Shown here: one piece after another, positions 1-64,000 of the stretch
How positions within the stretch are numbered: the stretch's first letter is position 1
Layout of the letters: each line of letters starts with the position of its first letter
DNA from: Omnitrophica bacterium GWA2_41_15
Lineage (GTDB): Bacteria > Omnitrophota > Gorgyraeia > Gygaellales > UBA12090
Length of the DNA: 64,000 nucleotides
Assembly (NCBI GenBank): GCA_919902675.1
Contig: CAKKRH010000009.1
Location: 21,035 to 85,034, forward strand
Direction of reading: 5' to 3'
Made by a program: the position numbers and the translations under genes
The notes under the pieces: model-generated
Told to the model about the DNA's origin: nothing
What the model saw: only the letters and a program-made list of their open reading frames with translations
Databases searched by the model: none

Positions 1-591
1 ATAAATCCCTAAAAGGAAAAAGGCTCCGGGAGCAATGGTCAGAATCACCAAATTAGTCCAGACCCCAGGCATCACCCGGTAGCCTAAAATAGTGCCAAAG
101 CCCAGCGGCTCGCGGATTAAAGCCATCAAAATCAGCATAAAACTATAACCAATACCATAGCCCAACCCGTCTAAGAAAGAAAGCCAGGGCCCGTTTTTGA
201 TCGCGAAGGCCTCGGCCCTGCCCATCAGGATGCAGTTTGTAATAATCAGGCCGACATAAGGGCCCATCTCTTCACTAATGGGAGGAAAATAAGCCTTCAG
301 AACCCTGTCCACGCAGATGACAAAGGTAGAAATAATCACCATATAAGCCAGCATCCGTACCCGGGAAGGTATGGCATTACGGAAAAACGAAACAAAAAGA
401 CAACTAAAAGCAGTGCATAAACTAACCCCTATCCCCATCGCGATGGCGTTCTCCATACGGTTGGTTACGGCCAGCATAGAGCAGATGCCCAGGACCATGC
501 AGAATGTGGGATGGTCCTGCCACATCCCGATAGTCAAGGTCTTAAACCACTTGGTTTGCTTTATGCTTCTTTTGAGCTGTTTTTTTGGCAT
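1..591 (-). CDS. rnfE: Rnf complex subunit E (RnfE/NqrD family); 3' end runs off the window
   Basis: Manual minus-strand translation from ATG at 591: MPKKQLKRS..MVLGICSMLAVTNRMENA..GPYVGLIITNCILMGRAEAFA, typical RnfE/NqrD motifs. No stop before position 1. Follows rnfC-D-G in canonical order. Confidence 0.8.
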   Translation of the reverse strand, partial: MPKKQLKRSIKQTKWFKTLTIGMWQDHPTFCMVLGICSMLAVTNRMENAIAMGIGVSLCTAFSCLFVSFFRNAIPSRVRMLAYMVIISTFVICVDRVLKAYFPPISEEMGPYVGLIITNCILMGRAEAFAIKNGPWLSFLDGLGYGIGYSFMLILMALIREPLGFGTILGYRVMPGVWTNLVILTIAPGAFFLLGIY

Positions 592-603
592 ATGATGAAA
601 ATC

Positions 604-624
604 AGAAGTTAGAAGTTAGAAGTT
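604..624. repeat. Tandem heptamer AGAAGTT x3 in the rnfG-rnfE spacer
   Basis: Three perfect adjacent copies read directly. The reverse-complement family (TTCTAAC-like) recurs at 49965..49999. Confidence 0.9.
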
Positions 625-659
625 ATGGATAATTCCTCGATCAACTTATAATTTATCAT

Positions 660-1241
660 TTATAACTTCTCACTTCTTAACACGTCCAGCCTCTTTTTAA
701 TTGTCTCATTCAATAGCTTCTCAAGGGCCTTACTGGAACCGGTGGCACCGGTAATCGCGTCTACTTCATTAGCGGCCTTGTCCGCTCCGGAAGGCACAAA
801 ACTTATTTTAGGGATAAACGTCTTGCTTCTGAAGCCTTGCAAATATTCGGGCTCGGCTATCCTGCCGCCCAAACCAGGGGTTTCTTCCTGATACAGTATC
901 CTCAGCACCCTAATAGTCTTTAAATCCGGATTTATGCTGAGTATGCCCTCAATAGTCCCCCATAATCCCGGCCCTTTAAATTTAAAAGCGGTGGTACCGT
1001 CAACAGAAGTATAAAACAGGCTATCCCCCTTCTCTAAAATCTTGACATTTTGATCAAAAAGCTCTAAGAGATTTTCCGGACGGTAAGGAACCTCTAAAAC
1101 ATCCAGGACCGCGGATTTTAATTTCAGTTCTTCGTTTTGGGCGATTCTTTTCGCGGTTAAGGAATTGATTCCAAAAAGCAGACCTCCGGAAACCGTTCCC
1201 ATCGCAACCACAAAAATCAATATTCTTAGAGCGGATTTCAT
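660..1241 (-). CDS. rnfG: Rnf complex subunit G (FMN-binding)
   Basis: 193 aa with an N-terminal membrane anchor and the covalent-FMN motif DAITGATGSS. Lies between rnfD and rnfE. Confidence 0.8.
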   Translation of the reverse strand: MKSALRILIFVVAMGTVSGGLLFGINSLTAKRIAQNEELKLKSAVLDVLEVPYRPENLLELFDQNVKILEKGDSLFYTSVDGTTAFKFKGPGLWGTIEGILSINPDLKTIRVLRILYQEETPGLGGRIAEPEYLQGFRSKTFIPKISFVPSGADKAANEVDAITGATGSSKALEKLLNETIKKRLDVLRSEKL

Positions 1242-2308
1242 TTTTTGATTTTGGGATACTTTACCCCTAACACCAGACGGTCAATCAAAGGGCTGAAGAC
1301 ATTAATCAAAAGCAGGCTGAACATTACCCCTTCCATATAACCGGAAAGTCCGCGGATAAGCACCACCAGAAACCCAAAGAGAACCCCGCAGATCCATTTA
1401 CCGGCTCTGGTAAAAGGGCCGGTTACCGGATCGGTGAGCATAAAAAACGCGCCTAACAACAGGCCTCCGCTGAATATCTGAAATAGTGCAGGAGCAAATT
1501 TGTCCGGGGCAAAAAAATTGCCAATCCCAGCGCAAATCACAACCGATAACAAAGCGCTAAGCGGAAGCCGCCAGTTGCTTATTTTGGCAAAAATCAGGAA
1601 TATCCCGCCGATAAGTATCCCTAAACGGAAGGTCTCCCCAATACATCCCGGACTTCCTCCTAAAAACAGATTCCCGAAATCAGCAATCAGGCGCTCACTT
1701 CTAAAGGCGGTTAAAGGCGTTGCCTGACTGACAGCATCCGCGGAAAATTTTAAGAATCCTCCCGTGCCTTGATTAAAAGGCATGAGCCAGGAAGTAGTCA
1801 TCGCCGAGGGAAAGGCCACGCTCAAAAAAATCCTGCCCACAATCGCCGGATTAAAAATATTCCTGCCGGTTCCCCCAAAAACCTCTTTGCCAAAGACCAC
1901 CCCAAACATCACTCCCAGCGCTGCCATCCAAAGAGGAACATTCGGGGGAAGGATTAAGGGAAAGAGTAAGCCGGTAACCAGAAAACCTTCGTGAATCTCT
2001 TTTTTGCGCGCTATGGCAAAAATAGTTTCCACTAAACCGCCGAAGATGTAAGAAACCGCGATTACCGCTAAAACCCGCAAGCCCCATAAATATACCGCGC
2101 CAAGCGCCACTGGAATAAGAGCGACAATCACCAGGCTCATATAGCGCTTAATATCCATACTATCAAGAATATGAGGCAGAGTGGTAACCTTATCCGTCCC
2201 GAAATATATCTCATCCGCGGCGTTAATCACCGGCTTTAAAAACGCCAAAAGCTTATTTTTTTGGCTCAAATTACGCAAATTATCGAGTCTCTGTCTTAAG
2301 AATTTCAT
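1238..2308 (-). CDS. rnfD: Rnf complex subunit D (RnfD/NqrB family)
   Basis: 356 aa polytopic membrane protein with NqrB/RnfD-like segments (SQATPL, FFMLTDPVT). 4-bp overlap with rnfG. Confidence 0.85.
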   Translation of the reverse strand: MKFLRQRLDNLRNLSQKNKLLAFLKPVINAADEIYFGTDKVTTLPHILDSMDIKRYMSLVIVALIPVALGAVYLWGLRVLAVIAVSYIFGGLVETIFAIARKKEIHEGFLVTGLLFPLILPPNVPLWMAALGVMFGVVFGKEVFGGTGRNIFNPAIVGRIFLSVAFPSAMTTSWLMPFNQGTGGFLKFSADAVSQATPLTAFRSERLIADFGNLFLGGSPGCIGETFRLGILIGGIFLIFAKISNWRLPLSALLSVVICAGIGNFFAPDKFAPALFQIFSGGLLLGAFFMLTDPVTGPFTRAGKWICGVLFGFLVVLIRGLSGYMEGVMFSLLLINVFSPLIDRLVLGVKYPKIKK

Positions 2309-3825
2309 TACAATTCCTTGGGTCCGCGGTATTCTTCAATGCCTTTAAGGTTATCAAAATAAGGCAGGATGCACTGGTTACGGTCACAGCCCTGGATAGT
2401 CAGCTTTTCCTGCCCTTCTCTTATCTGTCTGGCCAGGGGAATCTTGGAAGGGCAAACATAACTACACAGGCCGCACTCAATACAGTTAAATACGCGCAGA
2501 TTCATTAAGGTTTCATCAAGGATATTACACTGAACATATTTGACTAAAAGATGAGGAATAATCCCCACAGGGCAAACCTCTTCGCAGTAATTACAGCTTA
2601 TGCAGGGACGCTCCTCACCGTGTTTATTGGTGTCGCAGGTCTTTTGAATCCTTGGGGAAAGCTTGGCCATAAAGGTATTGGAGTAAGAGTCGCTTTTTAA
2701 CCCCGGATTCAGAAAAGACAAAAACTTTCTTTCGCGGTTTTCCACCAGACCGATTATCTGAGAATAGGTTTTATCTATGGGAAGGTTTAAATCCTTAAGT
2801 TCAAATCCGGTCAAAAGGCCGTTAAGCACAAACCGCGCGCTAAGGCCTTCCTTAACTCTTCCCTCAACTGCCTCTCTTAGAGGAGTGCCGATCCTGGCCT
2901 TGATATGCAGGGGCTCCTTGAATGCCGGGCCGCAAAGAGCGATAGTCCTTTCAATCAGGGGCTTACCCTCAACCACCGCCTCATAACTAAGCAAAACCGC
3001 CTGAAGATTCAAAATCACCGCTCCCACATTTGCCGCGGAATAACCATAGGGGAACTTCTGCTTTAAGATAGTCGCAACCAGCATCTCATCATAGCCTTGA
3101 GGATACTTAGGCTCCAGGGGATAAAGCTCCAGCCAATCATAAGCGGAAGTAAGTTTTTCTATCTCCTCCAGAATTTTCCGGCTGTGGCTGCTTAAAGCCA
3201 GGAACACCCGGGCATTAGGCATAATTTTACGCAGTATCTTTATGCCTTCAATCAGGTTTAATATGTTTTTGCCTTTGAGCAAGAGCTCGCCAGAGATATT
3301 ATACGGCTCTGAACCCACCCCGTGAACAATCAGGCTTTTAGCCTCTTTAGGCAGGATTATCGAACTGCGCATCCGGGTCGGGATGCCTTCCCGGTCAAGG
3401 GCGGTAACCCCGGAAAGGTAAAGTATTTTTTCTATCTCCTCATAAGCAAGGCTTTCCCAATTATTTATGGCTCCCGGCAATTTTTGGTATCGCGGATTGC
3501 CGTCTCCTTTAATTGAAACCATAAGGCAGTCGCGCTTAAAATAATTTACCCTCTTGACCTCTTCCACTACGCCGTTAATGCTGGAATGCACCGGGCTAGA
3601 GACGCCATACTCGCTATGGCCGATAATCTGCCCGGCTAAAACCCCCTCTCCTGCCTTAACCAAGCAGTCTCCTTCCGCGCCAAAACCCTGGCGCAGAGGT
3701 ATGGTAACCCTAAGCGGAACTCTTACCTCTTCTAAGGTATCCTTGGGCTGGCCTTCAAAGTTTATAAATCTGTATCCGCCTGAAAATGTCTTGGATTTTC
3801 GCATCTGGCTTGTTAATAATTTCAC
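2308..3825 (-). CDS. rnfC: Rnf complex subunit C-like, 2x[4Fe-4S]
   Basis: 505 aa. Has an N-terminal barrel-sandwich-like region, a GSEPY segment where RnfC has ECEPY, and two ferredoxin motifs (CISCNYCEEVCP, CIECGLCSYVCP). The usual GGxGFPT nucleotide loop looks degenerate (SGVTALDREGIPT). Confidence 0.75.
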   Translation of the reverse strand: MKLLTSQMRKSKTFSGGYRFINFEGQPKDTLEEVRVPLRVTIPLRQGFGAEGDCLVKAGEGVLAGQIIGHSEYGVSSPVHSSINGVVEEVKRVNYFKRDCLMVSIKGDGNPRYQKLPGAINNWESLAYEEIEKILYLSGVTALDREGIPTRMRSSIILPKEAKSLIVHGVGSEPYNISGELLLKGKNILNLIEGIKILRKIMPNARVFLALSSHSRKILEEIEKLTSAYDWLELYPLEPKYPQGYDEMLVATILKQKFPYGYSAANVGAVILNLQAVLLSYEAVVEGKPLIERTIALCGPAFKEPLHIKARIGTPLREAVEGRVKEGLSARFVLNGLLTGFELKDLNLPIDKTYSQIIGLVENRERKFLSFLNPGLKSDSYSNTFMAKLSPRIQKTCDTNKHGEERPCISCNYCEEVCPVGIIPHLLVKYVQCNILDETLMNLRVFNCIECGLCSYVCPSKIPLARQIREGQEKLTIQGCDRNQCILPYFDNLKGIEEYRGPKEL

Positions 3826-3877
3826 AATCTAAATTTAAATAAAATATGCTGTTTTTGCCGCAAACAGCATAACGGAT

Positions 3878-3906
3878 AAAATAACCCAAAAAACACCCCC
3901 TGTCAA
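3878..3906 (-). promoter_or_regulatory. Candidate sigma70-type promoter for the rnf operon (TTGACA-17-TATTTT)
   Basis: Reverse complement of 3901..3906 is TTGACA. After a 17 nt spacer comes TATTTT. An ATGCTGTTT/AAACAGCAT hairpin follows at 3846..3870. Confidence 0.3.
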
Positions 3907-3929
3907 GCCAAATCGAAAACAACTTGCTA

Positions 3930-5267
3930 TCAGCTAATTCTTTCCGCGATAAGGCCGTCCTTATGAATCTTTAGCGGCCGGACATTAATGATTGTATTTA
4001 CCGAAATCTCCGGACTCTTGCGGAGAAATACCTTGATATAATTTCCGCTGTGGCCGGGTAAAAATCCATCATCCGCGAAGCCGCCTTGCGATTCAACTAA
4101 TACTTCCAGATTTTTACCAATATACTGCCGGCAGAAATCCCGCGCTAATTCCTGAGCCAATTCCCGCGTCTCTTTTATCCTGTCTTTGACCATCTCAGGC
4201 CTCACTGTTGCCGGAAATCTCCAGGCGGCCGTATTCTTGCGCGGGCTAAAAGGAAAGATGTGTATCTTTGCCGGGCGTGTTTCTCTTAAAAAATCAAGGG
4301 TATTCTTAAAATTTTCCTCTTCTTCTCCGGGAAAACCCAGCATAATGTCGGTAGTCAACCCAATATCCGGCACAAGCCTCCTTAGCTTAAGGATTAAATC
4401 ACGGCAATCTTCAACTGATGCCTTGCGGTTCATCAACTTCAATAGTTTATCATCCCCGCTTTGAAAAGGAATATGCAGATGAGGCATCAGCTTCTTAGAA
4501 GAAGCCATCTTTTCTATCAGGCAATCGCTGACATCCAGGGCTTCAATTGAACTAAGCCGGATACGCGAAATCCCGTCAATCTCTTCTAAGGTTTTAATAA
4601 CCTCAACTAAGCCGTCTTTAAGGCCAAGATCCTTTCCATAAGCGCCTAAGCAAATCCCGCAAAGCACTATCTCCTTATAGCCATTCCCGGCTAAACCCCT
4701 GGCTTCCTTAACTATCTCAGCCAAAAGCCGGCTGCGGGAGGAACCGCGTAATTTGGGAATTACGCAGTATGAACAGCCATTATCGCAGCCATCCTGAACC
4801 TTCAAGAAAACCCGGGTATGCTTATGGAAATTGCTGATGGTTGGTTTTTCAGTATCGGCAGGCCCCGTTAGAAGCCTTTTGCTACTTCCAGATTGCTCTA
4901 CAGTTTCCAACGGGGCAGGCGCCAAGCCGCCATCCTTTAAAATAAAATCGGCGAGACAATCCTTCTCTTGGTTACCTAAAACCCCTGTTACTCCCTCCAT
5001 CCGCTTTAGTTTCTCCGGATCGTTTTCCGCGCAACAGCCGGTAACAAAAACCCGGGCCCGAGGGTGAGAGCGATAGAGTTTGCGAATCTCCTCTTGAGAT
5101 AAAGTATCCGCCCTGCGGGTAACCGCGCAGGTATTCACTATATACACATCCGCGCCAAGCAAATCATTATTCTCCCTGAATCCCAGCTCGATCATCCTTT
5201 CCCTGAGAGCCTGGCTTTCATATTGGTTAACCTTACAACCTAAAGTCTTAACCTCAAATGTCTTCAT
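3930..5267 (-). CDS. mtaB: tRNA threonylcarbamoyladenosine methylthiotransferase MtaB (radical SAM MiaB family)
   Basis: N-terminus KTLGCKVNQYESQAL, radical SAM CDNGCSYCVIP, C-terminal TRAM-like region. Confidence 0.8.
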   Translation of the reverse strand: MKTFEVKTLGCKVNQYESQALRERMIELGFRENNDLLGADVYIVNTCAVTRRADTLSQEEIRKLYRSHPRARVFVTGCCAENDPEKLKRMEGVTGVLGNQEKDCLADFILKDGGLAPAPLETVEQSGSSKRLLTGPADTEKPTISNFHKHTRVFLKVQDGCDNGCSYCVIPKLRGSSRSRLLAEIVKEARGLAGNGYKEIVLCGICLGAYGKDLGLKDGLVEVIKTLEEIDGISRIRLSSIEALDVSDCLIEKMASSKKLMPHLHIPFQSGDDKLLKLMNRKASVEDCRDLILKLRRLVPDIGLTTDIMLGFPGEEEENFKNTLDFLRETRPAKIHIFPFSPRKNTAAWRFPATVRPEMVKDRIKETRELAQELARDFCRQYIGKNLEVLVESQGGFADDGFLPGHSGNYIKVFLRKSPEISVNTIINVRPLKIHKDGLIAERIS

Positions 5268-6042
5268 AATATGACGTGAATAAACGCGAAAACGCGATAA
5301 CGCTGATTGCCGCGGTATCTACCTTCAAAACCAAATCCCCCAAAGAGACCCCTATGCAGCCGTTTTCCTTGGCTAATTTGATTTCCCGCCCGCTAAAATC
5401 ACCTTCCGGACCGATAAAAATTATCAATGAAGAGGGCCTGGAATCGCAAAAAATCTCTTTTAGGGATTTATTCCCTGGGCCTAAATGCGGAATAACCGCT
5501 AATTCATAATTCTTAACCTGAGAGACAATTTTGTCAAATCCACTGACCGGCTTGATTTCCGGAAGTTTTATCCTGCCGCACTGCTTAGAGGCCTCAATCG
5601 CGATCGCCTGCCAGCGCTTCAGCTTTTCTTTAGCCTTCTCAGGAGAATATTCAACTATGGTTCTTTCGGTCTTTATAGGTATAATCCTGTCCACTCCCAG
5701 CTCCACGGTCTTTTCAATAATATAGTCCATCTTGACTTTCTTGGGCAGGGCGCAGGCTAAAGTCAGGTCAAGCTTTATAGACAGAGCTTTTCCGGCTCTA
5801 ACTACTGATGGTTCGACTATGCTCACCATCAGTCCTGAGCGAAGTCGAAGAACTGACAGCTCCGCCTTGTCTTTGGCGATATCGTCAATCACGCATTCAT
5901 ACTCCTGGGACTCGCCGTCAAAAACCACCACCCGGTCTCCTTTTTTAAGACGTTTAACCGAGGACAAGTGATGAATCTGGCCGGGGTCTAAAATAATTAT
6001 TCTATTACCGGTTATATTCGCGCGAGGGCAATAGATACGCAT
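5254..6042 (-). CDS. rsmE: 16S rRNA (uracil1498-N3)-methyltransferase RsmE
   Basis: 262 aa. PUA-like N-terminus (HHLSSVKRLKKGDRVVVFDG) and C-terminal SPOUT region (IFIGPEGDFSGREI). Contains an in-frame repeat insertion. Confidence 0.85.
   Translation of the reverse strand: MRIYCPRANITGNRIIILDPGQIHHLSSVKRLKKGDRVVVFDGESQEYECVIDDIAKDKAELSVLRLRSGLMVSIVEPSVVRAGKALSIKLDLTLACALPKKVKMDYIIEKTVELGVDRIIPIKTERTIVEYSPEKAKEKLKRWQAIAIEASKQCGRIKLPEIKPVSGFDKIVSQVKNYELAVIPHLGPGNKSLKEIFCDSRPSSLIIFIGPEGDFSGREIKLAKENGCIGVSLGDLVLKVDTAAISVIAFSRLFTSYYEDI
5805..5856. repeat. 48-bp hairpin element plus CTGA direct repeat, inserted in frame in rsmE
   Basis: CTGATGGTTCGACTATGCTCACCATCAGTCCTGAGCGAAGTCGAAGAA followed by CTGA. 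Differs at one of the first 46 bases from the copy at 9425..9476. Stem CTGATGG/CCATCAG. Translated as SGLMVSIVEPS. Confidence 0.85.
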
Positions 6043-6113
6043 AATAAAAGGAAATGGAAAAACAATTTTGGCAATAATCTTTGTTTAAGATATAATATAG
6101 GAAAGGACTGGTA

Positions 6114-8414
6114 TTGTCAATAATGCCCATCATAATCTTCTGCTTAGGGTTAGGTTCAATTATCTCCCAGCTTGTCTTCCTGCGCGAACTGCAAACCACC
6201 TTTCAGGGGAATGAGCTATCCTTGAGCCTGATACTATTCTCCTGGTTGTTTGGTTCCGGAATAGGAGGCCTCTTAGGATCTTTTCTTTCCTCAAGGAAAG
6301 AAAAGTCTATCCATCCGGATTACCTCAAAAATTTATTAAGCCTCACCCTGCTATTGTCCGCTTTGTGGCTTTTTATCAGCCTGTTCCTCAGCCGCGGCTT
6401 AAAGCCAATTTTATCCATCAGTCCTTTTGAAATACTCCAGCCCGGGCAGATACTGCTGATTTCAGCCATAGTTATAGTCCCTCAAACAATTACCGTGGGA
6501 CTATCCTTCATCCTTATCTGTTCAATTATCCAAAATCCACTCAAGGCTTATCTTTTAGAGGCCCTGGGGGCGTTCTTCGCCGGACTATTAAGCCTTATCC
6601 TGATAAAATATTCTAACAGCTCTCAAATCATCTGGGGAATCGCGATAATTTACACCGCCTCCGGCCTCCTGCTTTTAAATAGAAAACGCCCATATTATCG
6701 GCTCCTGCTAATAATGTGGACCTTCTGCGTTATTTTATCTCTGACCATGCTGACCAAATTCCAGAAGGAGACACAAAATCTGCGCTTTGGGCCCCAAAAA
6801 CTTATTTACTCCACGGATTCCATCTACGCTAATATCGCCATTGTCAGAAACAATAACCACTCCTACAGCCTTTATGAAAACGGTAAGCTCTCCTTCTCAA
6901 CTGAAGACAGCGAATCCATAGAGGAATGGACCCATATGCTTTTACTCAGCCACCCCGCCCCGCGAAAGATTTTGCTTATCGGAGGAGGTGTTTCCGGGGT
7001 CATCTCCGAAATACTCAAACATCCAATTGAATCTATAGACTATCTGGAGCCGGATAAAAAGCTGATAGAAGCTGTCCTGAAACATATCCCCCAAAGCGCC
7101 TCTTATGGCCTTAAAGATAAGAAAATAACTATACATAATCAAGACGCCCGAATTTTCATCAAAACCGCTCCTGACAAGCCAGAGGGCGGTGGTTTGGCTT
7201 CCAATAGCCAAAGCCATAAATACGACTTAATTATTCTAAATTTGGGCGGCCCCTCAAGCCTTCAGTTAAACCGTTTTTACACCAAAGAATTTTTTGAAGA
7301 AATAAAAAAGATCCTAAACCCGGAAGGCAGATTCTGTTTTTCTTTTGAATCTAAAGAAGATATCCTCTCCGGACAACTCCTGAAATATAACACCTGCCTG
7401 TATAAAAGCGCCCAATCGGTATTCCCTTATCTTCAACTTATTCCCGGCGAACGCCTGACCCTGATTGGCTCAAGCCGGGCACTACCCAAGATTGTTCCGG
7501 AAGACTTAAGCCAAAGATTTAAAGAAAGAAACATCCTAACCGCATACTTTACGCCATACCATATCAAGGCAAAACTATTCCGGCAGGAATATATCCAAAA
7601 AAAACTGGAGGAAAATTCTCATATTACCGGCATAAGCCCCGTTAGAGATATGACACCAAAGGTATCTGGACGCCCCGCCTTTGGCGGGGCTATCTCTAAC
7701 GGGGTAAACCGCGATTATCATCCTTTGGGTTTTTTCTCTTATTTGGCCTTACGGGGAAAACAAGGCTGGCTGAATTTCAACCGGATTTGGGAATTCGCCG
7801 GAAAAATAAAACTGATTTATGGCTTTGGCTGTATGGAAAGCCAAACCATTGCCTTACTGGCTTACTGGATTAGCGCGGCCCTAATCCTCGCCGGTTTTGG
7901 ACGCGGGCATATTCTTAATCTGTCCGTCTTTTCCAGCGGCTTTTACGGCATCAGTTTAGAAATAATTATCAGCCTGCTCTTTCAGATAAATCTGGGCTTT
8001 CTTTATTATCGCCTGGGGATGATTGTGGCTAATTTTATGTTAGGGCTTTCCTTAGGGGGTATCCTGTTTATACGCTTAGAGAAAACAGGGCTATCCTGGA
8101 AAAGGGCGTTATTCTTATCGGAAATAGCCTTAGGAATTATTTCTCTCTCTTGCGCGTTTATCTTAAAAGATAACCAACTCGCTTATTTCCTGCTTACCTT
8201 ACTGGTTGGAATTATAATCGGCTTTGAATTCGGGATATTCTACAGCCGCGAAAACACAATTACTGTTTATATTTTAGATTTGTCCGGGGCCTGTCTGGGG
8301 AGCCTGCTCACCGGCTTAATCCTTGTTCCGGTATTAGGCGTATATAACACCTGTTTACTTATTTCATCCGGCAAGTTTATCAGTGCTTTTTTTCTGAGAA
8401 TACAAAAGCGCTAA
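6114..8414 (+). CDS. Polytopic membrane protein fused to a spermidine synthase-like (SAM-dependent aminopropyltransferase fold) domain
   Basis: 766 aa. Has N- and C-terminal TM bundles. The central domain reads ILLIGGGVSGV..DYLEPD..IHNQDARIFI..YDLIILNLGGP..FYTKEFFEEIKKILNPEGRF. This is the only plus-strand gene. Confidence 0.7.
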   Translation: MSIMPIIIFCLGLGSIISQLVFLRELQTTFQGNELSLSLILFSWLFGSGIGGLLGSFLSSRKEKSIHPDYLKNLLSLTLLLSALWLFISLFLSRGLKPILSISPFEILQPGQILLISAIVIVPQTITVGLSFILICSIIQNPLKAYLLEALGAFFAGLLSLILIKYSNSSQIIWGIAIIYTASGLLLLNRKRPYYRLLLIMWTFCVILSLTMLTKFQKETQNLRFGPQKLIYSTDSIYANIAIVRNNNHSYSLYENGKLSFSTEDSESIEEWTHMLLLSHPAPRKILLIGGGVSGVISEILKHPIESIDYLEPDKKLIEAVLKHIPQSASYGLKDKKITIHNQDARIFIKTAPDKPEGGGLASNSQSHKYDLIILNLGGPSSLQLNRFYTKEFFEEIKKILNPEGRFCFSFESKEDILSGQLLKYNTCLYKSAQSVFPYLQLIPGERLTLIGSSRALPKIVPEDLSQRFKERNILTAYFTPYHIKAKLFRQEYIQKKLEENSHITGISPVRDMTPKVSGRPAFGGAISNGVNRDYHPLGFFSYLALRGKQGWLNFNRIWEFAGKIKLIYGFGCMESQTIALLAYWISAALILAGFGRGHILNLSVFSSGFYGISLEIIISLLFQINLGFLYYRLGMIVANFMLGLSLGGILFIRLEKTGLSWKRALFLSEIALGIISLSCAFILKDNQLAYFLLTLLVGIIIGFEFGIFYSRENTITVYILDLSGACLGSLLTGLILVPVLGVYNTCLLISSGKFISAFFLRIQKR
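7637..7704. repeat. 68-bp nested palindrome inside the CDS
   Basis: The outer 14-bp arms CCCCGTTAGAGATA / TATCTCTAACGGGG are perfect. The inner hairpin is GCCCCGC-CTTTG-GCGGGGC. The motif TCTAACGGGGTAAA(CC) recurs at 14209..14222 and 29371..29386. Confidence 0.85.
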
Positions 8415-9969
8415 AAATATATTTTTCGGTTTTCGCGTCCTTCCAGGAATCAGCAGGCAAGCCTGCCTTATGGACGCATAAATTAGAAAGAAATTCCTCC
8501 CTGCTCCAGCCGGTCTCGTGAGCCACCTGCGGCAAAAATACCCCCTGGCTCCACCCCCGCTTGATCAGCAAGCCGTGCGTGCCTAACTGAAACTCAAGCG
8601 CATCCTCAATCTTTTTTAAAGGCGAAAGGACTGAAATTTCAATCTCAATATCCTTAAGCTCCTGCTTAGTTACCGGCTCAAAGCGGGGATCTCCGGTTGC
8701 CGACTCTATGGCCATATCCCGGATGGTTTCAAAAAGAGGCTTCTGGCTGATAATATTACCGATACAGCCTTTTAACTTACCTTGCTTATGGATAGTTACA
8801 AAGGCGCCGTTAATAGCATTTAGCTGAGGATCATCTTCGCTAAAATCCAACCTCTTCCCGCTGGTTACATATTCCTGGATGGTCTTACGGGCAATTTCCA
8901 ACAATCGCGCCTTCTGCTTATCGTTCAACATAGCCGTTTCTCCTGTTTTATCCTTGCCGATAAAAGCCGATAAATATCCCACTGTCCAGAGCCCTTCTAT
9001 TTTTTTACCGCTAACTTGCGCTGAATTTGTATGCCCCAAAAAATTTATTTGATTATAGCCTAAATTTTGGGCAATGAGCATCGCCGTAACCACCGGCAAT
9101 CCCCCGCACATCTGAATTGAGCCGTCTTTTAACTTCGCGTAAGTATCCCGGGCGGACATATTTTCCAGATAAGATAAGGTCAGTTTATCTATTTTTTCGG
9201 TCTCCCGGTAATCGTGGCTATGGCAAAGGTCGGTAGAGGCAATCACTAAAACATCGGAAGTCTCGCTGATTGCCTTGCTTAATTTATCCGCCAAATAACT
9301 TAAATCCTGAAAATCCGCGTCTCCAATCAAAATGGGAACTATCTTAAAATCATCCAGTGTCTTTTGTAAAAAAGGAAGCTGGACCTCAACGGAATGTTCT
9401 TTTTCAAAAGCCTGAGGGATAAAGCTGATGGTTCGACTATGCTCACCATCAGTCCTGAGTGAAGTCGAAGGGCTGATATTCTGGGAAGGAGCGATTATTT
9501 TTTCTGTAAAATCAGAGTCTACTTCTATGTCTCCCAATGGGGTCTGAAACTTCCCCACCGGTGACACTGAGACTCCCTTAAAATAATACTGGTGGCTGGG
9601 CCCCAAAATCACTACGGTCTTATAATGGCGGCCTTCAATCAATTTGTAGCCTAAGGCGGCGGTAGGGCCGGAAAAATCATAGCCGGCATGGGGAGAAATC
9701 AGGACGGATATCTCACCTTTAAAATATTCCGGATTAACCGCCTTGAGCAGATTTTCAACTTTAAGATTAAGCTCATCCTTACCAGCGGGATAAAACTGCC
9801 CGGCCACATTCGGCTTCTTTATCTCATCGCCAAAGACTGGGCCGTTAAAGTCAAAAAGCGCGCCCCCAAGAAAGAAAATTGCCACTGTCGCTATTCTGAG
9901 CGGGGGTGGCAAGGCATTAAGCCCAGATACCGACGATTTTCTCCTGACAAAACCTGCAATGTCCATCAA
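8380..9969 (-). CDS. AmmeMemoRadiSam system protein B (Memo-like) fused to protein A (AMMECR1 domain), with an N-terminal hydrophobic anchor
   Basis: 529 aa. Memo-type ISPHAGYDFSGPTAA and EHSVEVQLPFLQ. AMMECR1-type GAFVTIHKQGKLKGCIGNI. Sits next to the radical SAM partner. The start is uncertain because it overlaps the upstream gene by 53 nt. Confidence 0.8.
   Translation of the reverse strand: MMDIAGFVRRKSSVSGLNALPPPLRIATVAIFFLGGALFDFNGPVFGDEIKKPNVAGQFYPAGKDELNLKVENLLKAVNPEYFKGEISVLISPHAGYDFSGPTAALGYKLIEGRHYKTVVILGPSHQYYFKGVSVSPVGKFQTPLGDIEVDSDFTEKIIAPSQNISPSTSLRTDGEHSRTISFIPQAFEKEHSVEVQLPFLQKTLDDFKIVPILIGDADFQDLSYLADKLSKAISETSDVLVIASTDLCHSHDYRETEKIDKLTLSYLENMSARDTYAKLKDGSIQMCGGLPVVTAMLIAQNLGYNQINFLGHTNSAQVSGKKIEGLWTVGYLSAFIGKDKTGETAMLNDKQKARLLEIARKTIQEYVTSGKRLDFSEDDPQLNAINGAFVTIHKQGKLKGCIGNIISQKPLFETIRDMAIESATGDPRFEPVTKQELKDIEIEISVLSPLKKIEDALEFQLGTHGLLIKRGWSQGVFLPQVAHETGWSREEFLSNLCVHKAGLPADSWKDAKTEKYIFSAFVFSEKKH
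9425..9476. repeat. Second copy of the 48-bp hairpin element plus CTGA, in frame in the Memo domain
   Basis: Same sequence as 5805..5856 with one substitution in the first 46 bases. It is read in a different frame here (SLRTDGEHSRTIS). Confidence 0.85.
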
Positions 9970-11032
9970 TTAGATTATTCACGGTAACGCTGTAACCAAC
10001 CCTGGATAGTAAAGCCTGGTAACATTTTGGGCAAAAGGTGGTCTCGCCCTGATGTCCGGGGACATTCCCGATATAGGCGTATTTAAGGCCGGCCTTCTTA
10101 GCCAAGCCTTTAGCTTTCTCTAAAGTTGCTGCCGGAGTCGGGGCCAAATTCTCAAGCTTATACATCGGCCAAAACCGGGAAAAATGCAACGGCGTGTCCG
10201 GGCCCAAATTATCCCTTATCCACACACACATCTCCTCTATCTCTTCCTGAGAATCGTTTAGCCCGGGTAAAACCAGATTGGTCAGCTCTAAGTGCACCTT
10301 TTCTTCTTTAATTATCTTTAAGGTCCGGAGGATATTCTCTAGATTTCCAAAACAAATATCTTCATAGTATTTCTGGCGGAAGGCCTTTAAGTCAATGTTG
10401 GCCGCGTCCAAATATTTACAGAGATCGCGCAGAGGCTCTTCATTGATGAAGCCGGCAGAATGCATTATATTCTTAAGGCCGCTTGAGCGGGCCAGGACCG
10501 CGGTATCCAGCATATACTCATAAAAAATAGTCGGCTCGGTATAGGTATAGGCCACAGTCCGGGAGCCGGACTCTTTAGCCTGCCTGACTATCTCTTGCGG
10601 GCTAAGAGAAACCGGCTGAACATCCTCGGGCCTGCTTTGAGAAATCTCCCAATTCTGGCAGAATTTGCACCTCAGGTTGCATCCGGCGGTGGCGATGGAG
10701 AAGGCGGATGTCGCGGGAAGAAAATGAAAAAGCGGCTTTTTCTCCATCGGGTCAACATGCACTGCCGCCGCCTGAGAGTGCACCAGGGTATACAAAATCC
10801 CCTGGTTATTTTCCCTCACCCCGCAAAAACCTCTTTGCTTATCAGTTATCAGACACTTGCGCGGACAAAGCCGGCACTGCAGAGATTTCTCGTCGATGGG
10901 CTTCCAGTATAAAGCCTTACTTTTATCTGATGAGGCCCAAGCCGATGAAATCTTATCCGCGCCTAAGCCCAAAAGGCTCATTCCCCCACTTACAGCAATC
11001 GCCTGTTTTAAAAAATCTTTTCTGGTCATCAT
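9917..11032 (-). CDS. amrS: AmmeMemoRadiSam system radical SAM enzyme with a Tat-like signal
   Basis: 371 aa. CNLRCKFCQNWEISQ radical SAM cluster motif. The N-terminus MMTRKDFLKQAIAVSGGMSLLGLGA..AWA resembles a twin-arginine signal (RK variant). Confidence 0.8.
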   Translation of the reverse strand: MMTRKDFLKQAIAVSGGMSLLGLGADKISSAWASSDKSKALYWKPIDEKSLQCRLCPRKCLITDKQRGFCGVRENNQGILYTLVHSQAAAVHVDPMEKKPLFHFLPATSAFSIATAGCNLRCKFCQNWEISQSRPEDVQPVSLSPQEIVRQAKESGSRTVAYTYTEPTIFYEYMLDTAVLARSSGLKNIMHSAGFINEEPLRDLCKYLDAANIDLKAFRQKYYEDICFGNLENILRTLKIIKEEKVHLELTNLVLPGLNDSQEEIEEMCVWIRDNLGPDTPLHFSRFWPMYKLENLAPTPAATLEKAKGLAKKAGLKYAYIGNVPGHQGETTFCPKCYQALLSRVGYSVTVNNLIDGHCRFCQEKIVGIWA

Positions 11033-11040
11033 GTAGTTTT

Positions 11041-11092
11041 GGGGTCAGACCTCAATAATAGAAACTAACTTCTAAGGTTGAGGTCTGACCCC
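11041..11092. repeat. 15-bp perfect inverted repeat hairpin (GGGGTCAGACCTCAA / TTGAGGTCTGACCCC)
   Basis: Read directly. It lies between the pilin stop (11100) and the amrS start (11032). The loop contains AGAAGTT-family heptamers. There is no clear U-tract. Confidence 0.6.
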
Positions 11093-11099
11093 TACTTTC

Positions 11100-11516
11100 C
11101 TACCAGGGATATTCCGCGATTGTTCCATTGGAGATAGTCATATTAATATACTTATTACTGTGTCTCCCGCGTCCGCGCTTGGCAGTTGCCGTGCCGCTGG
11201 CTCCGGTTACCCCATACTCCCAGTCAATATTATTATGAACATCCACATTCAAAGTCGACCTTGAGTCATTACCGGCAGAGTCCGACCCGAAAGTGGCATC
11301 AATATATTCATTATTATCAATCTTATATATCAACTCAGCACTGCGGAGGGTTTCTAAGACAGACTTGGCCTCTTTCTTGTGCATTTCGTCAATTGTTTTA
11401 TTGTAAACAGGCATAGCAATAGCCGTTAATATGGCTACAATAATCAAAGTTACCATAATCTCCATTATGGTAAACCCCGCCGCGGATATGCCATTCTGGA
11501 TTCTTGGTTTATTCAT
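11100..11516 (-). CDS. Type IV pilin-like protein (prepilin N-terminal cleavage/methylation domain)
   Basis: 138 aa. G|FTIMEIMVTLIIVAIL class III signal. Confidence 0.8.
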   Translation of the reverse strand: MNKPRIQNGISAAGFTIMEIMVTLIIVAILTAIAMPVYNKTIDEMHKKEAKSVLETLRSAELIYKIDNNEYIDATFGSDSAGNDSRSTLNVDVHNNIDWEYGVTGASGTATAKRGRGRHSNKYINMTISNGTIAEYPW

Positions 11517-11546
11517 CGTGGGTAAGGTTTAAGGGAAGGAAACAGC

Positions 11547-11622
11547 TGGTGGACCCGAGCGGAGTCGAACCGCTGACCTCTACAATGCGAATGTAGCGTT
11601 CTCCCAGCTGAACTACGGGCCC
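11547..11622 (-). tRNA. tRNA-Ala (anticodon CGC), CCA encoded
   Basis: Folded by hand. Acceptor GGGCCCG/CGGGTCC with G3:U70, D arm GTTC..GAAC, anticodon stem CTACA/TGTAG with loop TTCGCAT, T arm AGCGG-TTCGACT-CCGCT, then ACCA. Confidence 0.9.
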
Positions 11623-11657
11623 GCGGGAAAAAAGTCTAAGGATAAAGCCTAAAGCGA

Positions 11658-12062
11658 CTAAAAACAATCAGGAACGCTAATTGTACCGTTATTAGTAATA
11701 TTTATAGTATAGTTTTTCTTAGCAGCAACACAGGGATTTTTAACGCCTGTTCTTGTAGCGTTAGCTACAACGCCGGTAGCAGACCCAGGATTAAGTGGCA
11801 TATAGTTAAAATATGTACCGGTGGATGTGTTATCGATATCTAAATTATCAAAGTTAGTGGTATAATTAGCGTTTTCTAAATAATAGCGCACTTGGGCGCC
11901 TTTGATAGCGGCCAAGTTAGCCATGGCCTCGCTCTGGCGGGCACGCTCCACGGTTTTGATATACTGAGGCAGGGCCAGGGCGGCCAATATGCCGATAATC
12001 ACCACTACTACCACCAGCTCAACTATTGTGAATCCGGATCTTATTCTCATCTTCCTCCTCAT
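11658..12062 (-). CDS. Type IV pilin (candidate major pilin)
   Basis: 134 aa. SG|FTIVELVVVVVIIGILAALALPQY. The C-terminal half has six N-x-S/T sequons and a terminal Cys pair. Confidence 0.85.
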   Translation of the reverse strand: MRRKMRIRSGFTIVELVVVVVIIGILAALALPQYIKTVERARQSEAMANLAAIKGAQVRYYLENANYTTNFDNLDIDNTSTGTYFNYMPLNPGSATGVVANATRTGVKNPCVAAKKNYTINITNNGTISVPDCF

Positions 12063-12085
12063 AATTATAGACTCTAACCCATAGA

Positions 12086-12490
12086 TTATTGGCTGTCGAG
12101 CCCGATTTTCTTAATTATCTCGTCTTTGGAAGCAGAGGAGCGGCCGGGCTTATTCCTAGAGGCAATCAGTTCGCAGTTGCCGTCATCAATTAACTTTATG
12201 CGATAACTCCAGCCGGAGTTTGAGTTTTTCTTACCCAAAGCCTCTTTTAACCCCGGGGCCTCAACAGCCAACTCATCAATAGTAGAGGCGTATTTGCCGT
12301 ATATGCCGCGATAGATTGCCTGAATCTGTTTCAAGTAAGACAGATTGGTTTCAACCTTGGTCAACTCGGTTTTATCCATCAGCTTAAAGTAATGCGGCAT
12401 AGCCAGAAACCACAAGATCACAATCAGCACCGCCAAAACCGTTAGCTGTAACGACCTCTGGCCTTTATCTTGGGAGCTATCTTGAGACAT
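12086..12490 (-). CDS. Pilin-like membrane-anchored protein lacking a canonical G/FTxxE cleavage motif
   Basis: 134 aa. Has an N-terminal hydrophobic helix (LTVLAVLIVILWFLAMPHY) followed by a pilin-like helix. No prepilin peptidase site was recognised. Confidence 0.5.
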   Translation of the reverse strand: MSQDSSQDKGQRSLQLTVLAVLIVILWFLAMPHYFKLMDKTELTKVETNLSYLKQIQAIYRGIYGKYASTIDELAVEAPGLKEALGKKNSNSGWSYRIKLIDDGNCELIASRNKPGRSSASKDEIIKKIGLDSQ

Positions 12491-12518
12491 AAAAGCTTAG
12501 TTAAGCACTGCCAAATGC

Positions 12519-12962
12519 TTACCACGGAGTAGTATTAGCATAACTTAAGTTTCCTTCAGTTGTGATATTCATATAAGAATTGGTGTAAACCCCTTTCCTC
12601 CTCATAGCGCTTGCGGTAAAGTTTGCACATACACCAGTACAAGCTGTAGCAAACAACCACTCCGAATTAGAAGACAGTCTGGCTATTTCAGGAACCTCAG
12701 CTTCTAAATCTGACATAGTATTAGTATAATTCGAATAAAGAGTAAAATAAGTAGCCTGAGCCTTTCGAATCATATTCAAGGCGTTTTTGGCTGTAGAACC
12801 GTGGCCTCTTTCCATAAACCTGGTGTATTGGGGTAAAGCCAAAGCTGCCATAATGGCGATAATGATAACTACGGTGATTAACTCAATTAAGGTAAAACCT
12901 TTCTTCATTTTATTTCCTTTCTTCATTTTATTTCCTTTCTTCATTTGACCATCTCCTTTCAT
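12519..12962 (-). CDS. Type IV pilin; the leader region contains an 18-bp tandem duplication
   Basis: KKG|FTLIELITVVIIIAIMAALALPQY. The upstream reading frame repeats MKKGNK twice. The functional start is likely the third ATG at 12908. Confidence 0.8.
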   Translation of the reverse strand: MKGDGQMKKGNKMKKGNKMKKGFTLIELITVVIIIAIMAALALPQYTRFMERGHGSTAKNALNMIRKAQATYFTLYSNYTNTMSDLEAEVPEIARLSSNSEWLFATACTGVCANFTASAMRRKGVYTNSYMNITTEGNLSYANTTPW

Positions 12963-12966
12963 GTAA

Positions 12967-14205
12967 CTAATTAGCGCCTATGGTGGCTAATTTGAATATC
13001 GGCAGAAACATTGACACTACCATTGAACCTATAGTAGCACCCATCACTACTATCATAATCGGCTCAAACATTGAGGCGAAACGGGTAATCTGGGTCTCCA
13101 TAATCTCGGCGTAATAAGCGGCGATTTTCTTAAACATCTTATCCAGGTCGCCTACCTCCTCTCCGATATTGATCATCTGGGTAACCATGGGCGGAAAAAA
13201 CGCGCTTTCATCCAGCGGCTGGGTCAGTGTCCTGCCCTCGCGCACCGCGTTCTTAACCGAGCGGATAATCTTGGCTACAATCACCGTTCCGGCTGACTTC
13301 TCGGCAATCTCCAGGGCATAAAGTATGGGCACCCCGGACTCCAAGAGGGTGGCCATAGTGGAGGAAAACCTCTCGGTCTCAGCCAGGCGCAGATATTCCT
13401 TAATCACCGGGAATTTAAACATCAGATTATCAAAGAACGCCTTGCCGCGGACAGTCTGGCGGAATTTTACTATCGCGATGATTATAGCAACAATAATAAC
13501 CGAAAGCAATAAAAAATTACCCCTTAGAAAATCGCTGGTGGCAATCAACAGCTTGGTGGGCACGGGAAGTTCAATGTCAAAATTGGAGAAAATCTCGGTA
13601 AACTTAGGGATTACCGCCAGGATAAAAATTACTACCGAGATCATTGCCACGGCAACTAAGATTATAGGATAGACCATAGCCGAGACAATCTTCCTCTGAA
13701 AGGCGGCCCGCCTTTCCAGATAACCAGCCAGCCTTTCCAGTATTGTCGGCAGATTACCGGAAGCCTCCCCGGTTTCAATAAGATTAATCCAAAGGTTAGA
13801 GAAAACCCGGGAATGTTTGGCTAAGGAATCGCGGAAGCTGAAACCCGATTCCACATCATAGCTTATTTTGGTTACCACATCGTGGAATTTCCGGGAAGGT
13901 ATCTGGCGCAGGATTGAGCCCAAACTCTTTAAAAGCGGCACGCCTGAATCTAAGGATATGGCTAATTGGCGGGCAAAGACCGTAAGGTCGTCGGCCTTTA
14001 TCCCGTTGTGGGAGAATTTGCAGGCTTTGGCTTTTTGCGGGGCATGAGAAACACTTTTGGCCGGGATATCAGCCTGAGACTTAATACTCGTAACAAATAA
14101 TCCCCGTAACTGCAGCCGGGCAATTAGGTCGTCGGCGGTTTCCGCTTCTTCGCTTGAGGCTATACGCTCTCCGCTAGAGTTGCGGGCGCTATAAATAAAT
14201 CGCAT
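12967..14205 (-). CDS. pilC: Type IV pilus platform protein PilC (GspF family)
   Basis: 412 aa. Two T2SSF repeats and three TM segments. Adjacent to pilB. Confidence 0.9.
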   Translation of the reverse strand: MRFIYSARNSSGERIASSEEAETADDLIARLQLRGLFVTSIKSQADIPAKSVSHAPQKAKACKFSHNGIKADDLTVFARQLAISLDSGVPLLKSLGSILRQIPSRKFHDVVTKISYDVESGFSFRDSLAKHSRVFSNLWINLIETGEASGNLPTILERLAGYLERRAAFQRKIVSAMVYPIILVAVAMISVVIFILAVIPKFTEIFSNFDIELPVPTKLLIATSDFLRGNFLLLSVIIVAIIIAIVKFRQTVRGKAFFDNLMFKFPVIKEYLRLAETERFSSTMATLLESGVPILYALEIAEKSAGTVIVAKIIRSVKNAVREGRTLTQPLDESAFFPPMVTQMINIGEEVGDLDKMFKKIAAYYAEIMETQITRFASMFEPIMIVVMGATIGSMVVSMFLPIFKLATIGAN

Positions 14206-14312
14206 ATTTTTACCCCGTTAGAAAGCCCCGCCGTTTATGGCATAAATGAAAGATATAAGATTATTCATAATAGAAATGGCAGAGTCAAGGCCCCCGTTCT
14301 TGCTAACGGGGC

Positions 14313-16031
14313 TTATTCTATTCCCGTGGTTACCGAAAGAATTTCTTCCAGCGAGGTAAAGCCGCTTTCAACTTTTTTTATTCCACTCTGTAAAATTGAC
14401 TCCATTCCCTCGTCAATGGCGGCCTTGCGTAATTCTTTGCTAGTAACGCGCTTTCCAATCAACTCACGAATAGTGCTGTTTATAGTCATTACCTCGGCAA
14501 CCAGCATCCTGCCCCGGTAGCCGATTTGATTACAACTGGCACAGCCTTTAGGCCGGTAGATCAATTCCGCCTGAAGATTAAAATTGCTTATATGTTCCTT
14601 GGTCGGCTCATAAGCCTCTTTGCAATCCGGGCAAAGTTTACGCACTAAGCGCTGGGCAACCACTACCAAAAGCGAAGGCATCAAAAGATATGACTCTATA
14701 CCTATATCCATAAGCCGGGTAATTGCCGAAGGAGCGTCGTTGGTATGTAAAGTAGAAAGCACCAGATGTCCGGTAAGCGCGGAACGAATACAGATATCGG
14801 CTGTTTCCATATCCCGGACCTCGCCCACCAGCATTATATCCGGGTCCTGCCTTAAAAATGAGCGCAGGGCGGCGGCAAAGGTAAGGCCTATTTCCGCTTT
14901 TACCTGCACCTGGTTAATCCCGTCTAAACGGTATTCCACCGGGTCTTCAACGGTAATAATATTCTTGGTGGGGTCCTTAATCTCATTCAGGGCCGCGTAT
15001 AAAGTAGTAGTCTTTCCGCTTCCGGTGGGCCCGGTAAGAAATACCAGGCCGTAAGGGGAATTAATTCCCTTACGGAAGGCCTCTAACTGTTTAGATTCAA
15101 AACCCATACCAACAAGATCAACATCCACCCGCGAACGGTCAAGTATTCTCATAACCACCTTCTCGCCGTAAATAAGCGGAATAATGGAAACACGCAGGTC
15201 TATTGACCGGTCTCCCATATTAACCCGGAAGGCCCCGTCCTGGGGAAGGCGCTTTTCAGCTATGTCCAGCTTGGATAGAATCTTGATCCTGGAAACAATG
15301 GCCACATGCAAATGCCTGGCCGGAGGAGGAATATCATAAAGCCTGCCGTCAATACGGTAACGCAGGCGAATCTTGTCCCGGTAAGGCTCGATATGAATAT
15401 CCGATGCCCTTTCGTCTATGGACTGGCGGATAATCAAATCTACCAGCTTTACCACCGGAGCGTCCTCGGCGCTGGCAATCAGCCGGTCAATGCTTAGCAT
15501 CGAATCAGTGCCGGCGGAGCCGGAATCCGCTCCCATATCATCTAAAGAATAAGAGTGCTTGACTGCCTCCTGAAGCAAGTTAGACTTGCCATAGAAATAA
15601 TCCGCCACCTGCAGGATATCGGTCCTGGTGGCGATAACCGGATTAATATCACAGCCGGTCATCTTCTTAAGGTTATCCATCAGGGTAAGATCCAGAGGGT
15701 CGGATAGGGCGCAGGTAAGGGAATTTAAATTTCGGGAAAGAGGCAAGACGATATTCTTCAAGGCGAAATCCATCGGGATAAGCTTATCTAATTCCTGGTT
15801 AAGTGCCGGCTTAAGCAGATTGGACTTTAAGGAGGCATAGGGTATATTTAACTGCATGGCCAACAGGCTGACAATATCCGCCTCACTAACCATGCCCAGC
15901 CTGGCCAGCACCTCTCCGAGGCGGCCGCCGTCTTTTTTCTGGACAAGAATAGCCTGCTCCAGCTGATCCACGGTAATCAGGCGCTCTTTTAAAAGCATCT
16001 CGCCAAGTTTAAGATAGGCAGAATAAGACAT
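14313..16031 (-). CDS. pilB: Type IV pilus assembly ATPase PilB (GspE family) with an N-terminal MshEN-type domain
   Basis: 572 aa. Walker A GPTGSGKTTT, a tetracysteine motif (CPDC..CASC), and two tandem RLGxxLLxxGxIxxxxLxxxLxxQ-like motifs at the N-terminus. Confidence 0.9.
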   Translation of the reverse strand: MSYSAYLKLGEMLLKERLITVDQLEQAILVQKKDGGRLGEVLARLGMVSEADIVSLLAMQLNIPYASLKSNLLKPALNQELDKLIPMDFALKNIVLPLSRNLNSLTCALSDPLDLTLMDNLKKMTGCDINPVIATRTDILQVADYFYGKSNLLQEAVKHSYSLDDMGADSGSAGTDSMLSIDRLIASAEDAPVVKLVDLIIRQSIDERASDIHIEPYRDKIRLRYRIDGRLYDIPPPARHLHVAIVSRIKILSKLDIAEKRLPQDGAFRVNMGDRSIDLRVSIIPLIYGEKVVMRILDRSRVDVDLVGMGFESKQLEAFRKGINSPYGLVFLTGPTGSGKTTTLYAALNEIKDPTKNIITVEDPVEYRLDGINQVQVKAEIGLTFAAALRSFLRQDPDIMLVGEVRDMETADICIRSALTGHLVLSTLHTNDAPSAITRLMDIGIESYLLMPSLLVVVAQRLVRKLCPDCKEAYEPTKEHISNFNLQAELIYRPKGCASCNQIGYRGRMLVAEVMTINSTIRELIGKRVTSKELRKAAIDEGMESILQSGIKKVESGFTSLEEILSVTTGIE

Positions 16032-16087
16032 TCATCCTCGCTTCGCTCGGACAGCTAACAATTAACAAAAGACAGCTAACAGTAAAA

Positions 16088-17545
16088 TTATTTTTTGACT
16101 TCATATCCCCGTAAGACCTGAGTTACTATTTCCTTGCGCTTAATATCCACAAAATGGTCCTGCTCGCGTTCACCGATTATCTTCGGAATGATGTTATTTT
16201 TAACCGCTCCGGCAGAAAGCAAAGGCTGGTTTCTGATAATCCGCGGAGTAATAAAAACCAGTATCTCCCGGTCTTTGCGCGGCCCGTCTTCTTTATGGCG
16301 GAAAAACATTCCTAAAACCGGTATCTCACTAAAAAAAGGAACATTGGTCCTGGTAAGAGTGGACTTCTTGCGGATCAGACCGCCCAGGATTACCGTCTGA
16401 CCGTCCTTAATCCTGATGGTAGACTTAAAACTGCGCTCCTCAACATCCTTGGTAGTCTGAGTGCCGATGGTTAAACCGCTTACCGCCTCTTTTACCGTAG
16501 GCTCCAGGGTCATAGTTACCTCACCGGTAGCCATGCTTATCTGAGGAGTAACCTTAAGGCTTACTCCGGTCTCGGCCCTTTCCGCGGCAGTAGTGGTAGT
16601 GGCAGTGCTTCCGGAATCGGAGGTAATGGTTTCCGAACCAATAGCCTCATCAGCGCTGAGTTTTAGTTCGGCGGTCTCGTTATTTAGGACAAATATCTTG
16701 GGCCGGGCCAGGAATTTTGTGTTTGTGCGAGTCTGCAGAAAATCCAGGGCCACGGTTAAGTTACTCATATCCCAGGCAGCCCGGGTAGAACCGGTATCAC
16801 CAAGCAAGCCCTTAGCCAGGGTAGCCCCGGAAAAAGGGTATACCGCGCTAAAATTCGGCCCGGAATACTTCAGCCAGTCGGTCCCGGAGAATTTCAACCC
16901 CAATTTATCCACATCCGACTTATCCACATCCAATATTTCCACTTCAATCATTACCTGGGCAACCGGAATATCCAGACTATCAATCACCTTCTCGATAACC
17001 GGAAATTTACTAGGCATATCAGTAATAATAATGCTGTTGGTGGCCGGGTCCTCGATAATCTTGCCAAGGGTGCTAATTACGCTGCCTAAGGCATCCCTCA
17101 TCCCGGCGGAGGCCGTGCCGATTCTGGAATTGGTTACCGCTATATGTTTAAGAAAATAGACCCGGGTATCAGATTCCAATCCGGGCTGCCCCCAATCCTT
17201 AATAATGAAAATATTGCCTTCTTCATCCAATTCATAGGTAAGGTTGTTCACGGAGAATATATTATCCATGGCCGATTTCAACATCACATTGTCCAGAAAC
17301 AAGGTGATTCTGCGGTCGGCAACCGCCTCCGAAGAGATAAAATTCAGCCCCGACTGCACCGAAAGCATCTTTAAAACATCCCTCAATGAGGCATCTTTCA
17401 AGTCCAGGGTTATCTTAACATTCCCCTTATCGCCAAAAATCTCTTCAGGCGCGTCAGCGGCAGAAAGATGATCTCCCGCCCATCTCGGCGTCAAGGTTAT
17501 AGCAATAAGAAAAACCAAAACCCTCATTCGGATTTTATTTATCAT
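16088..17545 (-). CDS. pilQ: Secretin PilQ/GspD family
   Basis: 485 aa. Signal peptide, secretin N-domains, and a C-terminal secretin core (VILGGLI..VPFFSEIPVLGMFFR). Confidence 0.85.
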   Translation of the reverse strand: MINKIRMRVLVFLIAITLTPRWAGDHLSAADAPEEIFGDKGNVKITLDLKDASLRDVLKMLSVQSGLNFISSEAVADRRITLFLDNVMLKSAMDNIFSVNNLTYELDEEGNIFIIKDWGQPGLESDTRVYFLKHIAVTNSRIGTASAGMRDALGSVISTLGKIIEDPATNSIIITDMPSKFPVIEKVIDSLDIPVAQVMIEVEILDVDKSDVDKLGLKFSGTDWLKYSGPNFSAVYPFSGATLAKGLLGDTGSTRAAWDMSNLTVALDFLQTRTNTKFLARPKIFVLNNETAELKLSADEAIGSETITSDSGSTATTTTAAERAETGVSLKVTPQISMATGEVTMTLEPTVKEAVSGLTIGTQTTKDVEERSFKSTIRIKDGQTVILGGLIRKKSTLTRTNVPFFSEIPVLGMFFRHKEDGPRKDREILVFITPRIIRNQPLLSAGAVKNNIIPKIIGEREQDHFVDIKRKEIVTQVLRGYEVKK

Positions 17546-17948
17546 CTTCTCCCTCCATTTTAACCACCATCGCCCTGGATGGCGCAGGATACGTAAAGAT
17601 CTCTAATTTATAGACAACTTCGATTCCCTCTTTGGTTATGGCGGTAATAAACGCCTCTTGCACATTATCCCCGGCCTTAAAAATCTTACCCCCGATAATC
17701 ACCTGAGGCACCGGGCCGCCCGCTACCAGCCCCTCCACTATTATTGCCGGAGGCACAACCTTCTCTTTAACTACGGGGATTTCCGGCGGCTTAACCACCC
17801 TAACTTCATCGGGAAGCTGTTTTTCAAACGGATCGCGCAGGTTAATGGCGGTATACTCCGTCTTCGGAGCCGCCGCTTGAACAAAAGGTATAAAACCGCG
17901 GGTAAACATAAAAAAATAAATTATAAGTAAGGCCGCGCCGATTTTCAT
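17535..17948 (-). CDS. Secreted protein in the PilP position
   Basis: 137 aa with a signal peptide. Lies between pilO and pilQ. The assignment is by synteny only. Confidence 0.45.
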   Translation of the reverse strand: MKIGAALLIIYFFMFTRGFIPFVQAAAPKTEYTAINLRDPFEKQLPDEVRVVKPPEIPVVKEKVVPPAIIVEGLVAGGPVPQVIIGGKIFKAGDNVQEAFITAITKEGIEVVYKLEIFTYPAPSRAMVVKMEGEDDK

Positions 17949-18475
17949 TGCCCCTTAATATAAGTAGCTCCTACAGCCATGGTCAAGGATAAAATATTAG
18001 CTCCGGACGGGTCAACGCTTTCTTTAAGCGAAATACTCTGTATCCGCAGCATATTTTCCTGAGATTCCAAAATGCTTACAAATTTTGCCAAGTTGTGATA
18101 GCTGCCTTTAAGCTCCAGATCGAACAATACCACGCTGGAAAAATCATCATTAAGCTCTTTAGGCGGTGAAACGGAAATTGTCTCTACTTCAGCTTTAGAG
18201 GCGAATTCCTGGAAAGACCGCGCGGACAATAATGGATCTTTCTTAAGATAAGGACTGGAATCCTGAGATATTTTCTTATCCAGGCCGGACAGCTCCAACG
18301 CTAGCGCGATCCTTTGCTCTTGAATAGCTGTTTCTTCATTTATGGCCGCGGTTTTATCCTTTTGCATCTTAAATATCTTCCAGGCAGCCAATAGAGCCAA
18401 AACCATAATCGCTAAAAAAATAAGCTTTTCCTTGTTTCTCGATACCAACTGAAGGTTTATATCATTAAAGGCCAT
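17945..18475 (-). CDS. pilO: PilO-like bitopic protein
   Basis: 176 aa. Single N-terminal TM helix, a coiled-coil, and a C-terminal ferredoxin-like region. Synteny supports the call. Confidence 0.6.
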   Translation of the reverse strand: MAFNDINLQLVSRNKEKLIFLAIMVLALLAAWKIFKMQKDKTAAINEETAIQEQRIALALELSGLDKKISQDSSPYLKKDPLLSARSFQEFASKAEVETISVSPPKELNDDFSSVVLFDLELKGSYHNLAKFVSILESQENMLRIQSISLKESVDPSGANILSLTMAVGATYIKGQ

Positions 18476-18477
18476 TG

Positions 18478-20028
18478 TTAATTCCCGGTAATCTCAAAAG
18501 TCGTAATCTTATGCCCCTTACTCTGAGCGGATCGGACAGAGGCTATTTCCAGGCGGTTTAAACCCAGCATAAAATCAGGGCTCTCTTTAAGTTTTTTTAG
18601 AAAAACAGCTATTGCCTCTTCTTCAAGCGCCTTGTTCCCCAGATAAATCGCCCCCTTAAGTGAAAGAGATTTTACCTTATCCTTTGCGGAGGCCGAGAGA
18701 TCGAATTGTTCAATCCACAAACCGCCCTTGACCGCCTCAGGCAGGATATTGAAAGACGTGATCAAATATGCCCGGGAGGCAATTAATTCCTGAACAAATA
18801 AAAGCTTTTTTTTGTATTCCATCCTCTTCTGACGCAGGCCTTCCAAATCCATAGACCCTAAGTTCGCCGGGGCTAAGACCATATCAGCCTCGGCCTTTGT
18901 CCGCTCTAAATTCTTAGCGGCTTTAAGCTGCTCGGGCAAAGGAACGCCATAGGCCGCCCCAGCCAAAGCCGCCGCCAGCAGTAAAGGCCGCTTAAACATA
19001 TTAAAGTTAAAGGCCAATGAAGGAGCGGGAGCCGATATATCTTTAGGCGCGCTCAAACTATATTCCTTGCGTGATTTTAATAAATCTACGGATAGGTTTA
19101 CCTTTATAATATCTCTAAGGCCAACAGCGCAGGCTTTAAGCCCGTCCAAATCAGTCAGAGAGTCCAGAGCGCTATTTTTGTCCAACTCCAACAACTGCAC
19201 CTCTATTCCCAGACTTTTACTTAATTCTGATAATAACTCCGGGCTCGCATTCTTAGCTACAAGAATAATCTTATCCACAGAAGAGCCTGAGAATTGCCTG
19301 CGAAAATAACCCAGAGAAACCCTGAGCTCGCTGGTTAAGCGCTCTTGAGAAACAGCCTCCAACGCGCTTACCACGGAAGGCGCTTCCTGAGCCCGGCTCA
19401 ACCGAACATCCCGACTAAAACACGGAAAACCCGCGCTGACTATAGAAAACTCCATATCTAAATCATCATCAATAGACATAAAGGCAATAGACTGCTTAGG
19501 GTCAATCTGTTTGGCGGCTGAAACCATCCTAACCAGGGCAAAGCCGGCGGATTCAATAGCCTTTAATTGAATACCCATTAGCTTAAATAACCCGAGATAA
19601 TAATCAAAACTGACCTTGGTGGCCGCCACATAAAAGACATCCATCTTGTCTATGCCCTTACTCAGGCGATGCTGATAATCAAAAACCAAATCCTCGGTCT
19701 TAAAAGGAAGATATTTCCTGGCCTCAAAACTTATCCCTGAGGAGATTTCTGATTTTGGCAGAGATGGGATTTGAAAACCCCGGATAAAAAGGTCCTTACT
19801 GGTAAGGCCGAGCACCGCTTCCTTAGAACTGAATTTATTTTCTTTAAGAAGTCTTTTTATTTCATCCGCCAGGCTGGCCTGGTCGCCATCTTGAGTTGTC
19901 AGGCCGCCTGTGACCCTATCCGAAGCAGTCGCCAGGGTTAAACCGGCCTGCCGAATAACATCCTTACCCCGCAACTCGACAACGGTTACCCTACCTTTAC
20001 CAAAATATATTCCTAGTCTATTTCCCAT
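18478..20028 (-). CDS. pilM: PilM (actin-like ATPase fold) fused to a PilN-like TM/periplasmic region
   Basis: 516 aa. PilM-like N-terminus, an internal TM segment (PLLLAAALAGAAYGV), then a PilN-like tail. First gene of the pil core operon. Confidence 0.7.
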   Translation of the reverse strand: MGNRLGIYFGKGRVTVVELRGKDVIRQAGLTLATASDRVTGGLTTQDGDQASLADEIKRLLKENKFSSKEAVLGLTSKDLFIRGFQIPSLPKSEISSGISFEARKYLPFKTEDLVFDYQHRLSKGIDKMDVFYVAATKVSFDYYLGLFKLMGIQLKAIESAGFALVRMVSAAKQIDPKQSIAFMSIDDDLDMEFSIVSAGFPCFSRDVRLSRAQEAPSVVSALEAVSQERLTSELRVSLGYFRRQFSGSSVDKIILVAKNASPELLSELSKSLGIEVQLLELDKNSALDSLTDLDGLKACAVGLRDIIKVNLSVDLLKSRKEYSLSAPKDISAPAPSLAFNFNMFKRPLLLAAALAGAAYGVPLPEQLKAAKNLERTKAEADMVLAPANLGSMDLEGLRQKRMEYKKKLLFVQELIASRAYLITSFNILPEAVKGGLWIEQFDLSASAKDKVKSLSLKGAIYLGNKALEEEAIAVFLKKLKESPDFMLGLNRLEIASVRSAQSKGHKITTFEITGN

Positions 20029-20060
20029 TTATGTTCAACCCGCGGCTATTAACCGGTTAA

Positions 20061-20237
20061 TCAGTTTACTTTCTGCTGCTTGCTTTTAATCCAAGTATTG
20101 ACCTCTTTACGGTCAAAACGCCAGACCCCGCCCACCTTAATACCGGCTATTTTTTTTTCATGCAGCCAGTTATAAATGGTCTGACGGCGTAATTTAAGGT
20201 ATCGCGCCAGTTCATCGACATCCATTAATTCGTTCAT
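20061..20237 (-). CDS. Small excisionase/MerR-family HTH DNA-binding protein (58 aa, below the ORF-track cutoff)
   Basis: Manual translation: MNELMDVDELARYLKLRRQTIYNWLHEKKIAGIKVGGVWRFDRKEVNTWIKSKQQKVN, an HTH_17-like pattern. Confidence 0.6.
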   Translation of the reverse strand: MNELMDVDELARYLKLRRQTIYNWLHEKKIAGIKVGGVWRFDRKEVNTWIKSKQQKVN

Positions 20238-20316
20238 TCTTAACCCTTTCTGTTAAAGAAAAACATATTTTATAACTAATTTTAATATTCAGTTTTAAGA
20301 ATACATACCTTATATA

Positions 20317-20345
20317 TATATATCATAATAGATTTACTTTGTCAA
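20317..20345 (-). promoter_or_regulatory. Candidate promoter TTGACA-17-TATATA upstream of the HTH gene and pil operon
   Basis: Reverse complement of 20340..20345 is TTGACA, with a 17-nt spacer and an AT-rich -10. Confidence 0.35.
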
Positions 20346-20386
20346 TAATTTTGTTTGAGACTTTTGCCTGAGGCTTTCTCTCCATA

Positions 20387-22390
20387 TTAATTGAGGAGCC
20401 TCTGAGCTCTTTCAATATACCGCTTAGCGTCGGCAAAATTCGGGTCCCGATTCAAAACCTCACTCCAAACAGCGACTGCCTCCTCATACCTGGCGGCCAG
20501 AGCATAAGTTATCCCTAAGTTATAGCGGGCCTCGATATCCGCGGGCTCAGCCTCCAAAATTTTCTTAGAAATCCGTATAGATTCCTCATACATCCCTTGC
20601 AGGCCGTAAGACATCACCAAGGTCTGTTGAATAAATCTGCTGTTTTGGGTGAGTTTCGCGGCTGTCTGATAAAGCTCTACACCCTGAAGCCGATCACTCC
20701 GGATAACCTCACTACCTAAGGCAACATAATATCCGGCAATAAGCTCCAGGTTCAAATAATCCTTGTTCTCAAGCCACCCCCCGAACACATCCCGGATTTG
20801 ATAATTCTGCCAGCACTTCTTCCCGGATCCCGGATCAAATTCTTCATCCTCCCTTAATATCCTATAAGCTATACCTACCTGTTCTTTCTTATATTTATCC
20901 AATGAAAGAAGGATGCTATTACCCAAATTAACATATAAAGGCCGCCTATCCCGGGCCAACAAGGTTGCGACCAAATCAGATCTTCCTTCCCGGTCCAAAT
21001 CAGGAATAGAGAATGGAGTATCCTTAAACACATCCCCTCCGTTATCGTCGTAGATTAAAACATCCGTCCTTATCTTCTCACATATATTCAGGTATGCCAG
21101 TATAAAAAGGACATTATCCCCCTCTCCCAAAAAGACCGCGTCTTTCTCCATGCTGTTTAGGATATTCCTGCCGAAATCATAGGCGATATAATTACGACTT
21201 TGGTCATTCTTGGAGTAATTAGACAAAAAAGAAATAAAGGCAAAAACACAAGATCCCGCCAGCAGACAGCAATAAAGCGGCTTACGGACATTTCTTCGCG
21301 CCAGGTCAATAAAGTAAAAAATGCCTAAGCCGATAAAAATAGCCACGATAATATAGGAAGCCAGAAGATAGACCCTGGAGATATACATATCCCTGGGTGT
21401 AGGGGCTATCCCCAGCCAGATATTCACCCCGCTTAGAATAAAAATGGCTAAAAATACCACCAGATACCTGCGGGCCTTAAATAGCAAAGGCAAAAAACCG
21501 GCAAATAAAACCGGCCAGACCAAACCAAACTCGCTGGTGAATAAATCTCCCAGCCATTTTAAACGCTCCAGGCTAAGACTGCGAAGGTTCAGTAGATGGC
21601 CCAAGGTGAAATTCTCCTCCACATTGCCATATTGACTGCGCAAAAGATAACCCATAAATCCTTTAAAATCCCGAATTCTATTCCAATTAAGCCCCGGATC
21701 GCTTAAAGCCCGGATAGGTATATACAAATAAAGACACAGCCCCAATGTGAATAAACCCAGCATAATAAAAAGCGGTTTCGGCCGGATAAATATCCTTGGT
21801 TGATAAAACAAAATAATCAAGAAAAACCCAGGGGCGAAAAATAAGCCTAACTGATGGCAGGTAATACTCGTCCCGTAAAGAAAAGAAAACCAACACAAAA
21901 GACTATTCTTCTTATCCTTAGTCCATTTAATCAGTATTAAGAGGCAAAGCCCAATAAAAAATACATATAAGGTATAGACCTCAGCCACTACTGCCTGAGA
22001 CCAGAAGGTATTGGAACCGGCAAAAATGATGGCCGCTCCAAAGGCAGGAATAAGCCTATTAATTAAAGGCGAACCGTCCGGCTGGATTATTTTGATGAGG
22101 AGCGCCACGATTAAATAGACTATTACGCAGGACAGGCTAGCAAAGAAGGCTGAAAGCAGATTTACCCGATAAGCAATACTATCAAATGGAAGAAGAGTAA
22201 ACAATTTACCCAAAAGACAATACAGAGGATACCCGGGTGCGTGGGGAACGCCTAAGGTATAGGCGGCGGCAATCAACTCTCCGCTATCGCCGGTATATAC
22301 CGCGGGGCAAAGAGTAAGGAGATAAATAATAAAACTCAAAAAAAATACCAGCAAGCCAAATCTGTTTTGCTGGCGGATGCTATAACCCAT
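20387..22390 (-). CDS. DUF2723/TMEM260-like GT-C fold glycosyltransferase with C-terminal TPR repeats
   Basis: 667 aa. About 11 TM segments with a PMT-like N-terminus (SGELIAAAYTLGVPHAPGYPLY) and a C-terminal TPR region. Confidence 0.7.
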   Translation of the reverse strand: MGYSIRQQNRFGLLVFFLSFIIYLLTLCPAVYTGDSGELIAAAYTLGVPHAPGYPLYCLLGKLFTLLPFDSIAYRVNLLSAFFASLSCVIVYLIVALLIKIIQPDGSPLINRLIPAFGAAIIFAGSNTFWSQAVVAEVYTLYVFFIGLCLLILIKWTKDKKNSLLCWFSFLYGTSITCHQLGLFFAPGFFLIILFYQPRIFIRPKPLFIMLGLFTLGLCLYLYIPIRALSDPGLNWNRIRDFKGFMGYLLRSQYGNVEENFTLGHLLNLRSLSLERLKWLGDLFTSEFGLVWPVLFAGFLPLLFKARRYLVVFLAIFILSGVNIWLGIAPTPRDMYISRVYLLASYIIVAIFIGLGIFYFIDLARRNVRKPLYCCLLAGSCVFAFISFLSNYSKNDQSRNYIAYDFGRNILNSMEKDAVFLGEGDNVLFILAYLNICEKIRTDVLIYDDNGGDVFKDTPFSIPDLDREGRSDLVATLLARDRRPLYVNLGNSILLSLDKYKKEQVGIAYRILREDEEFDPGSGKKCWQNYQIRDVFGGWLENKDYLNLELIAGYYVALGSEVIRSDRLQGVELYQTAAKLTQNSRFIQQTLVMSYGLQGMYEESIRISKKILEAEPADIEARYNLGITYALAARYEEAVAVWSEVLNRDPNFADAKRYIERAQRLLN

Positions 22391-22455
22391 CTGTGTTTAA
22401 AATTATCTCATAACTAACTGCTATAAATATAGTTACAAAGAGTGTTCCTGTTTTT

Positions 22456-22806
22456 CTATTCTATTTCCGCGCTGACAGTTATATTTTCGCCTTCGGTGTC
22501 CTCGGCTACCTCAATGCTTGAGGTTATATTAACCTGGCTTATATTATTGTTTGTAGAGTTAGTGGTCCAAGTAAAAAGGGACACGCTGATATTGCTATCC
22601 GGGATGTCTATTGTTGTGGCATTGGTGTCTAAAAAACCGGCGCGCAGGTAAAGATCGCCATAGCGCATAGCTTGAAGCTCCGCATTCATAATGGCCTTAG
22701 AGACAAAATCCTTATTCACCAGCCTGTAGACATTTGGGGTAAAACCAATAAACACCGCGCTTAAGGCAAAGCAAAACATCAGGATTACAGAAACTATAAA
22801 AATCAT
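22456..22806 (-). CDS. Cassette 1, gene 6: small membrane-anchored protein (PilX-like position)
   Basis: 116 aa. N-terminal hydrophobic helix. ATGA overlap with the upstream gene. No counterpart in cassette 2. Confidence 0.6.
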   Translation of the reverse strand: MIFIVSVILMFCFALSAVFIGFTPNVYRLVNKDFVSKAIMNAELQAMRYGDLYLRAGFLDTNATTIDIPDSNISVSLFTWTTNSTNNNISQVNITSSIEVAEDTEGENITVSAEIE

Positions 22807-23375
22807 TCTTTTACGTTAGTGAACCAAAAACTCATACTTTCCTGCCTGGATACCTGGGTGTCCAAACGCCCGGCTATGCCGGTAGCATTGATAAGCACGG
22901 TGAGCACATTGGGCTCATTGGGAAAAACATAGCTAAAGAGTATCTGTGGGTTATATTTACTGTCAACCAGGGTTTCGTTGATAACCTCCAGACTTACGGG
23001 GTTAGTGGCATTGCGGATAAAGTTTCCCTGTCCGTCAATGTAATAACAATAACCTAAATTATCGCCAAGTTTATTTGGGGTGATGTTATAGATGTCTGCC
23101 TCGCCTTCGAAACAATACGTTCTGTTCTCGGATAATTTAAGCGGACTTTCAGTAAACAAAGAGGCGTTCTCCACCCTCACCGCGCTTAAGGTATGCAGAT
23201 GGATATTCTCCAGGGCATAGGCAATCTGCAAGCCGACATTACCACGCTCGATATTAGCCCTGGTCTGGGCAAAAATAAAATTATACCCGGCCATTGCCGC
23301 GGCCAAAGTAACCCCGCAGAGTACAATCGCTATGATCAATTCCACTAAAGTCAGGCCGAGTTCTTTTCTTATCAT
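22803..23375 (-). CDS. Cassette 1, gene 5: minor-pilin-like protein (prepilin-type N-terminus)
   Basis: MIRKELG|LTLVELIIAIVL when started at the internal ATG. The ORF track extends the frame to 23408. Confidence 0.7.
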   Translation of the reverse strand: MIRKELGLTLVELIIAIVLCGVTLAAAMAGYNFIFAQTRANIERGNVGLQIAYALENIHLHTLSAVRVENASLFTESPLKLSENRTYCFEGEADIYNITPNKLGDNLGYCYYIDGQGNFIRNATNPVSLEVINETLVDSKYNPQILFSYVFPNEPNVLTVLINATGIAGRLDTQVSRQESMSFWFTNVKE

Positions 23376-23416
23376 AAGCCAGGTCTTACGCTCCGGGACT
23401 AAGACCAAACCCCCTG

Positions 23417-24337
23417 CTACTTCACTTCGGTAGCAAGTATGGATAATATTGCTTTTCTAAGAGTGATTCTGGTGTTCGTGTATCCTGTGGTATATTCATA
23501 ATCATCGGTAGTTTTATTCACAGTCGGCCGATCATAATACCATTTTATTTCAATTCTATTATCATTTCTGGAAGTCACGTTTTCTATTACCGCCACGTTA
23601 TTAAATGAAGCCTGAGTTCCTATAGGCGTGCGCGCCTCAACACCAGCAATGTAGGGGCTGGTGAGACCGTTACTAAAAAAACAGGCTGAATAAATAGTAT
23701 CAATAGTATCAATCTCTGTCGCGTTGTCAGTGCTGTTTGTGCCAACGCTCACGCTATAAGCAACCTCTATATTCTTTTTTGTCGCGAAGTCAAGCTGAGT
23801 GCCGTTAAGCATTAATGGCTCGCCAACAGACTCACCTATGGTTGTGTAGTTTTCCAATATAGAAGTGTCGGTTTGATTGGCAAAAGGAACCTCATCGCCA
23901 GCGCTATTAAGGATATTCTTTGCAGCTGTATGTGAGAATGGATAAGGAACAATATTGGTCAGGCGGATATTTTTAGTATCTAAGCCTCCATTGCCATCTT
24001 CCTCCTGATAAGAAACCACCACCTCTATGTCCCTATAGGGCATAGTTGTATTTGTGACGTTTTTGGTAACCACTATGGCAGTCCAATTATAAAAATCCTC
24101 CAAATCCTCCAAATCCTCCTGGCCCGACAGCGAGAAATTATTTAAAATATCATAACCACGTTGTGAATATTCTTCCATCTTACTGGAAGCTAGCCCCATA
24201 GCCTGGCTGCGGAATTCCGCCTGTCTCAAAAAACGCTTGCCGGCAACCACCGTAACCCCCAAAGCCCCCAAACCCACCATTATCAGCAAAGCACTGACAA
24301 TTACCTCCAGAAGAGTAAATCCTTTTTCCTGATCCAT
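23417..24337 (-). CDS. Cassette 1, gene 4: PilV-like minor pilin, sequon-rich
   Basis: 306 aa. MDQEKG|FTLLEVIVSALLIMVGL. Many N-x-S/T sites. Confidence 0.75.
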   Translation of the reverse strand: MDQEKGFTLLEVIVSALLIMVGLGALGVTVVAGKRFLRQAEFRSQAMGLASSKMEEYSQRGYDILNNFSLSGQEDLEDLEDFYNWTAIVVTKNVTNTTMPYRDIEVVVSYQEEDGNGGLDTKNIRLTNIVPYPFSHTAAKNILNSAGDEVPFANQTDTSILENYTTIGESVGEPLMLNGTQLDFATKKNIEVAYSVSVGTNSTDNATEIDTIDTIYSACFFSNGLTSPYIAGVEARTPIGTQASFNNVAVIENVTSRNDNRIEIKWYYDRPTVNKTTDDYEYTTGYTNTRITLRKAILSILATEVK

Positions 24338-24352
24338 CTAGTTTATAATTCC

Positions 24353-25357
24353 TTACTCGTCTTGATTTGTAACAGGAAAAACGGAAACTATCAGATTGCG
24401 CTGGTTCTTCGGGCTTCTTATTCTCATTGATGTCTCATTATACCATCTAATCTCAAAATAAACATCATTGGGAATCCTCCCATTGGCAAAGTCAGAAGGA
24501 ATAAGCACATAACCACCGGTAATGGTAGGATCACCGATATTAGTCACACTCCCCTTACCAGCCGAAGGAACGGTCATCTCGGCTATCTGGCCCACAGGAA
24601 CAAACTCCCCGGAAACATATGAAACAGTCCCATCATCCGCAACCTGTTTAACTCCGTTACCGGGCGCGTCACTTTTAACATACAATTGAGTCTTAAGCGG
24701 CCCCTCGATAAATTCCTGATAGGAAGTACCATGATGGGGATGACAAATAAAAGGCCATACCGCGACCAATCTGCCGGAACCCTCCACGCGCACGGTCCAG
24801 GTAAAGGATATTTTAGTTATATTCCTGTAGCCCTTAGCCGATCCTGTAGTCCCTTCTAATCCGGGGATAAGTTGATATTCACCTTTGACTAAACTAACTG
24901 TGCTTGGCTGCGGAAGACCGCTGGTAGTATAGCCATTTTCTTTACAAGGAAAATATACATTCGGGCAATTACCGCCCCCATCGCAGGTCCTGATGGTTTG
25001 AGCGCAATTACTATAATTAGACTCACCGTCATCCACACAACCAGAACAATTATAAGGATACAAGTTCTTAGCCCATTTCTCGCCAGCAACTACACTTGTG
25101 GATGTCCAGCGATCCTTTCCTCTCCATTCTCCGTCAATTTGTTCATTTAAATAATCCGCGCATGTAGGGTTATCGTCGCTGTCATCATCATAGAAATATG
25201 GAAACATTGTCGGTTCCAGATAAGCGTCATCCGTTCCAATAAGTTCCTCAATAGTTAAAGGTTTGCTGGGAGTAGTTACCGCTTCATCCGCGGCAAGGCA
25301 GCAACCTACCATTAAAAAAATAATAAAAACTACTCCGAAAAAATTTATCTTTTTCAT
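24353..25357 (-). CDS. Cassette 1, gene 3: secreted Cys-containing protein, unknown family
   Basis: 334 aa with a signal peptide. Its paralog is at 29412..30407, with a conserved C-terminal half (GQIAEMTVPS.GKG..NIGDPTITG.YVL.P). Confidence 0.75.
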   Translation of the reverse strand: MKKINFFGVVFIIFLMVGCCLAADEAVTTPSKPLTIEELIGTDDAYLEPTMFPYFYDDDSDDNPTCADYLNEQIDGEWRGKDRWTSTSVVAGEKWAKNLYPYNCSGCVDDGESNYSNCAQTIRTCDGGGNCPNVYFPCKENGYTTSGLPQPSTVSLVKGEYQLIPGLEGTTGSAKGYRNITKISFTWTVRVEGSGRLVAVWPFICHPHHGTSYQEFIEGPLKTQLYVKSDAPGNGVKQVADDGTVSYVSGEFVPVGQIAEMTVPSAGKGSVTNIGDPTITGGYVLIPSDFANGRIPNDVYFEIRWYNETSMRIRSPKNQRNLIVSVFPVTNQDE

Positions 25358-25416
25358 CCTAAGGCCCTCCTTAAATGAACACCGAACAAAAGAACAAATA
25401 AATGCTTAGCCAAGAA

Positions 25417-27099
25417 TTATTCTCTCACCGTGGTAATAATTAAACTAATATGGTTAATCTCCACCTGATAATTTGTGGCCTCATCCTCAGAAGTAGTAGT
25501 TGGATCATCTATATTCCTATTCATAAAATAATAAACCCGGACTTCATAACGCTTCCCTGGCCAAAGGTATGGGCCAGGCGGAAAGGTATCTTTAGAAACA
25601 AGGGTTGTTCCGTATATAGAAAACGCGGCATTTAAACTCTTTTGATGAAGAGCGCTGCTGTAAAGCGTAGTGCCAAAAGTAGGGTCAAATACTTTAATCA
25701 TAGTATAGAACTTATCGCTCGAATTCTTTGCCTCACCAAGGGGTGTGGTATTAATCTGCCAAACTACATTATAAGACTCACCGGTCTTAGCTACAAAACT
25801 ATACCGCAGATTGCTATCTATTTCCTCAAAACAACTATCTGTATTTCCCAGGAGGCATTCTTCCGCGAGCTGACGAAGCGTAGCGCAATCACCTGCCGTG
25901 GCATTATAACACTCAGGACTAACGGTTAATCTCTTTTCACATTTTCTATCTTTGCAATTCTGCACATATCCGTCTGAGCAAACCGCGCGCTTACAGCACT
26001 CCACCCTATCCTTGCATTCCTCGTATTCATCGGCATAATCAGTGCACGTATCAATACAATTCTTAAATGTTGAATTAAGGCTGTAGATATAAGACTGAAT
26101 ATAGGGCGTAGTGGTACAGGTTGCGGTTGCCGTGCAGGGAGTAGGAGTGCAGGTTGGACAAGGAGGAGGAGAAGGGCAAGGTGTCGGAGGAGGAGGACAA
26201 GGCGGAGGAGTAGGACAAGGCGGCGGCGTGCAAGGTATAGGACAGTTCTGAGGTTGCGAACATGTCGTAGGAGCGCAGGATGACAAGCCTGAACTGCACG
26301 AGGGAGTCGGGGGGGTGCAGGTTGGATAACACTGAGCATTACATGACTGCGTGGTTGTGCATGAGGGGGTAGTATTAGCCCACACATAGGCTATATCATA
26401 ATAAGGGGCTTGATCGCATCTAAGCGGACCGGGATTCGAAGAACAAGCCTGAAAAGAAGGACTACTGCTTGGGGTGCAAGTTGATGTTTTCGGGCAGGTC
26501 CAAACCCTATTCTTACCGGTTCCTATTATAGCGCATCCTGAGCAACCTGACGGCTCCAGCTCATCACTAAATTCATCCGGACAGCCCCGCCTTTTCAGGC
26601 CATAAGGACTACCGCTATCTACCGAACCATTAGCATTACAACTAAGATACGGTTTATTCTGGCCGACACAACCATCTGAATCATCGTCGCGATTTCGCGA
26701 ACCACAATCACTACAACTATCATCAGTATCTTCATAATCACACTTGGTTAACCCACAATCTTCGATTTTAAAAGGATTCTCAGTGCAAGCATAATCATCC
26801 GTTATATCGTTTTCACTGCATTTAATTACTTTAGGAGCACCAGTCAAGCAACAATTCGGACAGCTTTCACTTAAGCTAACGCAGTAATCACACCTAAAAG
26901 CCCTCCTGGATTGGGTTGAACAGGCGGCACAAAAAATATCCTCTTTTGTCAGATCACCGCTATCATAATCTTTTGAAACTATCTGAAGGTCATGAGCAGA
27001 GGGCAGATATCTTATGCGTTTATCTTTAGAATAGGCCTGGCTGCTAAAGAAAGCCGAGAACACCAAAAGTAATGCTAAAGCCTTCTTATTCTTTACCAT
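25417..27099 (-). CDS. Cassette 1, gene 2: large cysteine-rich secreted protein with a Pro/Thr/Cys low-complexity insert, unknown family
   Basis: 560 aa with a signal peptide and dozens of Cys residues in CxxC or CC patterns. Its paralog is at 30427..31770. The start overlaps the pilin stop (caATGGTAAag). Confidence 0.75.
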   Translation of the reverse strand: MVKNKKALALLLVFSAFFSSQAYSKDKRIRYLPSAHDLQIVSKDYDSGDLTKEDIFCAACSTQSRRAFRCDYCVSLSESCPNCCLTGAPKVIKCSENDITDDYACTENPFKIEDCGLTKCDYEDTDDSCSDCGSRNRDDDSDGCVGQNKPYLSCNANGSVDSGSPYGLKRRGCPDEFSDELEPSGCSGCAIIGTGKNRVWTCPKTSTCTPSSSPSFQACSSNPGPLRCDQAPYYDIAYVWANTTPSCTTTQSCNAQCYPTCTPPTPSCSSGLSSCAPTTCSQPQNCPIPCTPPPCPTPPPCPPPPTPCPSPPPCPTCTPTPCTATATCTTTPYIQSYIYSLNSTFKNCIDTCTDYADEYEECKDRVECCKRAVCSDGYVQNCKDRKCEKRLTVSPECYNATAGDCATLRQLAEECLLGNTDSCFEEIDSNLRYSFVAKTGESYNVVWQINTTPLGEAKNSSDKFYTMIKVFDPTFGTTLYSSALHQKSLNAAFSIYGTTLVSKDTFPPGPYLWPGKRYEVRVYYFMNRNIDDPTTTSEDEATNYQVEINHISLIITTVRE

Positions 27100-27464
27100 T
27101 GGCTACATTCCTTCCAGATCGTGTTGTTACGATTAGTGATAGTCATATTCATCCCGCTGCAGGCCAGACCAGAACCCTGGCGCTTAGCCGTGGCGTTAAA
27201 ACTTGGGCTAGTGGTGGTGGCAATAGAATAAGTAAAGCTATCTCCTTCCAAGGTAATCCCTAAATTCGCGGTATCGTTAGTATATGCTCCCTCATCCAGA
27301 TAATATCTCTGCTGGGCAGTGTAGATTAGGCGCAGGTTGGCCTCGGCTTCTTTGGCCATATTTTTTTCTGAAGACCGGCTAAAATTGCCCATATTCAGGC
27401 TAACCAGAATTCCGATAATCACTAGAACCACTAAAAGCTCAATCATGGTAAACCCCGTTTTCAC
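27093..27464 (-). CDS. Cassette 1, gene 1: type IV pilin-like protein (GTG start)
   Basis: 123 aa. MKTG|FTMIELLVVLVIIGIL. C-terminal Cys pair. Confidence 0.8.
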   Translation of the reverse strand: MKTGFTMIELLVVLVIIGILVSLNMGNFSRSSEKNMAKEAEANLRLIYTAQQRYYLDEGAYTNDTANLGITLEGDSFTYSIATTTSPSFNATAKRQGSGLACSGMNMTITNRNNTIWKECSQW

Positions 27465-27580
27465 TCAATAAGCTCCCTTAGGCGCGATAAATCGCGCCGC
27501 TACCTACTTGCACAAATTGCTACGATAAATCGCGCCGCTTAGCGAAACGAATAACCACAACAAGCTTTTAAAAACTCTTG

Positions 27581-27619
27581 AAATAAAAAAGCCAAACTCT
27601 CCTTCGTAGGATAGCTTGG
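27581..27619 (-). terminator. Intrinsic terminator forming the riboswitch expression platform (copy 1)
   Basis: The minus-strand RNA forms CCAAGCUAUCCU-ACGA-AGGAGAGUUUGG (12 positions, one mismatch), followed by CUUUUUUAUUU. Confidence 0.65.
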
Positions 27620-27646
27620 TTTATGCACCTTTTTGAAAGCTGCGTT

Positions 27647-27736
27647 GTCGGTGCGCCAGGCTACCCTATCCTTCCTTAAAAGACTTAGGTCCTTTAGCTT
27701 TGCGCCATGCGGTTTCCCGCATTTTGCCCCGGCCTT
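27647..27736 (-). ncRNA. GEMM-I (c-di-GMP-I) riboswitch aptamer, copy 1
   Basis: This 90-nt RNA contains GGCAAA, a 6-bp helix capped by GAAA, GGCGCAAAGC, a CCUAAG tetraloop-receptor half, and GGGUAGCCUGGCGCACCGA. The blocks are colinear with the Vc2 aptamer as I recall it. Confidence 0.65.
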
Positions 27737-27800
27737 AATTTCCTATGCCGGCCTGCCGCCTTCTTAGATTACACGGCAGATTTTCGGATGTTGTAATTAA

Positions 27801-27829
27801 AGTATACACCATTAAATAACAAATTGCAA
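27801..27829 (-). promoter_or_regulatory. Promoter TTGCAA-17-TATACT for cassette 1
   Basis: Hexamers read on the minus strand with a 17-nt spacer, about 60 nt upstream of the aptamer. Confidence 0.5.
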
Positions 27830-27974
27830 TAGTAAAACAGTATTTTCAAGAAAACGCTTTCTTTGCCGCTATTGCGTCGAAATCTCATATTTGGACATCA
27901 AGGTAAAACAGAAAATAGCCATTCTTTACGATTCATTTTACCGTTAGTCTTTTATCTCTTATCTGAACGTTCGG

Positions 27975-28449
27975 CTATGGCCGTGGCATTAATAAGCGCA
28001 TGAACATGTTAGGCTCATTGCCGGACACATAACTAAAGGTTATTTGTGGCTTATATCTACAGTCAAACAGGGTTTTATTGGTAGTCAGGCCACTGGTAAT
28101 ATTAGTAGCATTGAGCATAAATTTATCACCTGAACCAAGGTAATAATAATCTATACTATCGTTATACTTATTAGGCGTGATATTATAGACGTCTTGCTCA
28201 TCCAAGAAACAAAATACAAACGCGCTTGATTTACTTTCGGTAAACATAGAAGCGTTTTCCACGCTCACCGCGCTTAAGGTATGCCGATGGATACTCTCCA
28301 TGGCGTAGGTGATCTGCAAACTGGCATTGCCGCGTTCCATACTACTCTTTATTTGAATAAAAATAAAGTTATGCCAAGCCATGGCCGCGGCGCTGAGCGC
28401 AATCGCTGCAATCAATTCCACTAAGGTCAGCCCGCTCTTTTTTTAACAT
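27975..28449 (-). pseudogene. Cassette 2, gene 5: minor-pilin-like gene, damaged at both ends
   Basis: ATG at 28449 followed by an A7 run gives MLKKER... out of frame. Deleting one A restores MLKKSG|LTLVELIAAIAL. The C-terminus ends early relative to the 22803 paralog after a local indel. No gene 6 equivalent follows. Confidence 0.65.
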
Positions 28450-28464
28450 AAACCCGGGTTTTAT

Positions 28465-29403
28465 TTAGTCCACCTCAGTAGCGAGTATGGATAATTCGGC
28501 TTTTCTCAGGGTAAGATTAGTATTCGCGTATCCTGTGGTATATTCATAATTACCGGTGGTCTGATTTATTGTCGGCCGGTCATAATACCATTTTACCTCA
28601 ATTATATTATCGCCGCGGGGAGGCACGCCCTTTAACACCACCATATTATTAAATGAAAGCTGGGTTTTTATGGGGGTGCGCGTCTCTACACCGGTGGCAT
28701 TGGTAGTGGTGCCATTACCATAAAAACAAGTTGAATAGATAGTATCAATAGGCTCTATCTCTGCCCCGTCATCAGTGCTGTCTATGTCCGCCGCAACGCT
28801 ATAAGAAACCGCTATATCTTTAGTGGTCGCGAATTCAAGCTCATCGTTTTTCAGCCTTAATTGACCTACAGTTTGATAATTAGGTAAAATAAATTTAGCA
28901 TTTTGAATAGCAAAAGGAACCTTCGCGCTGCTACTCGGAATGGCCCTTGAAGCTGTATGCGCCGTGGGATAGGGAACAATATTGGTCAGACGGATATTTT
29001 TAGTGTCTAAGCCGCCGCGGCCGTCTTCCTCCGGATAAGAAACAATCACCTCCATATCCCTATAAGGTATAATTGTAGCATTGGTAGTGTTGCGGGTAAC
29101 CACACTGACGGTCCAGTTATAAAAACCTTCCCGGCCCGATTGATTACCGCTTAAAACAGCATAACCCCGGGCCGAATATTCTTCCATTTTGCTGGTAGCC
29201 AGGCCCATAGCCTGGCTACGGTATTCCGCCTGCTTCAAAAAACGCTTGCCGGCCACCACGGTAACTCCGAAAGCCCCCAGCCCAATCATTATCAGCAAAG
29301 CGCTGATCATCACCTCCAGAAAAGTAAACCCCGATAGAAGCATCTTATTTCTTCCAGGCTGTTCCATAGCTTCTAACGGGGTAAACCCCTTTTCCTGACC
29401 CAT
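28465..29403 (-). CDS. Cassette 2, gene 4: PilV-like minor pilin with a partly duplicated N-terminus
   Basis: 312 aa. MGQEKGFTPLEA followed by MEQPGRNKMLLSG|FTFLEVMISALLIM. Paralog of 23417..24337. Confidence 0.7.
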   Translation of the reverse strand: MGQEKGFTPLEAMEQPGRNKMLLSGFTFLEVMISALLIMIGLGAFGVTVVAGKRFLKQAEYRSQAMGLATSKMEEYSARGYAVLSGNQSGREGFYNWTVSVVTRNTTNATIIPYRDMEVIVSYPEEDGRGGLDTKNIRLTNIVPYPTAHTASRAIPSSSAKVPFAIQNAKFILPNYQTVGQLRLKNDELEFATTKDIAVSYSVAADIDSTDDGAEIEPIDTIYSTCFYGNGTTTNATGVETRTPIKTQLSFNNMVVLKGVPPRGDNIIEVKWYYDRPTINQTTGNYEYTTGYANTNLTLRKAELSILATEVD

Positions 29404-29411
29404 CTAATTTA

Positions 29412-30407
29412 TTACTCCTCACTCCTCTGGCTGGTAACGGGAAAAACAGTAACTACCAGATTGCGCTGGTTCTTCGGGCTTTTTATCCTCATTGAGGTCT
29501 CATTATACCAGCGGACCTCAAAATCAACGCTCAGAGGAACCCTTTCTGTGGCAAAATCAGCAGGAACGAGCACATAACTGCCGGTAATGGTAGGATCCCC
29601 AATGTTACGAACCCCACCCTTTCCGGATGAAGGAACGGTCATCTCGGCTATCTGCCCCACCGGGGCATACCCATCGTTAAAAGGACTTGGATATCTTGTG
29701 CCTTTAACATACAATTGAGTCTTAAGCGGTCCGGCGGGAAATTCCTCATCGACAGTGGCGTGAAAAGGACTGCAAAGATAAGGAAATACCGCGAGTATCC
29801 TCGAGGAGGCCTCTAAGCGCACTGTCCAGGAAAAGAGTACTTTGGTGATATTCCGATAGCCTGCGTACAGTTGGACGTTCCCGGACAATCCAGAGATAGC
29901 CTGATATTCACCTTCATCTAAATCTTCAGTACTTTCATTCGGCACACCATCAGTATCCCAACCGTTTTCTTTACAAGGTTTATATATATCTTGACATTTG
30001 CCTTCACTATCACAAGTCCTTTTGGCTCGAGCACAATTACTATAGTTGCAATATATACCTACTTTCAGACTACAATCAGTATTAAGAAATTGCTTTTGAG
30101 ATTCGCCAGTTTTATCTTCATATGGATTGCTATAAGCAGCCCATATGCCTCCAGCTGTAGATATGGGCGTCCAACGGTCCTTTTCGCTCCACTCGTCAAT
30201 ACATTTGGAGGTTTCACCAAGGCCTCCATCAACATAATTGTAGAATTTCGGAAACATGGTCGGCTCCAGATAGGCGTCCTTCTTTCCGATAAACTCCTGA
30301 ATAGTTAAAGCTTTACCCGGGGTGGTTACCGTTTCATCCGCGCCAAAACCACACCTGACCAAAAAAAAACTTATAAAAATCATCCCGGAAAAAAATATTT
30401 TTTTCAT
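29412..30407 (-). CDS. Cassette 2, gene 3: secreted Cys-containing protein, unknown family
   Basis: 331 aa. Paralog of 24353..25357. Confidence 0.75.
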   Translation of the reverse strand: MKKIFFSGMIFISFFLVRCGFGADETVTTPGKALTIQEFIGKKDAYLEPTMFPKFYNYVDGGLGETSKCIDEWSEKDRWTPISTAGGIWAAYSNPYEDKTGESQKQFLNTDCSLKVGIYCNYSNCARAKRTCDSEGKCQDIYKPCKENGWDTDGVPNESTEDLDEGEYQAISGLSGNVQLYAGYRNITKVLFSWTVRLEASSRILAVFPYLCSPFHATVDEEFPAGPLKTQLYVKGTRYPSPFNDGYAPVGQIAEMTVPSSGKGGVRNIGDPTITGSYVLVPADFATERVPLSVDFEVRWYNETSMRIKSPKNQRNLVVTVFPVTSQRSEE

Positions 30408-30426
30408 CTTAAAACCCTCCTTGAAG

Positions 30427-31770
30427 TCATTCTCTTACCCGAGTAACAATTAGACTCATCCGCGTAATTTCTACCTCATAAGAAGTATCCTCATCATCAT
30501 TCATAAAGTAATAGACCCGAATCTGATAGCTTTTTCCCGGGCTAAAAGTACCTTTAGAAATAAGAGTTGTCCCGTATATGGAAAACGCGGCGTTTAAGCT
30601 CTTCTGATGCAGATTACTGCTATAATAAACTATCGTGTTAGACGCGGGATCTACCACCTTAACCATAGTATAAAACTTAGCGTTTTCGTCATTTTTAGCC
30701 TCTCGCAGGGGTGTGGTATTAATCTGCCAGATTATATTGTAGGCCTCACCGGTTCGAGCCACAAAATCATAGTACATATTGCGGTCTATTTCCACAAAAC
30801 ATTCATTCGTACCACCCTCAAGGCATTTTTGCGCATTCTGGTTGAGCCGGGCGCACTGGCCTGCCGTAGCCTCATAACACGCAGGCTTGACGGCTATTCT
30901 CTTGGCACAACCAGAGTCAGTACAATTAGCTTTATACCCGGTTTCGCAAACCGCGTGCTTACAGCACTCCACCCTATCCTTGCATTCCTCGTAGTTATCA
31001 GCATAAGTAGTGCAGGTATTAATGCAAGTCTTAAACGCGGAGTTAAGCTTATATTCATAAGAAGCACCTATAGCAGTTACCTCATAAAAAGAGGGCAGGT
31101 CATCACATCTGGATGGACCGAAAGTCTCGGAGCAAGGCTGAAAAGAAGGGCGGCTGTTGGGAGTGCAACTTGGTGTTTTCGGACAGGTCCAAACCCTATT
31201 TTTACCGATTCCTGTTATAGCGCATCCAGAGCAACCTGCCGGTGCCAGCTCAGCGCTAAACTCATCCGGACAGCCTCGATTCTGCAGGCCATAAGGAGAG
31301 CCGGACAAAACTAGACCTTTGCTGCATTTAAGAGTATGACATTGAGTCTCATCGTCATTCCCTCGCGAACCGCAATTAACGCAGTCATTATCGCTAGTTG
31401 TATAATCACATTCGGTTTGCGGGCAATCTTTGATCTTAAAAGGAGCCTCGGTGCAGACATAATCAGCCGATGTATCATCTACGCTGCACTTAATTACCCT
31501 GGGAAGAGTAGCAGTCAGGCAGCAATTCGGACACAATTCCTTTAAATCAAGACAATCATTACATTTTTTAGCTAATCTAAATAAACCTGAGCAACGGGAA
31601 CAATCAATCTCAGCTACTGCCTTTTCACCGGCAAGATAATCCCGTGAAACCATCTCAACCTCATGATTAGCCGGCATGTATTTAATACTCCTATCTCTTG
31701 AATAAGCCGGATGGTTAAAAGAAGCCAGTAACACCAGCAGTAAAATTAAGGCCTTTTTATTTTTTACCAT
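30427..31770 (-). CDS. Cassette 2, gene 2: large cysteine-rich secreted protein (no Pro/Thr/Cys insert)
   Basis: MVKNKKALILLL signal from the ATG at 31770, which has the same ATGGTAA overlap with the pilin stop as copy 1. The ORF track starts 9 nt upstream. Confidence 0.75.
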   Translation of the reverse strand: MVKNKKALILLLVLLASFNHPAYSRDRSIKYMPANHEVEMVSRDYLAGEKAVAEIDCSRCSGLFRLAKKCNDCLDLKELCPNCCLTATLPRVIKCSVDDTSADYVCTEAPFKIKDCPQTECDYTTSDNDCVNCGSRGNDDETQCHTLKCSKGLVLSGSPYGLQNRGCPDEFSAELAPAGCSGCAITGIGKNRVWTCPKTPSCTPNSRPSFQPCSETFGPSRCDDLPSFYEVTAIGASYEYKLNSAFKTCINTCTTYADNYEECKDRVECCKHAVCETGYKANCTDSGCAKRIAVKPACYEATAGQCARLNQNAQKCLEGGTNECFVEIDRNMYYDFVARTGEAYNIIWQINTTPLREAKNDENAKFYTMVKVVDPASNTIVYYSSNLHQKSLNAAFSIYGTTLISKGTFSPGKSYQIRVYYFMNDDEDTSYEVEITRMSLIVTRVRE

Positions 31771-32165
31771 TGGTCGCACTCCTTTTGAATAAGGCCGCCT
31801 TGATTGTTAATAGTCATATTCCTACCACTGCAGGCCAAACCGGAACCCGTGCTGCGCTTAGCCGTGGCGATAAAGCTTGGACTGGTGGTTGTGGTAATAA
31901 AATAGGTAAAATTAGTTCCTTCCAACTTAATTCCCAAATTCAAACTATCACTTATATCATCACAAGGTGAGGCGCAATTATAATATTTCCCTTCACCCAG
32001 ATAGTATCTCTACTAGGCAGCATAGATTAATTGCAAGTTAGCCTTCGCCTCTTTGGCCATATTTTTTTCTGAAGACCGGCTAAAATTGCCCATATTCAGG
32101 CTAACCAGAATTCCGATAATTATTAAAACTACTAATAGCTCAATCATAGTAAACCCCGTTTTCAC
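31764..32165 (-). pseudogene. Cassette 2, gene 1: pilin-like gene with two adjacent in-frame amber codons
   Basis: Manual translation: VKTGFTMIELLVVLIIIGILVSLNMGNFSRSSEKNMAKEAKANLQLIYAA**RYYLGEG... TAG TAG at 32010..32015 aligns to CAG CAG (QQ) in the copy at 27093..27464. Confidence 0.75.
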
Positions 32166-32243
32166 TCAATAAGCTCCCTTAGGCGCGATAAATCGCGCCG
32201 CTTAGCGAAACGAATAACCACAACAAGCTTTTAAAAACTCTTG

Positions 32244-32282
32244 AAATAAAAAAGCCAAACTCTCCTTCGTAGGATAGCTTGG
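32244..32282 (-). terminator. Intrinsic terminator of the riboswitch leader (copy 2)
   Basis: Same sequence as 27581..27619. Confidence 0.6.
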
Positions 32283-32309
32283 TTTATGCACCTTTTTGAA
32301 AGCTGCGTT

Positions 32310-32562
32310 GTCGGTGCGCCAGGCTACCCTATCCTTCTTTAACCCGGAATTTGCAATAGTAATGGCATTCGCCGCCAAATAAGGGCGCATCTTCGTCAGA
32401 AAAAAGCGCTTACATACTAAAAGTATGCGCGCACTTTTTTCTGCCAAATCTACACCCTTCTTTGGCGTCTCGGTGCCGCATTCCTATTGCAAAATCCGGG
32501 TTTAAAAGACTTAGGTCCTTTAGCTTTGCGCCATGCGGTTTCCCGCATTTTGCCCCGGCCTT
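32310..32562 (-). ncRNA. GEMM-I riboswitch aptamer, copy 2, interrupted by a 162-bp MITE
   Basis: The two aptamer halves match copy 1 except for one substitution beside the insertion site. They are separated by the element at 32341..32502, which is inserted between the CCUAAGUCUUUUAA segment and the 3' strand. Confidence 0.6.
32341..32502. mobile_element. MITE-like hairpin element (long form)
   Basis: Terminal inverted repeats AACCCGGAATTTGCAATAGTAATG / CATTCCTATTGCAAAATCCGGGTT. It is flanked by TTTAA on both sides. The empty site is visible in leader copy 1 (ccttccTTAAaagac). Confidence 0.8.
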
Positions 32563-32626
32563 AATTTCCTATGCCGGCCTGCCGCCTTCTTAGATTACAC
32601 GGCAGATTTTCGGATGTTCTAATTAA

Positions 32627-32655
32627 AACATACACTATAAAATAACAGATTACAA
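32627..32655 (-). promoter_or_regulatory. Promoter TTGTAA-17-TATGTT for cassette 2
   Basis: Positional homolog of the 27801..27829 promoter, with weaker hexamers. Confidence 0.4.
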
Positions 32656-32858
32656 GAGCAAAACCACCTTTTTAGGAAAGCGCTTTCTTTGGCCTTCTTA
32701 TCGTCGCATACCTGAATTTTGACATCCGGTTAAAATGTGAAATAACTAAAAAATGCTTTTGGGACTTTTAAAAAACCGGTCTCGCGAAAGACTTACAAAA
32801 AGAACGGCTGTTTTGTTTATAAACAGCCGTTTCCGCGAATAACCTTATCATTAATTTT

Positions 32859-33062
32859 CTATCTCCGAAGGGAAATATTATAATCACTGCCCTCCTGGCT
32901 TAGGATTATATGGCCTTCCCTGGCCAGCCACCCCAGGCTCATCAATAGCAAATCCTTAGACCGGTCTATATCTTTGCATAGGCGGCTCAGGACGGCGCTA
33001 CCATCATGCTGATCCAGATAATGCCAAATATCGCCTGCGGTAATGCCTATCTCGGTAATCAT
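32859..33062 (-). CDS. Small winged-helix protein (DUF2582-like)
   Basis: MITEIGITAGDIWHYLDQHDG..LLLMSLGWLAREGHIIL pattern. The likely start is the internal ATG at 33062. Confidence 0.55.
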   Translation of the reverse strand: MITEIGITAGDIWHYLDQHDGSAVLSRLCKDIDRSKDLLLMSLGWLAREGHIILSQEGSDYNISLRR

Positions 33063-33233
33063 ATCCAGTCCTCCTTTGGTTAAATTAAAACTACCAATAT
33101 CCAAACAAGGTTTTTTGCCGCTTGAATTCTATTACATGTTATTAACTAATATATACCATACTTTTTGCTTATTTCAAAATAGATTTTGCCTGCCCTGCGC
33201 GCTAAGCGGGGATTTTTCGCGGCGTGCGACGCT

Positions 33234-33635
33234 CTAATCCCTGTCTGTGGCGATGTTTACCTGCTCAACCCCTAAATCCCGGGCCATATCCCAGACCTCA
33301 ACCACCCGGCCCAGCCTTGCTCCCTGATCCGCCATAATCAAAACCGGGCGTTTGGTTTTCTTGGCCTCATTAAGGACAATCTTGATCTCTTTGGCAGTCA
33401 AAACCTTTTTATCCAAATAAATGACATTTTCCCGGCTGATAGTAATAATAATGGTGTCTCCTTCACTATTCTCAGCGCTTACCGCCTTGGGTAGATTCAC
33501 CTTGATTCCCGACTGCACGATAAAACTTGAAGTAAGCATAAAAAATATCAAAAGCTGAAACACCATATCTATCAAAGGAGTAATATCAATCTGGCGCAGG
33601 CCGTGTTCCAATTCCATATGTCTTTTAAAACGCAT
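33234..33635 (-). CDS. ExbD/TolR family biopolymer transport protein
   Basis: 133 aa. ITPLIDMVFQLLIFFM TM segment and a periplasmic domain. Confidence 0.85.
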   Translation of the reverse strand: MRFKRHMELEHGLRQIDITPLIDMVFQLLIFFMLTSSFIVQSGIKVNLPKAVSAENSEGDTIIITISRENVIYLDKKVLTAKEIKIVLNEAKKTKRPVLIMADQGARLGRVVEVWDMARDLGVEQVNIATDRD

Positions 33636-33660
33636 TTTATTTCACCTCTTTAAAAATCAT

Positions 33661-33793
33661 CAATAATTACAAATAACCAATTACCAAACATCAATAACCA
33701 AATAAATCCCAATAACCAATAATCAAACCTTTGATGATTGGGTATTGGTGATTGGTTATTATTTGGTTATTGGAAATTGGTTATTGATTATTT
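33661..33793. repeat. Long imperfect hairpin built from degenerate AATAACC-type heptamers
   Basis: The left arm (33661..33727) and right arm (33730..33793) are roughly complementary around tcaaaCCtttga. The same heptamer family flanks the repeat at 62281..62535. Confidence 0.8.
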
Positions 33794-33816
33794 CAAATTT
33801 AATTATCATCAGCTTC

Positions 33817-34449
33817 TCATTCCGTCAGGAAATTCACCAATTCGGTTGCCGCTTTTTCCATCTCTAAAATCATGGAGTTAACCCTGCCTACTAAGTAATT
33901 ATAAGTGATAAAAACCGGTATGGCCACCACCAGGCCTGCCACCGTGGTTAAAAGCGCCTCCCAGATTCCCCCTGCCAGGTCTCCCGGGCTGACCGGATGG
34001 CTGGCCGTAGACTTAAGCTGAATAGCATTAAAACAACTGACCATTCCGGTAACCGTGCCCAAGAGCCCTAAAAGAGGAGAAATATGGGCAATGGTGGCCA
34101 GGACAGCCAAATTCTTCTCTAATATCGGTATCTCATACAAGGAGGCGTCTTCAATAGCCTCCTTAATATCCTGGCGGCTCTTGCCGTGCTTTAATATCCC
34201 GGCCTTTAATATCTGGCCTACCGGGCTTAAAGTTTTATCGCAGTCATAAATTGCCTCTTTTATCCTCTGCTGTTTTAACTTTTCTAATATATTCCTCAGG
34301 AAATAAGTGGAATTTATTTTTATCTTCCTTAGATACCATAATTTCTCTATTACTATGGCCAGAGCCCATATTGAACTGATAAGTATGGGCCACATAATCG
34401 GCCCGCCGGCCAAAAAAACCTTCCAAAAATTCATCTGCCAAATGTTCAT
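33817..34449 (-). CDS. MotA/TolQ/ExbB proton channel family protein
   Basis: Three TM segments and the conserved SPLLGLLGTVTGM motif. The likely start is the ATG at 34449, since the longer ORF runs into the repeat hairpin. Confidence 0.85.
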   Translation of the reverse strand: MNIWQMNFWKVFLAGGPIMWPILISSIWALAIVIEKLWYLRKIKINSTYFLRNILEKLKQQRIKEAIYDCDKTLSPVGQILKAGILKHGKSRQDIKEAIEDASLYEIPILEKNLAVLATIAHISPLLGLLGTVTGMVSCFNAIQLKSTASHPVSPGDLAGGIWEALLTTVAGLVVAIPVFITYNYLVGRVNSMILEMEKAATELVNFLTE

Positions 34450-34467
34450 TTCAAACCTCCGTATAAA

Positions 34468-34622
34468 GTAGTAAACTCTAAACACTAAACCATAAATCCT
34501 AAACAAACCCAAAAGCTAAAATCCAAAACTCAAAACCTAAGACAATTTTTTCAGGTTTGGATAATTTGAGTTTTAAGCTTATGTTTAGTGTTTTGAGCTT
34601 AGGGTTTGTATTTCTAAAAGCC
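34468..34622. repeat. Long hairpin of CTAAAAC/CTAAACA-type heptamers overlapping the 3' end of the TPR gene
   Basis: The arms lie either side of gacaattttttcagg. The right arm encodes the last residues (EIQTLSSKH) of the 787-aa protein. Confidence 0.7.
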
Positions 34623-36948
34623 TTTCCTTCGCGAATTTGGACTCTTCGACGCCAAAACCGGATATTTTCTCATAGATCTCAACTGCCTTTTGAGTATCCT
34701 CCTTATCCTCGTAAATCTTGGCCGAGCGCAGTAAGCCCTTAATCAGTATTTCACTATCGGCCTCCGGGCTGATAGCCAGATATTCAAGGGCCGCCTCATC
34801 CGGCTGACCGGCCTCCTCCAAACATTCCGCCAGGTTAAATCGCGCTTCAGCCTTTCCTTCAGAACCGCCTTCCTGAAGAACCTTCCGGTAATAAGAGGCC
34901 GCGTCCGGAAAATTACCCGAAGATTTATAGATACCGGCTATCTTAGAATAAACCTTTTGCTTATCGCGCTCTATCTTCTTAAGCGCCTCCAGGGCTTCTT
35001 CGTAACGGCCATCCTTCTCGAAAGCCCGGCCCAACAGGTAATACGCGTCATCCCGCGCTGAACCCTCGCGAGCGCTCTGAATAATATCTAACAGATAACG
35101 CCGGGATAAGTCAAGCTTATTTTCCCGGAAATAATGTTCGGCCAGGCGCCAGAGAACCGCGGATGAAACCTCAGAACTGCTGTATTTAGAACGCAGATAC
35201 TCCAACCTGCTTAAGGCCTCCTCAATCCGGCCCAGAGAATACAAACAATCCGCCATCTCAAACTCCGCCCTGGCTGACAGCTTCGCGTCTTGAGCATCCA
35301 GCTTAGCCGCCTGCTTAAAAATCTCGTAAGCATCCTGAAACCGGCCCAAGGATTTAAGGCCTAACCCCTGAAGGTTAAGCGTCCGGGCCTTATATGGGCT
35401 TTGGGGATAACGCGAGACAAGATTTCTTAACCGCATATAACTGTTTAAGAAATCACCCTGCTCGTAATAAGCCGTTCCCAAATAAAAAGTGATTGCCTCT
35501 ATCGCCGGTGAATCAGGATAATCCCTCAGAATGCCCTCGTAAATACCAATGGCCTTCTTGCTCTCCCCTGATTCCAGGGAAAGGCCGGCAATCTCAGTCA
35601 GCGCCGAAACCTTAAGGCTGTCATCCTTGGAATTCTCCACCAATGAAGATAATTCTTTCAAGGCCTGGCCGGTATCTCCCGATTTTAAGTAACTTAAGGC
35701 CAGTCCATAACTTATCCTATCCGAAAATGAATCACCCGGTTCAGGATTGACACGGCCCTCTGTTTCTTTATACACTGAAATTGACTGAGAATAGTCTCCT
35801 TGCTTATAAAGCGCCTCAGCTTTTCCTATATGCGCCTCTAAGACAATAGCGGCATCCTTAGAGCGGCCGATAAGTTTATCGTAATTTTCTATGGCTTCAG
35901 GAAACTTTAAGCTCATCCCCAAGGCCAGGGCCCGGCCTAAAAGCGCGTTTTCAAAATAACTGCCGCTCTGGGCAGAAAGCGGTTTATCAAAATTTATAAG
36001 TGCCGCGGCATAATCCCCTAATTTCAAATAGCTCCATCCCAAGCCCAAATAAACCGAGTTCTTGAAATCGTCATCACTATCCTGGGCCAGGGCCTGCGTA
36101 TAGTTATCTATAGCGTAAGGATAGTCTTTTAAATAAAAACCGCTTTCGGCTAAATAAAATTTAATCAATCTTTTCCCGGACGCGTCCGAAAGAACCTCCG
36201 GGATATTCCCGGATTTAGCCGAATTTGGCCTTAGATAATAGTTCTTTTCCAGATATTCAGCGTAACTTTTAAGCTGAGAGTAATTCTTTGAGTTGTAAAG
36301 GCACTCGGCAATCTTATAATCCGCCTCTTTTACCAGAATATTCCCGGGAAACTTATCCTTGAAAGCGCTGAATTTATCCTTCGCCTCTTTAAACTTACCC
36401 TGTTCAAATAAACACCAGCCCAGGGAATAATAGGCCTGAGCCGCGTAAGCTGAATCCGGACACTCCAGGGTTAATTTTTCATAAAAATTTGACGCCGAAG
36501 GCATATCCTGGCTTCTAAAATAACTCTCGGCCAGCCAATAATAAATCTTATCCTTATATATTGCCGCGGCTTTTAAGCTTATACTTCGGCCGCTCTGTTC
36601 ACCATCAAGCAGACGATTGAATTGTTCTACTGCTAAAGCGTACTTCTTCTGATTAAAATAACACCTGCCGATATATAAATCCGCTTCCGGCGAAAGCGCG
36701 CTTTGGGGAAATCGCGAGATGAATTTATTTAAAAGGTTAAGGCTGGTATCGTAAAAACCATTCTCAAAAACTCCTATAGCTAAAGAAAGCTCCTCCTGTT
36801 CCTTTTTGTCAGAATCCGTTTCCTGGGCATACACAAAAGTGCAAAATGCAAATATCAAATACCAAAATGACAATGCAAAATGTAAAATTTTTAGATTTTG
36901 ATATGTAATTTTGACTTTTGACTTTTGACTTTTGACTTTTTTACTCAT
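34585..36948 (-). CDS. Secreted multi-TPR repeat protein
   Basis: 787 aa. Signal peptide and TPR/YbgF-like repeats throughout. Lies upstream of the tolQ/exbD-like pair. Confidence 0.8.
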   Translation of the reverse strand: MSKKVKSQKSKVKITYQNLKILHFALSFWYLIFAFCTFVYAQETDSDKKEQEELSLAIGVFENGFYDTSLNLLNKFISRFPQSALSPEADLYIGRCYFNQKKYALAVEQFNRLLDGEQSGRSISLKAAAIYKDKIYYWLAESYFRSQDMPSASNFYEKLTLECPDSAYAAQAYYSLGWCLFEQGKFKEAKDKFSAFKDKFPGNILVKEADYKIAECLYNSKNYSQLKSYAEYLEKNYYLRPNSAKSGNIPEVLSDASGKRLIKFYLAESGFYLKDYPYAIDNYTQALAQDSDDDFKNSVYLGLGWSYLKLGDYAAALINFDKPLSAQSGSYFENALLGRALALGMSLKFPEAIENYDKLIGRSKDAAIVLEAHIGKAEALYKQGDYSQSISVYKETEGRVNPEPGDSFSDRISYGLALSYLKSGDTGQALKELSSLVENSKDDSLKVSALTEIAGLSLESGESKKAIGIYEGILRDYPDSPAIEAITFYLGTAYYEQGDFLNSYMRLRNLVSRYPQSPYKARTLNLQGLGLKSLGRFQDAYEIFKQAAKLDAQDAKLSARAEFEMADCLYSLGRIEEALSRLEYLRSKYSSSEVSSAVLWRLAEHYFRENKLDLSRRYLLDIIQSAREGSARDDAYYLLGRAFEKDGRYEEALEALKKIERDKQKVYSKIAGIYKSSGNFPDAASYYRKVLQEGGSEGKAEARFNLAECLEEAGQPDEAALEYLAISPEADSEILIKGLLRSAKIYEDKEDTQKAVEIYEKISGFGVEESKFAKERLLEIQTLSSKH
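36909..36936. repeat. Tandem heptamer TTTTGAC x4 encoding the Lys-rich N-terminus of the TPR protein
   Basis: Four perfect units. The same heptamer occurs x2 at 43673..43686 inside dapL. Confidence 0.9.
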
Positions 36949-36951
36949 TGC

Positions 36952-39738
36952 TTACGCGTCCAGCGCTTTCTTCAGATAGCTTCCGGTATAAGATTTGTTT
37001 GATTGAGCAATATCCAGCGGCCTCCCGCAAGCAACCACCTCACCACCCAAATCCCCTCCCTCGGGCCCTAAATCAATTATGTAGTCGGCGCGTTTTATCA
37101 CATCAAGATTATGCTCAATTACAATCACGCTGTTGCCTTTATCAACTAAGCGGTGCAAAACAGATAAGAGCTTATCCACATCGGCAAAGTGCAATCCGGT
37201 AGTCGGCTCATCCAGGACATACAAGGTATTCCCAGTTGAGCGCTTGCTCAACTCCGAGGAAAGCTTAATCCTCTGGGCCTCGCCTCCGGAAAGGGTAGTC
37301 GCGGACTGGCCTAACTGAATATATCCTAAACCCACGTCACTAAGGGTATCCAGTATATTTTTTATTTTGGGGATGGAAGAAAAAAACTCTCCCGCCTCCT
37401 CAACCGTCATATTCAGGACATTGGCTATGGTTTTTCCCTTGTAATTGACCTCCAGGGTCTGCTGGTTAAAGCGCTGTCCCTGACAAACATCGCATTTTAC
37501 ATACACGCAGGGGAGAAAATGCATCTCAATTTTCTTTATCCCGTCTCCGGCACAGGCCTCGCATCTGCCGCCTGAGACATTAAAAGAAAATCTGCCCGGC
37601 CGATAACCCCTAACCTTGGCCTCAGGCAGGCTGGAAAAGATATCACGAATATAAGAATAGGCCCCGGTATAAGTAGCCGGATTGGAACGGGGAGTCCTTC
37701 CGATGGGTGATTGATCTACCACAATTACCTTATCAATAAACTGATACCCTTCTATTCTTCTGTGCCGGCCGGATTTAAGCTTGCTCTTATAAAGCCTTTG
37801 CATTAAAGCCGGGTATAAAATGTCATACACCAGGGTAGATTTTCCCGAACCCGACACCCCGCTAACACAGACCAATAATCCCAAGGGTATTTCCACATCT
37901 ATATTTTTAAGATTATGTTCGGCGGCGCCGATAACCTTAAGCGTCTTTTTAGTATTTATCGGCCTGTTGCTTAATTTAGGGCCTATTTTCAGCTCTTTAT
38001 TTAAATACCGCGAGGTTAGCGAATCTTTATTTTTTAGCAATTCCCCGGCCGGGCCGCTAAAGATCACCTCGCCTCCATGCCTGCCCGCGCCCGGGCCCAA
38101 ATCCACCACCCAATCCGCGCCGCGGATAGTTGCCTCATCGTGCTCAACCACTATTAAAGTATTGCCTAATTCTTTAAGCGCCTTAAGGGTGGCCAGAAGC
38201 TTATCATTGTCTCTTTGATGCAGGCCGATACTTGGCTCATCTAAAACATACAAAACTCCCACCAGGCCCATCCCCACCTGAGCCGCCAGACGGATTCTCT
38301 GGGACTCCCCTCCGGAAAGCGTGGAGCTAAGCCGGTCTAAACTTAAATAACCCAAACCTACATCAACACAAAATTTTAGTTTTAAGATTATCTCCTTTAA
38401 AACCTGATGGGCGATAAGCCTCTCTCGTTCTTGCAGCCGCAAAGTCCTAAAAAAATCCATAGCTCGGACAAGGGACATCCCGGTAACCTCATATATGGAT
38501 AAGCCGTTTATTTTAACGCTTAAACTCTCATCTTTAAGGCGCGCTCCCTTACATTTAGGACAAGGCTGGTCCGACATAAAACGGGAAATCTCTTCCTTTA
38601 GATAATCCGACTTGGTTTCTTTAAACAGCCTTTCCAAATGGGGAAGGACCCCTTCATAACGTTTGCCCCAAATCAATTCATCGCTGCCATAGAGAATTAT
38701 CTTTCGCTCTGAAAGGCTTAATTTCTTAAAAGGCTTTTCTGTGTCGATCCGCGAAATCCGGCATAATTCCCTCAAAAAGCCGCGATAATACATAGCATAG
38801 CCTCTGGGGCCCTTTCTCCAGGGCTCGATTGCCTCAATCACCGGCCTCTCTTTATCCGGAATAATAAAATCCGGGTCAAATTCAAATTTCACCCCCAAAC
38901 CGTTACAAGCCGGGCAGGCCCCGTAAGGAGAATTAAACGAAAAAACCCGCGGCTGGACCTCGGCATAACTTATGCCGCATTTCAGGCAGGAATATTCCTG
39001 GTTGTAGAGCTTGTCTCTTTGGCCTGATGAAACTATAACTACCCCCTTGCCAACTTTCAGGGCCGTCTCCAGCGAATCCGCCAGCCTCTTCTTATCCTCA
39101 TCCCTGACTATAAGCCTATCCACCACCGCCTCAATATTGTGGAGCTTATATTTATCCAGATCCGGAAATTCATCTAACCCATAGATGTTCCCATCAACCC
39201 TGACCCGGGCAAAGCCGGCCTTACGCGTCTGGGCCGGAATTTCCCGGTATTGGCCCTTCTTCCCCCTGATTAATGGTGTAAGTATTTCTATTTTCTGATT
39301 CTTCAGCTCAGATAGGCAATCAGCGCTGATTTCATCCAGACTCTGGCGGGTTATCGCCTGTTGGCACTTATAACAATGCACGATCCCGATCCGGGCAAAA
39401 AGAAGCCTTAAGTAATCGTGGATTTCGGTCTGGGTGGCCACGGTGGAACGGGGGCTTCCTCCGGCAGTCCTCTGCTCAATAGAGATAGCCGGCGACAGGC
39501 CCTCAATAGACTCCACATCCGGCTTCTGCAGCTGCTCCAAAAACTGACGGGCGTAACTGGAGAGGCTTTCCACATAGCGGCGCTGGCCTTCGGCGTAAAT
39601 AGTATCAAAGGCCAGAGAAGACTTACCTGAGCCGGATAAGCCGGTAATTACAATCAGTTTATCCCGCGGCAGGCTTAGGTCAATATCTTTCAGGTTATGG
39701 ACCTTGGCCCCGCGGATAATTATTTGGTCATTTGGCAT
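36952..39738 (-). CDS. uvrA: Excinuclease ABC subunit A
   Basis: 928 aa. Two ABC ATPase modules ([23 protein letters not shown]), LSGGE signatures and zinc-finger Cys motifs. Confidence 0.95.
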
Positions 39739-40436
39739 CTTTTACACAGAAGCTTTAGCCCCAAGAAAAAGGCCTCACGGACTATTTCCCCGGACATTTT
39801 CGAGGAACCGGCCCTGCGGTCGGTAAAGGTGATAGGTATTTCTTTTAAGCGTAAACCTAACTTCCGGCACCAGAAATTAACTTCAACCTGGAAGGCATAG
39901 CCATTAGATTTAATTAAACTTATCGGCAGGGCCTCTAAGGCTTTGCGGGAAAAACATTTATAACCGCTGGTTAGATCGGTTAACTTTAGCCCGCTCATCA
40001 GGCGGGCGTAGACATTCGCCGCGTAACTTAAAATAAGCCTGGATAACGGCCAGTTCATAATCCTGATTCCATCCAGATAACGCGAGCCGATAACCACATC
40101 CGCGGATTGGACAGCTTCCAGGAAAACAGGGATTTCCTCAGGGTTATGAGAAAAATCGGCATCCATTTCAAAAACATACTCGTAGTTATCGCCCAAGGCA
40201 AACCTAAAACCCTCAATATACGCCGAGCCTAAACCTAACTTCGCGGGGCGCTCTATCAAAAATACTTTTTCTTTATATTTTTCAATCAGGCCAGAGGCCA
40301 TCTCCCTGGTCCCGTCAATAGAATTATCATCTATTATCAGAATATCCGCCTCTAAGTTCAAATTTATAATCTTTTCAACAACCCCCTTTAAATTCTGAGC
40401 CTCATTAAAGGTTGGCAAAATGATGAGTACGCGCAT
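39720..40436 (-). CDS. Polyprenol-phosphate mannose synthase (GT2, DPM1/Ppm1-like)
   Basis: 238 aa. [31 protein letters not shown]. Confidence 0.75.
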
Positions 40437-40499
40437 AAGAATCTTTTCATAATCCCGGATTTTGAACTTAGCGGGATGATCCTAAAACAGCTCTGATTT

Positions 40500-40548
40500 A
40501 ACCCGGAATTTGCAATAGTAATGGCATTCCTATTGCAAAATCCGGGTT
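40500..40548. mobile_element. MITE-like element, minimal form (inverted-repeat pair only)
   Basis: AACCCGGAATTTGCAATAGTAATGGCATTCCTATTGCAAAATCCGGGTT, flanked by TTTAA on both sides. These are the same termini as 32341..32502. Confidence 0.8.
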
Positions 40549-40614
40549 TAAAAACAAGGACAGTGCCCATTCCTTAATTGACGCGGAAAACTAATGGACA
40601 CTGTCCTTATTTTT

Positions 40615-40866
40615 TTATTTTTTGGACTTCTTCTTTTTCTTACCGCCCCTGACCATCTTGGCGCAGGAGATATCACCCTGTTTATCCACGAAATAGAGAT
40701 AACCGGATTCCTTCTCCACCCCAACCTTGGCCACCTTCTCAGGCTTACCGCCTTTTTTGCCGCCCCTGGCCATCTTGGCGCAGGAGATATCTCCGGCTTT
40801 GTCCACAAAGTAGAGATACCCGTCTTTCCTCTTTATTCCGGCCTTTGCTACTTTTTTTTGTGCCAT
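40615..40866 (-). CDS. Small highly basic protein with two tandem 34-aa repeats, unknown family
   Basis: 83 aa. (K/E)xGYLYFVDKxGDISCAKMxRGGKK occurs twice, followed by a poly-Lys tail. The repeat cores are nearly identical at nucleotide level. Confidence 0.6.
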   Translation of the reverse strand: MAQKKVAKAGIKRKDGYLYFVDKAGDISCAKMARGGKKGGKPEKVAKVGVEKESGYLYFVDKQGDISCAKMVRGGKKKKKSKK

Positions 40867-40928
40867 ATTTTTTCACCTCCCCTCTTTTTTAGTTTTTGCT
40901 GACAATCAATAACTGCTAGCTTCTTTAC

Positions 40929-41744
40929 CTAAGTTCCGATTTTAACCGGTTCAAAAATTTCTTTCAATGCCGCGATTGCCGACAGGACTGCCAGATAACT
41001 GGTCTTGGGATTATCCGGACAAGGGCTGTTTTCACAGCGGATAAAGGTATTTCCGGCCCTGGATTCAATTTCTATCTCATGGATATTCCTGGAATAATCC
41101 GGCGAACAGACAATCTTTACCCGGGTTTTTTCTTTGCCTATTCCGGCCAGGCTTAGGAGCGCGGCCACATTTATATTCTGAGGAAAAAAGGTAACTGCCT
41201 TTTGAGCGCTTCCTTCAAAAATTATGGTCTCTTCTTTTATACTATCCAAATCTATCTTTTTTTGAATCACATAAGGCGCGCCGGAAAGCGCCTGAGGGGA
41301 TTTACGGGTGGTCAAGGTTACCTTTCTGATATCGGTTAATTTATGCGCCTTTAAGGCATCTATCCCGGCAATGGCCCCCGAAGGCAGATATACGGAGCAG
41401 TTTTTTCCCCTGGCTAAATCAAATATATCCCCGGCCCCAAGCAGCCCCCCTGCGCTCATTATCAGACAATCGCGCCTGTTTCTAAGCGCCTGGCGGGCGA
41501 TATCCGCCGCTGAAGCGGCCGATGAAGCCTCAACCACAAGGTCAGACCTTCTGATTAGCCGCGCTAAGCTCAAAACAATTATGTTTTTCTTTCTTAATTT
41601 ACCGGCTAAATCCCGCGCCCTGGCAGGGTCAATATCATATAACGCGCTTAACTTAGCCTTATCTTTTAAATCAGAGCTTATGGCTTCGGCAATCTTTGAA
41701 CCTATGGCCCCACAGCCGACTATCCCGATTCTTTTAAGCTTCAT
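40929..41744 (-). CDS. nadX: L-aspartate dehydrogenase
   Basis: 271 aa. IGIVGCGAIGS Rossmann motif, then PSGAIAGIDAL, FPQNINVAA, NIHEIEI and NPKTS, matching the T. maritima NadX pattern. Confidence 0.85.
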   Translation of the reverse strand: MKLKRIGIVGCGAIGSKIAEAISSDLKDKAKLSALYDIDPARARDLAGKLRKKNIIVLSLARLIRRSDLVVEASSAASAADIARQALRNRRDCLIMSAGGLLGAGDIFDLARGKNCSVYLPSGAIAGIDALKAHKLTDIRKVTLTTRKSPQALSGAPYVIQKKIDLDSIKEETIIFEGSAQKAVTFFPQNINVAALLSLAGIGKEKTRVKIVCSPDYSRNIHEIEIESRAGNTFIRCENSPCPDNPKTSYLAVLSAIAALKEIFEPVKIGT

Positions 41745-41746
41745 TT

Positions 41747-43018
41747 TTAACCAACGACAATGTTATCAATAAGCCTGGTTTTTCCAAAGTATACCGCTAA
41801 GGCAATTAAGGCCTTCTTCTTAACATATTCCAACGGTTCCAATGTTTGGGCGTGCGCGATTATTATATAATCAATTCTTGCTGATTTCTTCCGGCTGATT
41901 TCATTTCTCATCGCGGCGATTATTTTCCCGGCTTTTCTCTCTCCCCTTAAGATCATCTCTTTGGCCTTTTGTAAAGACCGGAACAAAACCAGGGCGTCGG
42001 ACTTTTCCCGCGGGCTTAAATAGACATTACGGGAACTCAAGGCTAAACCGTCGGAATCCCTCACAATCGGCATCACCTTTATTTTTAAAGGCATATTTAA
42101 ATCCTTGACCATCTTCTCAATTACCAATGCCTGCTGAAAATCCTTCTGCCCAAAATAGGCAATATCCGGCCGGATGATGTTAAATAACTTGGCGACAACC
42201 GTGGCTACCCCCCTGAAATGTCCCAGACGGGAAGCGCCGCAAAGATAATCGGTTATTTTTTCCACATTCACATAGGTGGAATATCCCAAATCATACATAT
42301 CTTTTGCCTGAGGATAAAATATACAATCACCTCCGGCGGATTTAGCCAAAATGCTGTCAACTTCTAAATCCCGGGGATATTTCTTATAATCTTCCCGGGG
42401 ACCGAATTGAATAGGATTGACGAATATGCTTACCAAGCAAATATCGCAGTCTTTTTTGGCCTGCCTGATTAAAGAAAGGTGCCCCGAATGCAGATAGCCC
42501 ATAGTGGGAACAAAACCAATAGTTTTACCGCCGGATTTAACCTTGGCGGCGTATTTACGCGTTAAATCAATATCAGAAATAACCTTGACTTCTTTAGCTA
42601 AGGATTTTATCAACGCGGGGGCGATTTCTTTTAAGGGCTTAAGGACAAAATCTCTTTCTTTAAGGCGGGGATGAGGAATTTTTAAGCGGGGCGAGCTTAT
42701 TCTTTTATTGCCGTAAAACAAGATATCCAGGTCAATGGGCCGGGGGGAATTCCTCCTCTTATCTTTCCTGCCCAAATCCGTTTCTATGCCGCTCAACTCT
42801 CCCATAAGGGCCCGCGCGGAGAGATTCGTCTTTACTTTAGCGGTTAAATTCAAAAAACGCGGGCTTCCCGGAGGACAATTACACGGATCAGTTTCGTAAA
42901 TACCGGATATTCTCACTAATTTAGTCTTTTTTAAACTCCCGACGCCTTGAAGCGCTAATCTTATATTTTTCTGTCTGTCGCCTAAATTTGAACCCAACCC
43001 AAGATAACAAATAATCAT
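41747..43018 (-). CDS. Bifunctional HPPK (FolK) / pantoate-beta-alanine ligase (PanC) fusion
   Basis: N-terminal 150 aa: LGLGSNLGDR..IDLDILFY (HPPK). C-terminal: GFVPTMGYLHSGHLSLI..FVNPIQFGP (PanC). Confidence 0.85.
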   Translation of the reverse strand: MIICYLGLGSNLGDRQKNIRLALQGVGSLKKTKLVRISGIYETDPCNCPPGSPRFLNLTAKVKTNLSARALMGELSGIETDLGRKDKRRNSPRPIDLDILFYGNKRISSPRLKIPHPRLKERDFVLKPLKEIAPALIKSLAKEVKVISDIDLTRKYAAKVKSGGKTIGFVPTMGYLHSGHLSLIRQAKKDCDICLVSIFVNPIQFGPREDYKKYPRDLEVDSILAKSAGGDCIFYPQAKDMYDLGYSTYVNVEKITDYLCGASRLGHFRGVATVVAKLFNIIRPDIAYFGQKDFQQALVIEKMVKDLNMPLKIKVMPIVRDSDGLALSSRNVYLSPREKSDALVLFRSLQKAKEMILRGERKAGKIIAAMRNEISRKKSARIDYIIIAHAQTLEPLEYVKKKALIALAVYFGKTRLIDNIVVG

Positions 43019-44178
43019 ACGCGCTTCTGGATTCGTTCCATAGCCTCCTGAACACGTTCTTTAGAAACGGTAAGAGCAAAACGGATATAGCCTTCACCGC
43101 ACTTTCCAAAACCTACTCCGGGGGTAACCACTATATCGCATTTCTCAAGCAGAAGCGCGGCAAAACCCCGGGAATCATAACCTTTAGGCACCGAAACCCA
43201 GACATAAAAGGTGGCTTCGGGTTTAAGGAAATTCCAGCCTATAGACTTTAATCCCGCGCACAGGACATCTCTTCTTTCCTGATAAATCGCGCGCATCTTC
43301 TGAATATGTTCCTGGGGGCCGCTTAAGGCCTCAACTCCGGCAATTTGAATCGCGCTGAAAATCCCGGAGTCAATATTAGACTTAACTTTGGCAATACCTG
43401 ATACTACCTGGGCATTTCCGCATACCCAGCCGATACGCCAGCCGGTCATATTATAAGTCTTGGACAAAGAATGAAATTCCACGCCCGTATCCTTTGCCCC
43501 ATCAACTTCCAGAAAACTCATCGGCCTGTAACCGTCATAGGCAATCTCGGAATAGGCCGCGTCGTGAGCGATGATAATATTATACTTAGAGGCAAAGTCT
43601 ATCGCCTTACGGTAAAATCCGGCGTCCGCGGTTGAGCCGGTAGGATTATTAGGATAATTCAGAAACATCACTTTTGACTTTTGACGCGCCTCAAGAGGGA
43701 TTTTCTTAAAATCCGGCAGGAAATTATTCTTTTCTAAAAGCGGCATATCCTGGACCTTGCCGTCAGAAAGAATAGTAGAACCCCGGTAAGGCGGATAAGA
43801 CGGATTAGGAGACAAAACATAATCCCCCTGGTTAACAAATGCCAGAGGCATATGGGCAATTCCTTCTTTTGAGCCAATCAAAGGCAGGATTTGTGTTTCC
43901 GGATTCAGGTCTACGTTAAAACGCCTTTTATACCAATCGGCAATTGCCTGGCGCAAGACAGGCATGCCCTGGTCCAAGGCATACTTATGATTCCGGGGGT
44001 CCTTAGACGCTTGATATAATTTCTCAATGATGCTGCCTGGCGTGGGCAGATCCGGGTCACCTATTCCCAAATCAATTAAATCCCTTCCCTGCTTTCGGGC
44101 TTCTCTTTTAGCCTTATCAATCTCCACGAATAAATACGGCGGGAGATTCTTCAGCCGTTTAGAAAATCTGATTTCCAT
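43015..44178 (-). CDS. dapL: LL-diaminopimelate aminotransferase-type class I aminotransferase
   Basis: 387 aa. LPPYLFVEIDKAK..LGIGDPDLPTP, with SLSKTYNMTGWRIG as the PLP lysine region. Lies in a dap gene context that lacks dapC/D/E. Confidence 0.7.
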   Translation of the reverse strand: MEIRFSKRLKNLPPYLFVEIDKAKREARKQGRDLIDLGIGDPDLPTPGSIIEKLYQASKDPRNHKYALDQGMPVLRQAIADWYKRRFNVDLNPETQILPLIGSKEGIAHMPLAFVNQGDYVLSPNPSYPPYRGSTILSDGKVQDMPLLEKNNFLPDFKKIPLEARQKSKVMFLNYPNNPTGSTADAGFYRKAIDFASKYNIIIAHDAAYSEIAYDGYRPMSFLEVDGAKDTGVEFHSLSKTYNMTGWRIGWVCGNAQVVSGIAKVKSNIDSGIFSAIQIAGVEALSGPQEHIQKMRAIYQERRDVLCAGLKSIGWNFLKPEATFYVWVSVPKGYDSRGFAALLLEKCDIVVTPGVGFGKCGEGYIRFALTVSKERVQEAMERIQKRV

Positions 44179-44181
44179 TTT

Positions 44182-44895
44182 TTATCCCTTTAGCACATCC
44201 TGCATGGAATACAATCCCACAGGTTTGTTGGCAATCCATTTAGCCGCCTTTAATGACCCCAGGGCAAAGACATCCCGGGAATGAGCCTGGTGCTTTATTT
44301 CAATCCGCTCGCCTCCTCCGGCATAGATAACCGTATGGTCTCCGATGATATCCCCGGCGCGAATAGCGTGCACCGGAATATTTCTTCCTGTATCATTGGC
44401 AATAACCTGGGCCAGCTTCTTGGCTGTTCCCGAGGGAGCGTCTTTTTTAGCCTTGTGATGGGCTTCCACCATCTCAATATCATATCCAGGGCCAAGCTTT
44501 TTGGCAATTTCGCCCACTACGCCAAAAAGAAGGTTTACGCCTACGGACATATTGGGAGAAAATACTATTGCTATGGATTTGGCGGCATCCCGGATTTTAA
44601 CAGTCTGCTCCTCATTAAAACCGGTGGTGGCTAACACCAGAGGTTTATTGTATTGCAAACAATAGGCCAGATTCTCCATAGATGCCTCGGGAATAGTAAA
44701 ATCTATTATCGCGTCTGCAAGGAATATTCCGTCGGGAGTAGAGGAAATTTTAACCTTATCTATGTTCTTGCCGATTAAATGGTGGCCTTTTCTTTCCAAA
44801 GCCAGGATAACTTCCAGCTCCTTGTCATTAAGGGCAAGCTCAATAATCCGCCGGCCCATCCTGCCGCCGGCGCCTAATACACCGAGTTTAATCAT
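44182..44895 (-). CDS. dapB: 4-hydroxy-tetrahydrodipicolinate reductase
   Basis: 237 aa. GAGGRMG Rossmann motif and EAHHKAKKDAPSGTA. Confidence 0.9.
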   Translation of the reverse strand: MIKLGVLGAGGRMGRRIIELALNDKELEVILALERKGHHLIGKNIDKVKISSTPDGIFLADAIIDFTIPEASMENLAYCLQYNKPLVLATTGFNEEQTVKIRDAAKSIAIVFSPNMSVGVNLLFGVVGEIAKKLGPGYDIEMVEAHHKAKKDAPSGTAKKLAQVIANDTGRNIPVHAIRAGDIIGDHTVIYAGGGERIEIKHQAHSRDVFALGSLKAAKWIANKPVGLYSMQDVLKG

Positions 44896-44978
44896 CTCTC
44901 CATCTCCGCTTAGCCTATAGCGTAAAGCGTATAGCGGATAGTTTTTGTTCCTAAACGCTAAACGCTATCCGCTAAACG
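44896..44978. repeat. Intergenic hairpin of AGCGTAA/AGCGGAT-type heptamers (dapA-dapB spacer)
   Basis: tagcgtaaagcgtatagcggatag .. ctaaacgctaaacgctatccgctaaacgcta. Shares the GGATAGC family with the array at 46577..46604. Confidence 0.75.
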
Positions 44979-45854
44979 CTACAACAACCCATAATCCTTC
45001 AACGCCTTTTTTAGCTTTTCCTGGTTTTCCGGCGACATCTCGCACATCGGAAGCCGTAAATCCGGCTGGCAAAGCTTAAGCAATCCCATCGCTGTTTTCA
45101 CCGGAATAGGGTTAGTCTCAATAAACATTGCCTTTATTAACGGCATTAATTTATAATGTCCTTCCTGAGCCTTCTTTAAATTTCCCTTCTCAAAAGCCTC
45201 AATCATATTCGCCACATCTTTAGGAATAATATTAGAAACCACGGAGATTACTCCCGTGCCTCCGATAGCTAATACCGGCAAAGTTAAGGCATCGTCTCCG
45301 GATATCAAGGCAAAATTCTCAGGGCATATGGCCTTTATCCGGGACATCTGCTCCAGGGAACCGGATGCCTCCTTAACCCCGACGATATTCTTGCACTCAA
45401 GCGCTAACCTGGCGATAGTTTCCGGTTCAATATTTACCCCGGTCCGGGAGGCGATGTTATAAAGAATAACCGGTATGTCCGCGCACTCAGCTACCGCCTT
45501 AAAATGTAAATACAATCCGCGCTGGGTGGGGCGGTTATAATAAGGTGAAACGTGCAAAGTGGCATCCGCGCCGGATTTCGCCGCCTGCTTGGTCAGCATT
45601 ACCGCCTCATCGGTAGAATTAGAGCCGGTTCCGGCAATCACCGGAACCCTTTTCTCCACCGTTTCAATCACCACCTCAATCACCCGCTCATGCTCAGCCC
45701 AGGATAAAGTCGCGGATTCACCGGTTGTGCCGCAAGGAACAATCCCTGAGGTTTTATTCTTAATCTGGAATTCAACCAGCTCTTTTAATTTCTTTTCATC
45801 AACCTTACCGTTCTTAAAAGGAGTAACAATAGCCACCATTGAGCCCTTAAACAT
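44979..45854 (-). CDS. dapA: 4-hydroxy-tetrahydrodipicolinate synthase
   Basis: MFKGSMVAIVTPF.., GTTGES, and KEASG with the catalytic Lys region. The start was chosen at the ATG giving the canonical N-terminus. Confidence 0.9.
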   Translation of the reverse strand: MFKGSMVAIVTPFKNGKVDEKKLKELVEFQIKNKTSGIVPCGTTGESATLSWAEHERVIEVVIETVEKRVPVIAGTGSNSTDEAVMLTKQAAKSGADATLHVSPYYNRPTQRGLYLHFKAVAECADIPVILYNIASRTGVNIEPETIARLALECKNIVGVKEASGSLEQMSRIKAICPENFALISGDDALTLPVLAIGGTGVISVVSNIIPKDVANMIEAFEKGNLKKAQEGHYKLMPLIKAMFIETNPIPVKTAMGLLKLCQPDLRLPMCEMSPENQEKLKKALKDYGLL

Positions 45855-46668
45855 AATATTCCCCCCCATACACAATTCTCACCTTGCCCTCCAGCCAGAC
45901 ATCGCTTATTCTGTCGGCTTCTTTCATGAAGCATACTTTTAAAGTCTCACCCCCCTGGGTAATCACATTGATCTTCTGCTGACAGCTGACAGCTGACAGC
46001 TGACAGCTGAAAACTATCGCCGAGGCGACAGAGCCGGTTCCGCAGGCCAGGGTTTCCTCCTCAACTCCGCGCTCATAAGTGCGCAGACGAATAGTATCCT
46101 TATCTACAACTTCCACAAAGTTTACATTGGCGCCTTTGGGCGCGAAACCCTTATGATAACGGACTGCCCTGCCGATTTCGACGGCATTGATTTTATTTAT
46201 CCCCGCGACAAATATCACCGCGTGCGGCACGCCGGTATTGATAAAATTAACCCTCAATTTACGGTTATTTATTTTTATAATCAAATCCGGCCGGTAATCC
46301 TCAGGCTTCGTCAGCTTTATCCGGACGCTTTCACCTTTTACTTCCGCTTCAATTATCCCTGCTTTTGTTTCTATCTTTAGCCTGGAGCCTTGAGTTTTGA
46401 GCCTTGAAGAGGCGTAAAAAGCAACGCAACGCGCCCCGTTCCCGCACATCCGGGCTTCTGAACCATCGGCATTAAAAATCCGCATCCGGACATCCGCCTT
46501 CTTTGACTTCTCCAGCAAAAGCAGCCCGTCCGCCCCTACTCCGAATTTCCGGTCACAAATCTGTTTTACTAATAATGGATAGCGGATAGCGGATAGCGGA
46601 TAGGATTGGTCAATAACTATAAAATCATTCCCCGAAGCCACAACTTTAGTAAAAACTATTTTTTTCAT
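45847..46668 (-). CDS. dapF: Diaminopimelate epimerase
   Basis: 273 aa. GNDFIVID, MRIFNADGSEARMCGNG and LACGTGS catalytic Cys motifs. Carries two heptamer arrays. Confidence 0.9.
   Translation of the reverse strand: MKKIVFTKVVASGNDFIVIDQSYPLSAIRYPLLVKQICDRKFGVGADGLLLLEKSKKADVRMRIFNADGSEARMCGNGARCVAFYASSRLKTQGSRLKIETKAGIIEAEVKGESVRIKLTKPEDYRPDLIIKINNRKLRVNFINTGVPHAVIFVAGINKINAVEIGRAVRYHKGFAPKGANVNFVEVVDKDTIRLRTYERGVEEETLACGTGSVASAIVFSCQLSAVSCQQKINVITQGGETLKVCFMKEADRISDVWLEGKVRIVYGGEYYV
45981..46008. repeat. Tandem heptamer GACAGCT x4 inside dapF
   Basis: Four perfect units, translated as CQLSAVSCQ in a loop after the second catalytic Cys region. Confidence 0.9.
46577..46604. repeat. Tandem heptamer GGATAGC x3 plus one variant unit, inside dapF
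   Basis: Translated as YPLSAIRYP just after the GNDFIVID motif. Confidence 0.9.
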
Positions 46669-46687
46669 TTTCGCGCTTTCGCCTCTG

Positions 46688-47953
46688 TTATCTCAAAAAC
46701 TCCGGGATAACATCTTTTTTCACTAAATCCAAGTAGCTGTCGCGCTTACGCACGGTATAAAATTTATTCCCTTTAACCATTATCTCGGCCGGTTTCAGGC
46801 GGCAGTTATAATTGGAAGCCATGGAAAATCCGTAAGAACCGGCGCTCATCAGGGCCAGGTAATCGCCTTCATTAAGCTCAGGCATTTGCCTGTCCTTAGC
46901 CAGGAAATCCCCAGATTCGCATATCGGGCCTACCACGTCAAACTTTTCCGCTTTCCGCTTTCCGCTTTCCGCTTTCCGCAGAGACAAAATATCGTGATGC
47001 GCGCCATAGAGAGACGGCCGGATTAAATCATTCATCCCGGCATCCACGATTATAAAATTCTTCAGCGGAGTTTTCTTGATATAAAGAATCTTGGTAACCA
47101 ATATACCGGAAGGACCCGCTATGAACCTCCCCGGCTCTAAGATGATTTTTAATCCGGTGCTTTTCAATAAAGGAAGTATTTTCCCGGCGAATTCTTCGGC
47201 AGTCTGGGGCTTCTCGTTACTATAAATAATGCCTAATCCGCCGCCGATATTAAGATATTGAATATCTATCGCTTCTTTTTTCAGTTTTTTGATAAATCCT
47301 ATTATCTTCTTGATAGCCAAAATATAAGGAGCGCCGTCAATGATCTGAGAGCCGATATGCATATGCAGGCCGCTAAACTTTAAATGAACGAATTCCGCCC
47401 GGTTTTTGAAAATATCATAAGCGCTATCCAAATCAATGCCAAACTTGTTGGTGAGCTTGCCGGTAGTTATGTAGCTGTGGGTTTTGGGCTCAACATCGGG
47501 ATTTATCCTTAGGGCTACCGAGGCATTCACCCCTAAATCGCAGGCAAGGCGGTTGATCAACTCTAACTCCGACAACGACTCCACGTTAAAGAAGAGTATC
47601 TGTTTGGCGATTGCCTGACGGATTTCTTCTTCGGTTTTTCCCACCGAGGCGTAGACTATTTTCTTTGGGTCACAGCCGACCAGAAGCGCCTTATACAGTT
47701 CGCCTCCGGAAACAATATCCAGGCCCGAGCCGGCCTTTACCAGCGCGCGCAAAATAGCCAGATTAGAGTTTGCCTTCATTGAATAGCAGATAAGCGGCTT
47801 AAGCGCGGAGAAGGCCTTCTCCAGCTTACGGAAATGCCCCAGAAGGGTATTATAACTGTAGAGATAAAACGGGGTTGACGCCTTGCGGGCGATATCCGCT
47901 ATCTTCAGCCCCTCGCAATAAAGCTCTTTGTTCTTATATTTAAAGTCGTGCAT
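46688..47953 (-). CDS. lysA: Diaminopimelate decarboxylase
   Basis: 421 aa. YSMKAN PLP-Lys motif, GGGLGI, and VVGPICESGDF. Confidence 0.9.
   Translation of the reverse strand: MHDFKYKNKELYCEGLKIADIARKASTPFYLYSYNTLLGHFRKLEKAFSALKPLICYSMKANSNLAILRALVKAGSGLDIVSGGELYKALLVGCDPKKIVYASVGKTEEEIRQAIAKQILFFNVESLSELELINRLACDLGVNASVALRINPDVEPKTHSYITTGKLTNKFGIDLDSAYDIFKNRAEFVHLKFSGLHMHIGSQIIDGAPYILAIKKIIGFIKKLKKEAIDIQYLNIGGGLGIIYSNEKPQTAEEFAGKILPLLKSTGLKIILEPGRFIAGPSGILVTKILYIKKTPLKNFIIVDAGMNDLIRPSLYGAHHDILSLRKAESGKRKAEKFDVVGPICESGDFLAKDRQMPELNEGDYLALMSAGSYGFSMASNYNCRLKPAEIMVKGNKFYTVRKRDSYLDLVKKDVIPEFLR
46944..46978. repeat. Tandem heptamer CTTTCCG x4 plus one variant unit, inside lysA
   Basis: Translated as RKAESGKRKAEK immediately before the conserved DVVGPICESGD. 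Confidence 0.9.
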
Positions 47954-47962
47954 AGTATTTCC

Positions 47963-48199
47963 TTAAACCTCGGCGAAATCAGCTACGGGAACCAGTTTTT
48001 CCCTTCGCGCTCTTTTTTTCTCCCTTAAGATTATTTCTAATTTGGCTGCCACCTCTGCCTCATATTCTCGCTCGCCACATTGGCTGCATACTCCCGCGGG
48101 AACGTGTTCAATAATAATCACTTCCCCTTTTTGCTCCTTAACCACTGTCACGATTTTTCCATGGATATCTCCACCACAGAACATACACACATTCTTCAT
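47963..48199 (-). CDS. YgiT-type zinc-finger antitoxin-like protein (MqsA N-domain type)
   Basis: MKNVCMFCGG..GVCSQCGEREY, two CxxC pairs. Starts at the ATG at 48199, abutting the upstream gene's stop. Confidence 0.65.
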   Translation of the reverse strand: MKNVCMFCGGDIHGKIVTVVKEQKGEVIIIEHVPAGVCSQCGEREYEAEVAAKLEIILREKKRARREKLVPVADFAEV

Positions 48200-48200
48200 C

Positions 48201-48527
48201 TTAGAGCCTCCTCTTACAAAAACCGTCCGTCCATTTTTTCGAATCAGGCCGATAAACTGTAACAATTTTCACTGACGGCGGTAAAGAGACGCAAATATGG
48301 ACAGGTTCGCCATTTTCTGTTTTACCGTTTATAAGAACTGCCGGTAAAGGATAGGCCTTAGGGTAATTCTCAATAATTTCGCCATTCATAATTGCCGATA
48401 CGACATCTTGGAAAATCAGGCCATCCGCGCGCATCTCATCAAAAGCATGATCAGTGATCTTAAAATCCCGCTTAATAATGTGAGCGCGAATTTCTTTGGT
48501 GTTCAACTTGTGTTTCCTTAGCAACAT
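48201..48527 (-). CDS. DUF4258 domain protein (putative toxin)
   Basis: 108 aa. ITDHAFDEMRADGLIFQDVVSAIMNGEIIENYP..VHICV..IVTVYRPDSKKW pattern. Confidence 0.65.
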   Translation of the reverse strand: MLLRKHKLNTKEIRAHIIKRDFKITDHAFDEMRADGLIFQDVVSAIMNGEIIENYPKAYPLPAVLINGKTENGEPVHICVSLPPSVKIVTVYRPDSKKWTDGFCKRRL

Positions 48528-48549
48528 CCGCTTAAATTACGCGTATTTT

Positions 48550-49953
48550 CTACATCTTTCCAAGAGTAACGTTAAGGCTGCCCAACACATTCGGCCTCTT
48601 AATGGATTTTTTAGATTCCACCGATACTTTCGGATCAAATAACTTAACGATTTCTTTCTTTACAAACTTATCAGAGAAATATTTCAGCTTATCTTCAGGC
48701 ATAGCCTTGATTTCAATACCGTTATCTATGGAATACTTAATCAATTTACCGATAATCGTGTGCGCCTCTTTAAAGGCTATCCCTCTATCAACCAGATAAT
48801 ACACTAAATCTGTGGCATACAGGGACTCGTCTTTGAGATGTTCATCTATTTTACCTTCGTTGAATTTCAATGTTGCAATCAATCCTGTCAGCACTTTTAA
48901 TTCCTTAGAAACTATTTCAAAAGAATTAAACAGCGGCTCTTTATCTAGCTGCATATCCCGGTTATAAGTAAGCGGCAGGCCCTTCATCATAGTCAAAACA
49001 CTCATCAGATTGCCGTATAGCCTTCCGGAATAACCGCGAATCAACTCCAAAACATCCGGATTTTTCTTCTGCGGCATAAGCGAACTCCCGGTGCAAAAAG
49101 AATCGTCTATTTCAATAAAATCAAACTCCTTGGTTGACCAGATAATCAAATCTTCAGACAGTCTGGATAAATGCATGGCAACAATAGATAAAGCGCTGAT
49201 AATCTCAATCACAAAATCCCTATCGCTTACCGCATCCAATGAATTTGTGGTTGTTTCTATGTTGAATGCCGCCTTTAATCCTTTTACTTCTCCGAGAAAT
49301 TCCTCCGCCTTAATTTGATATTCTTGAGCACTGATCGGAGTCCCGGCAAGGGCTCCTGCTCCCAAAGTTATCTTTATATTTTTTGAAATATAGTCTAATC
49401 TCTTAATATCCCTTTCCAACATATTAATATAGGCAAAAAGATAATCTGTCAAACAAACAGGCTGGGCGTGCTGTAAATGCGTAAAGCCTGGTATTATCAC
49501 ATCTTTATATTTCCGAGCTAAGGAATAAAAGGCGGTTATTAATTTTGATATATCTCCAGTTAATTCCAGGGCAGCCATTTTGACATACCATTTTGCCGCA
49601 AAAACCACTTGATCATTTCTTGATCTTGCGGTATGAAGCTTAAGAGACACATCCCCCACTTCTCTATACAATTCATTTTGTATATAGGTATGGATATCTT
49701 CTTCTTTATTGCGCGTATCAAACTTAATTTTTCCAGATTCTAAGCGGGCATATAGCAAATCCAATCCTCCCTTGAGGGTTTTTGTTTCATCCGCATTTAG
49801 ATAACCGCTTTTGCTTAAGATTTCTACGTGCGCCAATGAACCTAACAAGTCATATTTAGCAAGTTTATAATCGTATTGTATAGACTTAGTAAACTCCTCC
49901 ACAAGAGGGTTCGTCTTTTTGCTAAACCTCCCCCCCCACAATTTCTTCGCCAT
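48550..49953 (-). CDS. argH: Argininosuccinate lyase
   Basis: MAKKLWGGRF N-terminus and the GSSLMPQKKNPD signature. The longer ORF start lies in a heptamer repeat. Confidence 0.95.
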   Translation of the reverse strand: MAKKLWGGRFSKKTNPLVEEFTKSIQYDYKLAKYDLLGSLAHVEILSKSGYLNADETKTLKGGLDLLYARLESGKIKFDTRNKEEDIHTYIQNELYREVGDVSLKLHTARSRNDQVVFAAKWYVKMAALELTGDISKLITAFYSLARKYKDVIIPGFTHLQHAQPVCLTDYLFAYINMLERDIKRLDYISKNIKITLGAGALAGTPISAQEYQIKAEEFLGEVKGLKAAFNIETTTNSLDAVSDRDFVIEIISALSIVAMHLSRLSEDLIIWSTKEFDFIEIDDSFCTGSSLMPQKKNPDVLELIRGYSGRLYGNLMSVLTMMKGLPLTYNRDMQLDKEPLFNSFEIVSKELKVLTGLIATLKFNEGKIDEHLKDESLYATDLVYYLVDRGIAFKEAHTIIGKLIKYSIDNGIEIKAMPEDKLKYFSDKFVKKEIVKLFDPKVSVESKKSIKRPNVLGSLNVTLGKM

Positions 49954-50002
49954 TGAGTCTCCCCTTCTAACTTCCAACCTCTAACTTCTAACCTCTCTCC
50001 CG

Positions 50003-51172
50003 CTATCTCTCAAAAGGCATCCCGAAAATCCGGATAAACCCTTCGGAAAGCCGCTGGTCAAACTTGTCTTTTGCCGTATAGGTGGCTAATTCTTCCCGGT
50101 AAAGCGAATGCGGCGATTTTCGCCCCGCCACGGCGCAATTGCCCTTATACAGCTTAAGCCTGACCGTGCCGCTGACTGTTTTTTGAGTCTCTTCTATAAA
50201 CTTATCCAGGGCTATCCTTAATTTGGAATACCACAGGCCGTAATAAATCAGCTGGGCGTATTTAAGGGCCACAGTTTCTTTGTAATGGCAAGTTTCCCGG
50301 TCCAGGACCAAAGCCTCTAATTCCCTGTGGGCGATATGCAAGATAGTCCCGGCAGGGGCCTCATAAATCTCCCTGGACTTTATCCCCACCAGCCGATTCT
50401 CAATCATATCGCTTCGGCCTATGCCGTGTTCTGAACCCAAATTACAAAGCTTATCAATAAGCTTAAGGGCGTCATAAGTCTTGCCGTTTATTTTCTTAGG
50501 CACGCCCTTTTCGAATTCTATTTCTACATAAGCCGGTTTATCTGGGGCCTCATCCGCGGAATTGGTCCACTGATAACAATCCTCCGGCGGTTCTATCCAG
50601 GGGTCTTCAAGAATCCCGGATTCAATGGAAACCCCCCATAAATTCTTGTCTAAGCTGTAAGACTTTTTCTTGGTAACATCAATGGGAATTCTTTTGGCTT
50701 TGGCGTATTCTATCTCTTCTTCGCGGGATTTAAACTCCCATATTCTTACCGGAGCGATAATTTCTAACTTAGGGTCAAGAATCCTGGAGGTAACCTCAAA
50801 GCGCACCTGGTCATTGCCTTTTCCGGTACAGCCATGGGCAATCGCGGCGGCCTTTTCCTTATGCGCCACCTCAACCAGATATTTGGCAATCAAAGGCCGG
50901 CCTAAGGCGGTAGCCAGGAGATATTTACCTTCATAAACCGCGCCTGCCTTTAAGGAAGGGAAAATAAAATCCTCCACAAACTCCGCTCGCAGATCCTTAA
51001 TATAAACCTTGGAGGCTCCGCCTATCAGCGCCCTTTTCTCAATCGCCTCAAAATCCTCACCCTGGCCCAAGTCGGCGATAAAACAGATAACCTCATACCC
51101 TTTATCTTTAAGCCACTGCACCGCGCAGGAAGTATCCAATCCCCCTGAGTAAGCTAAAACAACTTTTTTCAT
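50003..51172 (-). CDS. argG: Argininosuccinate synthase
   Basis: AYSGGLDTS ATP-binding motif and GCTGKGNDQVRFE. Confidence 0.95.
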   Translation of the reverse strand: MKKVVLAYSGGLDTSCAVQWLKDKGYEVICFIADLGQGEDFEAIEKRALIGGASKVYIKDLRAEFVEDFIFPSLKAGAVYEGKYLLATALGRPLIAKYLVEVAHKEKAAAIAHGCTGKGNDQVRFEVTSRILDPKLEIIAPVRIWEFKSREEEIEYAKAKRIPIDVTKKKSYSLDKNLWGVSIESGILEDPWIEPPEDCYQWTNSADEAPDKPAYVEIEFEKGVPKKINGKTYDALKLIDKLCNLGSEHGIGRSDMIENRLVGIKSREIYEAPAGTILHIAHRELEALVLDRETCHYKETVALKYAQLIYYGLWYSKLRIALDKFIEETQKTVSGTVRLKLYKGNCAVAGRKSPHSLYREELATYTAKDKFDQRLSEGFIRIFGMPFER

Positions 51173-51226
51173 TCCTATCCCCCTAAACTCCTCAAGCTCA
51201 CTAAACTCCCTGGACTCTCTAAACTA

Positions 51227-52147
51227 CTATTTTTCTCCCAATAGCTTTATCAATACCGCCTTCTGCGCGTGCAATCTGTTTTCCGCCTGGTCAAAGACTA
51301 CCGATCTTGAGGAATCAATCACCTCATCGGTTATTTCCTCACCCCTGTGCGCCGGCAGACAATGCATAATCAAGCAATCTTTCCTGGCGGATGAAACAAG
51401 TTTTTGATTAATTTGATAATCCCGGAATATCTTCCTTCGCGCCTTAGCCTCTTTTTCCTGGCCCATGCTCGTCCAGACATCAGTATAAATCACATCCGCG
51501 TTTTTGCAAGCTTTTAATGGGTCGCGGCTTAAGCTGATCTGGGCCCCGGAAACCGAAGCCATCCCTAATGCCTCTTTAAAAACCGTACTATCCGGCTCAA
51601 ATTTCTTGGGTGTGGCGATATTCAGGTTTAAGCCGATTTTCGCGCAGCCATAAAGAAGAGAATGCGTAACATTGTTGCCATCGCCGCAATAAGTTAAGGT
51701 CCTGCCTTTAAACGAGCCGAATTTCTCTTTTATGGTATATAAATCCGCTAAGGCCTGGCAGGGATGCGAAAGGTCGGAAAGCCCGTTAATCACCGGCACG
51801 CCTGAGTATCTTGCCAGTTCAATAACATTCTTATGTTCAAAGGTCCGCAGGACTATTCCCTGAACATAGCGGGAGAGCGTCTGAGCCACATCCTTGATTG
51901 CCTCTCTCACCCCTAAGTTTATCTCCCCCGGCCCCAAATAAATGCTTAAACCCCCAAGCTGAAACATGCCCACCGCGAAAGATACCCTGGTCCTGTTGGA
52001 TGGCTTCTGAAAAATAAGGGCCAGAGTCTTTCCTGTCAGGCTCCGGGAGTATTTTTGCTTGTTTTCTTTAAGCTTATCCGTAAGCAGAAAAATCTCTTCT
52101 ATTTCCTTTAAGCTTAAATCCTTAATTGATATCAGGTCTTTTTTCAT
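51227..52147 (-). CDS. argF: Ornithine carbamoyltransferase
   Basis: FQKPSNRTRVSF (STRTR-type) motif, then HPCQ and HCLPA. Confidence 0.9.
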   Translation of the reverse strand: MKKDLISIKDLSLKEIEEIFLLTDKLKENKQKYSRSLTGKTLALIFQKPSNRTRVSFAVGMFQLGGLSIYLGPGEINLGVREAIKDVAQTLSRYVQGIVLRTFEHKNVIELARYSGVPVINGLSDLSHPCQALADLYTIKEKFGSFKGRTLTYCGDGNNVTHSLLYGCAKIGLNLNIATPKKFEPDSTVFKEALGMASVSGAQISLSRDPLKACKNADVIYTDVWTSMGQEKEAKARRKIFRDYQINQKLVSSARKDCLIMHCLPAHRGEEITDEVIDSSRSVVFDQAENRLHAQKAVLIKLLGEK

Positions 52148-52164
52148 TATCTGGTCTCTATCTT

Positions 52165-53349
52165 CTAATTACTGATTACCTTTTCTATCGCCTTATCCAA
52201 TATCCCCACTGCCTTGTCCGCTTGCTTCTTGGTAACACTAAGGGCCGGCATCAACCTTAAGACCGTCTCGTGAGTGCAATTAATCAACAAACCTCTCTTA
52301 ACGCACTCCTCAACTACCGGCTTCCCGGCCGTATTCAGTTCAATGCCAATCATCAACCCCAGGCCTCGGACTTCTTTGATTATGGAATATTTCTTAGCCA
52401 ATTCCGATAATCTCTCTTTTAGGTATACACCCATCTCCCGGGCATTGGCAATCAGCTTTTCTTTGCGCAGGGCCTTAAATACCCCTAAAGAGGCCTTACA
52501 AACCAAAGGGCTTCCCCCGAAGGTAGAGGCGTGTCTTCCCGGGCCCAGGATATCGGCAATCTCTTTTTTAGCCACCATTGCTCCGATAGGCAAACCCCCT
52601 CCCAGGGCCTTGGCTAAGGTCATTATGTCCGGAGTGATTCCGTAGTGCTGATACGCGAACATCCTGGCGGTCCGGCCCAGGCCGGTCTGGACCTCATCCA
52701 CAATCAAAAGTATCTTTTTCTCATCGCAAAGCTTTCTTAGATATAAGACAAAATCCTTATCGGCAACATTTATCCCGCCTTCGCCCTGCACCAGTTCAAT
52801 AATAATTCCAGCGGTTTTATCCGATAGCGCGTTTTTCAAGGCATCCCTGTCATTATAGGCGACGCTTTTAAATCCCTCAGGAAGCGGCTGAAAACCCTCT
52901 TGATATTTGCTCTGGCCGGTCATAGTCAGGGCCGCCAGGGTCCTGCCGTGAAAAGAATTCTCGAATGAAATTATCTCATATCTTCCCGCGCCATATGCCC
53001 GGGTGAGTTTTACCGCGGCCTCATTGGCTTCAGCCCCGGAATTGGCAAAAAAGACCTTGCCGGGAAATGAGTGGTAAATTATCTCTTTGGCTAATTTTGC
53101 CTGGGGGATAGACAGGTAATTATTAGGCAGATGAATTAGCTTATCTATTTGGTCCCGGACCGCCGAGACCACATCCGGATGGCAATGCCCCAAAGAACTC
53201 ACCCCCCAGCCGGGAAAGAAATCCAGGTATTCCTTGCCGTCAACATCAATAACCTTCATCCCTTTTCCTTTGACAAAAATCAAAGGCATTCGGGTATAGG
53301 TAGGCATAATGTAATCCTGATAAGCCTGAAATACTTCTTGTTTTTTCAC
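52165..53349 (-). CDS. argD: Acetylornithine aminotransferase
   Basis: Class III aminotransferase. LLIVDEVQTGLGRTA, and DIMTLAKALGGG with the PLP lysine. Confidence 0.9.
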   Translation of the reverse strand: MKKQEVFQAYQDYIMPTYTRMPLIFVKGKGMKVIDVDGKEYLDFFPGWGVSSLGHCHPDVVSAVRDQIDKLIHLPNNYLSIPQAKLAKEIIYHSFPGKVFFANSGAEANEAAVKLTRAYGAGRYEIISFENSFHGRTLAALTMTGQSKYQEGFQPLPEGFKSVAYNDRDALKNALSDKTAGIIIELVQGEGGINVADKDFVLYLRKLCDEKKILLIVDEVQTGLGRTARMFAYQHYGITPDIMTLAKALGGGLPIGAMVAKKEIADILGPGRHASTFGGSPLVCKASLGVFKALRKEKLIANAREMGVYLKERLSELAKKYSIIKEVRGLGLMIGIELNTAGKPVVEECVKRGLLINCTHETVLRLMPALSVTKKQADKAVGILDKAIEKVISN

Positions 53350-53365
53350 TCTAAAATCTCCATAT

Positions 53366-53424
53366 TAGGGACACATCCCATTTTTCTTGAGACTTAATAA
53401 CCATAAAAATGGGATGTGTCCCTA
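53366..53424. repeat. 20-bp perfect inverted repeat separated by 19 bp (argB-argD spacer)
   Basis: TAGGGACACATCCCATTTTT .. AAAAATGGGATGTGTCCCTA, read directly. Confidence 0.9.
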
Positions 53425-53425
53425 T

Positions 53426-54280
53426 TTATTTAATGATTTCGGTGCCGATTCCCTGCTTGGTAAAGATCTCTAAGAGCAGGGCATGGGGAATCCGGGCATC
53501 TATAATATGGGTCTTCTTTACCGCGGCCTCTAAAGCGGATATGCAAGACTTCACCTTAGGAATCATCCCTTGATGCACTGCCCCTTCCTTGATCAAGCCA
53601 TTGGCCTCGGAAATAGTCAAGGTGGAAATAAGCGAGCTGGTGTCCGAGGTAGAGCGCATAATTCCCCGCACGTTAGTCAAAACCACTAATTTTTCCGCGC
53701 GGAGGCTGGAGGCAACCCTGGAGGCCGCCTCATCAGCATTAATATTATAGGTTTTTCCGTCTTTGCCTTTTCCCATCGGACACAATACCGGGATAGAGTA
53801 ATCCTTAGTTTCCCGGAGTATCGGCTCAACTCCTATCGCTTCCACCTCTCCCACCAGGCCCAAATCCTTAGCCTCTTGTCTTTTACGGGCTAAGATTACC
53901 CCGTTATCTTTACTGGAGAACCCTGTCGCCTTTTGACCTAATTCTTGAAGCTCTGAAACAATTATCGCATTGAGCTTCTCCAGTTCTTCCTCAACAACCG
54001 CCAGGGTCTTCTCATCGGTAACCCGCATCCCGTCCACAAACTCAGTCTTCATGCCCTCCTGCTTCATCCTCTCGGATATATTCGGCCCGCCGCCATGGAC
54101 CAGGACCGGGCATAAACCCATATAGCTTAAGAAAACTATATCCTCCAAAACCCCCTGGCGGATTTTTTCATCACCTAAAATGCTCCCGCCGTATTTTATC
54201 ACCATCACCTTGCGGTGAAATTCTTTAATATAAGGCAAGGCCTCAATCAAAACATCAGCTTTTCTAATCGCATCTTCCAT
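53426..54280 (-). CDS. argB: Acetylglutamate kinase
   Basis: VIKYGGS, VLVHGGGP, and the NINAD motif. Confidence 0.9.
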   Translation of the reverse strand: MEDAIRKADVLIEALPYIKEFHRKVMVIKYGGSILGDEKIRQGVLEDIVFLSYMGLCPVLVHGGGPNISERMKQEGMKTEFVDGMRVTDEKTLAVVEEELEKLNAIIVSELQELGQKATGFSSKDNGVILARKRQEAKDLGLVGEVEAIGVEPILRETKDYSIPVLCPMGKGKDGKTYNINADEAASRVASSLRAEKLVVLTNVRGIMRSTSDTSSLISTLTISEANGLIKEGAVHQGMIPKVKSCISALEAAVKKTHIIDARIPHALLLEIFTKQGIGTEIIK

Positions 54281-54298
54281 TCGCCTCGCTCCGTTTTA

Positions 54299-54364
54299 GA
54301 GTTATTTGAGCTCATTGAGTTGCTTGAGTTAAAACTCAATAAACTCAATGAACTCAATGAACTC
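54299..54364. repeat. Intergenic hairpin of TTGAGTT/ACTCAAT-type heptamers (argJ-argB spacer)
   Basis: Arms of about 31 nt, gagttatttgagctcattgagttgcttgagtt / aactcaataaactcaatgaactcaatgaactc. Confidence 0.8.
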
Positions 54365-54371
54365 TATAAAC

Positions 54372-55532
54372 TTAGTTATATTCCGCGTTTATCCTGATAT
54401 ATTCCGGGGTCAGGTCTGAGGTGTAAACTACGGCTTTACCCCTGCCAAGCCTTAAATCTATCTTGACTATTATATCCTTTTTCCTGAAAGAATCACCCTC
54501 TATTTTTATTTTTTCTCTTACCTCTACCCCGGATGCCCCCACCGCCGCCACTATCCTTCCCCAGTTAGTGCCTCCGCCGTAAACAGCTGTCTTGAAAAGA
54601 TTGGAATTGGCCACGGCCAAAGCCGCTTTTTTAGCCTGCGCGTCATCCTTAGCCCCAGATACCTGAATAGTTATAAACTTGCCGGCTCCCTCAGCATCCA
54701 AAATAATCATCTTGGCTAAACCCAGGCAAATTTCACCTAAGGCAGTTTTAAATTTAGAGAAATTAGGCGTGCCTAAACAGATTTTCTTGTTTTCCGCTAA
54801 GCCATTAGCTAAAATAATCACGCTGTCATTAGTGCTCATACATCCGTCAATAGTAATCATATTAAAAGAATCCTCAACTGCCTGCCTTAATGCCTCTTTT
54901 AATGCCGAATACTCGATCAAGGCATCAGTAGTGATAAAGCAAAGCATTGTAGCACTTCGACTATGCTCAGCGTAACCCATATCCGGGGCAATCATTCCCG
55001 CGCCCTTGGCAATTGCCCCGATAGTTACTTTTTTTCCGCTTATCTTAAACTCCAGCGCTAAGGCTTTGGGCTTAGTATCGGTAGTCATTATGGCCTGGGC
55101 TGTCTTATTACCGCTATCTCTGTCTAAAAAACTCACTAAAGACGGCAAGGCCTTCTTTATCTTGGAGAAATCAAGCCGACGGCCGATAATTCCGGTCGAG
55201 GCAATCAGCACCATTTTTTTATCTATTCCTAATAGCCCCGCGCCAAGCGAAGCGGTAGACTTAGCCGTTTTCATTCCCGGCTTTCCGGTATAGCAATTAG
55301 CATTCCCGCTGTTGACTACTATAGCCTGGGCCTTTTTTGATTTTAGATGTTCCCGGCAAAGCTCAACCGGAGCCGCGGCAAACTTATTTTTGGTAAACAT
55401 ACCGCAGGCAAATGCCGGGACATCGGAATATATCAAAGCCAAATCCAGTCCGCCGGATTTCTTTATCCCCGCCCCTATTGCCTGAGACCTAAACCCCTTA
55501 GCCAGGGTTATGGCGTTCTTACGCTCTCTCAT
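54372..55532 (-). CDS. argJ: Bifunctional ornithine acetyltransferase / N-acetylglutamate synthase ArgJ
   Basis: 386 aa with the ATMLCFITTDA self-cleavage motif. It carries an 8-aa insert (GYAEHSRS) directly N-terminal to that motif. Confidence 0.9.
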   Translation of the reverse strand: MRERKNAITLAKGFRSQAIGAGIKKSGGLDLALIYSDVPAFACGMFTKNKFAAAPVELCREHLKSKKAQAIVVNSGNANCYTGKPGMKTAKSTASLGAGLLGIDKKMVLIASTGIIGRRLDFSKIKKALPSLVSFLDRDSGNKTAQAIMTTDTKPKALALEFKISGKKVTIGAIAKGAGMIAPDMGYAEHSRSATMLCFITTDALIEYSALKEALRQAVEDSFNMITIDGCMSTNDSVIILANGLAENKKICLGTPNFSKFKTALGEICLGLAKMIILDAEGAGKFITIQVSGAKDDAQAKKAALAVANSNLFKTAVYGGGTNWGRIVAAVGASGVEVREKIKIEGDSFRKKDIIVKIDLRLGRGKAVVYTSDLTPEYIRINAEYN

Positions 55533-56554
55533 AGCAAACCCTCAGTTTCTTTGAAGCCGCAGAGCAAATTCATATTCTGCACTGCTTGAGCCGAAGCGCC
55601 CTTAAGCAAATTATCTATCGCGGAAATTATAATAATTGTTTTCTGATCCGCGCTAATCTTAAGTCCGATATCGCAGAAATTGGTAAACCGCGCATCCTTT
55701 AATTGCGGAAATTCCCCTTCATCCTTTATCCTTACAAACGGGGAATTCTTATAAAACTTCTTGTATAAGCCTATCAACCGGTGACCGGTGACCGGTGACC
55801 GGCGACTGCTTCTTATATATATCGTTTCCAAAATTCCCCTTTCTATTGGCAAAAGATGGGGAACAAAGGTAACCTTTATCCTTTTTTTGGCCAGTTTAGA
55901 CAGCTCCTGCTCTATTTCAGGCGTATGCTGATGGACATCAACCTTATAGGCCTTGAAATTGTCCTTTAGCTCGAGCCAGAAAGGATCATCCACCGGCTTT
56001 CTCCCGGCTCCGCTGTAACCGCTTTTGGCATCAATAATAATCTCTCGCGGGCTGAATTTTTCTTTTAATAAAGGAGCCAGGGCCAAAATCGCCGCGGTGG
56101 GATAGCATCCGGGATTAGCTATGAAGGCCGCCTTTTTTATTTTTTGGCGGTTAATCTCAGGCAAGCCGTAAATTGCCTTTTTAATATTCGCCTTATCCTT
56201 ATGCTTAACCTTATACCAGGTTTCATAAAGCTCCTCGTCATTCAGCCGGTAATCCGCGCTTAAATCAATAATCTTTTTCTTGGCCTTAAGCAGGGCGGGG
56301 ACCACGTCCATAGAGCTGGTATGTGGCAAGGCCAGGAAAAACAAATCCGCGGATTGGACGACCTTAGTTAGATTAAGATTCTCGCAATACAAATCCAACC
56401 GGCCCTTAAATTGAGGAAAAATCTCAGCTATCGGAACCGGCCTATCCAGCCTGGCCGTAAGATAACTTATCCTTACCCTGGGATGCTTTAACAAAATCCT
56501 GATCAGCTCTTCCCCTGTATATCCCCTTACCCCCAATATTCCTACTTTTAGCAT
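55529..56554 (-). CDS. argC: N-acetyl-gamma-glutamyl-phosphate reductase
   Basis: 341 aa. GVRGYTGEELIR and the PGCYPTA catalytic Cys. Confidence 0.9.
   Translation of the reverse strand: MLKVGILGVRGYTGEELIRILLKHPRVRISYLTARLDRPVPIAEIFPQFKGRLDLYCENLNLTKVVQSADLFFLALPHTSSMDVVPALLKAKKKIIDLSADYRLNDEELYETWYKVKHKDKANIKKAIYGLPEINRQKIKKAAFIANPGCYPTAAILALAPLLKEKFSPREIIIDAKSGYSGAGRKPVDDPFWLELKDNFKAYKVDVHQHTPEIEQELSKLAKKRIKVTFVPHLLPIERGILETIYIRSSRRSPVTGHRLIGLYKKFYKNSPFVRIKDEGEFPQLKDARFTNFCDIGLKISADQKTIIIISAIDNLLKGASAQAVQNMNLLCGFKETEGLL
55777..55804. repeat. Tandem heptamer ACCGGTG x3 plus one variant unit, inside argC
   Basis: Translated as RSPVTGHRLI. Confidence 0.9.
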
Positions 56555-56631
56555 TTTGTCTTTTTAATTTTTATATTTTCCGCGCTCGGGCGGACCAGCC
56601 TACGGCGGAGATATTTGGTTTTATTGAATAC

Positions 56632-56660
56632 ATTATGCCAAAGATAAAGCCTGGCGTCAA
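56632..56660 (-). promoter_or_regulatory. Promoter TTGACG-17-CATAAT for the arg operon
   Basis: Hexamers on the minus strand with a 17-nt spacer, about 75 nt upstream of the argC ATG. A near-identical copy lies at 60806..60834. Confidence 0.6.
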
Positions 56661-56677
56661 TGTTTTTTCGTCGGAAA

Positions 56678-56710
56678 ACAAAAAAAGTCCCGTTTCAAGC
56701 GGGACTTTTC
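56678..56710 (-). terminator. Intrinsic terminator (AGTCCCG..CGGGACT plus U-tract)
   Basis: A 7-bp GC-rich stem followed on the minus strand by TTTTTTTG. Lies downstream of ORF 56798..57115. Confidence 0.65.
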
Positions 56711-56797
56711 CATATCTTGGTTCTGAATTCTTAGCTCTGCTTTTAACCCGTTCTGCGTCTTTTTAGCTTATCAATAAAAATTTCCACATTTTTTAAC

Positions 56798-57115
56798 TTA
56801 ATTCCTGACAAAGTTCAAAGCCTCCTGGAATCTTCGCGTTTGCGCGGAATCAATTTTTCCTTTTATGAACTCTAACGGCCGCCTTTTTATACAACTGTCA
56901 ATTAAGCTCTTAAAGTTATGATACCAAACGCAGGCTTTTACGTATGCCTTGCGAACCCGTGGATATTTTATTCCCTTCCAATAAATATCGTCATTGAAAA
57001 GTATCTCTAACCATAAAAGCGAACTGCTTTTATTATCCTTAAGCGCTTCTTCCAGGGTTTCTTTTCCGGTATAATAGGGAATTATCTTTAACTTTTGTTT
57101 ACCCATTCGGCTCAT
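56798..57115 (-). CDS. Hypothetical protein
   Basis: 105-aa ORF followed by a terminator. No motif recognised. Confidence 0.45.
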   Translation of the reverse strand: MSRMGKQKLKIIPYYTGKETLEEALKDNKSSSLLWLEILFNDDIYWKGIKYPRVRKAYVKACVWYHNFKSLIDSCIKRRPLEFIKGKIDSAQTRRFQEALNFVRN

Positions 57116-57309
57116 TCCTAATGCTGGACATGGTTACAGTAGGCAGAAACGGCTTTTTTCCTATTTTTTCGCTATTTTTCTTTATTTTTTATGTATCTAT
57201 AGGTAATTAAATGAGTTATGTAAAGCGTCTTCTTTTTTCCTTTAATTCTATCGGAAAAGCTAAGAGATGTCAAATCATTTCACATTTCAAGGGCTGACCC
57301 CAATTTTCC

Positions 57310-58092
57310 TTAATATTTCCGGCAAGTAAAGTACTCCTCGGCTCCATAGTTGCCGCCAATTTTAACCGAAGAATATCCAGAATCACAACTACAGATTCCG
57401 CCACTGCATGCTGTGGGAGGAGTCCAACTGTCACATAGACTACCGGATGTCTTACAAACTCCATATAGCCCGTTCTCTAACGATGTTGTGCCCCCCCCCA
57501 TTTGCATCCACCCGCTGCCATTACAATATTCCATTTGACCAGCAGAATAACGCATTGTCCCTGCCTTATCGTCGTTGCATACCTCGAGATCGTCTCCTAC
57601 CTTTATCCCTCCCACTACGTCTAAGGTCGCTTTCGGAATAGCACCACCCGCGCCCCCACCCACCATCACCTTGCCATCATTGGTACCGGTTATTAACCAC
57701 TGCGTCGCAGTACCTAAAGTCGTATCATAATTAATATGAAACGTATCGTCATTCGCATCATGGTATACGGCATACCCTGGCCCTGTGGACGAAGTAGCGC
57801 TTAAATGATATCCAGCTCTGTCACCGCTGTTGCTTGTGATCCTAACAACAGCATTCTTATCAGGATCATGTACATGCAGCTTTTCTGAAGGATCCGTCGT
57901 CCCAATCCCCACTTTTCCTCCTTCGGTCGCAAGATAGGTACTGTTGGTGGTGGTAAGCTCTGCGTACGCCCCATACGGCGCCGGATAATACGTGGCAAGC
58001 TCTATGGTTTCGGTGGTGTTTTGAGCGAAAGAAGGAATGAGCAAAATTTCAAAAAATATTATCGTTAACAAACTAATTCTTGGATGAAACAT
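57310..58092 (-). CDS. Secreted protein with a GIGTTxPxxKLHV motif and a Cys-rich C-terminus, unknown function
   Basis: MFHPRISLLTIIFFEILLIPSFAQN signal from the ATG at 58092, one nt after the ftsB-like stop. Also has GKVGIGTTDPSEKLHVH and GTMRYSAGQMEYCNGSGW motifs. Confidence 0.65.
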   Translation of the reverse strand: MFHPRISLLTIIFFEILLIPSFAQNTTETIELATYYPAPYGAYAELTTTNSTYLATEGGKVGIGTTDPSEKLHVHDPDKNAVVRITSNSGDRAGYHLSATSSTGPGYAVYHDANDDTFHINYDTTLGTATQWLITGTNDGKVMVGGGAGGAIPKATLDVVGGIKVGDDLEVCNDDKAGTMRYSAGQMEYCNGSGWMQMGGGTTSLENGLYGVCKTSGSLCDSWTPPTACSGGICSCDSGYSSVKIGGNYGAEEYFTCRKY

Positions 58093-58093
58093 T

Positions 58094-58357
58094 TTAGCGC
58101 CTCTCTTTCTCTGCAGTGACCACCTTATACACAATCTCTTCCTTTCTCACGATCCCCAATTTTTCTCTTGCAACCCCCTCCAAATACACGGGTTCTTTTT
58201 CTAATTTTTCTTTATCCAGGGTCAAGGCAAGATTTTCCGCCTTCAATTTCTTTAGGTCTCGCTCCGGTTCCTTATAAAATTATTCAGGTACTGGTAAAGC
58301 GGCATCGTTAACCCCTTAACCAGGAGCAACGGATATGCCTATTATAAACCCGCGCAT
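58094..58357 (-). pseudogene. ftsB: FtsB/DivIC-like septum formation initiator with an interrupted reading frame
   Basis: ATG at 58357 gives MRGFIIGISVAPG*. A shifted frame gives LLLVKGLTMPLYQYLNNF. The original frame then resumes as KEPERDLKKLKAENLAL..YLEGVAREKLGIVRKEEIVY. The total of 264 nt fits an FtsB of about 87 aa. Confidence 0.5.
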
Positions 58358-58597
58358 TAGATTTATCGAGAAGTTTCTCGCGCGTTTTAATTCCGTGTTC
58401 TCGACACAACATCAAAGATCGATATTCCGGGAATTTATCTACGCGATTATTTTGGCGATTATAAGCGCATATCCCTATACAATATCAAGTCGCAACGGTT
58501 TAAAAAAAAGCTGAAAAACTAACAAAATCCTGACACTCTTTAATCATATCTGCAGAATAGAATACTCTACTCTGGATGCAATGTCTCAATAATATAC

Positions 58598-59260
58598 TTA
58601 ACGAATAGGCTGGGAGCGTGCGGCTATTGTTGTTCGCAGGACTACTTCAGGGTTAGTAGCGCTGGGAGGACTGCTATCCGCCGCATTCCGCCGCGCGGTT
58701 ATGACAACAGCAACCCAAAGGTTTTTATTGAGCCCAGCGTCGTCAGCAATGGTAAAACTACAGCCGGAGATATTATTAGCTAAGGTCTCTGAAGTTCCCC
58801 AAGAGCCGCATACGGTCTGGCTTCCCGCGGTACAATATTGCCTTGTAACGCGATAATTAGGCGCCGCCTCATAACTATACCTAACCCAGGAATCATCGCT
58901 AAAATCATCATACGTCGGCGCCGCGGCAGCATCAAGCTGTCGGATATCCACCGTATTCGGTGTTGACACGATCACGCCAGGATTATTAAGGTTACCGTAG
59001 CCGCGGGCAATATCTTTGGCTATCATCTCAAGTATAGGCCCGACTTCATTCTGTACCCTGCTTTCATAATAAGTGGTATTTAAAAATTTACGGGAGACGA
59101 TGTCCACCGCGGTAATAGACAAAAAAACCATACCCACCAGCGTAATCGCGATAAACAATTCAACTAAGGTAAAGCCTCCTTTAGCGGACAGGTAAGAGGA
59201 GAAAATCTTTTTTTTGCTATACGCTAAACGCTCTGCGCTGAACCCTCTACGATTTAACAT
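58598..59260 (-). CDS. Minor pilin-like protein (PilW-like)
   Basis: KGG|FTLVELFIAITLVGMVFL. The N-terminal extension of the ORF contains AAACGCT-type repeats, so the start is uncertain. Confidence 0.7.
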   Translation of the reverse strand: MLNRRGFSAERLAYSKKKIFSSYLSAKGGFTLVELFIAITLVGMVFLSITAVDIVSRKFLNTTYYESRVQNEVGPILEMIAKDIARGYGNLNNPGVIVSTPNTVDIRQLDAAAAPTYDDFSDDSWVRYSYEAAPNYRVTRQYCTAGSQTVCGSWGTSETLANNISGCSFTIADDAGLNKNLWVAVVITARRNAADSSPPSATNPEVVLRTTIAARSQPIR

Positions 59261-59266
59261 CTGGTA

Positions 59267-59674
59267 TTAATCCGGTTCGGTCCAATTGGCGGTTACCGAT
59301 ACATTACGCGAAGCTGTATTATTAGTATTGGTAACCGTATAATTAAGGAGTCCGCTCCAAGTATCGCTAAAAGAAAAGGATTCCGAGTATGACTGAGATG
59401 AAGCCTCTGGAGCATAAAGTAAATTAACGTCAGAGGTTGAATTTGTCCAGGTATCCTGCCGGACATACGGCCTTAGCTCTTCAAACTTCTGACGGGCAAA
59501 ATTAACCGCGGCAAGGCGCCGTTTTGACCTCAGCACATAGTTTTGGGCGGCAGTAAAACTAGCAAAAATTCCCGCGGCTGTGGTTAAGAGTATCAGCAGC
59601 GATACTATGACTTCAACCAATGTAAAACCACACTGCTTCTTCTTTTTCATAATTTTAAGGTTTAGGAAGGGCAT
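59267..59674 (-). CDS. Minor pilin-like protein (PilV-like)
   Basis: 135 aa. KKQCG|FTLVEVIVSLLILL. Confidence 0.75.
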   Translation of the reverse strand: MPFLNLKIMKKKKQCGFTLVEVIVSLLILLTTAAGIFASFTAAQNYVLRSKRRLAAVNFARQKFEELRPYVRQDTWTNSTSDVNLLYAPEASSQSYSESFSFSDTWSGLLNYTVTNTNNTASRNVSVTANWTEPD

Positions 59675-60099
59675 ACATTAGGCTCACAAGAAGTGCAGGT
59701 TGGTACGCAAGATAAATCTCCCGTGGCGTTAATTAACCACTGCCTGCTCCAACTTGCCGGTCCATTCCTGGCAGCTACGGCATTAAAGCTTGCTCCTGCG
59801 CCGGCATTAGTAATTGAATATTCCCAAGCGTCGGAAGATAAATCTAACTGCAAGTTATCCTCGATATCGCTCTCGCCAACAGTGCCTGAAGAAGGATAAT
59901 AAACGCCTATTCTTGCCCGATACATTTTTTCTCCCGCTACGATAAGGTCTAGTCCTATCCGCGCTTCTTTGTCAAAGGCCCTTTCCTTGGTGCGCGAAAA
60001 TCCCGGTATGGCCAAAGAAACCAAGACACCGATTATTATCAGGGCTACCATTAATTCAATAATCGTAAAACCGTTTTTAGCTGTTCTTTTGCGCGTCAT
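59662..60099 (-). CDS. Type IV pilin-like protein
   Basis: 145 aa. KNG|FTIIELMVALIIIGVL, with C-terminal Cys residues. Confidence 0.8.
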   Translation of the reverse strand: MTRKRTAKNGFTIIELMVALIIIGVLVSLAIPGFSRTKERAFDKEARIGLDLIVAGEKMYRARIGVYYPSSGTVGESDIEDNLQLDLSSDAWEYSITNAGAGASFNAVAARNGPASWSRQWLINATGDLSCVPTCTSCEPNVCPS

Positions 60100-60139
60100 T
60101 TAGGCAGAATTTGGAATAAATAAAGCTGTTTTAGTGGAC

Positions 60140-60478
60140 TTAATAGTCAACGGTTACATTAAAGGCGCGGGTATTCTTAGGCCCACTATTGGGAGCCCCC
60201 CAAGCCACATCTGCCTGATAGCCGTTAAGGCCTTCCGGAGGCAACACATCTAGCCAAGTTTCTGCTCCGGAAGGAGGGCTTTTTGTCCCGGTCCTCAGCT
60301 GTTCAAGAACATAAGTATGCGCGGCTTCCGCGGTATAAAATGCCCGGATCCGCTTGATTTGATATTCAGCAATACGGGCCTGATTGGTCATCAGCCCTAT
60401 CACCACTGCCGCGGTAATTGATAACACTATGATAAAAATAAGAACTATCATCAAGATTATTCCTTTTTGGTTAGCCAT
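60140..60478 (-). CDS. PilX-like protein (N-terminal anchor)
   Basis: MANQKGIILMIVLIFIIVLSITAAVVIGLMTNQARIA from the ATG at 60478, preceded by AGGAG. The longer track ORF (to 60628) runs into a repeat element. Confidence 0.65.
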   Translation of the reverse strand: MANQKGIILMIVLIFIIVLSITAAVVIGLMTNQARIAEYQIKRIRAFYTAEAAHTYVLEQLRTGTKSPPSGAETWLDVLPPEGLNGYQADVAWGAPNSGPKNTRAFNVTVDY

Positions 60479-60548
60479 CCTTTTAGATTCTCCTGAGATA
60501 AATTTATTTGGTGATTGCCTGCCCCGGATTAGCGGGGTAATTTGGTGT

Positions 60549-60789
60549 TTGATACATTCGGCGGCGTTCAAACCCCGCCCTTTAGAGACTGTGCCAAATG
60601 AGCATTTTTTGAGGGATAGGCGGGACATTCTTGTCCCGCTCTCGACGAGGCGGGGTTAGAAAACCCCGCCTATCCGGCAAGAAAAAGCCATTATGACCCA
60701 GTCTCTTTAGGGCGGGGAAAGGTTACGCCGCTCTTTAGTATCAATCCTGAGCAAACCACGGTCTTTAGACCGTGGTGCCGAAGGATTGA
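60549..60789. repeat. Hairpin-rich repeat element, copy A (about 115 bp), carrying a nested 119-bp insertion
   Basis: Once 60586..60710 is removed, the sequence matches the reverse complement of 62319..62432 almost base for base. It contains hairpins CCCGCCC-TTTA-GGGCGGG and CCACGGTC-TTTA-GACCGTGG. Confidence 0.85.
60586..60704. mobile_element. Second MITE-like element nested in repeat copy A
   Basis: Terminal inverted repeats AGACTGTGCCAAATG / reverse complement AGACTGGGTCATAATG. Flanked by direct CTTTAG at 60580..60585 and 60705..60710. The empty site is seen in copy B. The interior folds into three GC hairpins. Confidence 0.75.
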
Positions 60790-60805
60790 TTATTTATTCA
60801 ATAGT

Positions 60806-60834
60806 ATTATGCCAAAGCTAAGGCCTGGCGTCAA
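60806..60834 (-). promoter_or_regulatory. Promoter TTGACG-17-CATAAT for the minor-pilin operon
   Basis: Same hexamers and spacer length as 56632..56660. Confidence 0.55.
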
Positions 60835-60847
60835 TGTCTTTTCGGTC

Positions 60848-60885
60848 AAAAATAAAAAGTCCCGCTTGTTGTAAGCGGGACTTTT
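60848..60885 (-). terminator. Intrinsic terminator downstream of rpsI
   Basis: AGTCCCGCTT/AAGCGGGACT 10-bp stem followed on the minus strand by TTTTTATTTTT. Confidence 0.75.
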
Positions 60886-60924
60886 CCATATCTTAGCTCT
60901 GAGTTCTTAATCTTAATTCTGCTT

Positions 60925-61320
60925 TTACCTCTTAGTCCACTGGAAGCGTTTACGCGCGCCTTTCTGGCCGTATTTCTTACGCTCCTTCATCCGCGAATCC
61001 CGGGTTAAGAAATTTCCTTTTCTAAGAATTGTCCTGTAGGCAGGATCAACATCAAGAAGGGCCCTGGCAATTCCTAAGCGCAAGGCTCCGGCCTGGCCGG
61101 ATAATCCGCCGCCGCAAAGGTTAGCAAAACAATCAAATTTATTTAAGGTATTGGTTATCTGAAAAGGCTGTTTGATTAAAATCCTGTCGGTTTCCCGGCC
61201 AAAGTATTTGTCTATGGAAGATTTATTAACTACTATCTTTCCTTTTCCGGGCATCAGCCTGACCCTGGCTATGGCCTCTTTACGCCTTCCGCAGGCAGAA
61301 TAAGTAACTGCTGAATCCAT
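60925..61320 (-). CDS. rpsI: 30S ribosomal protein S9
   Basis: 131 aa ending in the ..GARKRFQWTKR-type basic tail, with GGGLSGQAGALRLGIARAL. Confidence 0.95.
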   Translation of the reverse strand: MDSAVTYSACGRRKEAIARVRLMPGKGKIVVNKSSIDKYFGRETDRILIKQPFQITNTLNKFDCFANLCGGGLSGQAGALRLGIARALLDVDPAYRTILRKGNFLTRDSRMKERKKYGQKGARKRFQWTKR

Positions 61321-61754
61321 TATTTAACCTCCAATACAATGGGCTTGATTGATACGTAAGGATGCTTATCCTGGGCATAAATCTTAAGTTTCTTGAGCAA
61401 ATCCCTTCCTAAAGGCCCTCCGGGGAGCATCCTTTGCACTGCCAATTTTAACACCTGGGTAGGCGCCTTTTTAAGCATATCCTCTAAATGAACCTCCCTC
61501 AAGCCAGCGGGATAACCGGAATACCGGCGGTAGACCTTTTGAGCCAGCTTTCTGCCGGTAACCTTAATCTTGGCGGCATTGATGATAATAACATTATCCC
61601 CGCAGTCAATATTGGAAGTAAAGCGCGGCTTGTGTTTGCCGCGTAAAACCTTAGCTGCCTCAACTGCCAGCCGGCCTAAGATTTTATCCTTGGCATCAGC
61701 TATATACCAGCTTCTTTTAAAATCGCCTTTTTTGGCTAAATATGTCTTTTGCAT
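61320..61754 (-). CDS. rplM: 50S ribosomal protein L13
   Basis: 144 aa. WYIADAKDKILGRLA..LRGKHKP motif. Confidence 0.95.
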   Translation of the reverse strand: MQKTYLAKKGDFKRSWYIADAKDKILGRLAVEAAKVLRGKHKPRFTSNIDCGDNVIIINAAKIKVTGRKLAQKVYRRYSGYPAGLREVHLEDMLKKAPTQVLKLAVQRMLPGGPLGRDLLKKLKIYAQDKHPYVSIKPIVLEVK

Positions 61755-61763
61755 AAGATATTA

Positions 61764-61791
61764 ATTATATCTTATTTATAATCTTTGTCAA
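61764..61791 (-). promoter_or_regulatory. Promoter TTGACA-16-TATAAT for rplM-rpsI
   Basis: Consensus hexamers on the minus strand 10-40 nt upstream of the rplM ATG. Confidence 0.55.
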
Positions 61792-61845
61792 TATATTTAT
61801 GTAATTTTTTTTAAAGATTTTTCGGTACTATTCTTTCATTAATGT

Positions 61846-62262
61846 CTACTGTCCGGGTCTGACCCCTTGTTTACTCGCGGGGTTAAATGAGGTTTTCTTT
61901 AATTCCTTGACGGTGTTGAGAACTCTAAAATCGCGGCAGTTAAGCAGGCGCGAAAGCTCATCAATAAAAATGTTTAGCTCTTCATTAGCCTTGGCGTGAA
62001 CCATGGTGTAGAGACTGTAAGGCCAGAGCCGATGGGGCTTTCTCAAATAGATATGACTGAGATATTCTTTTTCTTTGAGGGCCGCGCAGAGCTTATTACC
62101 CGGCGGGCTTCTTCTCCAGGCAACCAGGGCATTATGGCTAAATCGCAGTTTCTGATGGCTGACAATAGCCCCGAAGCGGCGGATTTTACCTAAGCGCGAA
62201 TCCCGCTTTAATTTTTCCAACTCTTCTTTACTAAAAGGCTCAGGTTTTATTTCTATATCCAT
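61846..62262 (-). CDS. Siroheme decarboxylase (AhbA/AhbB, NirD/H/L) family protein, N-terminally short
   Basis: 138 aa. GKIRRFGAIVSHQKLRFSHNALVAW..YLSHIYLR..LYTMVHA pattern. Lacks about 40 aa of the usual winged-helix N-terminus. Confidence 0.55.
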   Translation of the reverse strand: MDIEIKPEPFSKEELEKLKRDSRLGKIRRFGAIVSHQKLRFSHNALVAWRRSPPGNKLCAALKEKEYLSHIYLRKPHRLWPYSLYTMVHAKANEELNIFIDELSRLLNCRDFRVLNTVKELKKTSFNPASKQGVRPGQ

Positions 62263-62318
62263 AGTAGGCTGTTACATAAGTTATTAAATAACCAATAACC
62301 AAGAAACAAGAACCAAAT

Positions 62319-62432
62319 CAATCCTTCGACACCACGGTCTAAAGACCGTGGTTTGCTCAGGATTGATACTGAGAGCGGCGTAACCTTTCCCCGCCCTAAA
62401 GGGCGGGATTTGAACGCCGCCGAATGTATCAA
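62319..62432. repeat. Hairpin-rich repeat element, copy B (uninterrupted, inverted relative to copy A)
   Basis: Reverse complement matches 60549..60585 plus 60711..60789. Embedded in AATAACC-type heptamer hairpin sequence. Confidence 0.85.
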
Positions 62433-62624
62433 TAACCAATCATCAAACTAAAAATCAATGTTTAAGAATTGCTTGATTATTAGAATTTGGTTTTTGGTTA
62501 TTATTTGGTTATTGTATCTTGGAGCTTGGTTATTTTAAAGGACTTTTGTAACAATGTAATAGTGTAATGACAAATGACAATAATCCTCGTTTTAGCATTG
62601 GTGCTTTGACCTTGTAATTTATTC

Positions 62625-63104
62625 TTAAGGTTGAAAGACAGTCTTTATTTTTATGGTCCTGACTGTGGGCAGGCTGATTATGGTTTTTATCCGGCTTTTC
62701 TCCTTAATAGTCCGGATTATCCGCTTGATTTTATTTTCGGAAGGGCATATCAAAGTAAACCAAAGATTAAATTCGGGGTCATCCCGGAGATAGTTGTGGG
62801 TTACCTCAGAGAAGTTATTAATTATGCCGACAGTCTGATTTATTTGTTCCGGAGGAACGCGCATCCCTACCAAGGAGCGCTTAAACTTAAGATTCTCGGA
62901 GCTGTGCACCGGGCCGATACGCTTAATCAGGCCTAAGCCCTTAAGGCGCTTAGTTCGTCGGATAACCTCTTCTTCGCTTAGGTTTAAATCCTCACCCAGC
63001 TTCTTAAACGGCCTTAAAACCAGGGGAAATTTCTCCTGCAAATAAAAAAGCAGTTTTTTATCTCTACCGTCTAAATCGAATCGTATTGAATCTTTTTTAA
63101 GCAT
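62625..63104 (-). CDS. Siroheme decarboxylase (AhbA/AhbB, NirD/H/L) family protein
   Basis: 159 aa. LDGRDKKLLFYLQEKFPLVLRPFKKLGEDLNLSEEEVIRRTKRLKGLGLIKRIG..VTHNYLR..NLWFTL. Confidence 0.6.
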   Translation of the reverse strand: MLKKDSIRFDLDGRDKKLLFYLQEKFPLVLRPFKKLGEDLNLSEEEVIRRTKRLKGLGLIKRIGPVHSSENLKFKRSLVGMRVPPEQINQTVGIINNFSEVTHNYLRDDPEFNLWFTLICPSENKIKRIIRTIKEKSRIKTIISLPTVRTIKIKTVFQP

Positions 63105-63176
63105 ATAAACAAAAAATCCCTTCTCAAATTCTTAAGAAAGGATTGTAACATACAAAAATACTTCTGTCAACCAGGC

Positions 63177-64000
63177 TTAATTTAATGCTTTTTCTAACAA
63201 TTCCGCCTTAATGCGCTCATACACGTCATCAGCGGGGGATCGATGTTTTCCATCGCCGGTAAAAACATGAGGGTGCTTATAATATGTATTATCCACCAGC
63301 CTGTCGTAAAAGAATATCTTGGGATGAGTCAATACCACCGCGTTCAGCAAAAACTCTTTATTAAAAGCATCCTCCTCATACAGGTCTAACGCGGTTACCT
63401 TGGTGCCCGGAAAAAAATAATTAAGCCTTGTTTCATATTGCGTAAAGTTTTTATGGCCCGCGGAATCAATCAAGCGCTTCGTTGCCTCAGCGATTATTCT
63501 TAGTCCGTAAAATCCTTCACTCAGGGCATCCTGGTGCAGGTTTTTAAATATATTGACCACGCCCTCAGAATCAAAATAACCGTTCTTTAAATATACCTGC
63601 TCGACAGACAAAAAGAGAAACTGGCCCCACTGAGAACATTTATCAGCCGATATTCCCCTTTTATGCAGTTTATCAACAATCGTATTTTTGGTATCATTCT
63701 CTACTATGCACAGGCATTTTTCTCTCTTTTTTAACGCGTTTATCAAAAATGGCATTATCACCGCGAATCGCTCTTCCTTAGTTCTATAGATACTGCCGGC
63801 ATGCGCGCCTTGGTCTAAGGCGCCTTTATCATCCCTATAGTTCATTTTTAAAGACTTTCTCTCCGTAATCAGCAATTGCACGGGTACCTCAAACGCCCTG
63901 GCAATACGCTCAACATTAAGCAGGCTTATATTGCGCTCATTTCTCTCTATACTGCCGATATAAGTCCGATGAAGTCTGGCCCTTATTCCTAAATTCTCCT
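63177..64000 (-). CDS. XRE-type HTH fused to a MEDS domain; 5' end beyond the window
   Basis: The frame stays open from 63881 to 64000 (..GIRARLHRTYIGSIERNERNISLLNVERIARAFEVPVQLLI), an HTH_3-like pattern. The downstream 220 aa has a MEDS-like pattern (HAGSIYRTKEERFAVIMPFLINALKKREKCLCIV). Confidence 0.6.
   Translation of the reverse strand, partial: ENLGIRARLHRTYIGSIERNERNISLLNVERIARAFEVPVQLLITERKSLKMNYRDDKGALDQGAHAGSIYRTKEERFAVIMPFLINALKKREKCLCIVENDTKNTIVDKLHKRGISADKCSQWGQFLFLSVEQVYLKNGYFDSEGVVNIFKNLHQDALSEGFYGLRIIAEATKRLIDSAGHKNFTQYETRLNYFFPGTKVTALDLYEEDAFNKEFLLNAVVLTHPKIFFYDRLVDNTYYKHPHVFTGDGKHRSPADDVYERIKAELLEKALN

Follow-up and report, generated by a model that had tools for sequence, protein, structure and literature searches.

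The window, by which we mean the whole 64,000-nt stretch of DNA that was analysed, contains a 46-mer, CTGATGGTTCGACTATGCTCACCATCAGTCCTGAG(C/T)GAAGTCGAAG, twice on the + strand, at positions 5805–5850 and 9425–9470. The two copies are separated by a single C/T substitution and zero matches were expected by chance (100 shuffles); the repeat was thus seen as the first-pass annotation had described it. Both copies are followed by two further bases and then CTGA. The host genes are unrelated to each other and lie on the − strand. The first, rsmE (5254–6042, 262 aa), was identified by Pfam and by alignment with 246-aa homologs, and its product possesses the Pfam domains PUA_4 (residues 18–64) and Methyltrans_RNA (residues 90–250). 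The second (8380–9969, 529 aa) encodes a Memo-AMMECR1 fusion (Pfam). The best protein matches, and all named genome records, belonged to Candidatus Omnitrophota.

Comparison with empty sites placed copy A, the 48-nt insert in rsmE, at 5809–5856 on the + strand (covariance model, 72.8 bits). It is preceded by the left flanking tetranucleotide CTGA, designated a (5805–5808, + strand), which is the pre-existing target: the empty sites in L003 and L043 have a single TCAG on the gene strand. The consecutive parts of the insert are b (TGG, 5809–5811), L (5812–5825), b' (CCA, 5826–5828), a' (TCAG, 5829–5832), c (TCC, 5833–5835), L' (5836–5849), c' (GAA, 5850–5852) and a second a (CTGA, 5853–5856). 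Copy B, the 48-nt insert in the Memo domain, occupies 9429–9476 on the + strand (covariance model, 72.6 bits), next to its own left CTGA (9425–9428, + strand); exactly these 48 nt are missing from L002. It is composed of b (9429–9431), L (9432–9445), b' (9446–9448), a' (TCAG, 9449–9452), c (9453–9455), L' (9456–9469, a TGAGT variant), c' (GGG, 9470–9472) and a (9473–9476). The TCAG at the centre of the element, complementary to the flanking CTGA that it matches, had been overlooked in the first-pass annotation.

The insert in RsmE comprises approximately residues 67–82, LRLRSGLMVSIVEPSV, in the linker that joins the PUA domain to the methyltransferase domain, and that in the Memo domain immediately precedes the conserved EHSxE motif on its N-terminal side. 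RsmE contains the translated element as ...SVLRLRSGLMVSIVEPSV... and Memo as ...ISPSTSLRTDGEHSRTIS..., with an element peptide of SVLRLRSGLMVSIVEPS in the former versus SPSTSLRTDGEHSRTI in the latter; the two readings use different frames of the same strand. These translations agree with the earlier claim of two unrelated genes and two reading frames; across the family, three frames are used. Copy A is free of stop codons in four of its six frames, and the C-to-T change in copy B is synonymous in the frame used.

Over the 64 kb, the covariance model detected only the two full copies, two distant relatives and a probable half-element relic in argJ. This relic (54954–54977, + strand, with argJ on the − strand) is a 24-nt insert adding eight amino acids, GYAEHSRS. 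It contains the exact 14-nt L arm at 54956–54969 (14-nt match, E = 0.01), scored 22 bits with the covariance model (E = 7e-4), and corresponds to an 8-residue gap relative to PDB 1vz6, immediately before the autocleavage point between A and T.

Filled and empty sites in relatives

The RsmE homologs P0001 and P0004 (91–95% identity, 246 aa) are without exactly the 16 residues; the homolog P0003 (85% identity) has them. At the DNA level, the empty RsmE site in L003 reads gagctgTCAGTagttag, where the window instead has TCAGT, 43 nt and again TCAGT, and L043 provides a second exact empty site with a single TCAG. For Memo, the syntenic L002 (GCA_030674475.1) is without exactly 48 nt. A neighbouring MiaB-like gene holds a copy in L002 and L043 and is empty in the window and in L004, reading ccAACCATCAGcaat, and HemC is filled in L100 and empty, with a single ATTGAT, in L114. 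The insert length was exactly 48 nt at three sites having empty counterparts, and the flanking tetranucleotide was present once at empty sites and twice at filled ones. These comparisons bear out the earlier proposal of a 48-bp insertion with a 4-bp CTGA duplication, the empty sites having one CTGA and being exactly 48 nt shorter. A 5-nt duplication (NCTGA) was rejected: ACTGA and GCTGA are repeated in the window copies by coincidence, and the longer repeat fails across the family. Since the base before CTGA belongs to stem c' across 85 copies, the duplication is 4 nt long.

The proposal of an insertion would have been refuted by distant homologs carrying the same segment or by a lack of further copies. 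Neither was observed: human MEMO1 is gapped at this position, most RsmE homologs are without the segment, and many further copies were found in other genomes and metagenomes.

The occupied sites differ among close relatives. The window is filled in RsmE and Memo and empty in MiaB; L002 is filled in RsmE and MiaB and empty in Memo; L043 is empty in RsmE and filled in MiaB. Presence and absence combine differently in each of the window, L002, L043 and L028, a patchiness that fits recent gain, precise loss, or both. An assembly artefact was ruled out, as the element is present in independent ENA, NCBI, JGI and Logan assemblies.

Anatomy, covariation and distribution of the family

Scans of sequence collections yielded at least 140 further loci, most of them Omnitrophota-like. 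With a 23-mer taken from the element's left half, 21 loci were detected among GTDB species representatives, all in Omnitrophota MAGs or in MAGs auto-labelled Planctomycetales or Nitrospiraceae. A pattern with only the two conserved arms fixed and the rest free recovered at least 120 metagenome loci. A strict 28-mer scan of the GTDB genomes gave no match, because the relatives have TCAA in place of TCAG, and zero copies were detected in a viral contig collection. There were one to four exact matches per MAG, and the copy number looks low (the source genome beyond the window was not included). A second class, found in contigs of 62–72% GC, has an 8-nt centre, possesses no a and lies inside larger repeats; the L/L' core thus reaches beyond Omnitrophota-like genomes, and L and L' are conserved in organisms from 36% to 72% GC. 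As the family sample was chosen by exact arm sequences, both L/L' conservation and the genic share are biased estimates. Searches of Rfam, at the gathering threshold and at E <= 10, returned no relevant family, and searches of the literature gave no full-text match for the arm sequences and nothing relevant on palindromic elements in Omnitrophota.

All of the 85 distinct copies fit the layout a-b-L-b'-a'-c-L'-c'-a. The 48-nt unit can be written as L + X + L' + X', where L (TTCGACTAYGCTCA) and L' (TGAGCGAAGTCGAA) are conserved 14-mers paired at 13 of 14 positions, the exception being an invariable A·A mismatch, seen as T·T on the opposite strand. The other two parts, X (b'-a'-c) and X' (c'-a-b), vary in sequence; each is 10 nt long and the reverse complement of the other. 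The parts b/b' and c/c' form covarying 3-nt stems (TGG/CCA, TCC/GGA, CCC/GGG, CAC/GTG, TGC/GCA and others). The part a is a variable YYRR 4-mer found on both flanks (TTGA, CTGA, TCAA, TTAA, TCGA, CCAA, CTAA, TTAG, TTGG, TCAG and more), and its reverse complement, a', is central. Left and right a are identical in 75 of the 85 copies, and 72 copies, spanning at least 13 different YYRR tetranucleotides, have an a' that is the reverse complement of a; complementarity holds for b/b' in 80 copies and for c/c' in 79.

In an ungapped alignment of 82 copies, the helix ab/b'a' plus c/c' was 97.3% paired and the alternative helix a'c/c'a plus b/b' was 97.8% paired, compared to 18–52% for controls with slid partners. 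Both partners vary in each of the 10 pairs, and G·U intermediates hardly occur; two 7-bp helices are thereby backed by covariation. The near absence of G·U points to Watson–Crick complementarity at the DNA level and not to an RNA structure. Folded as a single strand with DNA energy parameters, the element is predicted to adopt the L:L' hairpin as its minimum-energy structure, with b'-a'-c as a 10-nt loop (−9 to −12 kcal/mol; z = −2.6 to −3.8). The first-pass annotation had described a hairpin; the element is indeed palindromic, but it has in fact three mutually exclusive helices.

Three ideas about these features were tried and rejected. An inversion between the arms as the source of the flips between A·A and T·T would have swapped the stems too, which was not seen. 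A RuvC-type cleavage consensus fits TTGA but not CTGA, TTAA or TTAG. A tRNA origin was considered since b+L resembles the T-arm of the tRNA-Ala in the window at 14 of 16 positions, but there is no T-stem partner.

Element-derived segments in host proteins

In the arm-selected sample, 46 of the 85 copies (54%) lie within ORFs of at least 150 codons, in both orientations, and the remaining copies, about half, are intergenic or at gene ends. The main frame, one per strand, is used by 41 of the 46 and yields a hydrophilic peptide, x[DNS][GPT]ST[ST]L..[GPA]ERSR[TRS]Ix. Five copies are read in a second open frame, with a peptide of the LRLRSGLMVSxVEPS type, and none in the frame closed by TGA, which gives no peptide (P = 8e-9 for zero copies in the stop frame; P = 2e-8 for the 41:5 split). 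The 41:5:0 bias implies translation and is as expected under selection on a translated product, and it contradicts removal of the insert before translation. With a length of 16 codons and stop-free frames, a genic insert can simply be translated; peptides across ...SPSTSLRTDGEHSRTIS... or ...LRLRSGLMVSIVEPS..., if detected, would prove translation.

The host proteins include a HisH-type GATase, PriA, formate-tetrahydrofolate ligase (FTHFS), AlaRS, Mfd, FolD, ArgRS, MnmA, DNA polymerase I (Pol I) and cytochrome b. Several of these, among them PriA, DNA polymerase I, the aminoacyl-tRNA synthetases and cytochrome b, are core enzymes. The STxL…ERSR and LRLRSGLMVS segments of Omnitrophota proteins are element-derived, not homologous motifs, and will disturb alignments, trees and domain boundaries.

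In line with the expectation that the RsmE insert lies in a loop, the AlphaFold model (mean pLDDT 84) shows a low-confidence linker loop between the well-folded domains. The insert region is the sole internal low-confidence stretch: residues 70–88 have a pLDDT below 50 and lie between strands 60–68 and 92–98, the former being the final strand of the PUA domain and the latter the first of the methyltransferase domain. The same linker holds an unrelated insert in the homolog P0019. In Memo, the insert corresponds to a gap in the alignment to human MEMO1 (PDB 3bcz), beside the EHSxE motif.

Some sites have been occupied repeatedly. In PriA, the element is present at the identical codon in L026, L069 and L111, with stems that differ and with the A·A/T·T polarity reversed in one case, and one site of an aminotransferase is likewise repeatedly occupied (L122, L130). 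The orthologous copies in PriA and the aminotransferase have intact L and L', with the flanking protein approximately 60% identical, although the search itself required intact arms. We read the repeated sites as the outcome of frequent insertion followed by survival at only a few permissive positions; homogenisation among resident copies is not excluded. The copies of the element amount to a natural map of sites tolerating a 16-residue insertion.

Mobility and relation to known elements

Taken together, the feature is probably a small, non-autonomous mobile element, a nested palindrome or double hairpin that is targeted to YYRR and tolerated in genes. The comparisons show that it integrates at a pre-existing genomic YYRR tetranucleotide a (CTGA in this genome), with a net gain of 48 nt, after which a lies on both sides and is complementary to the central a'. 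An insert in a tolerant loop or linker would simply be translated, adding 16 residues, and selection would retain mainly the hydrophilic-peptide frame and the permissive sites. How the target is chosen can only be inferred. Base pairing with the apical loop (b'-a'-c) exposed by the single-stranded L:L' hairpin may determine it, much as internal guides do in IS200/IS605 elements, in which case a single change in a' would create a new self-consistent variant with matching flanks. Because the flanks track a' over at least 13 tetranucleotides, and do so in sub-families that share b and c, choice of the site by a' pairing is the simplest account of this pattern, and the match between flank, centre and flank offers a compact, testable lead to base-pairing insertion-site choice.

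The element has no coding capacity of its own, and its movement is inferred to occur in trans, by an unidentified enzyme. Among 148 ORFs within 3 kb of copies, Pfam searches identified no Y1/HUH, DDE transposase, RAYT or TnpA, the sole recombinases being two Xer-like integrases. A search for long elements bounded by L and L', which could represent an autonomous parent, returned only short or tandem arrangements. A complete scheme, which we put forward tentatively and do not regard as likely, is a minimal transposon whose loop pairs with both the genomic tetranucleotide and the element's own ends, with an unknown enzyme, conserved across phyla, that recognises the invariant L:L' stem together with its A·A mismatch. 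Guide-based target choice is not proven. L002 has TCAA as a' with CTGA flanks at two sites; the pairing is mismatched on one strand and includes a G·T pair on the opposite one, which does not decide between models. Moreover, an element carrying both copies of a that recombines at a homologous tetranucleotide, with a' kept only for the hairpins, would leave the same static pattern.

An ordinary MITE would be moved by a DDE transposase making a 4-bp staggered cut at a preferred YYRR, with a true target-site duplication, and the a' match would arise by selection for two 7-bp hairpins on master copies. The element meets the MITE criteria of being short and non-coding and of having a target-site duplication, here of 4 nt and backed by empty sites. 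Its ends, TNNTTCGACT, form an imperfect inverted repeat matching at eight of 10 positions, and the compensatory changes in b/b' and c/c' imply that paired changes do get fixed in the family. However, a freely chosen target should often disagree with a', whereas agreement was found in 72 of 85 copies and for at least 13 tetranucleotides. Nor does a MITE account readily for the single a common to all copies of a genome (copies of one genome have identical a, b and c), and neither a transposase near copies nor a longer element with the same ends was seen. We consider this explanation improbable.

Template switching would require no transposase: a nascent strand would stall at a, switch to the a that precedes another copy, read through that hairpin-prone element and return at the second a, with precise loss by reverse slippage. 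The arrangement of a strong palindrome between direct 4-nt repeats is suited to such events, and the MiaB target has a 9-nt microhomology, AACCATCAG, in common with the element end. Tandem arrays that share one a were observed, with two units in L072 and three in L034; the precise absence in relatives is compatible with slippage, and no transposase was found among the neighbouring ORFs. Against this, a 4-nt microhomology offers very little basis for clean insertions recurring at many sites, and three features remain unexplained, namely the conservation of L/L' over 36% to 72% GC, the tracking of a by a' and the constant A·A or T·T mismatch. We consider template switching very unlikely. A host function as a structured nucleic acid (a protein-binding site or regulatory hairpin), with mobility secondary, is barely tenable: compensatory changes maintain the stems even within genes, the orthologous PriA and aminotransferase copies keep L and L' at about 60% flanking protein identity and about half of the copies are intergenic or at gene ends, but the scarcity of G·U pairs speaks against a constraint at the RNA level, no Rfam family matches, the copies in unrelated genes lie in both orientations and at positions that bear no relation to one another, close relatives lack them, and intact L and L' were a requirement of the search that selected the orthologous copies.

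Returning to the non-autonomous mobile element that we favour, we compared it with known systems. Rickettsia palindromic elements (RPEs) were reportedly described by Ogata et al. in 2000 and 2002. They are about 100–150 bp long and fall into about ten families in Rickettsia (PMC10969869). The resemblance to RPEs noted in the first-pass annotation holds for behaviour: both are palindromic selfish DNA, inserted in frame in many unrelated and often essential genes, translated as extra peptide segments in tolerant regions, and present in intergenic copies too. It does not extend to size, build or host. The Omnitrophota element, at 48 nt, is a third of the RPE size, occurs in Omnitrophota-type genomes, consists of two overlapping hairpins plus a long alternative hairpin, and carries a defined 4-nt repeat on its flanks, to which the tetranucleotide at its centre is complementary. 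It is thus an analogue of RPEs in behaviour and not a member, failing on host and size, although RPE consensus sequences were not compared. It represents a second and independent instance of coding palindromes, which are otherwise known mainly from Rickettsia; they are not exclusive to that genus, an unrelated and much smaller element behaving in the same way, and at large scale, in an uncultured phylum that is free-living or episymbiotic.

REPINs are extragenic, usually number tens to hundreds of copies and are mobilised by RAYT. The element shares with REPs and REPINs the inverted doublet of short palindromic units, a single long hairpin with a conserved mismatch, a non-autonomous nature and lineage-specific family variants. 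It differs in that more than half of its sampled copies are in ORFs, its copy number is seemingly low and no RAYT gene was seen among the 148 ORFs neighbouring its copies. Membership fails on the extragenic location.

In IS200/IS605 elements, an internal guide reads the cleavage and target sites by base pairing; there is no target duplication, the left target and right end usually differ, and the elements are tied to a Y1 TnpA. Like these elements and their miniature derivatives (PATEs), the Omnitrophota element has hairpin-bearing ends and is inserted beside a specific sequence of 4–5 nt. Precise excision that restores the site would be a further likeness to IS200/IS605, and a guide would explain the covariation of a, a' and a. 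In contrast to IS200/IS605, the same tetranucleotide is present on both sides of the element, either as a duplication or as the element's own right end, and no Y1 TnpA was detected among the ORFs near copies. To our knowledge, a single central guide common to both ends has not been described for IS200/IS605 elements.

As far as the searchable literature shows, a fixed 16-codon unit, an overlapping double hairpin with a long alternative and the a/a'/a match are not known from the families compared here. Intragenic MITEs of bacteria include the Coxiella QMITE (PMC5896051), and the coding palindromes of Nematomorpha are organellar hairpin elements (PMC6649704). These have other hosts and other sequences, the organellar ones being known only from mitochondria, and neither a target-matched central tetranucleotide nor a fixed 48-nt, 16-codon unit has been described for them. 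The Coxiella QMITE, intragenic ERIC and the organellar elements resemble the Omnitrophota element as small hairpin repeats that are able to sit within reading frames and add peptide segments, and the double-hairpin elements of mitochondria share its two-stem-loop layout and small size.

Copies of the element at other loci

Tandem arrays of the 48-nt element were found at two loci in the collection scans: three units within a ketopantoate-reductase-like gene (locus L034, 2962-3095) and two units within FolD (locus L072, 868-953). Neighbouring units in both arrays have one flanking tetranucleotide in common, and both arrays are read through, yielding the repeated peptide IGTSTSLS.DGERSRT. Orthologous copies of the element at an identical codon position were detected in PriA (loci L026, L069, and L111) and in an aminotransferase (loci L122 and L130). 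The order of the stems in these copies was unchanged, but the central mismatch had switched its A·A pair for T·T. Inversion of the whole element does not account for this switch, which requires either a pair of substitutions or that mirror-image variants inserted independently.

The Memo-AMMECR1 ortholog at locus L028 possesses the insert found in the window as well as additional short segments of seemingly element-derived origin (GSTTLATSE; INGSTSLTIKTGE near the Memo/AMMECR1 junction). At locus L043, the site of the window's Memo insert is occupied by SLSTSSLD. The short additional segments at L028 and SLSTSSLD at L043 may be decayed copies of the element.

A probable partial copy, and arms outside the 48-nt design

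The argJ gene of the window (54372-55532, minus strand) carries a 24-nt in-frame insert at 54954-54977 that encodes the peptide GYAEHSRS and contains an exact 14-nt L arm (one of the two conserved arms of the element). This insert is probably a relic of half an element. As it is positioned one residue ahead of the A|T bond at which ornithine acetyltransferase cleaves itself, it would come to lie at the C-terminal end of the alpha chain.

Identical L and L' arms, separated by an 8-nt centre and without the flanking tetranucleotide, were observed at loci L027, L031, L036-L038, L054, and L056, and at about 18 further loci. This class lies within longer conserved repeats on contigs with a GC content of 62-72% (example translation, FDYAHHALSEVEG).

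Other in-frame inserts

Two in-frame inserts, both absent from the ortholog at the syntenic Omnitrophota locus L002, were identified in the ORF at 6114-8414, which encodes a membrane protein resembling spermidine synthase. The insert at 7635-7706 (72 nt, 24 aa, SPVRDMTPKVSGRPAFGGAISNGV) differs from the 48-nt element and forms a nested palindrome, in which CCCCGTTAGAGATA (7637-7650) pairs with TATCTCTAACGGGG (7691-7704) around an inner hairpin, CCCCGCC/GGCGGGG. The insert at 7170-7211 (42 nt, PDKPEGGGLASNSQ) contains the hairpin AAGCCA/TGGCTT. Judging by sequence, the 42-nt insert looks like another mobile family, since the RsmE homolog P0046 carries an insert with a closely similar peptide, KPEGSGWQPNSQSH.

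Alignment of RsmE homologs revealed additional in-frame inserts, unrelated to the element, in the Omnitrophota proteins P0019, P0020, P0040, and P0062, examples being KAVSAPLEIGCQRQPADTCGVLSLTG (in the same linker as the window RsmE insert), SGPVRSLSSLSGCSVASNGAG, and GCGYWKPHHGLVANSCGNRKPHYGLVAN. Multiple families of coding inserts seem to be in circulation in Omnitrophota.

Resemblances and repeats within the window

Composite inverted repeats are located on both sides of the rpsI-rplM operon (60542-60791 and 62316-62439). One of their modules, ATCAATCC-TGAGC...CGAA-GGATTGAT, matches the right half of the element in its design of stem and loop ends, with an additional hairpin in the loop; it scored weakly with the covariance model of the element (E = 0.045). 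The T-arm of tRNA-Ala (11547-11622, minus strand), GGTTCGACTCCGCTC, shares 14 of 16 positions with the element's b stem and L arm (GGTTCGACTACGCTC). This similarity may be due to chance, as the element lacks a matching T-stem partner.

The window also includes a tandem duplication of approximately 5 kb (23100-27900 and 28200-32700, 72-99% identity), each copy of which has one c-di-GMP-I riboswitch at an equivalent position (27647-27738 and 32461-32564, minus strand).

Follow-up and report, generated by a model that had tools for sequence, protein, structure and literature searches.

A MITE inserted in the receptor hairpin of one of two duplicated c-di-GMP-I riboswitch leaders in Candidatus Omnitrophota

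Introduction

The Correia elements (CREE) of Neisseria are small MITEs of about 100-160 bp, bounded by terminal inverted repeats, which are co-transcribed and form long hairpins, and they affect expression post-transcriptionally, for example through RNase III cleavage at the repeats (PMC10969869). The MITE described here, from Candidatus Omnitrophota, is also small, with terminal inverted repeats and a long hairpin, but it has no sequence relationship to the Correia elements and it duplicates 5 bp of its target. Correia elements duplicate TA; no insertion of a Correia element inside a riboswitch aptamer was found in the literature searched. Another known small interspersed repeat is predicted to form a terminator-like RNA structure and lies for the most part close to gene 3' ends (PMC3184786, PMC10969869). 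It is unrelated to the Omnitrophota MITE in sequence and host, and the latter has in addition a target duplication and inverted repeats of the classic type. Chunjie, from Geobacter uraniireducens, is a recently active MITE which occupies one of two recently duplicated operons, the other being empty (PMC10969869, PMC3184786). The Omnitrophota MITE is likewise found in one of two duplicated operons with an empty site in the other, whereas Chunjie measures 178-235 bp, has 9-bp direct repeats and lies between genes of a phosphate-uptake operon and not in a riboswitch.

Full-text literature searches that paired MITE with riboswitch or aptamer brought up no case of a MITE inside a riboswitch aptamer, and the reviews contain only speculation on MITEs forming riboswitch-like or terminator structures. 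The peripheral loops of riboswitches are taken to be able to vary freely, and use is made of this in engineering; natural cases of a mobile element supplying an extra riboswitch helix are seemingly undocumented. The present locus belongs to a 64,000-nucleotide stretch of a contig of Omnitrophica bacterium GWA2_41_15, the whole of which was analysed and is called the window below; all coordinates refer to it.

The two c-di-GMP-I leaders

Two tandemly duplicated operons are headed by leaders 1 and 2, respectively, leader 2 being the upstream of the pair. Each operon includes a type-IV-pilin-like gene and genes for a large Cys-rich protein, an unknown protein and N-methyl pseudopilins. A previous reading of the sequence alone had taken the leaders to be riboswitches, and this is borne out by Rfam, in which both copies match RF01051 (c-di-GMP-I; gathering threshold 35 bits) on the minus strand, copy 1 at 27647-27738 with 52.5 bits and copy 2 at 32461-32564 with 37.3 bits. 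The copy 2 match is, however, mis-threaded: its 5' half (32506-32564) is correct, but the 3' half was taken from inside the MITE (32461-32500) and contains many non-canonical pairs in the Rfam alignment, whereas the true 3' half (32310-32337) is identical to 27647-27674 of copy 1. The locus is therefore an annotation hazard, since Rfam still reports the interrupted aptamer, though it misplaces the boundaries. The pairwise alignment showed that copy 2, once the insert is removed, equals copy 1 save one loop base, and the split aptamer thus qualifies as RF01051 by identity. Its segments and the unoccupied copy are:

27647-27738, minus strand: aptamer of copy 1, unoccupied, delimited by Rfam, with the empty site CTTAA at 27675-27679
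32501-32564, minus strand: 5' segment of the copy 2 aptamer, from the Rfam alignment, 100% identical to copy 1
32310-32342, minus strand: true 3' segment of the copy 2 aptamer, assigned by identity to copy 1 (27647-27679)
27503-27540, minus strand: 38-nt segment, in this strain present in leader 1 only, one unit of a 17-nt-anchored direct repeat

The 5' segment of copy 2 comprises a GGCAAA junction, the P1b hairpin AUGCGG-GAAA-CCGCAU, a second junction CGCAAAGC, and the P2 5' strand with the CCUAAG half of the receptor followed by the distal UCUU; the 3' segment continues with the distal AGGA, the UAGGG half of the receptor, the P2 3' strand GGUAGCCUGGC and the tail CACCGAC. With the MITE included the aptamer extends over 255 nt (32310-32564, minus strand) compared to 92 nt in copy 1. 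The GAAA tetraloop closes AUGCGG/CCGCAU on the first hairpin, and the receptor CCUAAG...UAGGG in P2 is a one-base variant of the 11-nt tetraloop receptor.

The two hairpins, the GGCAAA and CGCAAAGC junctions and the GAAA loop on P1b are shared by both leaders with Vc2, the c-di-GMP-I (GEMM-I) aptamer of Vibrio cholerae, and so are the receptor in P2 and an intrinsic terminator downstream. Both leaders differ from it in the 3' half of the receptor, which is UAGGG where the canonical sequence is UAUGG, and copy 2 differs also in the 163-nt insertion, made up of the MITE and one duplication, in the terminal loop of P2. Judged from their sequences, both leaders are ordinary members of the c-di-GMP-I class and are predicted to bind c-di-GMP.

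Between the approximate transcription start and the N-terminus of the pilin, the pairwise alignment of the leaders gave 100% identity with three exceptions, namely a block of about 163 nt found only in copy 2, one base adjacent to it, and the 38-nt segment found only in copy 1. The earlier description of the leaders as colinear apart from the insert and a 38-bp indel (27503-27540) agrees with this alignment, to which one further differing base must be added. This base, next to the insert, is C in copy 1 and T in copy 2 (plus strand), and the substitution turns CTTAA into TTTAA, the pentamer favoured by the MITE family.

The insertion falls in the terminal loop of the hairpin that bears the tetraloop receptor. 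It is separated from the receptor by four base pairs (UCUU/AGGA) and lies between the 5' strand CCUAAGUCUU and the 3' strand AGGAUAGGGUAGCC; the hairpin is called P2 in the GEMM and P1a/P1b/P2 nomenclatures and P3 in one crystal-structure nomenclature. The alignments to RF01051 and to copy 1 agree in placing the element inside the second aptamer between the two strands of P2, as had been proposed.

The inserted element and its family

The following features define the element and its second representative in the window:

32343-32500, no strand assigned: MITE core of 158 bp, one long imperfect hairpin, aligned with 10 other copies
32338-32342: left target-site duplication, TTTAA
32501-32505: right target-site duplication, TTTAA
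40497-40551 (core 40502-40546): second family member, a 45-bp arms-only derivative with TTTAA duplications, intergenic

The terminal inverted repeats of the core, CCCGGAATTTGCAATAG on the left and CCCGGATTTTGCAATAG on the right (reverse complement), are 17 nt long and match at 16 of 17 positions, and the hairpin continues inward from them. As RNA the element has a minimum free energy (MFE) of -90.7 kcal/mol, with z = -13.9 relative to shuffled sequences. The only ORF called across it is a spurious one of 81 aa. The terminal-repeat motif occurs five times in the window, against 0.4 expected; the arms-only derivative is situated just past the terminator of an 83-aa gene. The sequence-only reading had given a hairpin element of 162 bp at 32341-32502: the hairpin is real, whereas the extent has to be reduced to the 158-bp core, and the TTTAA that it had noticed on both sides proved to be the 5-bp target-site duplication. 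Its assignment as a MITE is upheld by the inverted repeats, the 5-bp duplication, the lack of coding capacity, the many copies and the empty paralogous and orthologous sites. By its structure the insert is a genuine MITE, for which only an autonomous parent was not found.

When a 22-nt pattern of the repeat was searched for in public genomes and metagenomes, nine more distinct copies of full length were recovered, besides partial ones and remnants. The family amounts in total to 11 distinct copies and five partial copies or remnants, from Omnitrophota MAGs and groundwater metagenomes; at least five copies are present in the MAG E14_concoct.bin.43 alone, and the other sources include Hainich groundwater metagenomes. 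The copies are 93-98% identical, each at an unrelated locus with different flanks. All 11 are flanked by 5-bp direct repeats composed only of A and T, perfect in 10 and imperfect (4/5) in the remaining one (L008), the duplicated sequence being TTTAA or TTAAA in eight copies and ATAAT or ATTAT in three. All 11 are intergenic. In most of the cases examined, 9-154 nt separate the copy from the end of the closest upstream gene, and one copy adjoins the RNase P RNA gene at its 3' end; others are followed by ribD after 15 nt, by dnaA after 116 nt and by the L25 gene (rplY) after 69 nt. Among 18 loci, no other copy was near a riboswitch. This pattern reads, at the level of sequence, as the signature of DDE-type transposition and not of a REP-like palindrome, and the family is apparently an undescribed one, new but of an ordinary kind, and recently active in Candidatus Omnitrophota.

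The scans of genomes, metagenomes and viral contigs revealed no autonomous insertion sequence with matching inverted repeats (CCCGGAWTTTGCAATAG), and viral contigs scanned with the 17-nt repeat gave isolated chance matches only. A solo terminal repeat in an Elusimicrobiota MAG (L004) precedes a Zn_ribbon_IS1595 ORF. IS1595 as the parent found no support: there were five short homologs, and the two that were looked up (P0012 and P0015, four loci) had no repeat nearby. The Tn3 family and the IS1380 family (ISEcp1) duplicate 5 bp on insertion into A/T-rich sequences like TTATA, ATATA and TATGA (PMC2887853). The MITE family also makes 5-bp duplications at A/T-rich targets. Its repeat begins CCCGG, whereas Tn3 ends are typically GGGG. 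By analogy, members of the Tn3 or IS1380 families are candidate mobilisers of the MITE, which is to be taken as a lead only.

Operon context and age of the insertion

The first genes of the two operons are:

27093-27446, minus strand: intact type-IV-pilin-like gene behind leader 1, 117 aa, with Pilin_GH and ComP_DUS
31764-32147, minus strand: pilin-like gene following leader 2; codons 45-46 (32010-32015) are TAG TAG in frame (CAG CAG in copy 1)

The two stops are retained in related assemblies (L011 and L029), and recoding of TAG was ruled out, as it terminates 8 of the 39 long ORFs in the window; the pilin-like gene behind leader 2 is likely a pseudogene on this sequence evidence. The last gene of operon 2 is N-terminally truncated compared to its operon 1 paralog, and in one low-coverage assembly (ERZ1292618, L029) a TTA to TAA nonsense change was found in the second, 447-aa gene of operon 2. 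The 447-, 331- and 312-aa genes of this operon are intact in the window and show about 74-78% DNA identity to their paralogs in operon 1.

The site in leader 1 corresponding to the insertion is empty, as the sequence-only reading had seen, and bears at 27675-27679 the pentamer CTTAA, one base from TTTAA. A second empty site is provided by an ortholog from another groundwater metagenome (L021), in which a c-di-GMP-I riboswitch (51.8 bits) lacking the MITE occupies the syntenic position between a DUF2582 gene and a pilin-like gene. A further ortholog at this locus (L022) has no riboswitch, and an empty allele of leader 2 itself was not found in three assemblies, including by exact-protein look-ups.

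Since its flanks are identical to leader 1, the insertion is considered recent, and because it is recent the persistence of the MITE is no evidence of functional tolerance. In one strain (L011) leader 2 carries the 38-nt segment together with a copy-1-like pilin N-terminus; the leaders are undergoing homogenisation by gene conversion. As the first downstream gene is already a likely pseudogene, the insertion would be effectively unselected. This neutrality argument is two-edged: with a dead first gene, loss of regulation would also go unpunished.

Position of the insertion and predicted folding

In the Vc2 aptamer two long-range interactions connect P1b and P2, i.e. the tetraloop/receptor contact and one C-G pair (PMC11705072). 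Both of these contacts, when transferred by sequence to the present leaders, map proximal to the insertion point, which is thus beyond every tertiary contact known, and a helix at the tip of P2 should for this reason point away from the docking interface. The conserved nucleotides of the copy 2 aptamer are all intact and identical to those of the unoccupied paralog, and the strands of P2 are 163 nt further apart than in copy 1 (the 158-bp core and one 5-bp duplication). In the L021 ortholog the loop at the same place is 10 nt longer, which indicates that the length of the P2 terminal loop varies naturally.

Folding with and without the insert, as had been suggested, left the pair probabilities of the aptamer essentially unchanged. 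In the MFE structures of the whole leaders P1b, P2 and the terminator were retained in both copies, with the MITE hairpin coaxial on distal P2 in copy 2. When the aptamers alone were folded, pair probabilities in both copies were 0.67-1.0 for P1b and 0.73-0.78 for proximal P2, and distal P2 gave 0.85 vs 0.77; nearest-neighbour folding of this kind ignores tertiary structure and kinetics. It had been supposed that the element either destroys the aptamer or extends P2. At the level of secondary structure, folding favours the extension and does not favour destruction.

The elements of the switch and the centre of the MITE are:

32244-32282, minus strand: terminator of the leader 2 expression platform, CCAAGCUAUCCU-ACGA-AGGAGAGUUUGG, -12.3 kcal/mol, followed by CUUUUUUAUUU
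32319-32331, minus strand: P2 3' strand UAGGGUAGCCUGG, with the terminator 5' strand (32270-32282) as its alternative partner (antiterminator)
32398-32440, no strand assigned: MITE centre, a bidirectional terminator-like module of A6, a 29-nt hairpin (32406-32434) and T6

In transcripts cut before the 3' strand of the terminator, the P2 3' strand UAGGGUAGC-C-UGG pairs with CCA-A-GCUAUCCUA of the terminator 5' strand, and the resulting antiterminator of 9+3 bp and the terminator hairpin with its U-tract are predicted in both copies. With enforced pairs the antiterminator was found, at the decision point, to be more stable than the aptamer fold by 6.0 kcal/mol, both in copy 1 and in copy 2 after excision of the MITE in silico; with the MITE present the margin was 4.3 kcal/mol, i.e. 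a shift of 1.7 kcal/mol toward the aptamer fold. An equivalent terminator and the same complementarity between aptamer and terminator are present in the L021 ortholog. Both leaders are predicted to act as transcriptional OFF switches, since the ligand would stabilise P2 and the terminator could then form.

The hairpin in the centre of the MITE, which contains a 2x2 internal loop, has a stability of -11.7 kcal/mol as leader RNA, where it is followed by UUUUUUCU, and of -11.5 kcal/mol on the other strand. The module reads alike on either strand and hardly varies within the family; on paper it is comparable to the native terminator (-11.7 and -12.3 kcal/mol), and its position is upstream of the decision point. 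A simple terminator scan gave no call for the native terminator or for the MITE centre and, for that reason, could not discriminate between them. The copies located close upstream of ribD, dnaA and the L25 gene argue, from their positions, that the MITE would be no absolute block to transcription. The terminal repeats form a duplex of about 17-20 bp, which resembles the repeats cleaved by RNase III in Correia-containing mRNAs (PMC10969869). The 5' repeat of the MITE is complementary at 11 of 12 positions to the aptamer core GCAAAAUGCGGG; the enforced helix between them lay 1.9-4.6 kcal/mol above the MFE in nascent transcripts and was never the predicted fold at the lengths tested, and such pairing could be a transient trap for the nascent RNA. 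The minus strand showed no sigma-70-like promoter reading outward from the MITE into operon 2; the TTGCAA of the terminal repeat, inspected by eye, was rejected as part of one, having no usable -10 in the riboswitch flank.

Effect of the insertion on leader 2

The reading preferred here, to which a probability of roughly 0.55 may be given, is that the MITE is a recent and near-neutral passenger, structurally accommodated as an extension of P2, and that the switch logic is largely preserved. The 158-bp non-coding element has transposed into the P2 terminal loop of leader 2, duplicating TTTAA. Its RNA would fold on itself and form a helical extension of about 75 bp, stacked on the distal stem of P2 (4 bp) and directed away from the P1b-P2 docking interface, which would leave the aptamer able to form and to bind c-di-GMP. 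In the ligand-free state, UAGGGUAGCCUGG, the 3' strand of P2, would pair with the terminator 5' strand to give the antiterminator; the ligand would lock P2 and allow the terminator to form. Leader 2 probably keeps this logic because the MITE moves the balance by only about 1.7 kcal/mol. Damage would be at most quantitative, consisting of some premature stops at the MITE hairpin-U6 or of RNase III cuts, and the element would represent a tolerated passenger and no adaptation.

The chief competing explanation, doubtful although it deserves serious consideration, is that the MITE inactivates leader 2, transcription stopping at the central hairpin-U6 or the RNA being cut by RNase III, and that an already decaying operon 2 is in this way silenced or uncoupled. 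The central A6-hairpin-U6, as stable as the native terminator and nearly invariant in the family, speaks for it, but the hairpin is interrupted by the 2x2 internal loop and the MITE centre was not called by the simple terminator scan. The intergenic position of all 11 copies, mostly 9-154 nt past an upstream gene and in one case abutting the RNase P RNA 3' end, would suit a terminator; efficient termination would, on the other hand, be lethal or costly at the copies near ribD, dnaA and rplY. Cleavage of Correia MITE mRNAs by RNase III is documented (PMC10969869). As regards the operon, the two stops in the pilin gene, the truncated last gene and the nonsense variant in the second gene in one assembly are consistent with decay, whereas the 447-, 331- and 312-aa genes, intact and long diverged, point to long-term maintenance.

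It is improbable that the MITE shifts the set-point of a switch that is otherwise kept, so that the two operon copies would answer c-di-GMP differently. Clamping of P2 could bias leader 2 toward OFF at low c-di-GMP, in line with the 1.7 kcal/mol shift toward the aptamer fold, and mispairing of the repeat with the core could bias it toward read-through, in line with their 11/12 complementarity and a helix only 1.9-4.6 kcal/mol above the nascent MFE; the separation of the P2 strands by a further 163 nt compared to copy 1 might also contribute. c-di-GMP-I riboswitches bind their ligand with high affinity, for which a large free energy is expected, and compared with it these effects are small. Moreover, the alternative helix is not predicted at any nascent length tested, and there is no sign of selection for divergence, the first gene being dead and the flanks equal to copy 1.

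That the insert arose by faulty or chimeric assembly, or is no transposable element at all, is very improbable: repeats do break assemblies, and one contig starts inside the MITE (L029) while two end in it (L018 and L020), but two independent assemblies from different assemblers span both junctions and a third spans one, the 11 copies, at unrelated loci, all bring a 5-bp direct duplication of their own, and empty sites exist in paralog and ortholog. The contig of the window comes from Hainich groundwater. Both junctions are spanned by contigs from ERZ1292620, of which L009 and L010 match the window at 99.95-100% (L010 at 100%), and from ERZ2470813 (L011), an independent SPAdes assembly, 99.7-99.8% identical to the window, with the MITE at the same site; the contig from ERZ1292618 (L029) begins within the MITE and covers its 3' junction. 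An artefact, which the sequence-only reading had named as one finding that would overturn it, was ruled out by the presence of the junction in these three independent ENA assemblies.

Significance

The MITE in the aptamer is a neat instance of a rare insertion site and no new kind of system. Its biological weight is limited by the adjacent downstream gene being a likely pseudogene and by the young age of the insertion. The locus is a curiosity and no proof that riboswitches tolerate such insertions. The idea of a natural test of riboswitch tolerance holds insofar as the leaders constitute a matched pair for experiments, differing by the MITE, one adjacent base and the 38-nt indel in the expression platform; as to evidential weight it is weak, the insertion being recent and the pilin gene a likely pseudogene.

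It is tempting, if rather unlikely, to regard leader 2 as a still-working c-di-GMP riboswitch whose receptor helix was lengthened by about 75 bp by a transposon. If this were true, the locus would be a natural demonstration that an aptamer can absorb a mobile element without loss of function, the duplicated operon might have a different dose-response or an added attenuator borne by the MITE, and one route for the growth of riboswitch peripheral helices would be indicated. For Candidatus Omnitrophota, the locus defines a MITE family with a clear 5-bp target of the TTTAA type.

Tandem operons and gene conversion

The two paralogous operons that are headed by c-di-GMP-I riboswitch leaders lie in tandem in the window.

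22456-27446, operon 1
27975-32147, operon 2

Both contain genes for a pilin, a Cys-rich protein of 447/560 aa, a protein of 331/334 aa and a pseudopilin of 306/312 aa, among others. The DNA identity between the operons is about 74-78% in the coding regions, and it reaches 100% in the leaders and the pilin N-termini, which indicates recent gene conversion limited to the 5' end of the operons. The conversion tract in strain L011, the ERZ2470813 locus with the MITE at the same site, differs.

In L022, a co-occurring Hainich relative, no c-di-GMP-I riboswitch was detected, even at E = 1, in the orthologous intergenic region between the DUF2582 gene and the pilin (1548-1941); therefore, riboswitch control of the pilin operon is not universal in the clade.

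Lesions in operon 2

The features concern three genes of operon 2.

32010-32015, minus strand, in-frame TAG pair in the pilin-like gene 31764-32147 (CAG CAG in the paralog)
30427-31770, second gene (447 aa), counterpart of L029 ~846-848
27975-28421, last gene (148 aa); operon 1 paralog at 22803-23408 (201 aa)

The reading frame of the pilin-like gene behind leader 2 is otherwise open apart from TAG TAG; this pair is kept in two further assemblies, and TAG is an ordinary stop codon in this genome. In L029 (~846-848), a contig of a low-coverage Hainich assembly, the second gene contains a nonsense change from TTA to TAA, which may represent either decay at the population level or a sequencing error. 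The prepilin-like N-terminus present in the operon 1 paralog is missing from the last gene, which is cut off at the duplication boundary.

The MITE in the aptamer and its other copies

The terminal repeat of the MITE (window 32489-32500) is complementary at 11 of 12 positions to the conserved aptamer core GCAAAAUGCGGG (32542-32553), with a chance expectation roughly estimated at 0.03. The pairing could constitute a co-transcriptional folding trap, or could be a coincidence. A spurious ORF of the public gene calls crosses the MITE and the 3' half of the riboswitch and serves as an exact-match tag for finding their junction.

32202-32447, minus strand, spurious 81-aa ORF

Related elements were located at other loci.

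L003 3988-4195, MITE copy (203 bp including the duplication)
L003 4196-4566, RNase P RNA gene (180 bits)
L004 1503-2108, region with a solo MITE-type repeat in an Elusimicrobiota MAG
L015 318-505, MITE copy within the loop of GGCCTCT-TTTAA-TAT-AGAGGCC, a GC-rich hairpin
L012 1300-1457, MITE copy, ribD 15 nt downstream
L005 2336-2493, MITE copy, dnaA 116 nt downstream
L019 1903-2060, MITE copy flanked by prs and the L25 gene

The L004 region appears to be an accumulation of nested mobile-element debris, in which an IS30-like transposase remnant is split by the repeat and followed by a truncated Zn_ribbon_IS1595 ORF. The end of the L003 copy coincides exactly with the 3' terminus of the RNase P RNA gene; this locus also carries a tRNA gene split by a group I intron (6845-7200). 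The L015 insertion, 3' of a cupredoxin-domain gene, resembles that in the riboswitch loop, and A/T pentamers looped out of GC-rich stems may be favoured targets of the MITE. Transcription of the ribD, dnaA and L25 genes must proceed through or out of a MITE copy, and the TTGCAA of the terminal repeat could act as an outward -35 box.

Follow-up and report, generated by a model that had tools for sequence, protein, structure and literature searches.

Heptanucleotide tandem arrays occupy inherited slots in core biosynthetic genes of a sub-lineage of Omnitrophota. The position, the register and the nearly constant length of each slot are common to genomes with approximately 60% protein identity. 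The sequence of the unit in each slot is lineage-specific and often perfectly homogeneous, and replacement occurs in sharply bounded patches without a change in length. On balance, we favour the explanation that the arrays are STRR-like microsatellites in fixed slots of approximately 30–35 nt (4–5 units), in which the length is locked by the reading frame and the units are homogenised in place, and that they are mutational by-products rather than switches. This is an unusual and apparently undescribed mode for microsatellites inside core genes. As an earlier note on this DNA had supposed, literature searches, including searches with Omnitrophota and repeat terms, gave no description of arrays in the core genes of this lineage. 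Microsatellites with units that are not multiples of three are expected to be absent from essential genes; here at least five proteins encoded in a single 64-kb window (the whole stretch of DNA analysed, 64,000 nt) contain them.

The source annotation assigns the window to a Candidatus Omnitrophota MAG from Hainich groundwater, and all of the relatives used belong to Omnitrophota. Six perfect period-7 arrays with at least three copies are present in the window, compared with 0.0 expected from 50 second-order Markov simulations. No perfect array with at least three copies was found in the window at periods 4–6, 8 or 10–15, which agrees with the specificity for period 7 that had been proposed. 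TRF detected 16 period-7 arrays (25 per 100 kb), approximately five times the density of the background in distant Omnitrophota and other phyla (4.8–5.8 per 100 kb). The arrays are perfect or near-perfect head-to-tail repeats beyond chance length, as is characteristic of long simple sequence repeats (SSRs). Five contigs, assembled independently and belonging to four ENA assemblies, carry these arrays with unchanged copy numbers, which rejects an assembly artefact; the orthologous arrays in unrelated JGI, Logan and NCBI data sets further counter this possibility. The observation of heptamer arrays is confirmed as genuine.

The arrays reported in the earlier note exist at, or a few bases from, the positions that it gave, and those in dapF, lysA, argC, dapL and the gene of a periplasmic TPR protein all lie within intact minus-strand ORFs, in frame as described (Table 1). 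Pfam assigns the four enzyme hosts to DAP_epimerase, Orn_DAP_Arg_deC, Semialdhyde_dh and Aminotran_1_2, and none of the five host functions is surface-related, antigenic or involved in restriction-modification. The two-copy array in dapL is not significant when taken alone; its unit is the same as the unit at the start of the TPR protein. Eight of 17 arrays in the window are coding, and in array-rich genomes approximately two thirds (40/61) lie well inside long ORFs. Copy number shows a sharp ceiling near five in coding and intergenic arrays alike, with a preference for 4–5 units. The 7-nt unit is not divisible by three; only three units together, each read in a different frame, give a peptide period of seven residues. 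Selection at the protein level for 7-residue repeats was rejected, because nucleotide identity follows a 7-nt rather than a 21-nt period; the same kind of arrays in spacers also counters it. The arrays are not peculiar to the window and are common to a sub-lineage of Omnitrophota, fading in more distant members. Among 14 distant Omnitrophota loci (210 kb), only one perfect array was found and the TRF density was at background level, which rejects a phylum-wide trait.

Table 1. Host genes, heptanucleotide arrays and array-derived hairpins in the window.
Feature	Position	Strand	Unit and copies	Product or context	Remarks
Inverted array pair	604..677		AGAAGTT x3.1, with inverted partial partner AACTTCT x2	Downstream of RnfG-like gene	Unit family of the array at 49964
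Long hairpin	33665..33799	minus	Inverted (AATAACC)n/(GGTTATT)n	Downstream of ExbB/TolQ-like gene	dG -49, z -7.0
Hairpin	34465..34612	minus	Heptamer-periodic arms, CTAAAAC-like/GTTTTAG-like	Across the 3' end of the TPR gene and the spacer	z -4.6
TPR protein, degenerate array	36834..36888	minus	CATTTTG x7.9	Hydrophobic h-region ILHFALSFWYLIFAFCTF of the signal peptide	
TPR protein, perfect array	36909..36940	minus	GTCAAAA x4.6 (forward TTTTGAC)	KVKSQKSKVK, basic n-region of the signal peptide	
dapL array	43670..43685 (gene 43015-44178)	minus	GTCAAAA x2.3 (forward ACTTTTG)		Weak; chance level alone
dapA-dapB spacer hairpin	44911..44981	minus	Inverted pair, TAGCGTT/TAGCGGA and CTATCCG/CTATACG families	Spacer	dG -33, z -4.1
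dapF	45847..46668	minus		Diaminopimelate epimerase, 273 aa	ORF; PF01678; alignment A1; AF2 model, mean pLDDT 87
DapF loop 3, perfect array	45978..46010	minus	Coding-strand CAGCTGT x4.7 (forward GCTGACA)	SCQLSAVSCQQ, residues ~220-231	
DapF loop 2, degenerate array	46375..46407	minus	Coding-strand GCTCAAG x4.7 (forward CTTGAGC), 73% matches	SRLKTQGSRLK	
DapF loop 1, perfect array	46577..46603	minus	Coding-strand TATCCGC x3.9 (forward GGATAGC)	YPLSAIRYPL, residues 22-32	
lysA	46688..47953	minus		Diaminopimelate decarboxylase, 421 aa	ORF; PF00278/PF02784
LysA, perfect array	46945..46979	minus	Coding-strand GCGGAAA x5.0 (forward TTTCCGC)	RKAESGKRKAEK, loop before DVVGPICES motif	
argG-argH intergenic array	49964..49996	minus	TTAGAAG x4.7	Intergenic	
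argC array	55777..55806 (gene 55529-56554)	minus	Coding-strand CACCGGT (forward ACCGGTG), x3.7 perfect or x4.3 with one mismatch	RRSPVTGHR	
Array with inverted repeat	62290..62514		AACCAAG x3.9, with AATAACC-family inverted repeat (62430-62514)		Family of the hairpin at 33665-33799

Alignment A1 and the AlphaFold model place the three DapF arrays at residues 22–32, 86–97 and 220–231, all at predicted helix ends that run into connecting loops, which fits the placement in variable loops next to conserved motifs suggested earlier. Residues 21–30, which hold the loop 1 array, form the 10-residue block with the lowest pLDDT of the model (66). The degenerate array in loop 2 had been overlooked in the earlier note. 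The gene is exactly 822 nt long in the window and in the close relatives L166 and L167. Nucleotide identity among these three is 92.5–94.6% outside two loop patches and 52–67% inside them (87–91% overall), and the differences are confined to sharply bounded patches of 35–40 nt. Loop 3 of L166 and L167 contains a degenerate array with the length and register found in the window. The loop 1 arrays share a common register with the units TATCCGC in the window, CTTCCGT/ATGCCGT in L167 and TATAAGT in L166. Four different units fill the same 39-nt slot of loop 2 across genomes, with CAGCTGT x4.9 in L168, CACGCTC x4.9 in L169 and ATCAGTC in L090. Read in one of the frames, the AGTTATA array of L166 would produce TAA; the unit concerned has GGA there instead. 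Selection is visible in this deviation, where a stop codon would fall.

A 48-nt slot in lysA is common to ten genomes, the window and nine relatives with other units. The units GCGGAAA, GGACGAT, TTAAGGG, ACGCACA and CAGTACT in this slot all begin at conserved Leu-Arg codons. The five units are identical in the window; two units are deviant in L166, one of them at 5/7 positions, with equal array length and flanks that are about 97% identical. Long recombination tracts were rejected as the source of the dapF and lysA differences in L166 and L167, because the adjoining flanks are near identical. Such a tract does explain the argC allele of strain L001, in which an ATCAGCC-type array of equal length occupies the codons that hold the array in the window. 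This difference is located in a divergent tract of ~270 bp, so recombination also moves arrays between strains. The argC loop has the length found in most orthologs. Orthologs of the TPR protein have ordinary signal peptides at the position of the arrays, and the CATTTTG array of this protein is partly complementary to its GTCAAAA array (z -2.4).

Differences between strains at intergenic array sites involve replacement of the whole spacer. In strains L003 and L005, the dapA-dapB spacer contains a conventional 18-bp hairpin without arrays, which indicates that arrays arise or vanish on short time scales. At the argG-argH site, L003 carries GTCAAAA/GGCAAAA x4, which is translated as a 9-aa tail of ArgG.

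Orthologous arrays are more similar in the shared than in a rotated register (unit similarity 0.43 versus 0.25 and 0.40 versus 0.23), which points to local descent. Units of the dapF loop 1 array are 0.76–0.86 identical within one array and 0.25–0.54 identical at the same position between orthologous arrays. This excess of likeness within arrays indicates concerted evolution. Whole-unit length differences between orthologous coding arrays were not seen; units are replaced at constant length. Occasional 8-nt arrays occupy the same slots (L100 and L096); they argue for a process of a generic slippage type rather than a strictly 7-nt machine.

These features would be explained by microsatellites of frozen length with homogenised units. 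The slots would comprise enzyme surface loops, a signal peptide, C-terminal tails and intergenic spacers, the last often with inverted pairs that could form hairpins. Because seven is not a multiple of three, each single-unit slip within a gene would cause a frameshift and be purged, and the slot length would thereby be frozen. Length-neutral events, such as paired +1/-1 slips, short conversions and template switching to another array in either orientation, would pass selection and could spread one unit variant over an array, resulting in concerted evolution. Selection would retain units that lack stop codons and are chemically acceptable in the local context, presumably basic or hydrophobic ones for the signal peptide and polar ones for the loops. 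The arrays would accordingly represent by-products of a lineage-specific mutational process and not switches. Several observations count against this explanation. Slippage variants of +/-7 nt were not directly seen among the consensus assemblies, and frame locking does not account for the 7-nt preference or for the ceiling of ~5 copies, which also applies to intergenic arrays. Slot lengths are not strictly frozen, differing by 3–9 nt among relatives, units recur at separate loci of one genome (see below), and the argC difference in L001 involves recombination.

Phase variation, in which gain or loss of a single 7-nt unit switches dapF, lysA, argC and other genes, is in line with the frameshifting unit length, and heptanucleotide phase variation exists elsewhere (e.g., neuO of E. 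coli K1). We regard it as very improbable. Copy numbers are identical in the five contigs, which derive from four samples, gene lengths are unchanged in relatives at 87–91% overall dapF identity, and no frameshifted allele was found among about 30 orthologous loci; the switching implied in the earlier note was therefore not seen. The hosts are biosynthetic housekeeping genes rather than surface or restriction-modification genes. Independent recent insertion or local amplification in each genome, with sites recurring merely where proteins tolerate extra residues, is somewhat better placed but still unlikely. It is consistent with the arrays of the dapA-dapB spacer, which L003 and L005 lack, and with shorter loops in array-free relatives: 36–42 nt versus 48 nt in LysA, 21 nt versus 39 nt in DapF loop 2, 30 nt versus 36–42 nt in DapF loop 3, and a DapF loop 1 that is shorter by seven residues in P0019. 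However, the net gain of 6–21 nt is smaller than an array of about 33 nt, so simple insertion does not fit. The start nucleotide, the register and the slot length are identical across genomes, similarity is greater in shared than in rotated registers, and decayed and perfect arrays fill one slot in close relatives. In orthologs at 55–65% identity, the loops have the same or nearly the same length (slot length varies by 3–9 nt among relatives) and contain other heptamer arrays. The earlier description of the arrays as insertions is contradicted by these loops: simple insertion was rejected for LysA and ArgC and is qualified for DapF.

A more plausible competitor, although we still consider it improbable, is the rewriting of arrays in trans, with other arrays of the same genome or a common template as the source, and with template switching, ectopic conversion or an RNA-templated enzyme as the means. 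Such copying would yield genome-specific unit families and products of about 35 nt. Units were shared (at most one mismatch, any rotation or strand) by 12.8% of array pairs within genomes and by 1.4% between genomes (permutation P<0.0002). Within one genome, different loci share units in either orientation and over distances of up to 49 kb. In L091, AGTACNG is present in the lysA loop, in dapF loops 1–3 (one inverted) and 7 kb upstream; in the window, GCGGA(A/T)A is present in lysA, in dapF loop 1 (inverted) and in the dapA-dapB spacer. Purely local slippage is insufficient to explain this sharing. The copy ceiling near five in both coding and intergenic arrays and the inverted intergenic pairs, which quasi-palindrome template switching would give, are also in line with copying. 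Against it, none of the 15 array pairs in L168–L170 share a unit, units in the window are mostly unique, with 14 classes in 16 arrays, and the in-register similarity of orthologous arrays indicates local descent. A limited, STRR-like unit repertoire in the window was weakly supported (9 versus 3.25 pairs, P=0.01). No candidate writer enzyme is encoded in the window: Pfam searches of the large ORFs revealed no reverse transcriptase or unusual polymerase, and the remaining large ORFs encode Rnf subunits, radical-SAM enzymes, type II secretion/type IV pilus components and UvrA. The stronger proposal is that an active writing or homogenising process, with copy-choice among dispersed arrays and a templated enzyme as candidates, maintains ~35-nt arrays in defined slots genome-wide and repeatedly overwrites protein loops, signal peptides and spacers with units specific to each genome, leaving frame and length intact. 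It seems to us unlikely; if true, short gene segments would naturally be rewritten in place. It is highly unlikely that the arrays are kept as functional nucleic-acid elements, that is, for terminator-like hairpins, long-range mRNA pairing or a heptamer-binding protein, with the coding arrays as embedded regulatory elements. Compared with shuffled sequences, three intergenic inverted array pairs fold much more strongly (z -4.1, -4.6 and -7.0), and regulatory roles have been proposed in the literature for the heptamer repeats of Nostoc and Beggiatoaceae. The lysA and dapF loop 1 arrays are reverse complements with predicted pairing across the gene junction (z -3.1), and the same two slots are complementary in L091 with a different unit. 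Nevertheless, this complementarity is absent in L166 and L088, and a conserved lysA-dapF mRNA pairing is therefore not supported. Many of the coding arrays lack a partner, close relatives vary freely in their units, and in some slots relatives have no array. Folding is no better than that of shuffles for the single arrays at 49960-50010 and 62263-62330 and for the pair at 590-670.

The persistence of in-frame microsatellites across genomes diverged to ~60% protein identity offers a natural experiment for following the effect that selection against frameshifts has on the dynamics of repeats. It also gives a handle on the old question of why bacteria favour 7-nt units and arrays of 4–5 units. 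At the level of DNA, the arrays represent a route by which peptide segments are created and replaced, including a whole signal peptide and C-terminal tails. In practice, arrays can serve as strain markers, and they may mislead alignment, phylogeny and gene-calling in uncultured lineages.

The likeness to the STRR sequences of heterocystous cyanobacteria (Calothrix, Anabaena/Nostoc) proposed in the earlier note is upheld. Both consist of short tandem 7-nt arrays in many dispersed copies. A further likeness may lie in several unit families that differ between genomes: sharing of units within genomes is significant here, but the window has 14 unit classes in its 16 arrays and L168–L170 show no sharing. 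In contrast to STRRs, the arrays described here occur in Omnitrophota rather than in a heterocystous cyanobacterium, their units are much more diverse, and approximately two thirds lie in frame inside protein-coding genes, so they are not mainly intergenic. To our knowledge, slot conservation with unit turnover has not been described for STRRs. In the RNase P RNA gene, STRRs reportedly also occupy a variable helix, which would be a case of an array tolerated in a functional gene. Heptamers of cyanobacteria and Xanthomonas are described as lying chiefly between genes and as depleted in ORFs (PMC4692102). The GGGNATC repeats of Xanthomonas and Nostoc are spread genome-wide, show a clear preference for arrays of about four units and frequently follow shortly after a stop codon; they are G-rich, and G-quadruplex formation was put forward as the reason for the four-unit preference (Rehm et al. 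2015, PMC4692102). Our arrays share the genome-wide spread, the preference near four units and the frequent location shortly after stop codons. Unlike GGGNATC, which is under-represented in ORFs, they are not G-rich, yet 4–5 units are preferred; the same size preference without G-richness weakens the G-quadruplex explanation for Xanthomonas and Nostoc. The TAACTGA direct repeats of marine Beggiatoaceae, some Cyanobacteria and Bacteroidetes are likewise heptamers with a patchy phylogenetic distribution, typically in 2–6 copies (MacGregor 2015, PMC4679880). They have one dominant unit, mostly in 5' untranslated regions, and coding potential (stop codons in one orientation) is discussed as setting the tolerated sites (PMC4679880), whereas many units are found here, mostly inside genes or as 3' hairpins.

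In the summary given in PMC4679880, heptanucleotides are the commonest long SSR class in most prokaryotic genomes, and polymerase slippage over a contact of ~7 nt was proposed as the cause (Mrazek, Guo & Shah 2007). That survey reportedly noted that coding regions favour units with a length that is a multiple of three; here, units that are not multiples of three persist in essential genes with a frozen length. The phase-variable contingency loci of Haemophilus, Neisseria, Helicobacter and other bacteria also have repeats inside ORFs with units that are not multiples of three. Unlike these loci, the arrays here show no copy-number polymorphism among assemblies or close relatives, reside in housekeeping genes, and lie mid-gene in loops with a length that is conserved across species. 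The perfect tandem repeats of Methanoperedens Borgs are said to create disordered protein regions, and the genic ones reportedly have unit lengths divisible by three and variable copy numbers. Borg repeats and the present arrays are alike in that they are perfect at the nucleotide level within genes, encode variable peptide segments and evolve rapidly; the present arrays differ from Borg repeats in their 7-nt unit and their fixed length.

The window has a G+C content of 44.7%, and its minus strand carries nearly all genes. Pfam matches define an arginine/lysine biosynthesis cluster (argC, argJ, argB, argD, argF, argG, argH, lysA, dapF, dapA, dapB and the aminotransferase gene dapL), which is followed by uvrA and a TPR protein gene. 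The remaining content comprises Rnf subunits, radical-SAM enzymes, type II secretion/type IV pilus genes, one tRNA-Ala and two c-di-GMP-I riboswitches. Both aptamers (52.5 and 37.3 bits) precede an ORF block without Pfam match that adjoins the secretion/pilus genes. The DapF protein, labeled by NCBI 'MAG: diaminopimelate epimerase [Candidatus Omnitrophota bacterium]', has identical copies in five contigs of four ENA assemblies, of which three come from replicates of Hainich groundwater site H52 (0.2 um filter fraction); the other assembly is ERZ2470813.

All tandem arrays of 7-nt units that the earlier note had described in dapF, lysA, argC, dapL and the TPR gene were found at, or near, the places it gave. 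TRF added a third, degenerate array in dapF and nine further arrays at gene edges or outside genes, and the non-overlapping period-7 arrays of the window number 16. Six perfect arrays with at least three copies have period 7, one has period 9 and none has period 4, 5, 6, 8 or 10-15; the number of perfect period-7 arrays expected from fifty second-order Markov simulations is 0.0. The TRF density of period 7 per 100 kb is 25 in the window, 4.8 in distant Omnitrophota and 5.3-5.8 in other phyla (~1.5 Mb). The enrichment of period 7 over other periods, on which the earlier note had made its reading depend, thus holds on the scale of the 64-kb window and related loci. Its second stake, persistence on re-assembly, is borne out by five assemblies that agree on the arrays and their copy numbers. 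Of the 16 arrays, 14 fall within 33600-62600, the half of the window that runs from the tolQ-like gene through the arg/lys cluster and beyond; only two are in its initial 33 kb, where the Rnf, secretion and pilus genes are found (rough Poisson probability ~0.01).

Coordinates of arrays, hairpins and associated features (window positions unless a compared locus is named; units of the arrays in genes on the + strand)
Feature	Position	Unit	Copies	Remark
dapF loop 3	45978-46010	GCTGACA	4.7
dapF loop 2	46375-46407			degenerate
dapF loop 1	46577-46603	GGATAGC	3.9
lysA	46945-46979	TTTCCGC	5.0
argC	55777-55806	ACCGGTG	3.7	perfect; 4.3 with one mismatch
TPR ORF start	36909-36940	TTTTGAC	4.6
dapL	43670-43685	ACTTTTG	2.3	taken alone, chance level
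Array-armed hairpin	33660-33800			dG -49, z -7.0
Array-armed hairpin	34465-34612			z -4.6
Array-armed hairpin	44896-44985			z -4.1
Array with inverted partner	604
Region with inverted partner	62430-62514
Hairpin, argB-argJ	54294-54372	AAACTCAAT	4.6	9-nt arms, with complement
lysA-dapF junction fold	46560-46995 (-)			z -3.1
lysA and dapF loop-1 slots of L091	L091: 9706 and 10057
DapF protein	45847-46668
c-di-GMP-I aptamers	27647-27738 and 32461-32564 (-)
ORF block	23417-31779
argH	48550-49977; L003:5256-6620
argF-argG spacer element	L003:3939-4050
Divergent argC tract of L001	55663-55935
TPR signal peptide of L087	L087:19046 region

Arrays within genes are translated in frame. In a 26-sequence alignment, the DapF arrays fall in the three variable segments, located after GNDFxxxD/E, GNGAR and ACGTG. 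In an AlphaFold model (mean pLDDT 87), the arrays map to three places. Residues 22-32 form the loop connecting strand 2 to helix 1; among 10-residue blocks of the protein, 21-30 scores lowest in pLDDT (66). Residues 86-97 and 220-231 cover the ends of helices 76-89 and 210-222, respectively, and the loops after them. The LysA array occupies the loop preceding the DVVGPICES motif, and the ArgC array a loop flanked by two conserved blocks.

The sites that hold these arrays (slots) recur in relatives at near-constant length, with other units. In orthologs of LysA and ArgC (50-65% identity), loop length equals or nearly equals that of the window, which rules out simple insertion into these two loops. 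The LysA loop has the same length, 48 nt, in ten genomes (the window and nine relatives). Lag-7 periodicity is clear in six of these ten genomes, and the units all differ: GCGGAAA x5 in the window, GGACGAT x~4 in L087, TTAAGGG x4 in L088, ACGCACA x3.7 in L096 and CAGTACT x~4 in L091; the array of L104 is decayed (lag-7 self-identity 0.44). These arrays all start at conserved Leu-Arg codons and stop at a conserved GAAAAAG. Among loops of other lengths, that of L042 has 54 nt with GACAAGC x~5 and that of L100 51 nt with the 8-nt unit AAGGTCAC x4; in more distant orthologs, which lack arrays, the loop measures 36-42 nt. The DapF loop-2 slot (39 nt) contains CAGCTGT x4.9 in L168 (the loop-3 unit of the window), CACGCTC x4.9 in L169 and ATCAGTC in L090, and measures 21 nt without an array in L087, L094 and L104. 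Loop 3 measures 36-42 nt when it carries an array; its array-free counterpart has 30 nt (FALKxxxxNK). Arrays were thus acquired at some time in the past, lengthening the loops by 6-21 nt net, and the slots have been inherited since.

Slots that carry heptamers elsewhere can hold octamers, as in the L100 lysA loop and dapF loop 2 of L096 (CAAAGTCG x3). GC-rich, in-frame elements of ~48-50 nt interrupt heptamer arrays in the L006 lysA loop and in dapF loop 3 of L096 and L170, clearly palindromic in the last. A related motif (LPVRQAG / ACRQAG / PACRTGR) recurs in the aligned proteins, the L087 argC loop also belongs to this set of sites, and a palindromic element in the argF-argG spacer of L003 lengthens OTCase by 18 residues. 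Small dispersed repeats reportedly lie inside heptamer repeats in Nostoc, which the GC-rich elements may recall.

Replacement of units in place is observed in the closest available relatives, L166 and L167 (DapF 86% and 88% identical to that of the window). In all three genomes, dapF measures exactly 822 nt. Two patches (gene positions 56-110 and 651-700) stand out with 52-67% nucleotide identity against 92.5-94.6% in the rest of the gene, and the sequence adjoining them is nearly identical. Loop 1 reads TATCCGC x3 in one genome, CTTCCGT x2 + ATGCCGT + ATACCGT in another and TATAAAT, TAGGAGT, TATAAGT, TATAAAT in the third, in one register and with a common end at a conserved seed (TATTAGT / CATTGGT / TATTGGT). 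Unit identity there is 0.76-0.86 inside an array versus 0.25-0.54 at the same position across orthologous arrays, the signature of concerted evolution. The L166 unit AGTTATA would give TAA in one frame, and the unit at exactly that spot reads GGA, which shows that selection acts on this array. The loop-3 array is decayed in L166 and L167, which have it in common (identity 0.80 at matching positions); that of the window is perfect and equally long, with a unit similar to the first of theirs. The lysA gene has 1266 nt in the window and L166, with ~97% identical array flanks. The window has five identical units there, and L166 has ACAGAAA, GCGGAAA, ACTGCCA, GCGGAAA and GCGGAAA, one unit differing at 5/7 positions, which point mutation does not explain. 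Among more distant genomes, consensus units are more similar in shared than in rotated registers (LysA 0.43 versus 0.25; DapF loop 2 0.40 versus 0.23), which speaks for shared ancestral arrays rather than unrelated replacements. Over 20.8 kb aligned without gaps, strain L001 matches the window at 99.4% identity, and the mismatches cluster in two tracts. One carries an ATCAGCC-type argC array with the codons and length of the window's array and divergent flanks, so arrays are also moved by recombination between strains. In L003, argH is too divergent for blastn and is followed by an extra 54-residue ORF, while the flanking argG and lysA are ~95% identical to those of the window, which suggests replacement of the entire argH allele.

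Period-7 arrays number 5-6 per ~20 kb in three further relatives (61-66% DapF identity), as in the window; relatives at 50-61% have 11.7 per 100 kb and Omnitrophota at 41-57% are at background, so the trait belongs to a sub-lineage. Clusters of perfect heptamer arrays also occur in L038, L075, L131 (AATTCAG x6.7) and L141 (GGTGTCG x6.9), which are Deltaproteobacteria, Verrucomicrobiia and further metagenome contigs; array-prone lineages thus exist elsewhere too. In array-rich genomes, copy number peaks at 4.3-5.1 (~30-35 nt) and falls sharply above 5.3, with two arrays above 7; 40 of 61 arrays are coding, and the size pattern is alike in coding and non-coding arrays. The 16 arrays of the window fall into 14 unit classes. 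Units are shared (at most one mismatch, any rotation or strand) by 22 of 172 within-genome pairs versus 9 of 648 between-genome pairs, a value reached in 0 of 5000 permutations. In L091, AGTACNG recurs in the lysA loop, in each of the three dapF loops (inverted in one) and at a site 7 kb upstream. In the window, GCGGA(A/T)A is common to lysA, the dapA-dapB spacer and, in inverted form, dapF loop 1; GTCAAAA is common to the TPR start and dapL. Three later-added genomes gave 0 of 15 pairs with ~2 expected; sharing is therefore real but uneven. Set against the genome-specific unit families of STRR sequences, the picture is mixed, with significant sharing overall and many unit classes in the window.

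Three spacers form long hairpins whose arms are oppositely oriented heptamer arrays, two further sites have inverted partners, and repeat arms of this kind account for about half of the window's strong local hairpins. The argB-argJ hairpin extends such arms beyond period 7. In L003/L005, a conventional 18-bp hairpin replaces the dapA-dapB arrays, so turnover of spacer arrays is fast. The argG-argH spacer contains (TTAGAAG)x4.7 in the window; the L003 junction has (GTCAAAA/GGCAAAA)x4, read through as a 9-residue ArgG tail. The lysA (GCGGAAA) and dapF loop-1 (TATCCGC) arrays, ~340 nt apart, are near reverse complements and pair across the gene junction in predicted MFE and centroid folds. Both slots are reverse-complementary with another unit in L091, and not in L166 and L088.

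The TPR ORF starts 3 nt past the uvrA stop codon. Its codons 1-42 comprise (GTCAAAA)x4.6, translated as KVKSQKSKVK, and a degenerate (CATTTTG) array, translated as ILHFALSFWYLIFAFCTF; VYA|QE follows. Nine orthologs have ordinary signal peptides here, so the array-encoded segment stands where a signal peptide is needed, its basic unit as n-region and its hydrophobic unit as h-region. L170 also has an array at this gene start. In L087, a 9-nt tandem repeat (lag-9 self-identity 0.58) encodes the hydrophobic core TFLTFLTCLTFLT of the TPR signal peptide, which is thus also made from a DNA repeat.

The arrays are DNA-level heptanucleotide repeats in inherited slots of near-constant length, with units replaced in place. 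Within genes, a single-unit slip would cause a frameshift and be purged by selection. The survivors would be length-neutral events, namely +1/-1 slips in pairs, conversion over short stretches or a switch of template to a different array; these events would homogenise the arrays. Such a frame-locked process would yield perfect constant-length arrays with lineage-specific units, the persistence of arrays unable to shrink stepwise and occasional 8-nt arrays. We consider this combination of inherited slots, frame-locked length and length-neutral homogenisation somewhat more probable than its negation. The 7-nt preference, the ~5-unit ceiling in spacers and unit sharing between loci fall outside the frame-locked mechanism and are not explained by it.

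Unit sharing points to some copying between arrays, and quasi-palindrome template switching would also give inverted pairs. That more extensive copying, ectopic or trans-acting, mainly drives the system is unlikely, at perhaps one chance in five. Switching by copy number finds no support at the level of assemblies: the five agree, and among the orthologous coding arrays neither whole-unit length differences nor frameshifted alleles were seen. We give phase variation little weight, since the assembled arrays show no copy-number polymorphism and their hosts are the wrong gene class for contingency loci; function-driven maintenance is likewise given little credence beside the frame-locked reading.

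In the literature searched, whose coverage is incomplete, no description was found of heptamer arrays lying in frame within core enzymes, or of slots that are conserved while their units turn over. Subirana and Messeguer described tandem repeats with constant size and variable sequence; these are non-coding and 20-21 or 52 nt long, similar in idea and a different object. GGGNATC repeats prefer four units, which was ascribed to G-quadruplexes (Rehm et al., PMC4692102); the units of the present arrays are not G-rich. Contingency loci differ in polymorphism and host gene class. The closest known systems are the STRR sequences of heterocystous cyanobacteria and the heptanucleotide class of prokaryotic long simple sequence repeats; compared with STRR sequences, the present arrays differ in host and in their mainly coding location.
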